A stretch of DNA of 64,000 nucleotides from Barthelona sp. PCE. Taxonomy: Eukaryota. Below, piece after piece: positions 1-64,000 of the stretch. Position 1 is the first letter of the stretch. Each line of letters opens with the position of its first letter. Position numbers and translations under genes: made by a program. The notes beneath the pieces were generated by a model. That model made no database searches. It saw only the letters and a program-made list of their open reading frames with translations, and was not told the origin of the DNA. Location: assembly GCA_040285745.1 (NCBI GenBank), contig JAUFOR010000006.1:1-64000 (forward strand). The letters run 5' to 3'.

Positions 1-758
1 TATATCTCCATGGAACTGCTTCCCAAAGCGATAGTACTTTGAAAAAGAGAAGAAAACTCTTCCCGGAACTTCCTACAATGTCACCAATTTCATTCGTGTT
101 ACCACCTACTACATAATACAGTACAGGAATATAAACCTGCTTCCCTTTCGATAGGAGTGCACAAAGCACTTTTGATACAGAGTTAACCTATCTCTTAGGA
201 CCGACTAACCTATGTCCAAATACAGTTGACATAGAACCCTTCTCCACTTCGGCCTTCCGAGGTTCGAAGATGAATACTTCCTTCCAAGATCTGCACTAGA
301 GACTGTTCCAGTCCGATTCACATCGTAACCTTCTTAACAAATCTCCACGCCCTCCTACACATTGGAACTTACATTGATTGTTCCAATGGTGGGTACTCAA
401 ATAATGCAACTGAGGCGCCATCCATTTTCAGGGCTAATTGATTCGGCTGGTGAGTTATAACACACTCCTTAGCGGATTCCAACTTCTATGGCCACCGTCC
501 AGCTGTCATAATCAAACAACACCTTTTATGGGATCTAATGAGCGTATATTTAGGCACCTCAACTCCACGTTCGGTTCATCCCGCATCGCCAGTTCTGCTT
601 ACCAAAAATGGCCCACTAAGAGTTCTGATTCTACATCCAAGTTCAAATTAAGTAACATGGACTGCTTGCCCGTTCAAAGTTTGAGAATAGGCTGAGGTCA
701 TTTCGTCCCCAGTACCTCTAATCAGTGGCTTTACCAGACAAAACTCATATGAACTCCT

Positions 759-798
<40 letters not shown>

Positions 799-1761
799 CG
801 ATTCGATTAGTCTTTCGCTTGTCCCCCAAGTTTTTGACGATCCGTTGTACGTCAGAACCGCTTCGGACCTCAGTTTCTGTAGGCTTCATCCTACTCAGGC
901 ATAGTTCACAGTCTTTCGGGTCCCAAACAACATGCTCCAACTCCATGGATTTGCCAAAGCGCCTCCCGGGTCGATTGTGCACCTTACAGGTTCCAACCTC
1001 AGTGGACTTGGTCCACTTTACTTTCATTTCGCGTATGGGTTTAACACCCAAAAACTGCATGTTATTGCCAGACTCCTTGGTCCGTGTTTCAAGACGGGTG
1101 AGTTAGCACCCATTACCATCATCTTGATTGAAGCAAATTACCATCTGCCTACTAATTAAACAGTAACTCAACACAAAGTGACGACTAAACTGAATAACTT
1201 CGCTAGCTTATTGCAACCTACAGACAATCTCGTTCCTCTGTCTCCGTTGAATATACTCGAGGTCTATAAAGATCCGAAGATCCACCTTTCCCCGTGAGCC
1301 AAACAACATGAAACAGATGATAGTGACTAGTATGGAAACCCATACAATCAGAGTACTAACACCTTCCCTTTCAACAATTTCAGGTACTTTTAACCCTCTC
1401 TTCAGAGTACTTTTCGTTCAGTAGTTTTTTATATCGGTCTTCCAGAAAACTGGAGGTGATGCTCACCACCCACTCAAGACTCCAATCCCAAAGAGCCCGA
1501 CTCTTAGAGCTAACGGGTATTTACTTATCAGCGACACAAACGGGACTATCACCCTCTATGGTATACCGTTCCAGGTAACTTAGTGTCGCATCCAAATAAT
1601 CCGAAAGTCTATATGCCACAACAGTTCCATACGGAACTTTTTTAGGCGTGAGCTTTTCCCTTTTCGCTCGCCGCTACTGGGGAATCGCAGTTGCTTTTTT
1701 TTCTTTTCCTGCGCTTAGTAATATGCTTAAATTCGCGCGTTCTCCTACTTGATTTGAGGTA
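1..1761 (-). rRNA. 28S (LSU) rRNA, 5' part (unit 1, truncated)
   Basis: Conserved LSU motifs seen on the + strand as reverse complements, e.g. TCCTGAGGGAAACTTCG, GGTCCGTGTTTCAAGACG; 5' end TACCTCAAATCAAGTAGG. Confidence 0.95.
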
Positions 1762-1888
1762 AAAATTAAACACTTAAAGTGGTCTTTGCACACATATGCT
1801 AAGATTCATTATGAAGGAGATATTTCATTAAAACATATTTCTATATTTAAAACAGTCCAACAACAATTTATTTGTTATAATAAATATT

Positions 1889-2033
1889 ACGCTCAAACAA
1901 GCATACCTCCGAAGAGGTGCAATTTGCGTTCAGAAATTTGATGATCAACAGGGTCTACCCAATTCATTACGTATCGCAGTTGTGCTGCGTCCTTTCATCG
2001 ATCTGGAAGCCAAGACATCCATTGTTGAAAGTT
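1889..2033 (-). rRNA. 5.8S rRNA (unit 1, error-rich copy)
   Basis: AACTTTCAACAATGGATGTCTTGG...GATCGATGAA...GAACGCAAATTGC...TTTGAGCGT on the minus strand. Confidence 0.9.
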
Positions 2034-2172
2034 ATCATGGTTAATTATCTTACATATGTAAGAGATATTTTAGGTTATATAGTATAAAAAGCAAACATCA
2101 AAGATGTTTTCTAATAATTACACAATTTGTTTGTATTTAAGAGTACAACGCAATGTTGTCTCTTGAATTTGC

Positions 2173-2313
2173 TATTGATCAACCGAAGGTTCACCTACGG
2201 TTACCTTTTTACGACTTTTCCTTCCTCTAGATGATAAGACACACTGAACTTTTCACCCGTACTAAGCATTGCTACTGTGCGTTGGCGCGATCCGAACATT
2301 TGGCATCATCCGG

Positions 2314-2357
<44 letters not shown>

Positions 2358-3929
2358 ATCAGCGTGCGCTAATGACACACACTTACTAGGAATTCCTTGT
2401 TCATGACCCATAATTGCAAAGGTCAATCCCAACATCACGATGTTACAAAAAAGATTAGCCAATTCCTTGCTTATTTCATGACATCCTTTAATTACAGGAC
2501 ATCTAAGAGCATCACAGACCTGTCTTTTACCCCAACCTCGGAGATAAAACTCTGGCAGTCCCTCTAAGAAGTTGGTCCATTTTGTAAAAAATGTCCAACT
2601 ATTTAGCAGGATGGGGTCTCGTTCGTTAACGGAATTAACCAGACAAATCACTCCACCAACTAAGAACGGCCATGCACTACCACTCATAGAATCAAGAAAC
2701 TGCTCCAAAGTGTCAATCATTACTATGTCCGGCCCTGTTGTTTGTAACGTTGAATCAGATTAAGCCACCAGGCTCCACTCCTAGTGGTGCCCTTCCACAT
2801 TCCTTTAAGTTTCAGCCTTATACCATCCCCCAGAACCCAAAACTTTGATTTTCTCGGGAGGTGCTGAAGGGTTTAATAAAACCTGTGCCTCAATCCCTAG
2901 TCGGCATAGTTTTATAGTTTATGGAACTACGACAGTGTCTAATCGTCTTCGATTCCCTAACTATCGTTCTTGATCACGAAAACATCCCACGAACGCCTTC
3001 GCTTCTGTTTGTCATTAGGAGATCAGAAAATTTCACCTCTCACTCCTAAGTACAGATGACCCCAAACTGTCCTATTAATCATTTACTCCTTCCTATGTAC
3101 CAACAAAAAGGTCAGAGTCTATTTCATTTATCCCATGCTATGTATTCAATTTGCGTATACCTGCTTTGAACCTCTATTTATTCAGGTAAAAAAACCATAT
3201 CTAACAGACGCCTAATGAATCTGATAGAAATGGTAGGAAGAACCAGTACAAAGAATGTAATCTAACGATAATCATCCATGCACCTGATTCACAAGTTCAA
3301 CTACGAGCTTTTTAACTGCAACAGTTTTAACATACGCTATTGGAGCTGGTATTACCGCGGCTGCTGGCACCAGACTTGCCCTCCAATTGCTTTCAAAAGG
3401 TCTATTTACACCTAAACCATTACATGCCGGGGACATAAGTGCTTACGCAATTTTGTTAATTTCTTTATCACCTTCTCCCTGAGGTCAGGGATTGGAAAAT
3501 TTTCGCGCCTGCTGCCCTTCCCGTGGGGTGGGGCCGTTTCTCAGGCTCCTCCGGAATCGAACCCTGATTCTCCCGTTACCCGTCAAGCACCTTACGTGAA
3601 GGCCTCTATCACCACGAATAAGTATGATAGCAGAGATTTAAATGATACGTCGCGTCAAGAGACAACGATCAAGCGAATATATTATGATTCACCTAAAGTC
3701 AGCTAATGATGGGTTGGTTTAATCTAATATATGCAATCCTTCGTGAGTTGGATTTTTTGTACATGTATACCTAGTTTACCACGGTTATCCCTAGTAGTAA
3801 GACTATCAAAAAGAAATTATCACTGATTTAATGGAGCCATTTCGCAGTTTCTCAGTATAAATGATCACCACTTAGACATGCAAAATAACTCGAGACAAGC
3901 ATATGATACTGGCAGGATCAGCCCAGGTA
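2173..3929 (-). rRNA. 18S (SSU) rRNA (unit 1, error-rich copy)
   Basis: Universal SSU motifs (GATCCTGCCAGT, GTGCCAGCAGCCGCGGTAA, TGTACACACCGCCCGTC) on the minus strand. Confidence 0.93.
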
Positions 3930-4878
3930 ACTTTTTTTAAAACATCGGCGAACCGGAGTTCTTAAAAAAGCAAGACTAAAGTCTTTTTTTTCTAATTGTA
4001 TAACCAGAAAAGTCTGTGTAAGACAATCTCTACTAAATCCTTTCAGATCTATCATAATTCTCTGCTTTATGCACGATTCATTTGTTACATATATTAAATA
4101 TGACATCAAATGATACTAACATAAAACATACAGCTGCTCTGACATGCGACTTCCCTTTACAGAGAAGATCACACCGATTACAGCACTCAAACATTCAACA
4201 ATGTTACCGTTAAAGGTACAAATACAGAACGTTTTTTTTCTTACTAATGTAAGAAATCCTTGTGTTCCGTTTAAAATCGGGTCTAAACCCATTTTTACTT
4301 GAACACAAGTTTATTTTATCATAAACATTATACTAACTTACAATGTAAGCTTTCAATGACTGAGTAGAGTGTGACCACTCTCCTCAACTATACTTTAAAT
4401 TACTTTTAGTACAGACATGAAAATCAAAAAATTTAACATTAGGGCCTCTAATAAAATGACTGAAAAAATATGCATATTTTTTTAGCTTGTCAACACATTG
4501 GATTTCTCACTCATTCTAAAAATTTCTAAAAAGTACTTGTTGTCACAACAAGGCGCGTTCACGCCTATGCTGTGACTTTATTCATCAGCTTAGACCCTCC
4601 AAGTGCACAAAAATGAAGTTAAAACGTATAAAAACGTAAAAAAAAACAACTCACAAAAACTACGGTTTTCAATATAGAACACTTAAAAAAAGTGTGATTG
4701 TTGACATTAATCAGACCTCAAACGATATTAAGTTCATTATAGGCAATATAATGATTGAAAAAAAAAGCAAAATTTTTCTACTTTTAAATAACCTTGCTCC
4801 TTTTATTCCTATAGACCTGAAAAACACGTTTTACAGACCGTTTCGTGCATTCTGATTGGTTCAAAATGCAAATAAAAA

Positions 4879-4992
4879 AGCACAGCACTTTGGGTTCCGT
4901 GGGCTCTCGCAACGCAGTTTTAACTAAGCCCTAACCTGCTTAACCTCAGTGTTCGGGATGAGGGCTGAGCATTTCCAGGTTGGTATATGAGC
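4879..4992 (-). rRNA. 5S rRNA (unit 1, error-rich copy)
   Basis: Homologous to the clean 5S copies in later units. Confidence 0.8.
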
Positions 4993-5934
4993 TGGAAATC
5001 TTAGAGTCGATTTTCAAACTCGGATCTACATACCAAAATGTTGTAAAAAAAAATCTCAAATTCGTGGCTTCACTAATAAATTCAATGGAGAAGGGCAGAA
5101 ATCGAGGTAAAGTAAAACCTCAATTATTTCCAAGAATTTGTATCACACCCTCAACATGTTTTTTATTAGCATATGTAAAAAAAAACTTGTTTTAGACCGT
5201 AGAACATCAGATAGCATCATTAAGACCATTAAAAAAGCTTAAAAAAAATGTTTGGCAAAAAAAGTCATTAGGAGGTTGTAAATTTACTTGGAGTTAGACA
5301 CTTGTGCAGGAGTTGCACGGGCTCCCCTCGAGTGCTGTGCTTGCACTGAGAATAGTGTTCTTGACCTTTTTTTTTTTAAATAAAGGGAGAAAATGATGTA
5401 AGTACTCACAGTAAGTACAAGAGGGAAGACCGCGTGTCTACTCCTCAGTGATTTTACTCCTAAAAAATTTATTCACAAGCGTTAAAAAAAAAAAAACACC
5501 TTTTATATTACAATGTAGTAAACCGTATTATGAATAATTTAGAGAGAGTGTGTAAGTGCAAAGCCAAAGAGATGTTATGTAGTAAGAATAATGCTTGTGA
5601 TATATGAGCGTACCGCTAAATACAATCATTCTTGATAGAAACCGTAGCTAATAAAATCATGTATTAGTATCAATAATACATACTAACTAACTAACAAAAG
5701 CAATAGCAAATATTCAAATTCAAGGCTAATGAAGAAAATTGTAGATACATCAGACGAAAAGTCTGCAGACTGCAGTTTGAAAAATTCAACTATAATTAGT
5801 AACAGTAAATATATAAAAGTCACAGATACTTTAGATTCTTTATGTATGTTGTTATGAATGTGAGAAACAAAGGTAAAAATACAAACACCTTTGATAGAAA
5901 CCGTATTAAGATTAAAGTGATATAATAAATAATT

Positions 5935-6343
5935 ATATCGAAACGTCTCAAAGAAGATGAGGCTCAGCGGATCGTGCCGAAGTGACACTCTCACATACTT
6001 ACACCACTCCTTGAGTAGGCCTACTCGTCTAGTAGGGTTTCAAACTAGTCATGCTCATTTATTATGCAAAGGTTACCGAACCAACATTTAGAAGATACGG
6101 TAAGTCTTATAATGTGCTCTCCGAATACATGAGTATTCTACACTGAGACTTCTAAGCAATATTGACTAGGAAGTAATCGTTTTTTAGATTAGATGCCAAC
6201 TTAGAGGCGTTCAGTTGTAATCTAACCTGCTTAGCTTCGCAGCAATGTCTGTTCAGACAACTGCAGATACCAAATGAAAGGTATAATAGTTCCTCTCGTA
6301 CTTTACTACACTACTATCACGATTAATAAATCAAAAGGATTAA

Positions 6344-6388
<45 letters not shown>

Positions 6389-6422
6389 TTAACGGGTGAA
6401 CAATCCGACACTTGGTGAATTC

Positions 6423-6466
<44 letters not shown>

Positions 6467-6920
6467 TACGTCGCTATGAACGCTTGGCAGCCACAAGCGC
6501 CAGTTATCCCTGTGGTAACTTTTCTGTCACACCTAAGCTTAAAGCATTTTAAAAACTAAAGTGATCAATAGGCCTTTGTTTCCAATGTATTTGACGTACT
6601 GAATCACATACTCAAGCGAGCTTTTACCCTTTTTTGTTCTAGAAAGTTTCTGTCCTCTAGGAGCTCACCTTAGGACAACTAAGCTACGGTCATCTTAGTT
6701 GTACCACCCCCCAAACTCCCAATCAGTTATATTTCTTAATTTGGGTTCAGCGCAAAGCTGTTAAATCTTAAAAATTTCCATATAGTTAGTAAAACGTCGA
6801 TGACAGTATCATGGTATCTTTCACCTTTGCCGGAGCTCCCATGTACCTACACTACTCGAGACATTTCACAAAAGCAGACTAGAGTCCAAAGCTCAACAGA
6901 GTCTTCTTGCCCCTTTGATA

Positions 6921-6954
<34 letters not shown>

Positions 6955-6984
6955 TGATCGTAGATAGGGACAGGACACAGGAAC

Positions 6985-7055
<71 letters not shown>

Positions 7056-9331
7056 CCCCGCCGTTTACGAGTGCTTCAGCATATCACTACACATTCACAA
7101 AAACATCGCACTGGGCAGAAATCACATTGCGTCAACGTCGTTTTACAACCATCGCAATGCTGTGTTTTTATTAAACAGTCGGGTTCCCCTTGTCCGTACC
7201 AGTTCCAAGTTAGCTGTTAATTGTGATGAAACGTTCCGTAGAACTACCAAAACCCTTTTAAATCGTAAATAAGACGTCCACTGAAAACCCGAAAGGTATC
7301 TATAGCTATCGAATTGTCAGATATGTCCAGATTAAGGCTTCGATCACTCAGCCCTTAGAGCCAATCCTTTTCCCGAAGTTACGGATCTAATTTGCCGACT
7401 TCCCTTACCTACATTCATCAATCAGACCAGAGGCTACTCACCTTGGGACCTGCATTTGGTTATGGGTACGGCTGTATTATAAAGATCATCCATTGGTTTT
7501 TCAAGGATCGTCGAAAGCGCACCGGACAGACGAATTGTCTGCTCGTGAGTACATTTATCCATATCTCCAGCTGAACTGCTTCCATGGAAATAGTACTTTG
7601 AAAAGAGAACAAAACTCTTCCCGGAACTTCCTACAATGTCATCAATTTCATTCGTGTTACCACCTACTACATAATACAGTACAGGAATATAAACCTGCTT
7701 CCCTTTCGATAGGAGTGCACAAAGCACTTTTGATACAGAGTTAACCTATCTCTTAGGACCGACTAACCTATGTCCAAATACAGTTGACATAGAACCCTTC
7801 TCCACTTCGGCCTTCGAGGTTCTCACTCGAATACTTACTACTTCCACCAAGATCTGAACTAGAGACTGTTCCAGTCCGATTCACATCGTAACCTTCTTAA
7901 CAAATCTCCACGCCCTCCTACACATTGGAACTTACATTGATTGTTCCAATGGTGGAGTATAGGTAATACGCTTGAGCGCCATCCATTTTCAGGGCTAATT
8001 GATTCGGCTGGTGAGTTATAACACACTCCTTAGCGGATTCCAACTTCTATGGCCACCGTCCAGCTGTCATAATCAAACAACACCTTTTATGGGATCTAAT
8101 GAGCGTATATTTAGGCACCTCAACTCCACGTTCGGTTCATCCCGCATCGCCAGTTCTGCTTACCAAAAATGGCCCACTAAGAGTTCTGATTCTACATCCA
8201 AGTTCAAATTAAGTAACATGGACTGCTTGCCCGTTCAAAGTTTGAGAATAGGCTGAGGTCATTTCGTCCCCAGTACCTCTAATCAGTGGCTTTACCAGAC
8301 AAAACTCATATGAACTCCTGCTATCTGAGGGAAACTTCGGAAGACCCAGCTACTAGACATTCTGATTAGTCTTTTCGCCCCTATACCCAAGTTTGACGAT
8401 CGATTTGTACGTCAGAACCGCTTCGGACCCTCCACTCTGAGTTTCCCAGGCTTCATCCCTACTCAGGGCATAGTTCAATCTTTCAGGTCCCAAAACAACA
8501 TGCTCCAACTCCATGGTTTGCCACCTCCCAGGTCGATTGTGCACCCACAAGTTTCAACCTCCAGTGGACTTGGTCCACCTTTACTTTCATTTCATGTATG
8601 GGTTTAACACCCAAACACTCGCATATTGTTACTTAGACTCTTGGTCCGTGTTTCAAGACGGGTGAGTTAGCACCCATTACCATCATCTTGAGGTTAAATT
8701 ACCATCTGCCTACTAATTAAACAGTAACTCAGCACAAAGTGACATTAAACTGAATAACTTAAACTGAATTAGTTGCAACCTACAGACAATCTCGTTCCTC
8801 TGTCTCCGTTGAATATACTCGAGGGTCTATAAAAGATCCGAAGATCCACCTTTCCCCCGTGGAGCCAAACAACATGAAACAGATGATAGTGACTAGTATG
8901 TGGAAACCCATACAATCAGTACTAACACCTTCCCTTTTCCACAATTTAGATTACTTTTAACCCTCTCTTCAGAGTACTTTTCATCGTTCGTTCACACTAC
9001 TTATTTGCTATCGGTCTTCCAGAAATATTTAGCTTTAGGTGATGCTTACCACCCACTTAAGACTCCAATCCCAAAGAGCCCGACTCTTAGAGCTAACGGG
9101 TATTTACTTATCAGCGACAAACGGGACTATCATAGTGACATACCGTTCCAGGTAATTAGTGTCGCATCCAAATAATCGAAAGTCTATATGCCACAACAGT
9201 TCCATACGGAACTTTTAGGCGTGAGCTTTTCCCTTTTCGCTCGCCGCTACTAGGGGAATCGCAGTTGCTTTCTTTTCCTGCGCTTAGTAATATGCTTAAA
9301 TTCAGCGCGTTCTCCTACTTGATTTGAGGTA
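5935..9331 (-). rRNA. 28S (LSU) rRNA (unit 2)
   Basis: Full LSU motif set including peptidyl-transferase-region and sarcin-ricin loop (AGTACGAGAGGAAC) sequences; 3' end approximate. Confidence 0.95.
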
Positions 9332-9463
9332 AAATATTAAAGACTTAACCCAAAGTGGTCTTTTGAACATATGCTAAGATTCACTATGAAGGGAGATATT
9401 TCATTAAAACATATTTCTATGTTAAAACAGTCCAACAACAGAATTGTTGTTATAATAAATATT

Positions 9464-9607
9464 ACGCTCAAACAAGCATACCTCCGAAGAGGTGCAATTT
9501 GCGTTCAGAAAATTTGATGATCAACAGGGTCTGCAATTCACATTACGTATCGCAGTTCGCTGCGTCCTTCATCGATCTGGAAACCAAGACATCCATTGTT
9601 GAAAGTT
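9464..9607 (-). rRNA. 5.8S rRNA (unit 2)
   Basis: Conserved 5.8S motifs GATCGATGAAGGACGCAGC, GTGAATTGCAG. Confidence 0.95.
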
Positions 9608-9746
9608 ATCATGGTTAATTATCTTACATATGTAAGAGATATTTTAGGTTATATAGTATAAAAAGCAAACATCAAAGATGTTTTCTAATAATTACACAAT
9701 TTGTTTGTATTTAAGAGTACAACGCAATGTTGTCTCTTGAATTTGC

Positions 9747-9889
9747 TATTGATCCAACCGAAGGTTCACCTACGGTTACCTTGTTACGACTTTTCCTTCC
9801 TCTAGATGATAAGACACACTGAACTTTTCACCCAACTAAGTATTGCTACTGTGCGTTGGCGCGATCCGAACATTTTGGCACATCATCCG

Positions 9890-9933
<44 letters not shown>

Positions 9934-10386
9934 ATCAGCGTGCGCTAATGACACACACTTACTAAGAATTCCCTTGTTCGACCCATTAATTGCAAAGGTC
10001 AATCCCAACATCATGATGTCTTTAAAAGATTAGCCAGGCCTCTCGACCAAGCTTTGACGACATCAGTGTAGCACGCGTGCGGCCCAGGACATCTAAGAGC
10101 ATCACAGACCTGTTATTGCCCCAACCTTCCTCCAGATAAAACTCTGGCAGTCCCTCTAAGAAGTTGGTCCATTTTGTAAAAAATGTCCAACTATTTAGCA
10201 GGATGGGGTCTCGTTCGTTAATTTGGAATTAACCAGACAAATCACTCCACCAACTAAGAATGGCCAGGGGCCTTTTCACCACTCATAGAATCAAGAAACT
10301 GCTCTCAAAGTGTCAATCATTACTATGTCCGGCCCTGGTAAGTTGTTCCGTGTTGAATCAGATTAAAGCCGCAGGCTCCACTCCTA

Positions 10387-10417
<31 letters not shown>

Positions 10418-11536
10418 TACCATATTCTCCCCAGAACCCAAAGGCTTTTTGATTTCTCGTAAGGTGCTGAAGGAATTTACAATAAACCTAGCCTCCAATC
10501 CCTAGTCAGTAGTTTTATGGTTTGGAACTTACGACGGTGTCTAATCGTCTTCGATTCCCCAACTATCGTTTGATCAATGAAAAACATCCTTGTCGGAACG
10601 CCTCGCTTCTGTTTATCATTAGGAGATCAGAAAATTTCACCTCTCACTCCTAAGTACAGACGACCCCCAAACTGTCCCTATTAATCATTTCTCTTCATTC
10701 CTATCTTCCCAAAAAAGGTCAGAGTCCTATTTCATTTATCCCATGCTAGTGTATTCAATTTGTGTATACCTGCTTTGAACACTCTAATTTATTCAAATTA
10801 AAAAACCATATCAACAGACGCCTAAGGAATCTGAGAAGAAATGGTAGGAAGAACCAGTACAATAAAAAGATGTAATCTAACGATAATCATCCATGCACTG
10901 ATTCACAAGTTCAACTACGAGCTTTTTTAACTGCAGCAGTTTTAACATACGCTATTGGAGTTGGTATTATTTTAGCTGCTGGCACCAGACTTGCCCTCCA
11001 ATTGCTTTCAAAAGGTCTATTTACACCTAAACCATTACATGCCGGGACACATAGCGCCTACGGTTTGTTATTTCTTGTCACCTTCTCCTGAGTCAGGATT
11101 GGAAAATTTTCGCGCCTGCTGCCTTCCGTGGAAGTGGGAGCCATTTCTCAGGCTCCCTCTCCGGAATCGAACCCTGATTCTCCGTTGCCCGTCAACACTT
11201 TTCGACAGGCCTCTATCCTGCGAATAAGTATGATAGGGCAGAGATTTAAATGATACGTCGCGTCAAACAACGATCAGCAATATATTATGATTCACTAAGT
11301 CAGCTAATGAAGCTGGGTTGGTTTAGATCTAATATATGCAATCCTTCGTGAGTTGGTTTTTTTGTACATGTATTAGCCCCTAGTTTACCACGGTTATCCT
11401 AGTAGTAAGACTATCAAAGAAATTATCACTGATTTAATGAGCCATTCGCAGTTTTCAGTATAAATGATCATACTTAGACATGCATGGCTAAATCCTTGAG
11501 ACAAAGCATATGATACTGGCAGGATCAACCCAGGTA
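9747..11536 (-). rRNA. 18S (SSU) rRNA (unit 2, error-rich copy)
   Basis: Universal SSU motifs on the minus strand. Confidence 0.94.
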
Positions 11537-12484
11537 ACTTTTTTTTTAAAACATCGGCGGAACCGAGTTCTTAAAACAAGACTAAAGTCTTTTTCCCCTA
11601 ATGTATAGACAGAAAGTCTGTAAAGACAATCTACTAAATCTTTCAGATCTATCATAATTCTCTGCTTTATGCACGATTCATTTGTTACATATATTAAATA
11701 TGACATCAAATGATACTAACATAAAACATACAGCTGCTCTGACATGCGACTTCCCTTTACAGAAGATCCACACCGATTACAGCACTCAAACATTCAACAA
11801 TGTTACCGTTAAAGGGTACAAATACAGAACGTTTTTTTTCTTACTAATGTAAAGAAATCTTTGTATTCCGTTTAAAATCAGGTCTAAACCCATTTTACTT
11901 GAACACAAGTTTATTTTATCATAAACATTATACTAACTTACAATAAAGCTTTCTGAATGACTGAGTAGAGTGTTACCACTCTCCTCAGCTATACTTTAAA
12001 ATTACTTTTTAGTACAGGACATGAAAATCAAAAAATTTAACATTAGGGCCTCTAATAAAATGACTGAAAAAATATGCATATTTTTTTTGGCTTACATCAA
12101 CACATTGGTTCTCACTCATTCTAAAAATTTCTAAAAAACTTACATTTGTCACAACAAGGCGCGTTCACGCCTATGCTGTGACTTTTATTCATCAACCAGA
12201 CCCTCAGGTGCACAAAATGAAGTTAAAAGGCATAAAAAACGTAAAAAAAACAACTCACAAAAAACTACGGTTTTCAATACGGAACACTTAAAAAGTGTTG
12301 ATTGACGACATTAATCGGACCTCAAACGATATTAAGTTCATTATAGGCAATATAATGATTGAAAAAAAAAAAGCAAAATTTTTCTACTTTTTCTAAATAA
12401 CCTTGCTCCTTATTCCTATAGACCTGAAAACACGTTTACAGACCGTTTTCGTGCATTCTGACAGTTCAAAAAAATGCAAATAAA

Positions 12485-12602
12485 AGCTTACAGCACTTGG
12501 GATTCCCGCGGGCTCTCGCAACGCAGTACTAACAAGCCCTAACCTGCTTAACCTCAGTGTTCAGGATGAGAACTGGCGTTTCCAGGTTGGTATGGCCGAA
12601 GC
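12485..12602 (-). rRNA. 5S rRNA (unit 2)
   Basis: GCTTCGGCCATACC...GTTAAGC...TAGTACT...GGGAATCCCAAGTGCTGTAAGCT followed by oligo-T. Confidence 0.9.
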
Positions 12603-13486
12603 TGGAAATCTTAGTCGATTTTCAAAACTCGGATCTACATACCAAAAATGTTGTAAAAAAAAATCTCAAATTCGTGGCTTTCACTAATAAATTCAATGGA
12701 AGGGGGAAATCCTGAGGACAAAAAAAAACCTCAATTATTTCCAAGAAATTTGTCACACCCTCAACATGTTTTTATTAGCATGTAAAAAAACTATTGTTTT
12801 TAGACCGTAGAACATCAGATAGCATCATTAAGACCATTAAAATAGCAAAAATGTTGCTTAAAAGTCGTAGGAGGTTGTAAATTTACTTCGGAGTTAGACA
12901 CTTGTACGGGAGTTTAAGACTGAGAATTCTAGACCCTTTTTTTTTTTAAATAAAGGGAGAAAAAAAATCACAGAGTACAGAGGGAAGAGGGAAACTCCTC
13001 AGTGATTTACTCCCAGAAAAGCGTGTTAAAAAAAAAAAAAAAAAAACACCTTTTATATTACCGTAGTAAACCGTATTATGAATAATTTAGAGAGTGTGTA
13101 AGTGCAAAGCCAAAGAGATGTTATGTAGTAAGAGTAATGCTTTGTGATATATGAGCGTACCGCTAAATACAATCATTCTTGATAGAAACCGTAGCTAATA
13201 AAATCATGTATTAGTATCAATAATACATACTAACTAACTAACAAAAGCAATAGCAAATATTCAAAGTCAAGGCTAATGAAGAAAATTGTAGATACATCAG
13301 ACGAAAAGTCTGCAGACTGCAGTTTGAAAAATTCAACTATAATTAGTAACAGTAAATACATAAAAGTCACAGATACTTTTAGATTCTTTTATGTATGTTG
13401 TTTATGAATGTGAGAAACAAAGGTAAAAAAATACAAACACCTTTGATAGAAACCGTATTAAGATTAAAGTGATATAATAAATAATT

Positions 13487-13903
13487 ATATCGAAACGTCT
13501 CAAAGAAGATGAGGCTCAGCGGATCGTGCCGAAGTGACACTCTCACATACTTACACCACTCCTTGAGTAGGCCTACTCGTCTAGTAGGGTTTCAAACTAG
13601 TCATGCTCATTTATTATGCAAAGGTTACCGAACCAACATTTAGAAGATACGGTAAGTCTTATATAATGTGCTCTCCGAATACATGAGTATTCTACACTGA
13701 GACTTCTACAAGCAATATTGACTAGGAAGTAATCGTTTTTTTTAGATTAGATGCCAACTTAGAGGCGTTCAGTTGTAATCTAACCTGCTTAGCTTCGCAG
13801 CAATGTCTGTTCAGACAACTGCAGATACCAAATGCAAGGTATAATAGTTCCTCTCGTACTTTTTACTACACTACTATCACGATTAATAAATCAAAAGGAT
13901 TAA

Positions 13904-13948
<45 letters not shown>

Positions 13949-14052
13949 TTAACGGGTGAACAATCCGACACTTGGTGAATTCTGCTTCACAATGATAGGG
14001 AAGAGCCGACATCGAAGGATCAAAAAAGCTACGTCGCTATGAACGCTTGGCA

Positions 14053-14087
<35 letters not shown>

Positions 14088-14482
14088 TCACACCTAGCTT
14101 AAAGCATTTAAAAAACTAAGTGATCGATAGGCCTTTGTTTCCAAATGTATTTGACGTACTGAATCACATACTCAAGCGAGCTTTTACCCTTTGTTCTAGA
14201 AGAGATTTCTGTCCTCTAGGAGCTCACCTTAGGACAACTAAGCTACGGTGTCTTAGTTGTACCGCCCCAGCCAAACTCCCAATCTGATTATGTTCTTAAT
14301 TTGGGTTCAGCGCAAAGCTGTTAAATCTTAAAAAAATTTCCATATAATTAAGTTAGTAAAACGTCGACGAGTATCATGGTCTTTCACCTTTGCCGGAGCT
14401 CCCATGTACCTACACTACTCGGAGACATTTCACAAAAGCAGACTAGAGTCAAGCTCAACAGGGTCTTCTTGCCCCTTTGATA

Positions 14483-14515
<33 letters not shown>

Positions 14516-14541
14516 TGATCGTAGATAGGGACAGTGGGAAC

Positions 14542-14614
<73 letters not shown>

Positions 14615-15882
14615 CCCCCGCCGTTTACGAGTGCTTCAGCATATCACTACACATTCACAAAAAAACATCGCACTGGGCAGAAATCACATTGCGTCAACGT
14701 CGTTTTACAACCATCGCAATGCTGTGTTTTTTATTAAACAGTCGGGTTCCCCTTGTCCGTACCAGTTCCAAGTTAGCTGTTAATTGTGATGAAACGTTCC
14801 GTAGAACTACCAAAACCCTTTTAAATCGTAAATAAGACGTCCACTGAAAACCCCGAAGGGTATCTATAGCTATCGAATTGTCAGATATGTCCAGATTAAG
14901 GCTTCGATCACTCAGCCCTTAGAGCCAATCCTTTTCCCGAAGTTACGGATCTAATTTGCCGACTTCCCTTACCTACATTCATCAATCAGACCAGAGGCTA
15001 CTCACCTTGGAGACCTGCGGCGGTTATGGGTACGCTGTATTATAAAGATCATCCATTGGTTTTTCAAGGATCGTCGAAAGCGCACCGGACAGACGAATTG
15101 TCTGCTCGTGAGTACATTTATCCATATCTCCAGCTGAACTGCTTCCATGGAAATAGTACTTTGAAAGAGAAGAAAACTCTTCCCGGAACTTCCTACAATG
15201 TCACCAATTTCATTCGTGTTACCACCTACTACATAATACAGTACAGGAATATAAACCTGCTTCCCTTTCGATAGGAGTGCACAAAGCACTTTTGATACAG
15301 AGTTAACCTATCTCTTAGGACCGACTAACCTATGTCCAAATACAGTTGACATAGAACCCTTCTCCACTTCGGCCTTCGAGGTTCTCACTCGAATACTTGC
15401 TACTTCCACCAAGATCTGCACTAGAGACTGTTCCAGTCCGATTCACATCGTAACCTTCTTAACAAATCTCCACGCCCTCCTACACATTGGAACTTACATT
15501 GATTGTTCCAATGGTGGAGTATAGGTAATACGCTTGAGCGCCATCCATTTTCAGGGCTAATTGATTCGGCTGGTGAGTTATAACACACTCCTTAGCGGAT
15601 TCCAACTTCTATGGCCACCGTCCAGCTGTCATAATCAAACAACACCTTTTATGGGATCTAATGAGCGTATATTTAGGCACCTCAACTCCACGTTCGGTTC
15701 ATCCCGCATCGCCAGTTCTGCTTACCAAAAAATGGCCCACTAAGAGTTCTGATTCTACATCCAAGTTCAAATTAAGTAACATGGACTGCTTGCCCGTTCA
15801 AAGTTTGAGAATAGGCTGAGGTCATTTCGTCCCCAGTACCTCTAATCAGTGGCTTTACCAGACAAAACTCATATGAACTCCT

Positions 15883-15922
<40 letters not shown>

Positions 15923-16904
15923 CGATTCGATTAGTCTTTCGCCCCTATACCCAAGTTTGACGATCGATTTGTACGTCAGAACCGCTTCGGACCTCCACCT
16001 GAGTTTCCCCAGGCTTCATCCTACTCAGGCATAGTTCACCGTCTTTCGGGTCCCAAACAACATGCTCCAACTCCATGGATTTGCCAAAGCGCCTCCCGGG
16101 TCGATTGTGCACCTTACAGGTTCCAACCTCAGTGGACTTGGTCCACCTTTACTTTCATTTCGCGTATGGGTTTAACACCCAAACACTCGCATGTTACTTA
16201 GACTCCTTGGTCCGTGTTTCAAGACGGGTGAGTTAGCACCCATTACCATCATCTTGATTGAAGCAAATTACCATCTGCCTACTAATTAAACAGTAACTCA
16301 ACACAAAGTGACGACTAAACTGAATAACTTCGCTAGCTTATTGCAACCTACAGACAATCTCGTTCCTCTGTCTCCGTTGAATATACTCGAGGTCTATAAA
16401 GATCCGAAGATCCACCTTTCCTCGTGAGCCAAACAACATGAAACAGATGATAGTGACTAGTATGGAAACCCATACAATCAGAGTACTAACACCTTCCCTT
16501 TCAACAATTTCAGGTACTTTTAACCCCTCTCTTCAGAGTACTTTTCATCGTTCGTTCACACTACTTATTTGCTATCGGTCTTCCAGAAATATTTAGCTTT
16601 AGGTGATGCTTACCACCCACTTAAGACTCCAATCCCAAAGAGCCCGACTCTTAGAGCTAACGGGTATTTACTTATCAGCGACACAAACGGGACTATCACC
16701 CTCTATGGTATACCGTTCCAGGTAACTTAGTGTCGCATCCAAATAATCCGAAAGTCTATATGCCACAACAGTTCCATACGGAACTTTTAGGCGTGAGCTT
16801 TTCCCTTTTCGCTCGCCGCTACTAGGGGAATCGCAGTTGCTTTTCTTTTCCTGCGCTTAGTAATATGCTTAAATTCAGCGCGTTCTCCTACTTGATTTGA
16901 GGTA
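13487..16904 (-). rRNA. 28S (LSU) rRNA (unit 3)
   Basis: Conserved LSU motifs; near-identical to other units. Confidence 0.96.
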
Positions 16905-17036
16905 AAATATTAAAGACTTAACCCAAAGTGGTCTTTTGCACATATGCTAAGATTCACTATGAAGGGAGATATTTCATTAAAACATATTTCTATGTTAAAA
17001 CAGTCCAACAACAGAATTGTTGTTATAATAAATATT

Positions 17037-17179
17037 ACGCTCAAACAAGCATACCTCCGAAGAGGTGCAATTTGCGTTCAGAAATTTGATGATCAACAGG
17101 GTCTGCAATTCACATTACGTATCGCAGTTCGCTGCGTCCTTCATCGATCTGGAAACCAAGACATCCATTGTTGAAAGTT
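17037..17179 (-). rRNA. 5.8S rRNA (unit 3)
   Basis: Conserved 5.8S motifs. Confidence 0.95.
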
Positions 17180-17318
17180 ATCATGGTTAATTATCTTACA
17201 TATGTAAGAGATATTTTAGGTTATATAGTATAAAAAGCAAACATCAAAGATGTTTTCTAATAATTACACAATTTGTTTGTATTTAAGAGTACAACGCAAT
17301 GTTGTCTCTTGAATTTGC

Positions 17319-17461
17319 TATTGATCCAACCGAAGGTTCACCTACGGTTACCTTGTTACGACTTTTCCTTCCTCTAGATGATAAGACACACTGAACTTTT
17401 CACCCAACTAAGTATTGCTACTGTGCGTTGGCGCGATCCGAACATTTTGGCACATCATCCG

Positions 17462-17505
<44 letters not shown>

Positions 17506-17945
17506 ATCAGCGTGCGCTAATGACACACACTTACTAGGAATTCCTTGTTCATGACCCATAATTGCAAAGGTCAATCCCAACATCACGATGTCTTTTTAAA
17601 GATTAGCCAGGCCTCTCGACCAAGCTATTGCTTATTGACGACATCAGTGTAGCACGCGTGCGGCCCAGGACATCTAAGAGCATCACAGACCTGTTATTGC
17701 CCCAACCTTCCTCCAGATAAAACTCTGGCAGTCCCTCTAAGAAGTTGGTCCATTTTGTAAAAAATGTCCAACTATTTAGCAGGATGGGGTCTCGTTCGTT
17801 AACGGAATTAACCAGACAAATCACTCCACCAACTAAGAACGGCCATGCACTACCACTCATAGAATCAAGAAACTGCTCTCAAAGTGTCAATCATTACTAT
17901 GTCCGGCCCTGGTAAGTTGTTCCGTGTTGAATCAGATTAAGCCGC

Positions 17946-18013
<68 letters not shown>

Positions 18014-19108
18014 AGAACCCAAAAACTTTGATTTCTCGTAAGGTGCTGAAGGGGTACAATAAACCTGTGCCTCCAATCCCTAGTCGGCATAGTTTATGGT
18101 TGAGACTACGACGGTGTCTAATCGTCTTCGATTCCCCAACTATCGTTCTTGATCAATGAAAACATCCTTGTCGAACGCCTTCGCTTCTGTTTGTCATTAG
18201 GAGATCAGAAAATTTCACCTCTCACTCCTAAGTACAGACGACCCCAAACTGTCCCTATTAATCATTACTCCTTCCTATGTACCAACAAAAAGGTCAGAGT
18301 CCTATTTCATTATCCCATGCTAGTGTATTCAATTGCGTATACCTGCTTTGAACACTCTAATTTATTCAAGGTAAAAAAACCATATCTAACAGACGCCCTA
18401 AGGAATCTGAAGAAAATGGTAGGAAGAACCAGTACAATAAAGATGTAATCTAACGATAATCATCCATGCACTGATTCACAAGTTCAACTACGAGCTTTTT
18501 AACTGCAACAGTTTTAACATACGCTATTGGAGCTGGTATTACCGCGGCTGCTGGCACCAGACTTGCCCTCCAATTGCTTTCTAAAGGTCTATTTACACCT
18601 AAACCATTACATGCCGGGACACATAGTGCCTACGGTTGTTATTTCTTGTCACCTTCTCCCTGAGTCAGGATTGGAAAATTTTCGCGCCTGCTGCCTTCCG
18701 TGGAAGTGGGAGCCGTTTCTCAGGCTCCCTCTCCGGAATCGAACCCTGATTCTCCGTTACCCGTCAACACCTTCGTAGGCCTCTATCCTACGAATAAGTA
18801 TGATAGGGCAGAGATTTAAATGATACGTCGCGTCAAGAGACAACGATCAGCGAATATATTATGATTCACCTAAGTCAGCTAATGAAAGCTGGGTTGGTTT
18901 AGTCTAATATATGCAATCCTTCGTGAGTTGGATTTTTGTACATGTATTAGCCCTAGTTTACCACGGTTATCCTAGTAGTAAGACTATCAAAGAAATTATC
19001 ACTGATTTAATGAGCCATTCGCAGTTTCTCAGTATAAATGATCATACTTAGACATGCATGGCTAAATCCTTGAGACAAGCATATGATACTGGCAGGATCA
19101 ACCAGGTA
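17319..19108 (-). rRNA. 18S (SSU) rRNA (unit 3)
   Basis: Starts TACCTGGTTGATCCTGCCAGT, ends GTAGGTGAACCTTCGGTTGGATCAATA; ~1790 nt. Confidence 0.97.
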
Positions 19109-20047
19109 ACTTTTTTAAAACATCGGCGAACCGAGTTCTTAAAAGCAAGACTAAAGTCTTTTTCCTAATTGTATAGACAGAAAGTCTGTGTAAGACAATC
19201 TGCTAAATCCTTTCAGATCTATCATAATTCTCTGCTTTATGCACGATTCATTTGTTACATATATTAAATATGACATCAAATGATACTAACATAAAACATA
19301 CAGCTGCTCTGACATGCGACTTCCCTTTACAGAGAAGATCACACCGATTACAGCACTCAAACATTCAACAATGTTACCGTTAAAGGTACAAATACAGAAC
19401 GTTTTTTTTCTTACTAATGTAAGAAATCCTTGTGTTCCGTTTAAAATCGGGTCTAAACCCATTTTTACTTGAACACAAGTTTATTTTATCATAAACATTA
19501 TACTAACTTACAATGTAAGCTTTCAATGACTGAGTAGAGTGTTACCACTCTCCTCAACTATACTTTAAATTACTTTTAGTACAGACATGAAAATCAAAAA
19601 ATTTAACATTAGGGCCTCTAATAAAATGACTGAAAAAATATGCATATTTTTTTAGCTTGTCAACACATTGGATTTCTCACTCATTCTAAAAATTTCTAAA
19701 AAGTACTTGTTGTCACAGCAAGGCGCGTTCACGCCTATGCTGTGACTTTATTCATCAGCTTAGACCCTCCAAGTGCACAAAAATGAAGTTAAAACGTATA
19801 AAAACGTAAAAAAAAACAACTCACAAAAACTACGGTTTTCAATATAGAACACTTAAAAAAAGTGTGATTGTTGACATTAATCAGACCTCAAACGATATTA
19901 AGTTCATTATAGGCAATATAATGATTGAAAAAAAAAAGCAAAATTTTTCTACTTTCTAAATAACCTTGCTCCTTATTCCTATAGACCTGAAAACACGTTT
20001 ACAGACCGTTTTCGTGCATTCTGACGGTTCAAAAAATGCAAATAAAA

Positions 20048-20166
20048 AGCTTACAGCACTTGGGATTCCCGCGGGCTCTCGCAACGCAGTACTAACCAAG
20101 CCCTAACCTGCTTAACCTCAGTGTTCGGGATGAGAACTGGCGTTTCCAGGTTGGTATGGCCGAAGC
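20048..20166 (-). rRNA. 5S rRNA (unit 3)
   Basis: 119 nt; typical eukaryotic 5S sequence with pairing ends (GCTT...AAGC) and downstream T-run Pol III terminator. Confidence 0.95.
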
Positions 20167-20270
20167 TGGAAATCTTAGTCGATTTTCAAAACTCGGATCT
20201 ACATACCAAAATGTTGTAAAAAAAAATCTCAAGTTCGTGGCTTCACTAATAAATTCAATGGAGAAGGGCG

Positions 20271-20334
20271 TTATCCTCTATCCTACACCTTGGATGGTTT
20301 ACTGAAGTGACAGCCTGCATGTTGGGAGGGGCAG
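20271..20334 (-). repeat. Split direct repeat B2 (3' terminus of element)
   Basis: Identical, apart from one G in a G-run, to 20706-20768. Confidence 0.92.
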
Positions 20335-20572
20335 TTAGTGGCTAACTGTCTCGCTATTGAGAAAATATGACGAAATTTTTGTAAAATTTCTTGATAAAAC
20401 TTACCTGCGTTCTTTCTGCACTAGGATATAATTTATGCAGAAGATGATGAAAGACTTTCTTGGATAATCCAGCACAGAATGTGTGCGGAGTAGTTTTTCC
20501 AAGCTCACGGAAAACAACAAAAGTTTCGAAGATTATGTCGAAAATTAACTTTGGTTTTTTTTGTCTTTTTAA

Positions 20573-20705
20573 TTTTTGAATTCAGGAAAGAAATCGAAAA
20601 GCAGTTACTCGAGTCCGAGTAACTTAGCTAGGATTATTCTTTAACTTCACTGTGTATGTCATCTAGGTTTCGGGTGCATCAAGATTCCGATTGCCATCAA
20701 CTACA
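20573..20705 (-). repeat. Split direct repeat A2 (internal copy of 5' terminus)
   Basis: Near-identical to 26539-26676; directly abuts B1. Confidence 0.92.
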
Positions 20706-20768
20706 TTATCCTCTATCCTACACCTTGGATGGTTTACTGAAGTGACAGCCTGCATGTTGGGAGGGCAG
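20706..20768 (-). repeat. Split direct repeat B1 (internal copy of 3' terminus)
   Basis: Matches 20271-20334. Confidence 0.92.
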
Positions 20769-20805
20769 ACAGAACGAACCGTTAGACAGGACGGGTACGG
20801 ATCAA

Positions 20806-22962
20806 TCAAGATACCGCCCATTCTCGTATCTGGTTTATACTGTACAGTTCCCCCGGCATGGCGTACTCCAGGTCGTGAATATCCAGGTAATACTTATTCA
20901 TGGTTTCATTGGCGCTCCAGCCCCCAATCTGTCTGGCTGTGTCTTTGTCACCATGAATTTTGATAATATCTTGGCATCTCCCCGCTCTTATGGCGTGGGG
21001 GTTGAATCTCGCTCCAGGCGGTGCACCTATGAGGTTTGGATCGTCAAAGACGGTGTTAAACCTTTTTAGAATTTTTGCTTCCCGGTCTTTTGCTCCTGTA
21101 CCTAGGAGTAACGCGGTGCCCTGCCGCTTCGTTTCGAGTGCATGCACAATAAACGGCGCAAATACACTTTCGTACCAATATTTTTGGGGAATTGTTGCAA
21201 AACGTCCTTTTCGGCTTTTCCCTTGCGTTTTATGCTTTGGGATCATCACTGAGAGGGATTTCTCCATGCTATTTTCATGAAGAGTGATCTCAAGGTGTCG
21301 TTTTTCTATAAAATTCAATTCTCCCGATCTACAACCGAGAATGTAGTGGATCGACAGTATTTGGCAGTCCAGGATGCATTGTTCGACCTCCTGTGAGACC
21401 ATAGCACTTATTTGGTCTCGTGGAGAAAAAATGTCCTCTCGGAGCTTCATGATAGACTCATGGGCGCTCTCTTGGACGAGGAACAGCAGCCTCTGGACCA
21501 CAGACGCTCTTATAGCGCATTTATAACTGTATAATTTGGGGATTGCTCCACTTTCATCGGTTATGATCTTTGTACGCGCTGAAATGAGGTACTGCCTGTC
21601 TTTATCGCAGGCGTCCTCCCAGCAACCGGTTGTAAGCAGTCTAATAACTCTCAGGGAGCTTCTTAGAAGGGATCCGTATGTATCAAGAGTGCTACTCTTG
21701 TAATACAGGATTAGGGCTGTGTTGCCTTCGGGCGATTCGCCCTTTTCGGCTCTCTCCGCTAGGTCAGCTATGCATAAACCTACTAACAGATTGCAGTGGC
21801 TTGGATTTTTTATCCAGCCATACATCCTCCTTATTGCATTCTGATTAGCTTCAATGTACTGTCTAAATAGTTTGAGGGCGGTCCTGGCTGTGCTTAAGGA
21901 ACCTTTTCTGAAGAACAGCGCCAGGAGATCGTCAATTCTCATTGTATTGGCTGGAAACCTAAAGTGTTTCTTCACTATGAGGGGGACGTCTATCTTCACG
22001 AAGTCAGTGTCGCCCTTCCACAAGCTTCCTGCTTGTACAGCCTTTGATTTGACAGGGAAAATTTTTTCCGGGTTGATGGTAATTTCGCACATTTCTTTCC
22101 ATGGACGAACGAACTGCGATACCATACCCCACACGGGTGCAGATGGGAGAGGTTGTGGTAACTTCACTCTGATAGTAACACCGGTCCTGAGGGCCGCTAG
22201 TAAAATAATTTCTAACGCCGCTGCTGCTGACTGGGCAGGGACCATCTGTTCGACTGTGTGGCTCTCTCTTCCGATCATATCTATCTCAAACTTCGGTTTA
22301 GAGCGGGGGACTGTGTATCTTATATCTTCCAGTCCCTCAACCACTGGTGTTGTATCAATTTTGTCTTCTTTCAGTTTTAAGAAGGGTGCCGTTAACTTGG
22401 GCAGTCCCTGTCGTCTCGATACGGGCATAAAAGCTAAATCGCTTTTAAATGTTTTTCGAAACAAGTTCATTGCCCGGATGCAGCCAACTGAGCGGCCGCT
22501 CTTGTCCTGTTTTGCTCTCGCTATGAGGGGGCTGGTATGGCCCGGCTCATAAGCGCTTGGGACGACAGAATTTAGAATTATAATCTCCTTTGGGGGAACG
22601 AGCTCTTGAAGGAATGTTCCCCTCGATTGTTTCCAGCAGACTGGCTCTCCACGTGAGGCCATGTCCGGAAGGTGATTAAGTACAGAGGGAACGTAAATCG
22701 CTTCCACAACAAGGTCCTTCTCTTGGCAGAATCTTGCCAAGGTCCGGGCAGCATCGTTGAGGACGGTATTGCGCGACGTTAGTTTGTTCGTCGCAGCTAC
22801 CACATTAGTGTTATCGCAATACCAGACGAGATATCCATTGGATAGTTTGGACCCGAGGCTGTGCAGCATAGCCATCAGGGGTTCCATCTCCGCATGAGCG
22901 ATCGACAGTTTTGTTTTCTGGATCGCTTTCGCTTTATCTTTTGCTGACAGCATGTTCAGCAA
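20806..22962 (-). CDS. Retrotransposon RNase H + tyrosine recombinase (C-terminal part of pol; frame open upstream to ~23163)
   Basis: RNase H motifs LISDAA (in frame, upstream of the called start), SIAHAE, WYCDN, YVPSVLNHLPDMASR; YR catalytic motifs GCRSGEL, PKHKTQ, PHAIRAG, GGW, MNKYY. Confidence 0.92.
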   Translation of the reverse strand: MLNMLSAKDKAKAIQKTKLSIAHAEMEPLMAMLHSLGSKLSNGYLVWYCDNTNVVAATNKLTSRNTVLNDAARTLARFCQEKDLVVEAIYVPSVLNHLPDMASRGEPVCWKQSRGTFLQELVPPKEIIILNSVVPSAYEPGHTSPLIARAKQDKSGRSVGCIRAMNLFRKTFKSDLAFMPVSRRQGLPKLTAPFLKLKEDKIDTTPVVEGLEDIRYTVPRSKPKFEIDMIGRESHTVEQMVPAQSAAAALEIILLAALRTGVTIRVKLPQPLPSAPVWGMVSQFVRPWKEMCEITINPEKIFPVKSKAVQAGSLWKGDTDFVKIDVPLIVKKHFRFPANTMRIDDLLALFFRKGSLSTARTALKLFRQYIEANQNAIRRMYGWIKNPSHCNLLVGLCIADLAERAEKGESPEGNTALILYYKSSTLDTYGSLLRSSLRVIRLLTTGCWEDACDKDRQYLISARTKIITDESGAIPKLYSYKCAIRASVVQRLLFLVQESAHESIMKLREDIFSPRDQISAMVSQEVEQCILDCQILSIHYILGCRSGELNFIEKRHLEITLHENSMEKSLSVMIPKHKTQGKSRKGRFATIPQKYWYESVFAPFIVHALETKRQGTALLLGTGAKDREAKILKRFNTVFDDPNLIGAPPGARFNPHAIRAGRCQDIIKIHGDKDTARQIGGWSANETMNKYYLDIHDLEYAMPGELYSINQIREWAVS

Positions 22963-23098
22963 GTCGATGAGTTCATTCTTGGCAAGATCATTGCCGCCTA
23001 CACTGCGAAGTAGCAGGTGCTCAAAACAGGTTTCGTCAACATCATCCGTTGCGAAAGCTGTGCCTGCGATACCTATTTTCTCTTCACTTACAGCAGCG

Positions 23099-23632
23099 TC
23101 ACTTATTAGGACCCACTTTTTTTCTGGTGGAAAGAAGGGGTTGTGGTGGAAAATCGTGATCGGCTAAACTCGCAAGGGTACAAGCGAGGTGGTGTGCCTC
23201 GTTTGTACCGATGAATCCAAGTGGAGACCCGCTGGTAGGGTCTGTTGCCTTTGGCTGGGCCTCGATCTGGCCGTGTTCATGATGCTGGACCTCCTTCAGG
23301 TCTTGGTCGCCGATCGTGAGCGATCTCGTCATGAGCCACTTGGTTATTTTTCTAGGAATGCCATCTTTATCCTTTAGTGCTTCGTGTATGATGGCATTGA
23401 TCGTAATGGCGGAGGCATGTAGCTTTCTGCTAGCCGCCCTAAACGCCGTGCACTTCGATGCAAGTTCTACGAAGTCTTTCAACGGGATTTCCTTGCATGA
23501 TGTGAGCTTATGGGCCAGTTCTTGAGCCTTCAGCGCGATCTTACGGCAATTAGCATCACTTGGTGCTAATGCCACTTTCATATTTGGATCGTCCGGCGAT
23601 CCAAAGGTAGATGTGATGGTGAAACCTATCAC
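23099..23632 (-). CDS. Retrotransposon pol, RT thumb/connection segment (frameshifted piece)
   Basis: Frame continues the RT motif INKKK-SVEPCKKLDVIGFTI across an A8 run at 23660-23667. Confidence 0.75.
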   Translation of the reverse strand: MIGFTITSTFGSPDDPNMKVALAPSDANCRKIALKAQELAHKLTSCKEIPLKDFVELASKCTAFRAASRKLHASAITINAIIHEALKDKDGIPRKITKWLMTRSLTIGDQDLKEVQHHEHGQIEAQPKATDPTSGSPLGFIGTNEAHHLACTLASLADHDFPPQPLLSTRKKVGPNK

Positions 23633-23634
23633 AT

Positions 23635-25068
23635 CTAATTTCTTACATGGTTCGACAGATTTTTTTTCTTGTTGATAGTGATATCCAACCAGAAACAGAT
23701 TAGCTTGAGCAGACGCATGGCGTCGCTAGCACTACGGTATCTGCCTCTTCGATCTGGGGATTGCCATCCGAAAACATCGTCTATGTAGGCCCATAGTTGG
23801 TAACCTAGAGCACGCATAGGTGCTAGGGCTAGGTTCATCAACGCTGAGAATATAGCGGGGCCAAACGTGACTCCGAAGCACAACTTTGTGCACCGGTAAA
23901 AGCCGCCGTTGAGGGAAAATGTAAAGAACTTTTGAAAGTCTTCCGCAATGGGGATGAGATGGAAGCCGTTGGATGCATCGATGGAGAACAAATCATCGTT
24001 CGGGTTTACCAGGTTAAATAACCGCACCTTGGGCAGTTCCATTGGGAACATGTTAAACATGTCGTTAATCGGGGTGCAATCAGTGATAATTCTTATATCA
24101 CTTATTGAGACATCTTCGAAGCACTCCTCAATGTCTTCTCGACCGGCCCAGTCTTGGCTGAGGGCATCAATGGCCGATTGTTCGATGCCTTTGGGCACCA
24201 CACCGATTTTAATAAAAGCTGTTTTTACGCCAACAGGGAGTTTCGACATTTCCGACACTGGGTCATGATCCAGCTTAACAAAGGCGTCGCTTTTTTCTAT
24301 CTTTTCCTGTACTAGGAGGGAGATGCGTGATCCATCCTCAAACCAGTTTTCTTGTGGACCGTTAAACGGTTCTTTACGGATTTGAGAAACGTTTTGATTG
24401 CTCATGACGTGATGGGCGCTTACTCCGTGCGTCAACATTGATTGAAGGTTGGTGGAATGGCCAACACTCAAGCCTGCGATTTTTGCCAAAATATCGATGC
24501 GTTGACGGGTTCGACGAGGCGCATATGGGCTCGTCTGTATCGTATGCTCCATGAATTCCTCTGCCTTGTCTAGATCTATTTCTAGCTCCCGTATTTTTAG
24601 GCCGGGGATAGCGTCCATGAGAGACGCTGGCGGAGCTGGCTCAGCCCAACCAGATAGGTTGGGGGCCTGTATACCTACCGTCTCACTCGCTCTACGCTGG
24701 GGTTCCTCAATGCTGGCTGAGATTGGCCTGGCATTTTTCTGTACCGCAACGTTAAAGGCGGTTTTGAACCCCTCAGCACTCAGAGTAGGTTCTACTGGAC
24801 CTACAACTGGGGAGACGCGAGGTTTTGATGGTGGTGGTGGAGGTGGCAACCCCTGAACAGGTTCTGGTGCGATAGTGTGGGATTTTAGGGCTGTGACGCG
24901 CGCTATGTCCATGTATAGGTCCCTATCGCGGATGGCAGCCGCTAAATCTGCCTTAAGTTTGGGGATAATGGCGCTTTTTTGTGCTTCAGCTTTACGCTTT
25001 CTGCGCTTTTGATCCTCCAAAAGATCTCGGATTTCGAGAAGGGTATCGTCGTGTGGGTCCAACGGCAC
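23635..25068 (-). CDS. Retrotransposon reverse transcriptase (DIRS-type) with N-terminal coiled-coil/Pro-rich region
   Basis: RT motifs RIITDC, FSIDASNGFHLIPI, YRCTKLCFGVTFGPAIF, YIDD. Confidence 0.93.
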   Translation of the reverse strand: MPLDPHDDTLLEIRDLLEDQKRRKRKAEAQKSAIIPKLKADLAAAIRDRDLYMDIARVTALKSHTIAPEPVQGLPPPPPPSKPRVSPVVGPVEPTLSAEGFKTAFNVAVQKNARPISASIEEPQRRASETVGIQAPNLSGWAEPAPPASLMDAIPGLKIRELEIDLDKAEEFMEHTIQTSPYAPRRTRQRIDILAKIAGLSVGHSTNLQSMLTHGVSAHHVMSNQNVSQIRKEPFNGPQENWFEDGSRISLLVQEKIEKSDAFVKLDHDPVSEMSKLPVGVKTAFIKIGVVPKGIEQSAIDALSQDWAGREDIEECFEDVSISDIRIITDCTPINDMFNMFPMELPKVRLFNLVNPNDDLFSIDASNGFHLIPIAEDFQKFFTFSLNGGFYRCTKLCFGVTFGPAIFSALMNLALAPMRALGYQLWAYIDDVFGWQSPDRRGRYRSASDAMRLLKLICFWLDITINKKKNLSNHVRN

Positions 25069-25146
25069 CTCACAGTGCTGTGGCGACTCGACGCGGGTGG
25101 AAAGCCTCTCAACTGGGTTAGATTTACAAGCGAGAGACTCGTCATC

Positions 25147-26490
25147 TCACTTTCTCCTGCTTCGCCGCGGTCTCCTAGGTTGCTTATACTTGGAGACGCC
25201 CTTGGGGGACAACGCGTCAATGAACAGCGTCGGGCGGCCGGGGAGGTGTCTTACGAGGAAATTTATCTCATTCACACAACTTGCAATAGCTGAGGCGTCG
25301 GTTTCCGAGATTCTTTCCAAGGCCTTCATGTAATCAGAGTTTCTATGGCCGATCCAGAGGCTGATGGCGGTGAGCATGACGGGGCGAGTTTCCTCCGAGA
25401 CTTCGTCGCTGCCTATGACTGCCATCAAGTCTAGGATACAGTGGAGGAATGCCACTGGGACTGCAGTTTTTTGACGACTAGCGTGGTATTGTCTTCTCTT
25501 CCAAGAATTTTCAGGGTTGCCGAGGCAAGTGAAGCTCTCGTTTATAATTCTATACCACCGGGAGCTATCGTTGGAGACATTGTTTTCTTCTAAAACGGGC
25601 AGGATTCCTGGGAAGAGGCCTCCGTTGTTGTAGTTGAGGGTTCTGGTGGCGCCGAACGTGGTTTTGAGGATTTCAATCAGGTTATCCCAGCCTGGCTCGG
25701 GGCCAAGCTTGGGCTCTTCCGTCATCCGAGCCATGAAGCCTTTTATCCTTCCCATGGCCTCAGGGTCAAATGGGCGGGCGAACGCATTCATGGATGGGTC
25801 TGTACCCCCTTGTGGAACCACAAAGTTGGGGGCCATTTGCTCCATCAGCGCCTCCTCGACATACCGGGATATGTCGCCCGAATTCCCCCTGAATGTATCG
25901 ATAATCTCGTCCCGCATTGCCACGATGTTACTCATGGGCAGGGGCTTGAGGACCGCCTCAAACGCGGCCTCATCGAAGTCGCTGGTCGCCTGGAGCTTCG
26001 CACGGGCACCCTGTGCAAATTTCCTGACACGGTCATGCAGAGGATACACAAGCTTAAAAAGCATGTCCCAGGCATTTTGTGCGACTCCTGAACTCGACCT
26101 CCTAAGGTCGGATGTTGCCTTTCTTATTTCGGCCGCGGTGGCCTCCGCGGTGGGCATGCCCATGAAGAGAAGAAGTAACGCGTACTTCTCCCTTTCACCG
26201 TCCTCGCTGCTGCCTCTGTCCCACACCGCAGTGGGGATGGGCTCGTTATGGTTTAGCAGCGGGATCTCATCTACAATGTGCACCAATGATGCCAAGAGGA
26301 CGGGTAGTACACTCTTGCACAGGTGGGACACTTTCTTGAGCTTCCAGAGCTCTGGACTATCCTTGAGGCTATACATGGCCTCAAAGACCATCTCTGCCAT
26401 GTCCACGACCCTCCTCACGGGCTCCTTGTAGTTTGTTTTTAAATTTCTAAAACTTAAACATTCTATTCCCTCATTTACATAACTCGACAT
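25147..26490 (-). CDS. ORF1, putative gag-like protein of the YR retrotransposon (447 aa)
   Basis: First ORF after terminal repeat A1; helical-looking sequence with Arg-rich tail PRRPRRSRRK; assignment is positional, no recognised motif. Confidence 0.7.
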   Translation of the reverse strand: MSSYVNEGIECLSFRNLKTNYKEPVRRVVDMAEMVFEAMYSLKDSPELWKLKKVSHLCKSVLPVLLASLVHIVDEIPLLNHNEPIPTAVWDRGSSEDGEREKYALLLLFMGMPTAEATAAEIRKATSDLRRSSSGVAQNAWDMLFKLVYPLHDRVRKFAQGARAKLQATSDFDEAAFEAVLKPLPMSNIVAMRDEIIDTFRGNSGDISRYVEEALMEQMAPNFVVPQGGTDPSMNAFARPFDPEAMGRIKGFMARMTEEPKLGPEPGWDNLIEILKTTFGATRTLNYNNGGLFPGILPVLEENNVSNDSSRWYRIINESFTCLGNPENSWKRRQYHASRQKTAVPVAFLHCILDLMAVIGSDEVSEETRPVMLTAISLWIGHRNSDYMKALERISETDASAIASCVNEINFLVRHLPGRPTLFIDALSPKGVSKYKQPRRPRRSRRK

Positions 26491-26538
26491 TGAACAAAGG
26501 ATTTAAATCTCAATATATATCAATCTTTGACGGGTTTT

Positions 26539-26676
26539 TTTTTGAATTCAGGAAAGAAATCGAAAAGCAGTTACTCGAGTCCGAGTAACTTAGCTAGGAT
26601 TATTCTTTAACTCTCACTATCAGTGTATGTCATCTAGGTTTCGGGTGCATCAAGATTCCGATTGCCATCAACTACA
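26539..26676 (-). repeat. Split direct repeat A1 (5' terminus of element)
   Basis: Near-identical to 20573-20705; contains hairpin AGTTACTCG-AGTC-CGAGTAACT. Confidence 0.92.
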
Positions 26677-27285
26677 AAATCCGAGGAGCAAGTAAAAAAC
26701 CTCAATTATTTCCAAGAAATTTGTCACACCCTCAACATGTTTTTATTAGCATGTAAAAAAACTATCGTTTTTAGACCGTAGAACATCAGATAGCATCATT
26801 AAGACCATTAAAATAGCAAAAATGTTGCTTAAAAGGTAAAAAAAAAAAACACCTTTTATATTACCGTAGTAAACCGTATTATGAATAATTTAGAGAGAGT
26901 GTGTAAGTGCAAAGCCAAAGAGATGTTATGTAGTAAGAGTAATGCTTGTGATATATGAGCGTACCGCTAAATACAATCATTCTTGATAGAAACCGTAGCT
27001 AATAAAATCATGTATTAGTATCAATAATACATACTAACTAACTAACAAAAGCAATAGCAAATATTCAAAGTCAAGGCTAATGAAGAAAATTGTAGATACA
27101 TCAGACGAAAAGTCTGCAGACTGCAGTTTGAAAAATTCAACTATAATTAGTAACAGTAAATATATAAAAGTCACAGATACTTTAGATTCTTTATGTATGT
27201 TGTTATGAATGTGAGAAACAAAGGTAAAAATACAAACACCTTTGATAGAAACCGTATTAAGATTAAAGTGATATAATAAATAATT

Positions 27286-27694
27286 ATATCGAAACGTCTC
27301 AAAGAAGATGAGGCTCAGCGGATCGTGCCGAAGTGACACTCTCACATACTTACACCACTCCTTGAGTAGGCCTACTCGTCTAGTAGGGTTTCAAACTAGT
27401 CATGCTCATTTATTATGCAAAGGTTACCGAACCAACATTTAGAAGATACGGTAAGTCTTATAATGTGCTCTCCGAATACATGAGTATTCTACACTGAGAC
27501 TTCTAAGCAATATTGACTAGGAAGTAATCGTTTTTTAGATTAGATGCCAACTTAGAGGCGTTCAGTTGTAATCTAACCTGCTTAGCTTCGCAGCAATGTC
27601 TGTTCAGACAACTGCAGATACCAAATGCAAGGTATAATAGTTCCTCTCGTACTTTACTACACTACTATCACGATTAATAAATCAAAAGGATTAA

Positions 27695-27739
<45 letters not shown>

Positions 27740-27773
27740 TTAACGGGTGAACAATCCGACACTTGGTGAATTC

Positions 27774-27818
<45 letters not shown>

Positions 27819-27841
27819 TACGTCGCTATGAACGCTTGGCA

Positions 27842-27876
<35 letters not shown>

Positions 27877-28269
27877 TCACACCTAGCTTAAAGCATTTAA
27901 AAAACTAAGTGATCGATAGGCCTTTGTTTCCAATGTATTTGACGTACTGAATCACATACTCAAGCGAGCTTTTACCCTTTTGTTCTAGAAGAGATTTCTG
28001 TCCTCTAGGAGCTCACCTTAGGACAACTAAGCTACGGTGTCTTAGTTGTACCGCCCCAGCCAAACTCCCAATCTGATTATGTTCTTAATTTGGGTTCAGC
28101 GCAAAGCTGTTAAATCTTAAAAAATTTCCATATAATTAAGTTAGTAAAACGTCGACGAGTATCATGGTCTTTCACCTTTGCCGGAGCTCCCATGTACCTA
28201 CACTACTCGAGACATTTCACAAAAGCAGACTAGAGTCAAGCTCAACAGGGTCTTCTTGCCCCTTTGATA

Positions 28270-28303
<34 letters not shown>

Positions 28304-28329
28304 TGATCGTAGATAGGGACAGTGGGAAC

Positions 28330-28402
<73 letters not shown>

Positions 28403-29670
28403 CCCCGCCGTTTACGAGTGCTTCAGCATATCACTACACATTCACAAAAAACATCGCACTGGGCAGAAATCACATTGCGTCAACGTCGTTTTACAACCAT
28501 CGCAATGCTGTGTTTTTATTAAACAGTCGGGTTCCCCTTGTCCGTACCAGTTCCAAGTTAGCTGTTAATTGTGATGAAACGTTCCGTAGAACTACCAAAA
28601 CCCTTTTAAATCGTAAATAAGACGTCCACTGAAAACCCCGAAGGGTATCTATAGCTATCGAATTGTCAGATATGTCCAGATTAAGGCTTCGATCACTCAG
28701 CCCTTAGAGCCAATCCTTTTCCCGAAGTTACGGATCTAATTTGCCGACTTCCCTTACCTACATTCATCAATCAGACCAGAGGCTACTCACCTTGGAGACC
28801 TGCGGCGGTTATGGGTACGGCTGTATTATAAAGATCATCCATTGGTTTTTCAAGGATCGTCGAAAGCGCACCGGACAGACGAATTGTCTGCTCGTGAGTA
28901 CATTTATCCATATCTCCAGCTGAACTGCTTCCATGGAAATAGTACTTTGAAAAGAGAAGAAAACTCTTCCCGGAACTTCCTACAATGTCACCAATTTCAT
29001 TCGTGTTACCACCTACTACATAATACAGTACAGGAATATAAACCTGCTTCCCTTTTCGATAGGAGTGCACAAAGCACTTTTGATACAGAGTTAACCTATC
29101 TCTTAGGACCGACTAACCTATGTCCAAATACAGTTGACATAGAACCCTTCTCCACTTCGGCCTTCGAGGTTCTCACTCGAATACTTGCTACTTCCACCAA
29201 GATCTGCACTAGAGACTGTTCCAGTCCGATTCACATCGTAACCTTCTTAACAAATCTCCACGCCCTCCTACACATTGGAACTTACATTGATTGTTCCAAT
29301 GGTGGAGTATAGGTAATACGCTTGAGCGCCATCCATTTTCAGGGCTAATTGATTCGGCTGGTGAGTTATAACACACTCCTTAGCGGATTCCAACTTCTAT
29401 GGCCACCGTCCAGCTGTCATAATCAAACAACACCTTTTATGGGATCTAATGAGCGTATATTTAGGCACCTCAACTCCACGTTCGGTTCATCCCGCATCGC
29501 CAGTTCTGCTTACCAAAAAATGGCCCACTAAGAGTTCTGATTCTACATCCAAGTTCAAATTAAGTAACATGGACTGCTTGCCCGTTCAAAGTTTGAGAAT
29601 AGGCTGAGGTCATTTCGTCCCCAGTACCTCTAATCAGTGGCTTTACCAGACAAAACTCATATGAACTCCT

Positions 29671-29710
<40 letters not shown>

Positions 29711-30690
29711 CGATTCGATTAGTCTTTCGCCCCTATACCCAAGTTTGACGATCGATTTGTACGTCAGAACCGCTTCGGACCTCCACCTGAGTTTCCCCAG
29801 GCTTCATCCTACTCAGGCATAGTTCACCGTCTTTCGGGTCCCAAACAACATGCTCCAACTCCATGGATTTGCCAAAGCGCCTCCCGGGTCGATTGTGCAC
29901 CTTACAGGTTCCAACCTCAGTGGACTTGGTCCACCTTTACTTTCATTTCGCGTATGGGTTTAACACCCAAACACTCGCATGTTACTTAGACTCCTTGGTC
30001 CGTGTTTCAAGACGGGTGAGTTAGCACCCATTACCATCATCTTGATTGAAGCAAATTACCATCTGCCTACTAATTAAACAGTAACTCAACACAAAGTGAC
30101 GACTAAACTGAATAACTTCGCTAGCTTATTGCAACCTACAGACAATCTCGTTCCTCTGTCTCCGTTGAATATACTCGAGGTCTATAAAGATCCGAAGATC
30201 CACCTTTCCTCGTGAGCCAAACAACATGAAACAGATGATAGTGACTAGTATGGAAACCCATACAATCAGAGTACTAACACCTTCCCTTTCAACAATTTCA
30301 GGTACTTTTAACCCTCTCTTCAGAGTACTTTTCATCGTTCGTTCACACTACTTATTTGCTATCGGTCTTCCAGAAATATTTAGCTTTAGGTGATGCTTAC
30401 CACCCACTTAAGACTCCAATCCCAAAGAGCCCGACTCTTAGAGCTAACGGGTATTTACTTATCAGCGACACAAACGGGACTATCACCCTCTATGGTATAC
30501 CGTTCCAGGTAACTTAGTGTCGCATCCAAATAATCCGAAAGTCTATATGCCACAACAGTTCCATACGGAACTTTTAGGCGTGAGCTTTTCCCTTTTCGCT
30601 CGCCGCTACTAGGGGAATCGCAGTTGCTTTCTTTTCCTGCGCTTAGTAATATGCTTAAATTCAGCGCGTTCTCCTACTTGATTTGAGGTA
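27286..30690 (-). rRNA. 28S (LSU) rRNA (unit 4)
   Basis: Conserved LSU motifs. Confidence 0.97.
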
Positions 30691-30822
30691 AAATATTAAA
30701 GACTTAACCCAAAGTGGTCTTTTGCACATATGCTAAGATTCACTATGAAGGGAGATATTTCATTAAAACATATTTCTATGTTAAAACAGTCCAACAACAG
30801 AATTGTTGTTATAATAAATATT

Positions 30823-30965
30823 ACGCTCAAACAAGCATACCTCCGAAGAGGTGCAATTTGCGTTCAGAAATTTGATGATCAACAGGGTCTGCAATTCACA
30901 TTACGTATCGCAGTTCGCTGCGTCCTTCATCGATCTGGAAACCAAGACATCCATTGTTGAAAGTT
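30823..30965 (-). rRNA. 5.8S rRNA (unit 4)
   Basis: Conserved 5.8S motifs. Confidence 0.95.
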
Positions 30966-31104
30966 ATCATGGTTAATTATCTTACATATGTAAGAGATAT
31001 TTTAGGTTATATAGTATAAAAAGCAAACATCAAAGATGTTTTCTAATAATTACACAATTTGTTTGTATTTAAGAGTACAACGCAATGTTGTCTCTTGAAT
31101 TTGC

Positions 31105-31247
31105 TATTGATCCAACCGAAGGTTCACCTACGGTTACCTTGTTACGACTTTTCCTTCCTCTAGATGATAAGACACACTGAACTTTTCACCCAACTAAGTA
31201 TTGCTACTGTGCGTTGGCGCGATCCGAACATTTTGGCACATCATCCG

Positions 31248-31291
<44 letters not shown>

Positions 31292-31730
31292 ATCAGCGTG
31301 CGCTAATGACACACACTTACTAGGAATTCCTTGTTCATGACCCATAATTGCAAAGGTCAATCCCAACATCACGATGTCTTTTAAAGATTAGCCAGGCCTC
31401 TCGACCAAGCTATTGCTTATTGACGACATCAGTGTAGCACGCGTGCGGCCCAGGACATCTAAGAGCATCACAGACCTGTTATTGCCCCAACCTTCCTCCA
31501 GATAAAACTCTGGCAGTCCCTCTAAGAAGTTGGTCCATTTTGTAAAAAATGTCCAACTATTTAGCAGGATGGGGTCTCGTTCGTTAACGGAATTAACCAG
31601 ACAAATCACTCCACCAACTAAGAACGGCCATGCACTACCACTCATAGAATCAAGAAACTGCTCTCAAAGTGTCAATCATTACTATGTCCGGCCCTGGTAA
31701 GTTGTTCCGTGTTGAATCAGATTAAGCCGC

Positions 31731-31799
<69 letters not shown>

Positions 31800-32893
31800 A
31801 GAACCCAAAAACTTTGATTTCTCGTAAGGTGCTGGGGGGTACAATAAACCTGTGCCTCCAATCCCTAGTCGGCATAGTTTATGGTTGAGACTACGACGGT
31901 GTCTAATCGTCTTCGATTCCCCAACTATCGTTCTTGATCAATGAAAACATCCTTGTCGAACGCCTTCGCTTCTGTTTGTCATTAGGAGATCAGAAAATTT
32001 CACCTCTCACTCCTAAGTACAGACGACCCCAAACTGTCCCTATTAATCATTACTCCTTCCTATGTACCAACAAAAGGTCAGAGTCCTATTTCATTATCCC
32101 ATGCTAGTGTATTCAATTGCGTATACCTGCTTTGAACACTCTAATTTATTCAAGGTAAAAAAACCATATCTAACAGACGCCCTAAGGAATCTGAAGAAAA
32201 TGGTAGGAAGAACCAGTACAATAAAGATGTAATCTAACGATAATCATCCATGCACTGATTCACAAGTTCAACTACGAGCTTTTTTAACTGCAACAGTTTT
32301 AACATACGCTATTGGAGCTGGTATTACCGCGGCTGCTGGCACCAGACTTGCCCTCCAATTGCTTTCTAAAGGTCTATTTACACCTAAACCATTACATGCC
32401 GGGACACATAGTGCCTACGGTTGTTATTTCTTGTCACCTTCTCCCTGAGTCAGGATTGGAAAATTTTCGCGCCTGCTGCCTTCCGTGGAAGTGGGAGCCG
32501 TTTCTCAGGCTCCCTCTCCGGAATCGAACCCTGATTCTCCGTTACCCGTCAACACCTTCGTAGGCCTCTATCCTACGAATAAGTATGATAGGGCAGAGAT
32601 TTAAATGATACGTCGCGTCAAGAGACAACGATCAGCGAATATATTATGATTCACCTAAGTCAGCTAATGAAAGCTGGGTTGGTTTAGTCTAATATATGCA
32701 ATCCTTCGTGAGTTGGATTTTTGTACATGTATTAGCCCTAGTTTACCACGGTTATCCTAGTAGTAAGACTATCAAAGAAATTATCACTGATTTAATGAGC
32801 CATTCGCAGTTTCTCAGTATAAATGATCATACTTAGACATGCATGGCTAAATCCTTGAGACAAGCATATGATACTGGCAGGATCAACCAGGTA
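31105..32893 (-). rRNA. 18S (SSU) rRNA (unit 4)
   Basis: Universal SSU motifs. Confidence 0.97.
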
Positions 32894-33834
32894 ACTTTTT
32901 TAAAACATCGGCGAACCGAGTTCTTAAAAGCAAGACTAAAGTCTTTTTCCTAATTGTATAGACAGAAAGTCTGTGTAAGACAATCTGCTAAATCCTTTCA
33001 GATCTATCATAATTCTCTGCTTTATGCACGATTCATTTGTTACATATATTAAATATGACATCAAATGATACTAACATAAAACATACAGCTGCTCTGACAT
33101 GCGACTTCCCTTTACAGAGAAGATCACACCGATTACAGCACTCAAACATTCAACAATGTTACCGTTAAAGGTACAAATACAGAACGTTTTTTTCTTACTA
33201 ATGTAAGAAATCCTTGTGTTCCGTTTAAAATCGGGTCTAAACCCATTTTTACTTGAACACAAGTTTATTTTATCATAAACATTATACTAACTTACAATGT
33301 AAGCTTTCAATGACTGAGTAGAGTGTTACCACTCTCCTCAACTATACTTTAAATTACTTTTAGTACAGACATGAAAATCAAAAAATTTAACATTAGGGCC
33401 TCTAATAAAATGACTGAAAAAATATGCATATTTTTTTAGCTTGTCAACACATTGGATTTCTCACTCATTCTAAAAATTTCTAAAAAGTACTTGTTGTCAC
33501 AGCAAGGCGCGTTCACGCCTATGCTGTGACTTTATTCATCAGCTTAGACCCTCCAAGTGCACAAAAATGAAGTTAAAACGATAAAAAAAATAAAAAAAAA
33601 AAACAACTCACAAAAACTACGGTTTTCAATATAGAACACTTAAAAAAAGTGTGATTGTTGACATTAATCAGACCTCAAACGATATTAAGTTCATTATAGG
33701 CAATATAATGATTGAAAAAAAAAAGCAAAATTTTTCTACTTTCTAAATAACCTTGCTCCTTATTCCTATAGACCTGAAAACACGTTTACAGACCGTTTTC
33801 GTGCATTCTGACGGTTCAAAAAATGCAAATAAAA

Positions 33835-33953
33835 AGCTTACAGCACTTGGGATTCCCGCGGGCTCTCGCAACGCAGTACTAACCAAGCCCTAACCTGCTT
33901 AACCTCAGTGTTCGGGATGAGAACTGGCGTTTCCAGGTTGGTATGGCCGAAGC
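33835..33953 (-). rRNA. 5S rRNA (unit 4)
   Basis: Identical to the unit 3 5S. Confidence 0.95.
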
Positions 33954-34218
33954 TGGAAATCTTAGTCGATTTTCAAAACTCGGATCTACATACCAAAATG
34001 TTGTAAAAAAAAATCTCAAATTCGTGGCTTCACTAATAAATTCAATGGAGAAGGGCGAAATCCGAGGAGCAAGTAAAAAACCTCAATTATTTCCAAGAAA
34101 TTTGTCACACCCTCAACATGTTTTTATTAGCATGTAAAAAAACTATTGTTTTTTTAGACCGTAGAACATCAGATAGCATCATTAAGACCATTAAAATAGC
34201 AAAAATGTTGCTTAAAAG

Positions 34219-34450
34219 TCGTAGGAGGTTGTAAATTTACTTCGGAGTTAGACACTTGTACGGGAGTTATGAGCTCCCCTCGAGTGCTGTGCTTGCACTG
34301 AGAATTGTTCTAGAGCCCTTTTTTTTTTTTTTTAAATAAAAGGGGAGAAAGAAATGATGTAAGTACTCACAGAGTACAAGAGGGAAGACCGCGTGTCTAC
34401 TCCTCAGTAGATTTACTCCTACGAAATAGCGTGTTATTCACAAGCGTGCC
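34219..34450. repeat. Fold-back (imperfect inverted repeat) segment in rDNA spacer
   Basis: Same segment as 41841-42067. Confidence 0.6.
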
Positions 34451-34906
34451 GTAAAAAAAAAAAACACCTTTTATATTACCGTAGTAAACCGTATTATGAA
34501 TAATTTAGAGAGAGTGTGTAAGTGCAAAGCCAAAGAGATGTTATGTAGTAAGAATAATGCTTGTGATATATGAGCGTACCGCTAAATACAATCATTCTTG
34601 ATAGAAACCGTAGCTAATAAAATCATGTATTAGTATCAATAATACATACTAACTAACTAACAAAAGCAATAGCAAATATTCAAAGTCAAGGCTAATGAAG
34701 AAAATTGTAGATACATCAGACGAAAAGTCTGCAGACTGCAGTTTGAAAAATTCAACTATAATTAGTAACAGTAAATATATAAAAAGTCACAGATACTTTA
34801 GATTCTTTTTATGTATGTTGTTATGAATGTGAGAAACAAAGGTAAAAAAAATACAAACACCTTTGATAGAAACCGTATTAAGATTAAAGTGATATAATAA
34901 ATAATT

Positions 34907-35317
34907 ATATCGAAACGTCTCAAAGAAGATGAGGCTCAGCGGATCGTGCCGAAGTGACACTCTCACATACTTACACCACTCCTTGAGTAGGCCTACTCGT
35001 CTAGTAGGGTTTCAAACTAGTCATGCTCATTTATTATGCAAAGGTTACCGAACCAACATTTAGAAGATACGGTAAGTCTTATAATGTGCTCTCCGAATAC
35101 ATGAGTATTCTACACTGAGACTTCTAAGCAATATTGACTAGGAAGTAATCGTTTTTTTTAGATTAGATGCCAACTTAGAGGCGTTCAGTTGTAATCTAAC
35201 CTGCTTAGCTTCGCAGCAATGTCTGTTCAGACAACTGCAGATACCAAATGCAAGGTATAATAGTTCCTCTCGTACTTTACTACACTACTATCACGATTAA
35301 TAAATCAAAAGGATTAA

Positions 35318-35362
<45 letters not shown>

Positions 35363-35396
35363 TTAACGGGTGAACAATCCGACACTTGGTGAATTC

Positions 35397-35441
<45 letters not shown>

Positions 35442-35464
35442 TACGTCGCTATGAACGCTTGGCA

Positions 35465-35499
<35 letters not shown>

Positions 35500-35891
35500 T
35501 CACACCTAGCTTAAAGCATTTAAAAACTAAGTGATCGATAGGCCTTTGTTTCCAATGTATTTGACGTACTGAATCACATACTCAAGCGAGCTTTTACCCT
35601 TTTGTTCTAGAAGAGATTTCTGTCCTCTAGGAGCTCACCTTAGGACAACTAAGCTACGGTGTCTTAGTTGTACCGCCCCAGCCAAACTCCCAATCTGATT
35701 ATGTTCTTAATTTGGGTTCAGCGCAAAGCTGTTAAATCTTAAAAAATTTCCATATAATTAAGTTAGTAAAACGTCGACGAGTATCATGGTCTTTCACCTT
35801 TGCCGGAGCTCCCATGTACCTACACTACTCGAGACATTTCACAAAAGCAGACTAGAGTCAAGCTCAACAGGGTCTTCTTGCCCCTTTGATA

Positions 35892-35925
<34 letters not shown>

Positions 35926-35951
35926 TGATCGTAGATAGGGACAGTGGGAAC

Positions 35952-36024
<73 letters not shown>

Positions 36025-37290
36025 CCCCGCCGTTTACGAGTGCTTCAGCATATCACTACACATTCACAAAAACATCGCACTGGGCAGAAATCACATTGCG
36101 TCAACGTCGTTTTACAACCATCGCAATGCTGTGTTTTTATTAAACAGTCGGGTTCCCCTTGTCCGTACCAGTTCCAAGTTAGCTGTTAATTGTGATGAAA
36201 CGTTCCGTAGAACTACCAAAACCCTTTTAAATCGTAAATAAGACGTCCACTGAAAACCCCGAAGGGTATCTATAGCTATCGAATTGTCAGATATGTCCAG
36301 ATTAAGGCTTCGATCACTCAGCCCTTAGAGCCAATCCTTTTCCCGAAGTTACGGATCTAATTTGCCGACTTCCCTTACCTACATTCATCAATCAGACCAG
36401 AGGCTACTCACCTTGGAGACCTGCGGCGGTTATGGGTACGGCTGTATTATAAAGATCATCCATTGGTTTTTCAAGGATCGTCGAAAGCGCACCGGACAGA
36501 CGAATTGTCTGCTCGTGAGTACATTTATCCATATCTCCAGCTGAACTGCTTCCATGGAAATAGTACTTTGAAAAGAGAAGAAAACTCTTCCCGGAACTTC
36601 CTACAATGTCACCAATTTCATTCGTGTTACCACCTACTACATAATACAGTACAGGAATATAAACCTGCTTCCCTTTCGATAGGAGTGCACAAAGCACTTT
36701 TGATACAGAGTTAACCTATCTCTTAGGACCGACTAACCTATGTCCAAATACAGTTGACATAGAACCCTTCTCCACTTCGGCCTTCGAGGTTCTCACTCGA
36801 ATACTTGCTACTTCCACCAAGATCTGCACTAGAGACTGTTCCAGTCCGATTCACATCGTAACCTTCTTAACAAATCTCCACGCCCTCCTACACATTGGAA
36901 CTTACATTGATTGTTCCAATGGTGGAGTATAGGTAATACGCTTGAGCGCCATCCATTTTCAGGGCTAATTGATTCGGCTGGTGAGTTATAACACACTCCT
37001 TAGCGGATTCCAACTTCTATGGCCACCGTCCAGCTGTCATAATCAAACAACACCTTTTATGGGATCTAATGAGCGTATATTTAGGCACCTCAACTCCACG
37101 TTCGGTTCATCCCGCATCGCCAGTTCTGCTTACCAAAAAATGGCCCACTAAGAGTTCTGATTCTACATCCAAGTTCAAATTAAGTAACATGGACTGCTTG
37201 CCCGTTCAAAGTTTGAGAATAGGCTGAGGTCATTTCGTCCCCAGTACCTCTAATCAGTGGCTTTACCAGACAAAACTCATATGAACTCCT

Positions 37291-37330
<40 letters not shown>

Positions 37331-38310
37331 CGATTCGATTAGTCTTTCGCCCCTATACCCAAGTTTGACGATCGATTTGTACGTCAGAACCGCTTCGGAC
37401 CTCCACCTGAGTTTCCCCAGGCTTCATCCTACTCAGGCATAGTTCACCGTCTTTCGGGTCCCAAACAACATGCTCCAACTCCATGGATTTGCCAAAGCGC
37501 CTCCCGGGTCGATTGTGCACCTTACAGGTTCCAACCTCAGTGGACTTGGTCCACCTTTACTTTCATTTCGCGTATGGGTTTAACACCCAAACACTCGCAT
37601 GTTACTTAGACTCCTTGGTCCGTGTTTCAAGACGGGTGAGTTAGCACCCATTACCATCATCTTGATTGAAGCAAATTACCATCTGCCTACTAATTAAACA
37701 GTAACTCAACACAAAGTGACGACTAAACTGAATAACTTCGCTAGCTTATTGCAACCTACAGACAATCTCGTTCCTCTGTCTCCGTTGAATATACTCGAGG
37801 TCTATAAAGATCCGAAGATCCACCTTTCCCCGTGAGCCAAACAACATGAAACAGATGATAGTGACTAGTATGGAAACCCATACAATCAGAGTACTAACAC
37901 CTTCCCTTTCAACAATTTCAGGTACTTTTAACCCTCTCTTCAGAGTACTTTTCATCGTTCGTTCACACTACTTATTTGCTATCGGTCTTCCAGAAATATT
38001 TAGCTTTAGGTGATGCTTACCACCCACTTAAGACTCCAATCCCAAAGAGCCCGACTCTTAGAGCTAACGGGTATTTACTTATCAGCGACACAAACGGGAC
38101 TATCACCCTCTATGGTATACCGTTCCAGGTAACTTAGTGTCGCATCCAAATAATCCGAAAGTCTATATGCCACAACAGTTCCATACGGAACTTTTAGGCG
38201 TGAGCTTTTCCCTTTTCGCTCGCCGCTACTAGGGGAATCGCAGTTGCTTTCTTTTCCTGCGCTTAGTAATATGCTTAAATTCAGCGCGTTCTCCTACTTG
38301 ATTTGAGGTA
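34907..38310 (-). rRNA. 28S (LSU) rRNA (unit 5)
   Basis: Conserved LSU motifs. Confidence 0.97.
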
Positions 38311-38442
38311 AAATATTAAAGACTTAACCCAAAGTGGTCTTTTGCACATATGCTAAGATTCACTATGAAGGGAGATATTTCATTAAAACATATTTCTATG
38401 TTAAAACAGTCCAACAACAGAATTGTTGTTATAATAAATATT

Positions 38443-38585
38443 ACGCTCAAACAAGCATACCTCCGAAGAGGTGCAATTTGCGTTCAGAAATTTGATGATC
38501 AACAGGGTCTGCAATTCACATTACGTATCGCAGTTCGCTGCGTCCTTCATCGATCTGGAAACCAAGACATCCATTGTTGAAAGTT
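38443..38585 (-). rRNA. 5.8S rRNA (unit 5)
   Basis: Conserved 5.8S motifs. Confidence 0.95.
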
Positions 38586-38724
38586 ATCATGGTTAATTAT
38601 CTTACATATGTAAGAGATATTTTAGGTTATATAGTATAAAAAGCAAACATCAAAGATGTTTTCTAATAATTACACAATTTGTTTGTATTTAAGAGTACAA
38701 CGCAATGTTGTCTCTTGAATTTGC

Positions 38725-38867
38725 TATTGATCCAACCGAAGGTTCACCTACGGTTACCTTGTTACGACTTTTCCTTCCTCTAGATGATAAGACACACTGA
38801 ACTTTTCACCCAACTAAGTATTGCTACTGTGCGTTGGCGCGATCCGAACATTTTGGCACATCATCCG

Positions 38868-38911
<44 letters not shown>

Positions 38912-39351
38912 ATCAGCGTGCGCTAATGACACACACTTACTAGGAATTCCTTGTTCATGACCCATAATTGCAAAGGTCAATCCCAACATCACGATGTCTT
39001 TTTAAAGATTAGCCAGGCCTCTCGACCAAGCTATTGCTTATTGACGACATCAGTGTAGCACGCGTGCGGCCCAGGACATCTAAGAGCATCACAGACCTGT
39101 TATTGCCCCAACCTTCCTCCAGATAAAACTCTGGCAGTCCCTCTAAGAAGTTGGTCCATTTTGTAAAAAATGTCCAACTATTTAGCAGGATGGGGTCTCG
39201 TTCGTTAACGGAATTAACCAGACAAATCACTCCACCAACTAAGAACGGCCATGCACTACCACTCATAGAATCAAGAAACTGCTCTCAAAGTGTCAATCAT
39301 TACTATGTCCGGCCCTGGTAAGTTGTTCCGTGTTGAATCAGATTAAGCCGC

Positions 39352-39420
<69 letters not shown>

Positions 39421-40517
39421 AGAACCCAAAAACTTTGATTTCTCGTAAGGTGCTGAAGGGGTACAATAAACCTGTGCCTCCAATCCCTAGTCGGCATAGT
39501 TTATGGTTGAGACTACGACGGTGTCTAATCGTCTTCGATTCCCCAACTATCGTTCTTGATCAATGAAAACATCCTTGTCGAACGCCTTCGCTTCTGTTTG
39601 TCATTAGGAGATCAGAAAATTTCACCTCTCACTCCTAAGTACAGACGACCCCAAACTGTCCCTATTAATCATTACTCCTTCCTATGTACCAACAAAAAGG
39701 TCAGAGTCCTATTTCATTATCCCATGCTAGTGTATTCAATTGCGTATACCTGCTTTTGAACACTCTAATTTATTCAAGGTAAAAAAACCATATCTAACAG
39801 ACGCCCTAAGGAATCTGAAGAAAATGGTAGGAAGAACCAGTACAATAAAGATGTAATCTAACGATAATCATCCATGCACTGATTCACAAGTTCAACTACG
39901 AGCTTTTTAACTGCAACAGTTTTAACATACGCTATTGGAGCTGGTATTACCGCGGCTGCTGGCACCAGACTTGCCCTCCAATTGCTTTCTAAAGGTCTAT
40001 TTACACCTAAACCATTACATGCCGGGACACATAGTGCCTACGGTTGTTATTTCTTGTCACCTTCTCCCTGAGTCAGGATTGGAAAATTTTCGCGCCTGCT
40101 GCCTTCCGTGGAAGTGGGGAGCCGTTTCTCAGGCTCCCTCTCCGGAATCGAACCCTGATTCTCCGTTACCCGTCAACACCTTCGTAGGCCTCTATCCTAC
40201 GAATAAGTATGATAGGGCAGAGATTTAAATGATACGTCGCGTCAAGAGACAACGATCAGCGAATATATTATGATTCACCTAAGTCAGCTAATGAAAGCTG
40301 GGTTGGTTTAGTCTAATATATGCAATCCTTCGTGAGTTGGATTTTTGTACATGTATTAGCCCTAGTTTACCACGGTTATCCTAGTAGTAAGACTATCAAA
40401 GAAATTATCACTGATTTAATGAGCCATTCGCAGTTTCTCAGTATAAATGATCATACTTAGACATGCATGGCTAAATCCTTGAGACAAGCATATGATACTG
40501 GCAGGATCAACCAGGTA
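38725..40517 (-). rRNA. 18S (SSU) rRNA (unit 5)
   Basis: Universal SSU motifs. Confidence 0.97.
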
Positions 40518-41458
40518 ACTTTTTTAAAACATCGGCGAACCGAGTTCTTAAAAGCAAGACTAAAGTCTTTTTCCTAATTGTATAGACAGAAAGTCTGTGT
40601 AAGACAATCTGCTAAATCCTTTCAGATCTATCATAATTCTCTGCTTTATGCACGATTCATTTGTTACATATATTAAATATGACATCAAATGATACTAACA
40701 TAAAACATACAGCTGCTCTGACATGCGACTTCCCTTTACAGAGAAGATCACACCGATTACAGCACTCAAACATTCAACAATGTTACCGTTAAAGGTACAA
40801 ATACAGAACGTTTTTTTTTTTTTTACTAATGTAAGAAATCCTTGTGTTCCGTTTAAAATCGGGTCTAAACCCATTTTTACTTGAACACAAGTTTATTTTA
40901 TCATAAACATTATACTAACTTACAATGTAAGCTTTCAATGACTGAGTAGAGTGTTACCACTCTCCTCAACTATACTTTAAATTACTTTTAGTACAGACAT
41001 GAAAATCAAAAAATTTAACATTAGGGCCTCTAATAAAATGACTGAAAAAATATGCATATTTTTTTAGCTTGTCAACACATTGGATTTCTCACTCATTCTA
41101 AAAATTTCTAAAAAGTACTTGTTGTCACAACAAGGCGCGTTCACGCCTATGCTGTGACTTTATTCATCAGCTTAGACCCTCCAAGTGCACAAAAATGAAG
41201 TTAAAACGTATAAAAACGTAAAAAAAAACAACTCACAAAAACTACGGTTTTCAATATAGAACACTTAAAAAAAGTGTGATTGTTGACATTAATCAGACCT
41301 CAAACGATATTAAGTTCATTATAGGCAATATAATGATTGAAAAAAAAAGCAAAATTTTTCTACTTTCTAAATAACCTTGCTCCTTATTCCTATAGACCTG
41401 AAAACACGTTTACAGACCGTTTTCGTGCATTCTGACGGTTCAAAAAATGCAAATAAAA

Positions 41459-41577
41459 AGCTTACAGCACTTGGGATTCCCGCGGGCTCTCGCAACGCAG
41501 TACTAACCAAGCCCTAACCTGCTTAACCTCAGTGTTCGGGATGAGAACTGGCGTTTCCAGGTTGGTATGGCCGAAGC
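41459..41577 (-). rRNA. 5S rRNA (unit 5)
   Basis: Identical to the unit 3 5S. Confidence 0.95.
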
Positions 41578-41840
41578 TGGAAATCTTAGTCGATTTTCAA
41601 AACTCGGATCTACATACCAAAATGTTGTAAAAAAAAATCTCAAATTCGTGGCTTCACTAATAAATTCAATGGAGAAGGGCGAAATCCGAGGAGCAAGTAA
41701 AAAACCTCAATTATTTCCAAGAAATTTGTCACACCCTCAACATGTTTTTATTAGCATGTAAAAAAACTATTGTTTTTAGACCGTAGAACATCAGATAGCA
41801 TCATTAAGACCATTAAAATAGCAAAAATGTTGCTTAAAAG

Positions 41841-42067
41841 TCGTAGGAGGTTGTAAATTTACTTCGGAGTTAGACACTTGTACGGGAGTTGCGAGCTCCC
41901 TCGAGTGCTGTGCTTGCACTGAGAATTGTTCTAGAGCCCTTTTTTTTTTTAAATAAAAGGGGAGAAAGAAATGATGTAAGTACTCACAGAGTACAAGAGG
42001 GAAGACCGCGTGTCTACTCCTCAGTAGATTTACTCCTACGAAATAGCGTGTTATTCACAAGCGTGCC
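41841..42067. repeat. Fold-back (imperfect inverted repeat) segment in rDNA spacer
   Basis: Arms TCGTAGGAG..TAAATTTAC..GGAGTTAGACAC (41841-41877) and GTGTCTACTCC..GTAGATTTACTCCTACGA (42010-42041), with nested pairs CTTGTAC/GTACAAG and CCCTTTT/AAAAGGG. Confidence 0.65.
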
Positions 42068-42100
42068 GTAAAAAAAAAAAACACCTTTTATATTACCGTA

Positions 42101-42488
42101 GTAAACCGTATTATGAATAATTTAGAGAGAGTGTGTAAGTGCAAAGCCAAAGAGATGTTATGTAGTAAGAATAATGCTTGTGATATATGAGCGTACCGCT
42201 AAATACAATCATTCTTGATAGAAACCGTAGCTAATAAAATCATGTATTAGTATCAATAATACATACTAACTAACTAACAAAAGCAATAGCAAATATTCAA
42301 AGTCAAGGCTAATGAAGAAAATTGTAGATACATCAGACGAAAAGTCTGCAGACTGCAGTTTGAAAAATTCAACTATAATTAGTAACAGTAAATATATAAA
42401 AGTCACAGATACTTTAGATTCTTTATGTATGTTGTTATGAATGTGAGAAACAAAGGTAAAAATACAAACACCTTTGATAGAAACCGTA
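42101..42488 (-). terminator. Candidate Pol I terminator/fork-barrier boxes downstream of 28S (present in every spacer)
   Basis: Exact 15-mer TTGATAGAAACCGTA at 42215-42229 and 42474-42488, partial AAACCGTATTA at 42103; function inferred from position only. Confidence 0.3.
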
Positions 42489-42517
42489 TTAAGATTAAAG
42501 TGATATAATAAATAATT

Positions 42518-42929
42518 ATATCGAAACGTCTCAAAGAAGATGAGGCTCAGCGGATCGTGCCGAAGTGACACTCTCACATACTTACACCACTCCTTGAGTA
42601 GGCCTACTCGTCTAGTAGGGTTTCAAACTAGTCATGCTCATTTATTATGCAAAGGTTACCGAACCAACATTTAGAAGATACGGTAAGTCTTATAATGTGC
42701 TCTCCGAATACATGAGTATTCTACACTGAGACTTCTAAGCAATATTGACTAGGAAGTAATCGTTTTTTTTTAGATTAGATGCCAACTTAGAGGCGTTCAG
42801 TTGTAATCTAACCTGCTTAGCTTCGCAGCAATGTCTGTTCAGACAACTGCAGATACCAAATGCAAGGTATAATAGTTCCTCTCGTACTTTACTACACTAC
42901 TATCACGATTAATAAATCAAAAGGATTAA

Positions 42930-42974
<45 letters not shown>

Positions 42975-43008
42975 TTAACGGGTGAACAATCCGACACTTG
43001 GTGAATTC

Positions 43009-43053
<45 letters not shown>

Positions 43054-43076
43054 TACGTCGCTATGAACGCTTGGCA

Positions 43077-43111
<35 letters not shown>

Positions 43112-43503
43112 TCACACCTAGCTTAAAGCATTTAAAAACTAAGTGATCGATAGGCCTTTGTTTCCAATGTATTTGACGTACTGAATCACATACTCAAGCG
43201 AGCTTTTACCCTTTTGTTCTAGAAGAGATTTCTGTCCTCTAGGAGCTCACCTTAGGACAACTAAGCTACGGTGTCTTAGTTGTACCGCCCCAGCCAAACT
43301 CCCAATCTGATTATGTTCTTAATTTGGGTTCAGCGCAAAGCTGTTAAATCTTAAAAAATTTCCATATAATTAAGTTAGTAAAACGTCGACGAGTATCATG
43401 GTCTTTCACCTTTGCCGGAGCTCCCATGTACCTACACTACTCGAGACATTTCACAAAAGCAGACTAGAGTCAAGCTCAACAGGGTCTTCTTGCCCCTTTG
43501 ATA

Positions 43504-43537
<34 letters not shown>

Positions 43538-43563
43538 TGATCGTAGATAGGGACAGTGGGAAC

Positions 43564-43636
<73 letters not shown>

Positions 43637-44901
43637 CCCCGCCGTTTACGAGTGCTTCAGCATATCACTACACATTCACAAAAACATCGCACTGGGCAGA
43701 AATCACATTGCGTCAACGTCGTTTTACAACCATCGCAATGCTGTGTTTTTATTAAACAGTCGGGTTCCCCTTGTCCGTACCAGTTCCAAGTTAGCTGTTA
43801 ATTGTGATGAAACGTTCCGTAGAACTACCAAAACCCTTTTAAATCGTAAATAAGACGTCCACTGAAAACCCCGAAGGGTATCTATAGCTATCGAATTGTC
43901 AGATATGTCCAGATTAAGGCTTCGATCACTCAGCCCTTAGAGCCAATCCTTTTCCCGAAGTTACGGATCTAATTTGCCGACTTCCCTTACCTACATTCAT
44001 CAATCAGACCAGAGGCTACTCACCTTGGAGACCTGCGGCGGTTATGGGTACGGCTGTATTATAAAGATCATCCATTGGTTTTTCAAGGATCGTCGAAAGC
44101 GCACCGGACAGACGAATTGTCTGCTCGTGAGTACATTTATCCATATCTCCAGCTGAACTGCTTCCATGGAAATAGTACTTTGAAAAGAGAAGAAAACTCT
44201 TCCCGGAACTTCCTACAATGTCACCAATTTCATTCGTGTTACCACCTACTACATAATACAGTACAGGAATATAAACCTGCTTCCCTTTCGATAGGAGTGC
44301 ACAAAGCACTTTTGATACAGAGTTAACCTATCTCTTAGGACCGACTAACCTATGTCCAAATACAGTTGACATAGAACCCTTCTCCACTTCGGCCTTCGAG
44401 GTTCTCACTCGAATACTTGCTACTTCCACCAAGATCTGCACTAGAGACTGTTCCAGTCCGATTCACATCGTAACCTTCTTAACAAATCTCCACGCCCTCC
44501 TACACATTGGAACTTACATTGATTGTTCCAATGGTGGAGTATAGGTAATACGCTTGAGCGCCATCCATTTTCAGGGCTAATTGATTCGGCTGGTGAGTTA
44601 TAACACACTCCTTAGCGGATTCCAACTTCTATGGCCACCGTCCAGCTGTCATAATCAAACAACACCTTTTATGGGATCTAATGAGCGTATATTTAGGCAC
44701 CTCAACTCCACGTTCGGTTCATCCCGCATCGCCAGTTCTGCTTACCAAAAATGGCCCACTAAGAGTTCTGATTCTACATCCAAGTTCAAATTAAGTAACA
44801 TGGACTGCTTGCCCGTTCAAAGTTTGAGAATAGGCTGAGGTCATTTCGTCCCCAGTACCTCTAATCAGTGGCTTTACCAGACAAAACTCATATGAACTCC
44901 T

Positions 44902-44941
<40 letters not shown>

Positions 44942-45922
44942 CGATTCGATTAGTCTTTCGCCCCTATACCCAAGTTTGACGATCGATTTGTACGTCAGAA
45001 CCGCTTCGGACCTCCACCTGAGTTTCCCCAGGCTTCATCCTACTCAGGCATAGTTCACCGTCTTTCGGGTCCCAAACAACATGCTCCAACTCCATGGATT
45101 TGCCAAAGCGCCTCCCGGGTCGATTGTGCACCTTACAGGTTCCAACCTCAGTGGACTTGGTCCACCTTTACTTTCATTTCGCGTATGGGTTTAACACCCA
45201 AACACTCGCATGTTACTTAGACTCCTTGGTCCGTGTTTCAAGACGGGTGAGTTAGCACCCATTACCATCATCTTGATTGGAAGCAAATTACCATCTGCCT
45301 ACTAATTAAACAGTAACTCAACACAAAGTGACGACTAAACTGAATAACTTCGCTAGCTTATTGCAACCTACAGACAATCTCGTTCCTCTGTCTCCGTTGA
45401 ATATACTCGAGGTCTATAAAGATCCGAAGATCCACCTTTCCCCGTGAGCCAAACAACATGAAACAGATGATAGTGACTAGTATGGAAACCCATACAATCA
45501 GAGTACTAACACCTTCCCTTTCAACAATTTCAGGTACTTTTAACCCTCTCTTCAGAGTACTTTTCATCGTTCGTTCACACTACTTATTTGCTATCGGTCT
45601 TCCAGAAATATTTAGCTTTAGGTGATGCTTACCACCCACTTAAGACTCCAATCCCAAAGAGCCCGACTCTTAGAGCTAACGGGTATTTACTTATCAGCGA
45701 CACAAACGGGACTATCACCCTCTATGGTATACCGTTCCAGGTAACTTAGTGTCGCATCCAAATAATCCGAAAGTCTATATGCCACAACAGTTCCATACGG
45801 AACTTTTAGGCGTGAGCTTTTCCCTTTTCGCTCGCCGCTACTAGGGGAATCGCAGTTGCTTTCTTTTCCTGCGCTTAGTAATATGCTTAAATTCAGCGCG
45901 TTCTCCTACTTGATTTGAGGTA
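42518..45922 (-). rRNA. 28S (LSU) rRNA (unit 6)
   Basis: Conserved LSU motifs. Confidence 0.97.
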
Positions 45923-46054
45923 AAATATTAAAGACTTAACCCAAAGTGGTCTTTTGCACATATGCTAAGATTCACTATGAAGGGAGATATTTCATTAAAA
46001 CATATTTCTATGTTAAAACAGTCCAACAACAGAATTGTTGTTATAATAAATATT

Positions 46055-46197
46055 ACGCTCAAACAAGCATACCTCCGAAGAGGTGCAATTTGCGTTCAGA
46101 AATTTGATGATCAACAGGGTCTGCAATTCACATTACGTATCGCAGTTCGCTGCGTCCTTCATCGATCTGGAAACCAAGACATCCATTGTTGAAAGTT
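46055..46197 (-). rRNA. 5.8S rRNA (unit 6)
   Basis: Conserved 5.8S motifs. Confidence 0.95.
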
Positions 46198-46336
46198 ATC
46201 ATGGTTAATTATCTTACATATGTAAGAGATATTTTAGGTTATATAGTATAAAAAGCAAACATCAAAGATGTTTTCTAATAATTACACAATTTGTTTGTAT
46301 TTAAGAGTACAACGCAATGTTGTCTCTTGAATTTGC

Positions 46337-46479
46337 TATTGATCCAACCGAAGGTTCACCTACGGTTACCTTGTTACGACTTTTCCTTCCTCTAGATGAT
46401 AAGACACACTGAACTTTTCACCCAACTAAGTATTGCTACTGTGCGTTGGCGCGATCCGAACATTTTGGCACATCATCCG

Positions 46480-46523
<44 letters not shown>

Positions 46524-46962
46524 ATCAGCGTGCGCTAATGACACACACTTACTAGGAATTCCTTGTTCATGACCCATAATTGCAAAGGTCAATCCCAACA
46601 TCACGATGTCTTTTAAAGATTAGCCAGGCCTCTCGACCAAGCTATTGCTTATTGACGACATCAGTGTAGCACGCGTGCGGCCCAGGACATCTAAGAGCAT
46701 CACAGACCTGTTATTGCCCCAACCTTCCTCCAGATAAAACTCTGGCAGTCCCTCTAAGAAGTTGGTCCATTTTGTAAAAAATGTCCAACTATTTAGCAGG
46801 ATGGGGTCTCGTTCGTTAACGGAATTAACCAGACAAATCACTCCACCAACTAAGAACGGCCATGCACTACCACTCATAGAATCAAGAAACTGCTCTCAAA
46901 GTGTCAATCATTACTATGTCCGGCCCTGGTAAGTTGTTCCGTGTTGAATCAGATTAAGCCGC

Positions 46963-47031
<69 letters not shown>

Positions 47032-48126
47032 AGAACCCAAAAACTTTGATTTCTCGTAAGGTGCTGAAGGGGTACAATAAACCTGTGCCTCCAATCCCTA
47101 GTCGGCATAGTTTATGGTTGAGACTACGACGGTGTCTAATCGTCTTCGATTCCCCAACTATCGTTCTTGATCAATGAAAACATCCTTGTCGAACGCCTTC
47201 GCTTCTGTTTGTCATTAGGAGATCAGAAAATTTCACCTCTCACTCCTAAGTACAGACGACCCCAAACTGTCCCTATTAATCATTACTCCTTCCTATGTAC
47301 CAACAAAAAGGTCAGAGTCCTATTTCATTATCCCATGCTAGTGTATTCAATTGCGTATACCTGCTTTGAACACTCTAATTTATTCAAGGTAAAAAAACCA
47401 TATCTAACAGACGCCCTAAGGAATCTGAAGAAAATGGTAGGAAGAACCAGTACAATAAAGATGTAATCTAACGATAATCATCCATGCACTGATTCACAAG
47501 TTCAACTACGAGCTTTTTAACTGCAACAGTTTTAACATACGCTATTGGAGCTGGTATTACCGCGGCTGCTGGCACCAGACTTGCCCTCCAATTGCTTTCT
47601 AAAGGTCTATTTACACCTAAACCATTACATGCCGGGACACATAGTGCCTACGGTTGTTATTTCTTGTCACCTTCTCCCTGAGTCAGGATTGGAAAATTTT
47701 CGCGCCTGCTGCCTTCCGTGGAAGTGGGAGCCGTTTCTCAGGCTCCCTCTCCGGAATCGAACCCTGATTCTCCGTTACCCGTCAACACCTTCGTAGGCCT
47801 CTATCCTACGAATAAGTATGATAGGGCAGAGATTTAAATGATACGTCGCGTCAAGAGACAACGATCAGCGAATATATTATGATTCACCTAAGTCAGCTAA
47901 TGAAAGCTGGGTTGGTTTAGTCTAATATATGCAATCCTTCGTGAGTTGGATTTTTGTACATGTATTAGCCCTAGTTTACCACGGTTATCCTAGTAGTAAG
48001 ACTATCAAAGAAATTATCACTGATTTAATGAGCCATTCGCAGTTTCTCAGTATAAATGATCATACTTAGACATGCATGGCTAAATCCTTGAGACAAGCAT
48101 ATGATACTGGCAGGATCAACCAGGTA
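46337..48126 (-). rRNA. 18S (SSU) rRNA (unit 6)
   Basis: Universal SSU motifs. Confidence 0.97.
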
Positions 48127-49064
48127 ACTTTTTTAAAACATCGGCGAACCGAGTTCTTAAAAGCAAGACTAAAGTCTTTTTCCTAATTGTATAGACAGAA
48201 AGTCTGTGTAAGACAATCTGCTAAATCCTTTCAGATCTATCATAATTCTCTGCTTTATGCACGATTCATTTGTTACATATATTAAATATGACATCAAATG
48301 ATACTAACATAAAACATACAGCTGCTCTGACATGCGACTTCCCTTTACAGAGAAGATCACACCGATTACAGCACTCAAACATTCAACAATGTTACCGTTA
48401 AAGGTACAAATACAGAACGTTTTTTTTCTTACTAATGTAAGAAATCCTTGTGTTCCGTTTAAAATCGGGTCTAAACCCATTTTTACTTGAACACAAGTTT
48501 ATTTTATCATAAACATTATACTAACTTACAATGTAAGCTTTCAATGACTGAGTAGAGTGTTACCACTCTCCTCAACTATACTTTAAATTACTTTTAGTAC
48601 AGACATGAAAATCAAAAAATTTAACATTAGGGCCTCTAATAAAATGACTGAAAAAATATGCATATTTTTTTAGCTTGTCAACACATTGGATTTCTCACTC
48701 ATTCTAAAAATTTCTAAAAAGTACTTGTTGTCACAACAAGGCGCGTTCACGCCTATGCTGTGACTTTATTCATCAGCTTAGACCCTCCAAGTGCACAAAA
48801 ATGAAGTTAAAACGTATAAAAACGTAAAAAAAAACAACTCACAAAAACTACGGTTTTCAATATAGAACACTTAAAAAAAGTGTGATTGTTGACATTAATC
48901 AGACCTCAAACGATATTAAGTTCATTATAGGCAATATAATGATTGAAAAAAAAAGCAAAATTTTTCTACTTTCTAAATAACCTTGCTCCTTATTCCTATA
49001 GACCTGAAAACACGTTTACAGACCGTTTTCGTGCATTCTGACGGTTCAAAAAATGCAAATAAAA

Positions 49065-49183
49065 AGCTTACAGCACTTGGGATTCCCGCGGGCTCTCGCA
49101 ACGCAGTACTAACCAAGCCCTAACCTGCTTAACCTCAGTGTTCGGGATGAGAACTGGCGTTTCCAGGTTGGTATGGCCGAAGC
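49065..49183 (-). rRNA. 5S rRNA (unit 6, first gene of the array in transcription order)
   Basis: Identical to other 5S copies. Confidence 0.95.
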
Positions 49184-50112
49184 TGGAAATCTTAGTCGAT
49201 TTTCAAAACTCGGACATGTTTTGAGAATATCCAATATTTGGATCATGAATGAAAAAACTAACTAACCCAAATCTACATAAAATATTTAAATAAGCCAATC
49301 AAATAAGGGATATAAAAATTAATACTGGTTAATACCTTTACTACCTTATTCAAAGTTAATTTTAACATTAGGTAACGTTTTATATAATATATAATACTGG
49401 TAACAGTGATTAATTTAGTGATGAATGCATGGGAAGAGGGTAAATAGCAAAGAAAGTAGTTGTTGAAGCCGATTCAAACGGTATTCACCATCATATACCG
49501 AATAGAGATTTTGTTCTACATAGTCTTAAGTCTCAATTTACGTAAAAAAGTCACTCCATTCAACAATTCTGAAATTTTTGCAAAAATTTGTTAATGTTTT
49601 ATTTGGTGTTCAGTAAGTGTTTGACTGTATTTTTTGAGACTTTCCAATACACAAATTTCAAAAATCATTGACCACAGACCGTTCCTATCCCAGTTTTTTC
49701 CTCTCTTTTTTTTTTTCTTGTAATTTAGACAAAAATTTCCTGTCTCTTCATAATTTACGTACTATCCGTTGTACCAAATTATCAATATCTGTCATTACTT
49801 GACAAAATAGAGATTCACAAAAGTTTTCAAAAAAAAATTTGAAAGATACTATTACTCTAACATTATTACGACCTTTATGTTAATTAAAGTGAATACAATA
49901 GTTTGATTAGTTTGGAATACAACAATTAATCATTCAGCAGTTCTTCATACACTCTTCTTCTGAAATCTTGAGTTTTTTTGTAACAGAAAGTGAAGTAATT
50001 GAATACAATTCTTGGTCGTATTATTACTGACAGAATTGCTTAGTATTGGAAAATATTTAAGCAAAGTATGTATGCTCTTCATAACATGCAGCATGAATGG
50101 TTGTAATGGTCT

Positions 50113-50300
50113 TCGGAGGAGTTAAAAATCTACTTAGGAGTTAGACACTTGTTTGGGAGCTGCGAACTTCCTCGAGTGCTGCGTTTGCGCTGAGAACTGT
50201 TCCATTGCCTCTTTTTTTTGAAAATAAACGAAAGAGGGAGTAAATATTGAATGAATACATAATACATCAAGGGAGTAAAACTTTCTGGTGTGTTTACCAA
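50113..50300. repeat. Diverged homolog of the rDNA-spacer fold-back segment
   Basis: GGAGTTAGACACTTGT..GGGAG.TGCGA.CT.CCTCGAGTGCTG...TTGC.CTGAGAA.TGTTC shared with 41866-41931. Confidence 0.75.
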
Positions 50301-50357
50301 GTTTTAGAGTGGGATTCGAAAGAAGATGAGCCTGCTGAGGACGCAGGTACATCGTAC

Positions 50358-50768
50358 CTACACCCACAATAGTTTAAAAATAAATGAAATAATAAGTCTC
50401 AAAAGAGGGAGGAAACGTAAATCTACGTTTTCCACCTCTTTCTCGTCTTCTTTACTCTCAGTAGACAACCAGGGGCAACACGAGAGGTATTTCAAACGTT
50501 GTGGGTATATTGTCCTCATCTTCGTTTGTTTCATTAATAAAGGAGTGCGTGGCTCCATAAGCTCTTGAACGCCTTCCTCACTTATTTTCTCACGTGTAAC
50601 TCGTATCTTGTATCCGTTACGTATCCAAGTTCCACTAGGGGGATCTGGAGGCATAGTAGGTATTTCAGTTTCTTGTTTCTTAACGGTCGCTGATTCGATA
50701 TCATTGGTGAAACATGTTAGATGCTCACATAATTGCCCAAATTGAGTTGATAAATTCCCTGAGTTCAC
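50358..50768 (-). pseudogene. Possible decayed pol/RT N-terminal fragment
   Basis: No ATG start; WIRNGYKI and VDLRFL loosely resemble DIRS-type RT N-terminal motifs; no YxDD found. Confidence 0.3.
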
Positions 50769-50808
50769 AAATGATGGGGATTCATCATCAACGACCGAAC
50801 CTTTTCAA

Positions 50809-51453
50809 TTATTTTCGGTGTCTTTTCTTTCGGTAACTGCCTCTCTGCTTGTTCTTAACACTGTTGTTGCCATTAAATCTACGTCTTTGTCTGTCATTTC
50901 CTCCGCCGGATGCAAGAGAGCAGAGAAAGTCAACTTTATCTGCGAAGTTGTTAGACTCAAGTCTTAAGACGAGTAGATTCAGACTATTCCTTGGTGTTTT
51001 AGAAATTTGGATTGTCATCATTGTAACTTGATCTTGCTCACTTGGCTCTCGATACTTCATCGTTTGTCCTGGTTGAGTATTCAACAATGCTCCTACTCTA
51101 ATTACCATCATGTGGGCATCATATAATTCTCCTGACCGTAATTTCTCTCCCTCTTCATCTACAAATGCACATTTGTTCTTGTAATATTGGAATACTTTAG
51201 CAATTCCTTGACTCTCGACTATCCGAGTCATAACTTCACCGTCAAATACGCTTGAAAACATTGCTCTTATACATGCCGAAAAATAAACATTACGCACTTC
51301 TTCTGTGACCAAACTCTGTATCGTATGTTTGTCACCAGCATCTATGATTGCTGCATCATGCCTTGTCATCTCATTAGTGACCTTAAATTTTTGAAATTGT
51401 TCACTCTCAATAGCTGTAATAAAATCCTCTGCTGTCATCTCCACTATTGTCAT
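50809..51453 (-). CDS. Hypothetical protein, possibly gag-like (214 aa, basic C-terminal tail)
   Basis: ATG-initiated ORF ending RQRRRFNGNNSVKNKQRGSYRKKRHRK; lies between a direct repeat and a decayed ORF. Confidence 0.55.
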   Translation of the reverse strand: MTIVEMTAEDFITAIESEQFQKFKVTNEMTRHDAAIIDAGDKHTIQSLVTEEVRNVYFSACIRAMFSSVFDGEVMTRIVESQGIAKVFQYYKNKCAFVDEEGEKLRSGELYDAHMMVIRVGALLNTQPGQTMKYREPSEQDQVTMMTIQISKTPRNSLNLLVLRLESNNFADKVDFLCSLASGGGNDRQRRRFNGNNSVKNKQRGSYRKKRHRK

Positions 51454-51685
51454 TGTGTTTCTGTCCTAGTAAACTTACTAAAATAAATAGGAAACCTTAA
51501 AATGGTGAGAAATTGAAATACACCCGCATATGACTTCACAGGGGCTGAGTTCTCTCGGATACATGCATGTTTACTGACAGATATCTAGTTGGATGGCGTG
51601 AATAAGTTCCTAAGCTCGAGGTCGGGTAATTGAGTTCCCACCCCATAAAAAATAGTAAAAAAGAGAAATCCGGAATGTACGATAA

Positions 51686-51831
51686 AGGACGTAATTCGGA
51701 CAGCACATTCATGAGTCACAGATTCACTCTGCCATGAGTTCCGTCAACCACATGCTTCCATCATTCAACAGGACGTAATTCGGACAGCAAATTCATGAGT
51801 TCCGTCAACCACATGCTTCCATCATTCAACA
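51686..51831. repeat. Tandem direct repeat of ~61 bp (first copy has a 23-bp insert)
   Basis: AGGACGTAATTCGGACAGCA.ATTCATGAGT...TCCGTCAACCACATGCTTCCATCATTCAAC at 51686-51769 and 51770-51830. Confidence 0.85.
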
Positions 51832-51892
51832 AAAAAGACAAAAAAGGTGAATAAAGTTAAGCAGGCAAAGCCAAAAACGAACAATAAAAAGC

Positions 51893-51964
51893 TTCCCCCA
51901 CCAAGAATTGAACTTGGGACCTTCTCATTACTAGTGAGATGTTGTACCACTCAACTATAGGGGA
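51893..51964 (-). tRNA. tRNA-Thr (anticodon AGT)
   Basis: Acceptor TCCCCTA/TGGGGGA, anticodon arm TCTCA-CTAGTAA-TGAGA, T arm CCAAG-TTCAATT-CTTGG, downstream TTTTT. Confidence 0.93.
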
Positions 51965-52421
51965 TGATTCGGAAATAAAGCTTTGAAAATATTTAAATCT
52001 TAATTATGTTTTGAGAAAATTGAACAACTTATCTTAATTCCCTTGCAATTCATTATAGATGTTTTGCAATATCAAACAAGCTATTAAAATTATGATTACT
52101 GAGTGGGTTAGAGCGAAAATCCATAAAAAATCAAAAAAAATTTTTTCTTTTTTTTTTATAAATATATACCACTAAATTATGTTAAATCTTATTATAATAT
52201 TTAAACTTCCATATTATTATTCAATAAAAAAGTATAAGTAATATATTTTGTAGATAAAATTTTCAAAAAACTTTTTAAAAGAAGAATATGGAATAATTTA
52301 CAGCACAAGGTACAAGGCAAGAATAGTTCTTAACGTTTGTGTTAAATATATTGATTAACACGTCTGCATTATCAAAAATTTTGGATTTAAGAAATATCAA
52401 AAAATTCGACAAAAAGCACAA

Positions 52422-52854
52422 TTAGTTGTAAATATTATCCTCAATGTAGCTGCTTGTTAGTTCAAACATACCAATAAGAGGATATGCATTCACAAACATA
52501 CCATATTTCATTAAACGAATCATTCTTACTTCGTTGTTCATAACTTCAGGATAAAATTTAGCCCTTGCTTTGTTTCCTATATCATACTTCATTAAAATAC
52601 GATCAACAAAGAAATCTGGAGTAGAAACAAGATTATTTTCTAAAATAAAATTGTACATGTCGTCTTCCTTACCAACAAGTGATGCAACTGTGTTGACAAT
52701 CCAATCTCCCCAATCTTGACCACCCATTTATCTTTTTAATATAAGATATGATAGTTAAAAATTCAATAGTAGTTTGTAAGGATATATAAGTGACACTTTT
52801 CAGGCATTGGTTTACATAAGAACACAGATCTGATGTGGAATTGCCAGCATACAT
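52422..52854 (-). pseudogene. Frameshifted/decayed hypothetical gene (two overlapping ORF pieces)
   Basis: ORFs 52669-52854 and 52422-52727 overlap in different frames across a T-run; protein-like composition, no recognised domain. Confidence 0.35.
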
Positions 52855-53091
52855 ATGTGAGTTTGTAAAGAGCGTTTAAAAATTCAATCTATGCTTTACA
52901 AGAACAAAATTGCTAATACTTTTCCAACCCTTTTCCATAACAGTTCTAAAACTTGTTTAAATATCTGAGTAGACAATATGGGCAAAAAGAATGAATTCGT
53001 TAACAATATAAGATGAAGTTTAGAGGAAATATTAACGATGAAGAGGAATAACGATAAAATTTAACATAACAATGTTGATTTAAACCTAATA

Positions 53092-53464
53092 ATGACTGAA
53101 ATTTGTAATGAAATTACTATAAGAAACCCTAAAGATGAATTACATTTTAGTGCTTTAGACTTCTTTAAAGAACATATTGACACGCTTGAGTCTCGCAAGG
53201 ATGGGCAATTTTCGTTGCCTCAATCCGCCGTTTCCCCATTTGGCAAGTATTCAAGCAAACAAAATCAAATAGGCGTGATTTATGTAGATTCGAGTGATTT
53301 CAGTACAATATCTGATGATCTCAACTTTTTTGTAACCCAGGAAGCGAACATCAAGTAATTTGTTTGATATTATAAAATCTGGATCCGATGATTATATACA
53401 ACATTCTTTACTGGTTGAAAGTGATGATGAAAGTGGGTTTAAAGAATTTGATGGGGTATCATAG
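53092..53464 (+). pseudogene. Short hypothetical ORF with frameshifted continuation
   Basis: 88-aa ATG ORF; protein-like sequence continues in another frame (NLFDIIKSGSDDYIQ...) to a stop at ~53464. Confidence 0.3.
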
Positions 53465-54166
53465 TTCACTTTCGTGTTTGGAGGATCCAATTTTACTATT
53501 ACTTGAACAATTGAATAGTATATTATCTTCATGTGTTTTGACAATAATTGCACACCATATTCGATTCGAGTATATGTTGAAAATCCGTTTGACCTCTATC
53601 ATTACCATTTGCAATAATAAAACTCGATGTAAACTCATTTGAATTTTTTCCTCCCTTTTACGTTTTTGCCATTTAACATTTACCATTGTAGGTTGGAGGA
53701 TTTTGCATCGGGGCTATGTTTGTTGAGATGACGCATTGATTTTAGCATTCCACATCATTTTTTCATAAAAAATTTTGTTTAAGGATTTACACAGTCTACG
53801 AAGTATGATCTATGATGGCAAGTTGATCTCATGTTGCCGAACTACACTTTTTTGTTCTTACAGTGTGAGCACAAAGAAAAAAAGTTTGAGATGTTTTACC
53901 ACAAGTAAAGAGAGTTTGTTAATATCAACACCATATTCAATCTAACAGCAGTTTTTAGCTACTGTACAGCAACCATAGCCATCTATACATCTTTATTAGT
54001 TTGTACTTCTTTTTCTACAATGAATGGTATCATTTGTATATTAAATGCCAAAAATTACTTTATTAAAGAGATTCTATCCATTCCTTATTCCTTTTTTCTG
54101 TAAAAAAATCCTTGTAAATCACTAATTTTAGATTTAAGCGAAGATGTATTCTTATTTACACAGTTT

Positions 54167-56179
54167 TCAACAATTTTCAACATAAAAATCAGGTTCATTG
54201 CAATCACAAATTGCAATATCTTCAAGGCTTAAAAATCTGCAAGAATTAAAATAATCATCCAAATTGATGTCATATGTTTCCCTCTCAACAACTTCAGCTC
54301 CATTAACAACGAACAAACGCATATAAAGTATTCTCTGTGGAATAGCAGGGCAATAAATGGTCAGTTCATCATTTTTGAAAAAATAATGCATGTGTGGCGA
54401 ATTATCCCAATCATCAAATGAAACAACCCATGAACACATATCCTCTTTCTGATCAACAAGTAATATACCCTGCTCGAAAAGAAGAAGTTGTTCTGAAAGA
54501 AAACAGCGAAAACCACCTAGAGCATTATCACAAACATGAATATTATGTTTTTGTTTTATAAAGTGCATTTCATCAGCGTAAGGGTTAATATGAACCTTTT
54601 CAGGTGCTGCATACTTCTCTTCCCATTCAGTTCCGGTTTTTTTAAAAACATACTGTTCTTGATAGGCTCTTTTAACGATGGTAATGTTCTGATCATGGTG
54701 CAGCAATCTAAAATTCGGCCCTTTGCATTCTAAAAGTGTTACTGATTCATTTGTGATCCAGTTGTGGTGCTTTAAAATGCATGTTTTGGATTCTCTTTTC
54801 TGCTGAAAATAAAGTAATCCATTGTCAGTTGCACCCACTTTCTGGAACATTCTTGGCAAATCACAAAGATAAACTGGAATTTTTTCATCCAAATTTCCAA
54901 GATCCAAATAATAGCGATAGAGACGTTTTTCTGGTCTATTGGTTGCTGTGAGCATCAAACTTGATCCACCGCAACTTCTCAACATGGTTGGCTTCTGCTT
55001 AACACACTCAAATTTACCTTTAGAAAGATCTTGAAAAATTGTAGTTTTGTTTTTAATATCCAAAATAACCAATGTTTTATCCTCAAAAAAAACCATACCA
55101 CTGGGACAACAGCCGATAAATGAGTCTTGAAAATCAGTGAATGAAAAAAAAGCATTTGATGTTGGATAAAAACTGTTAAATGAACATAAAATTTCATCAA
55201 CCACCATGTACCGTTTGCAAAATAAATTCAGGGCACAAAATTCATCAGAAAATTCGTGTTTTAAACTTGAAAAATACTTTGGCATCGCTAAACTGTAAGT
55301 TTTGACAGTTCCATCAGCAATAACGCAGCAAACATGGTCATTCATACTTTGTACTTCAAATACAGCTTCTTTACGGGCTGCTGAAAAACTCCAAAAAGTT
55401 ATTGTTTTGATATTGAAATTTTTAAAAATGCGCAGTTCAGGAAAAAGCAATAGCAAATCAATGCTTTTAACCTCATTTCCAGCATCATACCAAGCAATAA
55501 AAGTAAAGAATCCATTAACATTTTGTTGTACCACATAGACAGATTGTGAAAATAAATCAGGAAATACTTTGAGTTGTATTCCCATTCTTTTGTGCACAAC
55601 TTCTAATTGGTCAGTGTCGCAAGAGTAGACCTTTGCACCAGCTCCACCGCTACCAACAAAATATTTTCCCATAGGATAAACTTTATCCTCACTAAAAAAA
55701 AATTCTGGAGTTAAATCCATTGATTCGGTTACGTTAAAAAGTCCATAGTCGTATCTGAACTTTCCAAATGCAAGATCAGGTGTGATAAAATGCTCAACTA
55801 ATACATGGCAAATCGATGTAAAGGAGAGTGTTTTGAAAAACTTGAATTCCCCATTTATCAGCTCAAAAAACATCACTTCCTGATCTTTAGCGTACCAATG
55901 AGAGTTTTTGCAAACATAATAGTGGTCAGAATTTATGCATTGATATAAATAACCATCATCATAGTGCTGGCATTTGTATTTGTGCAAAGCATTGGTTTGC
56001 TTTGCTGACATGGATGTAAGTTCGCGGATATCACCAACGGAACATGGTTCAAGCATCATATTTTGAGATTTGAGCAAATCTAATCCATTTGAAGGTGTTG
56101 TGACAATCATAGCGTCTATTTCATCTCCCCTGAACGATAATTTCACAGGAACACGATGGATAGCAACGGGTTCATTCAC
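54167..56179 (-). CDS. Hypothetical protein (~670 aa), beta-rich, possibly beta-propeller-like
   Basis: Long uninterrupted ORF; called start is GTG, so true start uncertain (see intron finding). Confidence 0.8.
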   Translation of the reverse strand: MNEPVAIHRVPVKLSFRGDEIDAMIVTTPSNGLDLLKSQNMMLEPCSVGDIRELTSMSAKQTNALHKYKCQHYDDGYLYQCINSDHYYVCKNSHWYAKDQEVMFFELINGEFKFFKTLSFTSICHVLVEHFITPDLAFGKFRYDYGLFNVTESMDLTPEFFFSEDKVYPMGKYFVGSGGAGAKVYSCDTDQLEVVHKRMGIQLKVFPDLFSQSVYVVQQNVNGFFTFIAWYDAGNEVKSIDLLLLFPELRIFKNFNIKTITFWSFSAARKEAVFEVQSMNDHVCCVIADGTVKTYSLAMPKYFSSLKHEFSDEFCALNLFCKRYMVVDEILCSFNSFYPTSNAFFSFTDFQDSFIGCCPSGMVFFEDKTLVILDIKNKTTIFQDLSKGKFECVKQKPTMLRSCGGSSLMLTATNRPEKRLYRYYLDLGNLDEKIPVYLCDLPRMFQKVGATDNGLLYFQQKRESKTCILKHHNWITNESVTLLECKGPNFRLLHHDQNITIVKRAYQEQYVFKKTGTEWEEKYAAPEKVHINPYADEMHFIKQKHNIHVCDNALGGFRCFLSEQLLLFEQGILLVDQKEDMCSWVVSFDDWDNSPHMHYFFKNDELTIYCPAIPQRILYMRLFVVNGAEVVERETYDINLDDYFNSCRFLSLEDIAICDCNEPDFYVENC

Positions 56180-56759
56180 TGATAGGTGGATAAACAGAAT
56201 ATTAAGTAGAATACTCTTGAAGAGAAATTAGTGGAATACCATTACCTTTTGGTCTTACTAAAACCAGTGCAATGGGGGCTGGAGGTAATGAGTTGTTGAA
56301 TAATGATTCAAAACAGATTTTCACAATTCCTACTGAAAAATTTACATATAGCGATTGTTTATCATGAAAAGGATCATTTGCTTACAAATAAAACTTGTCT
56401 GATGTCTGTGATGAATGACAATATTACTTTATGCTTAGTAAGGTATGAATATCTCATTGTGCGTGTGAAACTTTTGAAAATTACAATGTAAAGATAAAAG
56501 TGAGGGTGAATATATGACCATCACATGAGTTTCATTGTATTCTGAAAAAAAGAAAAAAAGAATTAAATCTTTACGTTTTCAAGCATTTCTAAAAACTTAT
56601 ATCAACACAAACCTAGTAAAATTCGCCCACAGCGTCGAAAAAGCCCTAAAAAATCCTTATATCTAAGATAATACTGTATTAAGAAAGTGAGAAATGATTT
56701 AGCATATGTCACAGGTACTGTCCACTGACAAACATGCTTAACATAATAATTTACACCAT

Positions 56760-58814
56760 ATGCTACAGCATTTGAATATTTCACCTTTTCACATAATGAC
56801 TGATTTGTTCAATATTGAGCCTGACATCATAAATCACATTTTGTGTGTGACAGAAAAGATGTTTGCAACTTCACCGCAAGATATGTGCCTCATATGCATG
56901 AATGAATTCCTTCCTGGGCAAGAGATTTTTTTATTAACGGAACAGAATCTCACTATGAGGACACAATTTGCAAAGTTCTTTCTTCTCTATCCTTGTTCAC
57001 ATAGAATCCACAAAAATTGCTATGAATGTATGGTTGAGTATGATATGAATAGATGTCCTGGTTGTCGATCCAAAATCGATATTAGGGTTGGAAATTTAGG
57101 CGAAAATGAGCTTTATGACTTTTTGGAGCTTGATCATTTCAGCCTAAATTTATTCCAAGCATTTTCTTTTCCAAGTTGTGTATATATGTTAAACCGTCAT
57201 GCATTAGTGGACAAGTATAACTACGTTTTTTTCTTTTATGGCAAATGTACCCGGTTTAATACCCAAAGAATGATTTTATTGCTTGAATATTGTTGCTTTT
57301 TGTTTTTTTCATTATTTTACATTGATTTAGAGGTTCATGCACACATTTCATTCAGTAAGATCTTTACTTTCTTCTCTATGCTCGTAAAATCTTTGGCAGA
57401 AAACACAACAATAATAGATGAAGAAGAGTTTTTCAATGAGGTTTGGCCAGCTTCACCCTCAAAAGTTTTAGCATATATGATTTACTATTCCTCATCTACC
57501 AAAGATATTAAGCTTCTTGAAATTATGAGTCAATTTGTTCATGATGGAAATTCCCTTGCTATATTTGTTTATATGTCAAAGGTTGTTGCTTCAGTTAAGG
57601 ATGATCTTGCAAATACACTTTTGTATGACAGTATCAATTTATCTCTTAAGGATTTAGTAAGTTCAACAATCAATGATATGGTTTCTTTTCAACCTAAGAA
57701 TTTGGAATTTGAAGGTTTAACAATTGAGTTTTTAGAAATGCATGCCTTATCTCGATTTCGTCCTTGTCGTTTTTGTAACATGGTTCACATCAAGAAGGCA
57801 CTGTTTCATCCTGATAGAAATGAATGCGTTTGTGTTGTTTGTGAGAAGAAAGGTTTAACTATACCTAACTCAAAACGAATTGATAAAAAGTATAATTTCG
57901 ATCCTGCCAGCGCTCTTTATCCGCTTAAAATGGCCTTTCCATTCCCATATGGGTATTATGCTCTTACAGTCGTTGATGGTGAAGATTTCAAATTAAGCAC
58001 AGATGAAATGCTAACAGTTTTTTTCCGTTCAGTCCAAAATATTCCTGTAACTGAGGTTTTAGTCCATGTTATGAACCGATTTATTACCCCTTTTGCTTAT
58101 AAAATGTTAAACAAAGATAAGAGAAGAAGTGTGAATATTGAGTTGCAAAGACTTTTTGAGCCAATTTGTTACCAGATCGCAACAATGTTTGAACCACTCA
58201 ACATTCTCGTGTATGAACTTGATCCAGTTTTCATTACGTGTGCTCTCATGAAGAGAGAAAGCTCGGCTATTACATCTGGAATTCGTAGTAGAACAATGAA
58301 GGGAATTGCAATGCAGTTGAAATCAGGGAATAGGCACCTTGTAACACGTGCTGTAGGATGTTTGAACTCTTTGATACACCATAATATGGTTAATATGTCA
58401 CAAATATCATTTTCAGCCCAGGTTTCGGTTGAATTCGTGTTACAGAACTGGAATACTGTTAATGTTCAGTTTATGATTAGTATCATGAACAGTAGATCTA
58501 TAAGTAAGAAGCGTGAATTTGCCAATGAACTACCACGTGCTCTTTTCCAGTATGCATCGAGTTGTGATAAGGAGTTTTTGGCATTACTCGATTTCGGGCT
58601 GAAAAATTGCTCCAATAACATGACAGAGTACAGCAGTATTGTGCAAATAGCTTTTTACGCACAGGGTACGAGTCTTCCCCCGAGTGTTATTCACATTTTG
58701 CAAGAAAGGCACCCATTGTTGTGCATGGAGGTTAACATTCCTACAGGAGAACAGGTTAATATGGATGAATTCGAAGAGTATCTTAGTGATGACTGTATTA
58801 ATGATTATTTTTGA
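56760..58814 (+). CDS. RING-H2 zinc-finger protein (putative E3 ubiquitin ligase)
   Basis: CLIC...CSHRIHKNC...CPGCR = C3H2C3 pattern; second Cys cluster CRFC...CVVC; helical C-terminus. Confidence 0.85.
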   Translation: MLQHLNISPFHIMTDLFNIEPDIINHILCVTEKMFATSPQDMCLICMNEFLPGQEIFLLTEQNLTMRTQFAKFFLLYPCSHRIHKNCYECMVEYDMNRCPGCRSKIDIRVGNLGENELYDFLELDHFSLNLFQAFSFPSCVYMLNRHALVDKYNYVFFFYGKCTRFNTQRMILLLEYCCFLFFSLFYIDLEVHAHISFSKIFTFFSMLVKSLAENTTIIDEEEFFNEVWPASPSKVLAYMIYYSSSTKDIKLLEIMSQFVHDGNSLAIFVYMSKVVASVKDDLANTLLYDSINLSLKDLVSSTINDMVSFQPKNLEFEGLTIEFLEMHALSRFRPCRFCNMVHIKKALFHPDRNECVCVVCEKKGLTIPNSKRIDKKYNFDPASALYPLKMAFPFPYGYYALTVVDGEDFKLSTDEMLTVFFRSVQNIPVTEVLVHVMNRFITPFAYKMLNKDKRRSVNIELQRLFEPICYQIATMFEPLNILVYELDPVFITCALMKRESSAITSGIRSRTMKGIAMQLKSGNRHLVTRAVGCLNSLIHHNMVNMSQISFSAQVSVEFVLQNWNTVNVQFMISIMNSRSISKKREFANELPRALFQYASSCDKEFLALLDFGLKNCSNNMTEYSSIVQIAFYAQGTSLPPSVIHILQERHPLLCMEVNIPTGEQVNMDEFEEYLSDDCINDYF

Positions 58815-59133
58815 TATAAGCGTTTGAACAAATGAATTTATTTTGTGTATTGCAGTTTATTAGGATTATTCCACCTGAGAAAGAATGAATTGCCACAATT
58901 TATTCATATTTTTTGGAAAATAGTTTACAGGTAATAAAAGTGTCAGTTGATTGCCAGCTTGGATGTATCAGGCATTATTAGGCGAAAATGCAGTGAACAC
59001 CGAAATTCTATTCACAAAAGGCATGCGATTCTGAAAAAAAATTTGTTTTCGCACTTCTTACCTATTTGCGTTCATTTATCGTTTTCCAAGTTTTTAAACT
59101 TTTTGCGCTTACACACACAACCATAAATATTCA

Positions 59134-59943
59134 ATGACACAAGTTTATTCAGATCTTTTGGAAGCTTGTATGTCCAATAACATTTCTGATGTTAACGGCA
59201 TCCTGCACAGCTATCCCCACCTCATCAATCACACAGATATCTACCAAGTAACCCCATTACACTGTGCTGCCCAGAACGGACATCAGGATCTTGTTCGATT
59301 GTTGCTTTCGATGGGCGCAGACGTTAAGATTGTTAACAATTATAAGCGTACAGCGTTGCATCTTGCTTGCGAACATGATTGTATTGAAATTGCCAAGATT
59401 CTCATCGAGGCTGGATCAGATCCCTATGCTAAGGACTATGAGGGCCGTTCTGCCGAGAACATGATCAGTAGCGCACTCAGAAGACACCTTAGAACATACA
59501 TCATGCGTTTTCAACGTGAGGAGCATGAGGTGAATCCCAGCAGTATGTCCCCTGTGACCTCTGCACGTAAACCGTTGAAGGGACCCAAACACCTTGATGC
59601 TGACAACGCTGTTGACGACATGTGGTCAACCTCTTCACGTTCATCATACAGACCACCTCAGTTACAACCATCACGTACAAGAACTAAGCGTAGTCCATCA
59701 TTTATTCTTGAGTCCATGCGTTCTGGCCATGGCGAGGAGGTGAACGTTAACAACGCATCACCTCAAGAGCTTCAAGAGGAGTTGACAACCCTACGTGGTT
59801 GCATTAAGATGCTTTTTAATCAGTTAGATGGTGCTAACGAGCAAATCTCTGAGCTCACTCAACAGCTAGATGCAAACAGGCACCCTTCTCACCAACCAGT
59901 ACATAGATACTCTAATCAACAGTCGACAAATAGATTCTACTAA
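59134..59943 (+). CDS. Ankyrin-repeat protein with C-terminal coiled coil
   Basis: TPLHCAAQNGHQDLVRLLLSMGAD and TALHLACEHDCIEIAKILIEAGSD ankyrin consensus repeats. Confidence 0.92.
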   Translation: MTQVYSDLLEACMSNNISDVNGILHSYPHLINHTDIYQVTPLHCAAQNGHQDLVRLLLSMGADVKIVNNYKRTALHLACEHDCIEIAKILIEAGSDPYAKDYEGRSAENMISSALRRHLRTYIMRFQREEHEVNPSSMSPVTSARKPLKGPKHLDADNAVDDMWSTSSRSSYRPPQLQPSRTRTKRSPSFILESMRSGHGEEVNVNNASPQELQEELTTLRGCIKMLFNQLDGANEQISELTQQLDANRHPSHQPVHRYSNQQSTNRFY

Positions 59944-59955
59944 TGTAAAATGCGT

Positions 59956-60291
59956 TTATTTTTTCTTTTCTTTTTTTTTTGCAAGCATCTTGACATCAGT
60001 TATCGTGAGTGTGGACACTTCGGCTATTTCCAGTCCTTCATGTTGGTTCATAGTGTGCGTTTCAATGTGGACATGTCCCCTGCCATTGGATTTGCACTTG
60101 ACAAAGTGTTTTGGAATAGCGCTTCTGGGAGAATTCCTTCCAAGTGGGATGATTATCTCTTTATCAATAGCAGGGCTGTGAAACATGTCGATAAGAGCAA
60201 TAATCATCATGATGTCGTCAAGATCTTGAACAAACGTCTGGAGCTTGCTAGGCATGGTGTTTCTAACCGTAGGAGTAAGTTTTCTAGGCAT
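59956..60291 (-). CDS. Hypothetical protein (111 aa)
   Basis: ATG ORF filling the gap between two genes, with an AT/pyrimidine-rich upstream region; no recognised domain. Confidence 0.4.
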   Translation of the reverse strand: MPRKLTPTVRNTMPSKLQTFVQDLDDIMMIIALIDMFHSPAIDKEIIIPLGRNSPRSAIPKHFVKCKSNGRGHVHIETHTMNQHEGLEIAEVSTLTITDVKMLAKKKEKKK

Positions 60292-60432
60292 TGTTGGTGT
60301 AAGGGGAAGAAAAATGTTGTTTGGTGGGTCTTTTTTTTTGAGCTTTTTATCACCTCTGAATTTGGAATTTATACAACGTGCACCCCAAGAATGAAAGTAT
60401 TTTGAGTAAAACTATAAAAACAAGGACTTTTA

Positions 60433-63021
60433 CTATTTTGCTGGAGTTAAGGGATTTAAATGAGTGTTAGCTAGTGTTTCTTCCAAATCTGACTCGAAAT
60501 CGCTGCTATCAACATTGTTATTATGCTGATCATAAAAGAAATAAACAATATCAGCATTTTCATTCAATTGCTGGAGTGAACCTGGAGATATGAAGGAAAG
60601 ATCCATCTTCTCTATCATCCTGATGTGTCTGATAATAGGGCGCATGTCCCAGAGTCCGGAATATGCAACAGCAGTTGAGTGAGAAAGCAATACCGAATAA
60701 AACTCAAAAACAGCAAGGATAAGTGAAGGTGCGGCGTTAGATAGATCAAAGATCTTACACAGCATTGATAACCTGTTGACAAAGTTGAGTTCTCTATCCA
60801 ATCGATAGAAACTAAGTCGCGCAAAGCTTGAACTCAAAAATCTAGATAGTGTGAGTAGAGAGACTGATAAGCTTGTATTAGAAAGATCTAAGTTATCAAA
60901 CATGCTATATACAAACTCGTCAAAGCTATGTGTGAAGACGGCGAAGACCAAATCAATAAAACTACCTTTTAAAAATTGCTTCTTTCGAGAAATATATTTT
61001 TTCTTTTCCAATGTTGAAGAAATTTGACTAAAAACTGGTGCAAAATCAAAAGAATAGACGAGACCCCATTGATCAATGAGAACAAGTACATTTTGAAATA
61101 TGGAGAAATCCCCACTGAATAGAATTTTAACGATTTTTTGGAATTGCTCTTGTGTAGGTATGTAAGAACGAAGATCCGATAATAGCTTTGTAATACACGT
61201 TATCGAATCAAACATATTGTCACTGTCAAGTATACATGAAACAAATGCTTCTTTTTGGTTGCTTTCAGCAAGATAGCATTGCACGAACCAGTCTTTGAAA
61301 TCCATATACTCCAGCATTTGGGCCAAGTACATGACCAGCTCGTTGGAGATATCACCACATATACAGTCAATAGGGTAGGTTCCTGAACCCACATTAGCAT
61401 TTATATGTCTGTACAGTGGGTTATTTTGGAAAAGAAAGAAAAATGGGTGCGTTGTCTCCAGAATATCCATTGCCATCTCAGCAGTTGTGCGTTGCCCAAT
61501 ACATGCGACAACAACATCCATGCAGCTCTTTAGGCCTGTGGTATCGACATGACCGTTTATCAAATCTGAAAACACTTCCTGCATTGAGAAAAGCACATAG
61601 TCAAATATACGCGTGGGATCGAGCCTCACGCCTTGCTGCACTGCACGCTTCACGTCAAGTAACATGCGACCTCTGTTGAGAAGATATACAGGTGACAGAT
61701 TGAGCTGTTGAAATCGATCACTTTCCATTGTGGTTATGAAAGTTTGGTAGCATATACAAGAAACAATGCTGTCGAGGTGGTTGCGGCGCGTCTCAGTGAC
61801 CGCAACAGTTTGCTCAGCATCTCTTTCATCGTCATCATCATCCACTGTTGACAGATGATGAGAACGATCAGGAACAAAACTAGCAAGTTGTGAAAAAGCC
61901 TCACTCTTCTGGATATCATCGCGAACTGAGACGAACCGATTGAGGAAGTCTATGCGCTCCAGCAATACACTGGCCTTCAGCAGATTCTCGTGCAATCCAT
62001 ACACAGATACGTATTCCCTCACGACATCAACCTCGTCAATCCACGTTGTTTCTTCATCCAGCGCAATACCCCTGTTTCCACGGTGTAGCTCTCTGATTAA
62101 CGATTCGTTTGAGCTGGAATTGTTAAGGAGCGACCCAATTTGCCGCCAGAAGCCTGCTTTAACGCGTGCCTCGACGCCACACTCGACTGTCCACGTATCA
62201 CAATCGATCAAAACATCAAAAAGATGCTTTTCTCTAAGCAAAACAATGGAGCTCGTTCCTGCTACATATGCAGAGTGGTTTTCAAAAGGAAACTCAAGAG
62301 TTACAAGCGGAAGCACCTCCTGGGTTACACGGAACGGGTATGTGAGGTAAGAAATTGCAATGGCAACCATGCTTGCTAGTGTCGGATTACTGGAATAGAT
62401 GAGAAAACGGTCTCCTCTCAGCAGCGCGCCAGCAAGATATGGTAAGTATTTGATGCATGGTTGCAGGACCAGCAGGGAAGTGCAGCACTGACGGTATCTA
62501 TAAGTTATTGGGACGTTTAGATTGAAACTGTGTTGCAAGATGTTCACTGTTAGACTATTAGAGCAGAAAGCGCGGTTAATCTGCTGGTATAGGATGCTGC
62601 AGATGGTAAGCTGTTGTGTTTCAAGATAGAAAAATAGTGCAGATTCCACTATTGGCTCCAACATCGAGTATAGAGGGAAGCTTGACAGTACAATGAATGC
62701 CGCTTGGCGTGCACCGCGCTTGTATTTAGGGTTTCTGAGACAACCATAGACACCAAGACCATAGAAATCAAAGTATCCAAATGATTGTGGAATGCGGAAG
62801 TGGACCGTTAGGGACTCATGCGCGTGTGCCCCATCGGGCAATGCAATACTTGCCATTAGCTCATTTATGCGTTTCTCGTCGGCACCGAGTTTAAGTGCTG
62901 GCCATTTGTGTATAATCGTGGGGCCGACGTCAAGGTCAAAAGACGCGACGGCGACCATCGGGAAAGGGACTGGATGTTTGATCCCGACGCTCATAAAGAG
63001 AAAAGGAAAAATATTAGACAT
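60433..63021 (-). CDS. DENN-domain protein (AVL9/DENND-like, putative Rab GEF) with helical C-terminus
   Basis: uDENN-like VASFDLDVGPTI...IALPDGAH, RGARQAAFIVLSSFP; cDENN-like FLIYS...YVAGTS...LFDVLID. Confidence 0.82.
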   Translation of the reverse strand: MSNIFPFLFMSVGIKHPVPFPMVAVASFDLDVGPTIIHKWPALKLGADEKRINELMASIALPDGAHAHESLTVHFRIPQSFGYFDFYGLGVYGCLRNPKYKRGARQAAFIVLSSFPLYSMLEPIVESALFFYLETQQLTICSILYQQINRAFCSNSLTVNILQHSFNLNVPITYRYRQCCTSLLVLQPCIKYLPYLAGALLRGDRFLIYSSNPTLASMVAIAISYLTYPFRVTQEVLPLVTLEFPFENHSAYVAGTSSIVLLREKHLFDVLIDCDTWTVECGVEARVKAGFWRQIGSLLNNSSSNESLIRELHRGNRGIALDEETTWIDEVDVVREYVSVYGLHENLLKASVLLERIDFLNRFVSVRDDIQKSEAFSQLASFVPDRSHHLSTVDDDDDERDAEQTVAVTETRRNHLDSIVSCICYQTFITTMESDRFQQLNLSPVYLLNRGRMLLDVKRAVQQGVRLDPTRIFDYVLFSMQEVFSDLINGHVDTTGLKSCMDVVVACIGQRTTAEMAMDILETTHPFFFLFQNNPLYRHINANVGSGTYPIDCICGDISNELVMYLAQMLEYMDFKDWFVQCYLAESNQKEAFVSCILDSDNMFDSITCITKLLSDLRSYIPTQEQFQKIVKILFSGDFSIFQNVLVLIDQWGLVYSFDFAPVFSQISSTLEKKKYISRKKQFLKGSFIDLVFAVFTHSFDEFVYSMFDNLDLSNTSLSVSLLTLSRFLSSSFARLSFYRLDRELNFVNRLSMLCKIFDLSNAAPSLILAVFEFYSVLLSHSTAVAYSGLWDMRPIIRHIRMIEKMDLSFISPGSLQQLNENADIVYFFYDQHNNNVDSSDFESDLEETLANTHLNPLTPAK

Positions 63022-63316
63022 GGAGCAAGCAGACTGTACACTAGGGGGGTGGAAAGGTTAATGGCATGAGGAGACGGATCCAAGCTATTAACGTTGTCAT
63101 TGTAAAAGCATAAAAAGAAAAAAAATTGGCAGTAGTTGTTGGTCTGCAGTTGTTCCGTTTTCTACTACCGCAATTTTCCAGTACAAATTTACAAACATAT
63201 CGCAATATTAGAGTGCTCAGAAATACATGTGAAAGCTTTCATGTACCTTGTGAACCAGATACCCTACAATAAATCCACAAAAATGTTTCTCCATCATAAA
63301 AATGAAAAAATTGAAA

Positions 63317-63997
63317 TTAGATAGTCTTCACTATTTCTTTCAGTTCATCATACGTAATCCTTGGGGCTGCAGAAGCTTCATTTAATAAAAACCAATTAAA
63401 ACGTATACGAGTTGATAATTTGGTTTGATTCTTGGAATGCAGTCTTTTTAACATAGAAAATTCACGCTCAACTCCAGAATTGCTGGCAGATGCACTGCTG
63501 TGTTGTCTAATTATAGCTCGGAAACCGGGTAAACCCTTCACAGATTCGTGGGTGTGGCCATGAACAAGTGCTGCACGAACATCTCTTTCTCTAATACCTG
63601 TATCATTGAAATCGAACTCATCGGCCACCCTTTGAGCACTTAAAGGGGGCTCACGCACACTTTGGGCACTTGGAGATAGTTCACTCTCCATACGATTGGA
63701 AGAACGGCGACTAGGACTGAGAAAGCCTGTCGATAATGGTAATACAATTGTTTGGGGTTCCACTTCTGGTGTATAGCGCATTACGACCTTCTTTCGATCT
63801 TCATTGGATGGTGAAAAGTCTAAATAGTAATTGGTACAAAGAATCGAAATTATATACCCCACTAACCCTCTATACAACAAAGGATCATTAAAATCTTTTG
63901 CCATATTAACATAAACGTGATCACTAATAAGATGTAATGCGGGACATTCACTTCCACAGCGCTTGAACTTGGTGGGTAAAAATGAAAAAACCATCAT
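63317..63997 (-). CDS. Hypothetical protein, probably 3' part of a gene extending beyond the window
   Basis: 226-codon ORF reaching the window edge; first ~10 codons look like a short intron. Confidence 0.65.
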   Translation of the reverse strand: MMVFSFLPTKFKRCGSECPALHLISDHVYVNMAKDFNDPLLYRGLVGYIISILCTNYYLDFSPSNEDRKKVVMRYTPEVEPQTIVLPLSTGFLSPSRRSSNRMESELSPSAQSVREPPLSAQRVADEFDFNDTGIRERDVRAALVHGHTHESVKGLPGFRAIIRQHSSASASNSGVEREFSMLKRLHSKNQTKLSTRIRFNWFLLNEASAAPRITYDELKEIVKTI

Positions 63998-64000
63998 ACC

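Follow-up and report, generated by a model that had tools for sequence, protein, structure and literature searches.

A block of 6406 bp interrupts one of the spacers in the rDNA array of Barthelona sp. PCE, a free-living metamonad with a very gene-dense genome of 10.2 Mb and 5064 proteins. This locus raises the question of whether the block is a genuine and complete mobile element, to which class it belongs, and whether its location reflects a preference for rDNA. The original prediction, made from the DNA letters alone, described a full-length and probably recently active retrotransposon that encodes a tyrosine recombinase (YR) and lies upstream of a 5S gene at a distance of 104 bp; it also suggested that the family might target rDNA or the neighbourhood of Pol III genes. 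These claims were assessed in the 64,000-nucleotide stretch of contig JAUFOR010000006.1 that carries the block (hereafter the window), in gene models of the same genome, and by comparison with sequence collections and the literature.

Rfam matches place five complete SSU-5.8S-LSU sets in the window, together with a sixth set whose LSU gene is truncated at the start of the window; the 5S genes also number six. All of these rRNA and 5S genes lie on the minus strand, with the end of the array at ~49.2 kb. The element occupies positions 20271..26676, as delimited by the break in blastn homology and by inspection of the junctions, and its sense strand is likewise the minus one, which gives it the orientation of the rRNA and 5S genes. 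It sits in the LSU-5S spacer, upstream of the 5S gene. Because this gene is located at 20048..20166 on the minus strand (Rfam RF00001, 103 bits), a gap of 104 bp separates it from the element's 3' end, and it is oriented the same way as the element.

Homology between the spacers of units 4 and 5 and the occupied spacer stops precisely between positions 20270 and 20271 and between positions 26676 and 26677 (blastn). The empty site reads GAGAAGGGCG/AAATCCGAGG, where the slash marks the point of insertion, versus ...GGGCG/TTATCC...CTACA/AAATCC... in the occupied unit. No target-site duplication is present at the junctions (0 duplicated target bases), and the blastn breaks and junction letters together define an insertion of exactly 6406 bp. 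The 20-nucleotide empty site is found at 34048..34067 in unit 4 and, with the same sequence, at 41672-41691 in unit 5. Within the window this exact 20-mer is confined to these two units because the first two rDNA units are error-rich, with many indel errors and identities of 92.6% and 95.6%. In each of the four other LSU-5S spacers of the window, the alignment runs through the site without a break, which sets its occupancy at 1 in 5; the sixth 5S gene (49065-49183) retains 31 bp of spacer homology, and the insertion site is missing there. The predicted length, location and orientation of the insertion were thus confirmed by blastn, junction inspection and Rfam, and the empty sites claimed for units 4 and 5 are indeed present.

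The element is bounded by split direct repeats in the arrangement A1-ORFs-B1-A2-B2, all on the minus strand. A1, the 5' terminal repeat of ~138 nucleotides (26539..26676), opens at its outer end with TGTAGTTGATGG... in the sense orientation. Its internal copy, A2 (20573..20705; from blastn and alignment), matches A1 at 96.4% (blastn), and the two are identical in alignment except for one 5-nucleotide indel region. B1 (20706..20768), in which the 3' terminal repeat recurs internally, starts ~37 nucleotides past the pol stop, and B2 (20271..20334), the 3' terminal repeat itself, ends the element with ...GAGGATAA in the sense orientation. B1 and B2 are 100% identical over 60 nucleotides (20271-20330) and 98.4% identical over 64 nucleotides (blastn). 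The boundary between B1 and A2, at 20705/20706, is identical to the joined ends of the element. In the textbook form of this scheme, A1-B1-A2-B2, there is no unique stretch between A2 and B2, whereas here a spacer of ~238 nucleotides (20335..20572, minus strand) separates them and has no match elsewhere in the window. One weak 22-nucleotide pair at 82% is the sole inverted repeat found in the element. Comparison of the element interior with Rfam at E values up to 1 returned nothing except the neighbouring 5S gene, and the 27-nucleotide B end gave 0 matches in metagenomes.

The genes, also on the minus strand, follow the order gag, in-frame TGA, reverse transcriptase (RT), RNase H, a 235-amino-acid domain, and YR. 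The gag-like ORF (25150..26490, 447 amino acids) has a C-terminal tail that is basic (KYKQPRRPRRSRRK). It gave no match in Pfam, and no zinc finger could be seen by eye in its translation. It is closed by a TGA stop (25147..25149), after which pol resumes in the same frame. Part 1 of pol (23638..25146, 503 codons stop to stop) comprises a linker and the RT, which matches Pfam RVT_1 above the cut-off (E 3.6e-10) and carries the YIDD motif. Part 2 (23102..23725, 208 codons), in another frame, contains the RT C-terminal and connection region and is contiguous with parts 1 and 3 both in P0001, a gene model of another copy, and in P0035, a gene model of a second family in this genome (family 2). 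The RNase H-like domain (22648..23115) displays the motifs SDAAV, AEMEP, CDNTN and LPDMASRG. By itself this domain yields nothing relevant in Pfam; with phmmer, the region matches RT-linked RNase H fragments at E values of 2.6e-5 to 9e-4, and these fragments themselves carry Pfam RT_RNaseH or RVT_3. The 235-amino-acid domain (21943..22647) shares ~33% identity with family 2, has no Pfam match at E values up to 10, Dam included, and reaches a best Atlas score of 0.75, which provided no lead. Its AlphaFold2 model (pLDDT 31) is too low in confidence for a fold search. The whole of P0005, the gene model of the window copy, has no Pfam match to Dam, integrase (rve) or protease at E values up to 1.

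The YR region (20809..21942, minus strand, 378 amino acids) ends at a TGA stop at 20806-20808 and bears the catalytic signature GCRSGEL (R), PKHKTQGK (K), HAIRAGR (HxxR), GGWSANE (W) and NKYY (Y). The residues R205, K238, H316, R319, W342 and Y352 are invariant between this family (family 1) and family 2 at 24% identity. A match to Pfam Phage_integrase (E 0.006) falls below the cut-off and covers profile positions 23-166 of 172. Alignment with 34 anuran proteins named 'integrase/recombinase xerD homolog' brings the K, HxxR, W and Y blocks into register (hhalign E 0.097, probability 0.6). In the Atlas, 10 of 30 feature matches fall in one cluster set with scores of 0.97, and Phage_integrase is found on 32% of members in the row listed. 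Comparison of the YR alignment with PDB profiles gave a chance match only (E 0.37), and the AlphaFold2 model of the region (pLDDT 44) is too poor for a fold search, such that confirmation of the fold failed. The conserved catalytic residues suggest that this region is a YR, although the assignment is statistically weak. The description of the element as a full-length tyrosine-recombinase retrotransposon is upheld.

Gene models of family 1 are distributed over 4 contigs under 12 separate locus tags, and several of them lie deep among ordinary gene tags. A second copy on a 2.17-Mb contig is represented by the gene models P0001, P0004 and P0007, which have 0 amino-acid substitutions relative to the window copy in the aligned parts. 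P0001 is not derivable from the window copy and therefore belongs to a separate one. The predicted recent activity is borne out, for the aligned parts, by this substitution-free copy on another contig. Family 2 is 30% identical to family 1, and the window outside 20271-26676 contains no family 1 DNA and no family 2 protein match. In a scan of 1.84 billion representative proteins, matches outside Barthelona sp. PCE were weak and limited to the RNase H region, and no significant sequence match to a non-Barthelona YR or gag was found. Word-based homologue searches for RH-X-YR and for RT-RH proteins returned 3 proteins each, all from Barthelona. Three GenBank models, P0001, P0005 and P0038, should be treated with care in that their shapes reflect the element: P0001 splices across the gag stop, P0038 is fused to a neighbouring gene, and P0005 is considered below.

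We conclude that the element belongs to the DIRS order, as a new and divergent member, given that it combines an RT, an RNase H that follows it, a YR of weak statistics without a DDE integrase, an internal version of its joined ends, and an insertion that duplicated no target bases. A methyltransferase domain was not detected with Pfam, and the architecture therefore appears Ngaro-like. The first elements of this type to be described came from zebrafish, sea urchin and fungi. They are characterized by split direct repeats, the order gag-RT/RH-YR, no methyltransferase and no target-site duplication (parts of PMC4157794 and PMC3783388). The Barthelona element shares with them the arrangement A1...B1-A2-B2 with the internal pair downstream of the YR, the gene order, and the absence of a target-site duplication, and Pfam likewise detects no methyltransferase in it. 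It differs in its conserved 235-amino-acid domain between RNase H and YR, in the extra ~238 nucleotides between A2 and B2, in having gag and pol in one frame with a TGA between them, and in its metamonad host. The likeness is one of architecture, and no significant match to the Barthelona YR or gag was found outside Barthelona in the proteins scanned.

Comparisons with other DIRS-order groups are also informative. PAT-like elements (Pat1, Toc3, Kangaroo) likewise have split direct repeats, and the 235-amino-acid domain (pLDDT 31), which might be a degenerate methyltransferase, fills the position of the PAT methyltransferase. However, no Dam match was obtained for this domain in Pfam, even at E values up to 10, and the Barthelona gag has no visible zinc finger. 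DIRS-1 of Dictyostelium resembles the element in its RT/RH and YR and in its internal copy of the joined termini, for which a replication model via a restored circle junction is presented in part of PMC7192593. The Barthelona repeats are direct, with a single 22-nucleotide inverted pair, and no Dam match was obtained, whereas in DIRS-1 the terminal repeats are inverted and are accompanied by an internal complementary region and a methyltransferase domain. The trinucleotide that is common to junction and target in DIRS-1 (same part of PMC7192593) is not seen in the Barthelona element. VIPER and TATE of kinetoplastids are also protist YR retroelements with split direct repeats, but no sequence relationship to them was detected. 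TATE, which is specific for telomere repeats, demonstrates that site specificity is possible within the DIRS order (part of PMC6681497), whereas the rDNA-spacer target of the Barthelona element has been seen once.

As assembled, pol is not one open frame. The frame switches at an A8 run (23660..23667, minus strand), where a -1 shift is needed to continue (ITINKKK/SVEPCKK), and at an A7 run (23117..23123, minus strand), where the frame of part 1 is regained (STRKK/WVLISD). If these shifts were real, the window copy would be without RNase H and YR by simple translation. P0005 bridges the gag stop and both shifts with three invented introns; these GT-AG intervals of 45, 89 and 40 nucleotides were rejected as real introns because P0001 uses another donor for the first and none for the remaining two. 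Programmed ribosomal or transcriptional slippage at A8 and A7 could in principle set the amounts of RT, RNase H and YR, and it would account for the placement of both shifts exactly on slippery runs that are the coding region's sole stretches of 7 or more A residues, for their compensating order (-1 then +1), and for the omission of sequence around the second site in gene models of a ~91%-identical subfamily. However, the near-identical P0001 is in frame through both runs, with a different shift elsewhere, and family 2 is unbroken there (P0035). Moreover, no regulatory purpose is evident for two shifts that cancel each other, and homopolymer lengths in this assembly, which was made from Nanopore data with Illumina correction, are unreliable: 17 of 44 homopolymers of 5 or more vary among four rDNA units, rRNA genes included. 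Slippage is therefore an unlikely explanation. Since another copy reads through and rDNA homopolymers vary, the two frame changes are probably uncorrected Nanopore homopolymer errors, and the true pol is thus probably a single frame of ~1446 codons.

Errors of assembly might also be invoked for the insertion as a whole, with a transposon copy from elsewhere mis-joined into the array, given that the region is a repeat, probably at a contig end, and that the first two rDNA units contain the indel errors noted above. This is very improbable, because both junctions fall at the identical spacer base and the element is complete, with both ends corresponding base for base to the internal B1/A2 junction, which is not what a chimeric join would yield. 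A contig-end placement derived from locus-tag arithmetic was discarded as too uncertain, and the telomere repeat reported for Barthelona sp. PCE was not found in the window. Accepting a genuine insertion, its site could mark the family as a specialist that uses the rDNA spacer or Pol III upstream regions (5S, tRNA) as a safe haven, either through sequence recognition by the recombinase or through tethering to a Pol III factor. R1/R2, Pokey, Ty1/Ty3 and Dictyostelium TRE5 are rDNA or Pol III specialists, with many copies at the same site or distance. The Barthelona element resembles them in lying in rDNA near a Pol III gene, as one precise insertion 104 bp upstream of the 5S gene and in its orientation, and an extremely compact host genome would favour safe-haven strategies. 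Target and B end both contain the motif GGAT at two bases from the crossover. Site-specific YR elements do exist, including TATE at Leishmania telomere repeats (part of PMC6681497) and the Starships (part of PMC11162782), although the latter are DNA elements whose insertions lie within the coding sequence of the 5S gene.

Against a specialist family, R1/R2-type confinement to the same site in many units is not observed: one of the five spacer sites in the window is occupied, and of at least 12 loci represented by gene models, one is known to lie in the rDNA spacer. The other 11 family-1 gene models have separate locus tags across the 4 contigs, with ordinary gene tags on either side of several of them. 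In addition, a tRNA-Thr gene at 51893-51964 has no element sequence nearby, the crossover has no identical core of three or more nucleotides, and a single insertion carries no statistical weight. The 1-in-5 occupancy and the distribution of locus tags, as indirect evidence, argue against strict rDNA specificity, and with relatives scattered over the genome, nothing yet shows an aim at rDNA. We regard specialisation as unlikely, and it is slightly less probable again that, among YR retrotransposons, this family is the first to target the rDNA spacer or the upstream regions of Pol III genes. If such a preference were true, it would constitute a new route to a safe haven. Most simply, the rDNA spacer is one tolerated landing place in a gene-dense genome, and this location does not count as evidence of specialisation.

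On balance, we consider it fairly probable that the locus records a genuine recent insertion of an autonomous DIRS-order retrotransposon of Ngaro-like architecture, from a highly divergent family for which Barthelona sp. PCE is the sole host seen to date, with the spacer as a tolerated site and the A-run breaks as noise. A cycle consistent with this reading can be proposed. Transcription would start within A1, and gag would be translated, with a gag-pol product (RT, RNase H, 235-amino-acid domain, YR) made upon bypass of the in-frame TGA. During reverse transcription, the internal B1/A2 junction may act as the template for linking B2, at the 3' end, to A1, at the 5' end, so that the DNA becomes a closed circle. 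Conservative recombination by the YR would then unite the circle junction, ...GAGGATAA/TGTAGTTG..., with a site in the chromosome, in this case ...TCGGATTT/CGCCCTTC... in the LSU-5S spacer, an outcome expected to leave no target duplication.

No report of YR retrotransposons in metamonads was found in a full-text literature search, and these elements therefore appear to be unreported in this group. Given that both families match proteins outside the species at the RNase H region only, they widen both the range and the diversity known for the DIRS order. Their presence further indicates that active retrotransposons persist in a free-living genome of 10.2 Mb.

The window contains a minus-strand tandem rDNA array whose units run, according to Rfam, in the order SSU, 5.8S, LSU, spacer, 5S, spacer, with each 5S gene oriented like the large rRNAs. 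The original prediction placed a full-length tyrosine-recombinase (YR) retrotransposon in one LSU-5S spacer of this array, 104 bp upstream of a 5S gene, with the empty site visible in units 4 and 5. Spacer comparisons bear this out. Homology of the unit 4 and unit 5 spacers to that of the occupied unit stops at 20270 and restarts at 26677. The empty site reads GAGAAGGGCG/AAATCCGAGG, and the occupied-site junctions read ...GGGCG/TTATCC... and ...CTACA/AAATCC.... These breakpoints and junctions define an insertion of exactly 6406 bp (20271-26676, minus strand), with no target bases duplicated or lost. The 5S gene (20048-20166) has its 5' end 104 bp from the element. All four remaining LSU-5S spacers in the window are continuous over the insertion site, and thus one of five sites is occupied. 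The sixth 5S gene retains 31 bp of spacer and the insertion site is absent. G+C content is 42-54% in the element region versus ~32-35% in the spacers.

Read in the sense direction (minus strand), the element begins with the 5' terminal repeat A1 (26676-26539, ~138 nt), followed by a gag of 447 amino acids with a basic C-terminal tail. After a TGA stop (25147-25149), pol follows in the gag frame, itself ending in a TGA (20806-20808), and therefore pol expression would require TGA read-through or another bypass. Beyond pol lie an untranslated stretch (~37 nt), the internal repeat copies B1 (~63 nt) and A2 (~133 nt), unique sequence (~238 nt) and the 3' terminal repeat B2 (~64 nt). B1 and B2 agree over 60 nt without mismatch, and A1 and A2 differ solely in a single 5-nt indel region. 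The B1/A2 boundary (...GAGGATAA/TGTAGTTG...) is exactly the 3' terminus of this element fused to its 5' terminus. Such a copy of joined ends is described as a hallmark of split-direct-repeat YR retrotransposons (PMC4157794, PMC3783388, PMC6681497). In contrast to DIRS-1, the element lacks inverted terminal repeats.

The reverse transcriptase (RT) domain is matched by Pfam RVT_1 (E 3.6e-10) and carries YIDD. The RNase H region displays the usual D, E, D, D pattern, judged by eye, and phmmer matches it to short proteins (E 2.6e-5 to 9e-4). The recombinase matches Pfam Phage_integrase at E 0.006 over profile positions 23-166 of 172, with a score of 16.8 bits where the cut-off is 27.1; it has no match among PDB sequences, and its AlphaFold2 model is unusable. 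Despite these weak statistics, the recombinase motifs are convincing when sequences are compared. Its R, K, H, R, W and Y residues are invariant between this family (family 1) and a second YR family of the same genome (family 2), at 24% overall identity. Moreover, hhalign against 34 proteins, mostly anuran, aligns K, HxxR and W...Y in register (E 0.097). Many of these proteins carry PF00589, and their names include 'integrase/recombinase xerD homolog' and 'uncharacterized protein'. By eye, GCRSGEL in the recombinase matches their GAxRIGEL block. In the language-model Atlas, the protein adjoins Phage_integrase and ALOG/Phage_integrase clusters (scores 0.97-0.98). A 235-amino-acid domain between RNase H and recombinase shares ~33% identity with family 2 and received no Pfam, Atlas or fold assignment. 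Pfam gave no hit for a Dam-type methyltransferase, a DDE integrase or a protease.

The nearest database proteins are hypothetical proteins of Barthelona sp. PCE, whose genome comprises 10.2 Mb in 8 contigs with 5064 proteins and 4.46% repeats (PMC11316075). A query spanning RNase H, the unassigned domain and the recombinase yielded 29 matches among 1.84 billion representative proteins, eight of them from Barthelona. The other 21 are confined to the RNase H region, and 15 of these give Pfam RT_RNaseH or RVT_3 signals, most below threshold. The Barthelona protein P0010 aligns across the entire query at 30% identity and represents family 2, which comprises five near-identical gene models (P0010 and P0035-P0038, 1849-2533 amino acids) on three contigs. 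The P0038 annotation joins the retrotransposon to a downstream ABC-transporter-like gene.

Family 1 is represented by 12 locus tags on four contigs (six on the 2.17-Mb, three on the 2.13-Mb, two on the 1.33-Mb and one on the 0.69-Mb contig), the nearest pair being 60 tags apart. The window copy yields P0005 (1836 amino acids, recorded on the 688,707-bp contig) exactly, residue by residue, once three GT-AG gaps (45, 89 and 40 nt) are placed over the TGA and both frame changes in pol, and so P0005 is very probably the GenBank model of this copy (20809-26490). The three 'introns' are most likely gene-prediction artefacts over a transposon. P0001 (2.17-Mb contig) is not derivable from the window copy and is therefore a separate one. 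The properly aligned parts of P0001, P0004 and P0007, all on that contig, contain no amino-acid substitutions relative to the window copy, in keeping with the recent activity originally proposed. P0006 adds another locus, as do seven models that are more diverged or fragmentary. The gene models thus show a family that has been recently active and is dispersed.

In the assembled pol, the frame is lost at an A8 run (23660-23667) and regained at an A7 run (23117-23123, minus strand), the sole A or T runs of at least 7 inside the coding region. These could be real slippage sites or uncorrected noise in an assembly built from Nanopore reads with Illumina correction (PMC11316075). P0001 reads in frame through both sites, with a separate shift after KIDVP, and at neither place is there a break in P0035 of family 2. 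Homopolymers of at least 5 vary in length among the four better rDNA units in 17 of 44 cases, rRNA genes included, and differences between units are nearly all indels. Given the P0001 read-through, the P0035 continuity and the variable rDNA homopolymers, we consider it quite likely that the frame changes are Nanopore noise.

Compared with unit 5, units one and two (1-13489) reach identities of only 92.6% and 95.6%; their gap openings number 128 and 114, and the spectrum of substitutions is flat. This pattern looks like unpolished long-read error, probably near a contig end, rather than diverged rDNA. Spacer length differs among units: a ~232-bp segment present in unit 4 (34219-34450) and unit 5 is missing from the occupied unit at 26835/26836, and ~98 bp are absent thereabouts from unit 2. 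The array, with six 5S genes in the window, stops shortly past the 5S gene at 49065-49183, ending 31 bp upstream of it (region 49184-50219), and a 107-bp spacer-like fragment (80% identical, 50113-50219) lies ~0.9 kb beyond. Outside the array are one tRNA-Thr gene and ordinary genes, of which one encodes an ankyrin-repeat protein and another a protein resembling Avl9. A 269-amino-acid ankyrin-repeat ORF and a 151-amino-acid ORF 6 bp on (59134-60405, plus strand) may be a single gene split by an intron or homopolymer error.

Target and element junction have no common trinucleotide at the crossover; the only sequence found in both, GGAT, lies two bases from it. The flanking-trinucleotide pattern described for DIRS elements (PMC7192593) is not seen here. 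Site specificity has precedents among YR elements: TATE resides in telomere repeats (PMC6681497), and Starships insert in 5S rDNA (PMC11162782). Among the literature matches listed for tyrosine-recombinase retrotransposons or Ngaro with rDNA, none showed a DIRS-order family specialised for rDNA, and a search combining DIRS, tyrosine recombinase and Metamonada gave no match. A single insertion, set against four empty sites and eleven other loci, leaves specialisation unproven: targeting of rDNA or Pol III genes is not supported beyond the single window copy, strict rDNA specificity is unlikely and a Pol III preference is possible. The element itself is a new metamonad member of the DIRS order, highly divergent, recently active and Ngaro-like in architecture.
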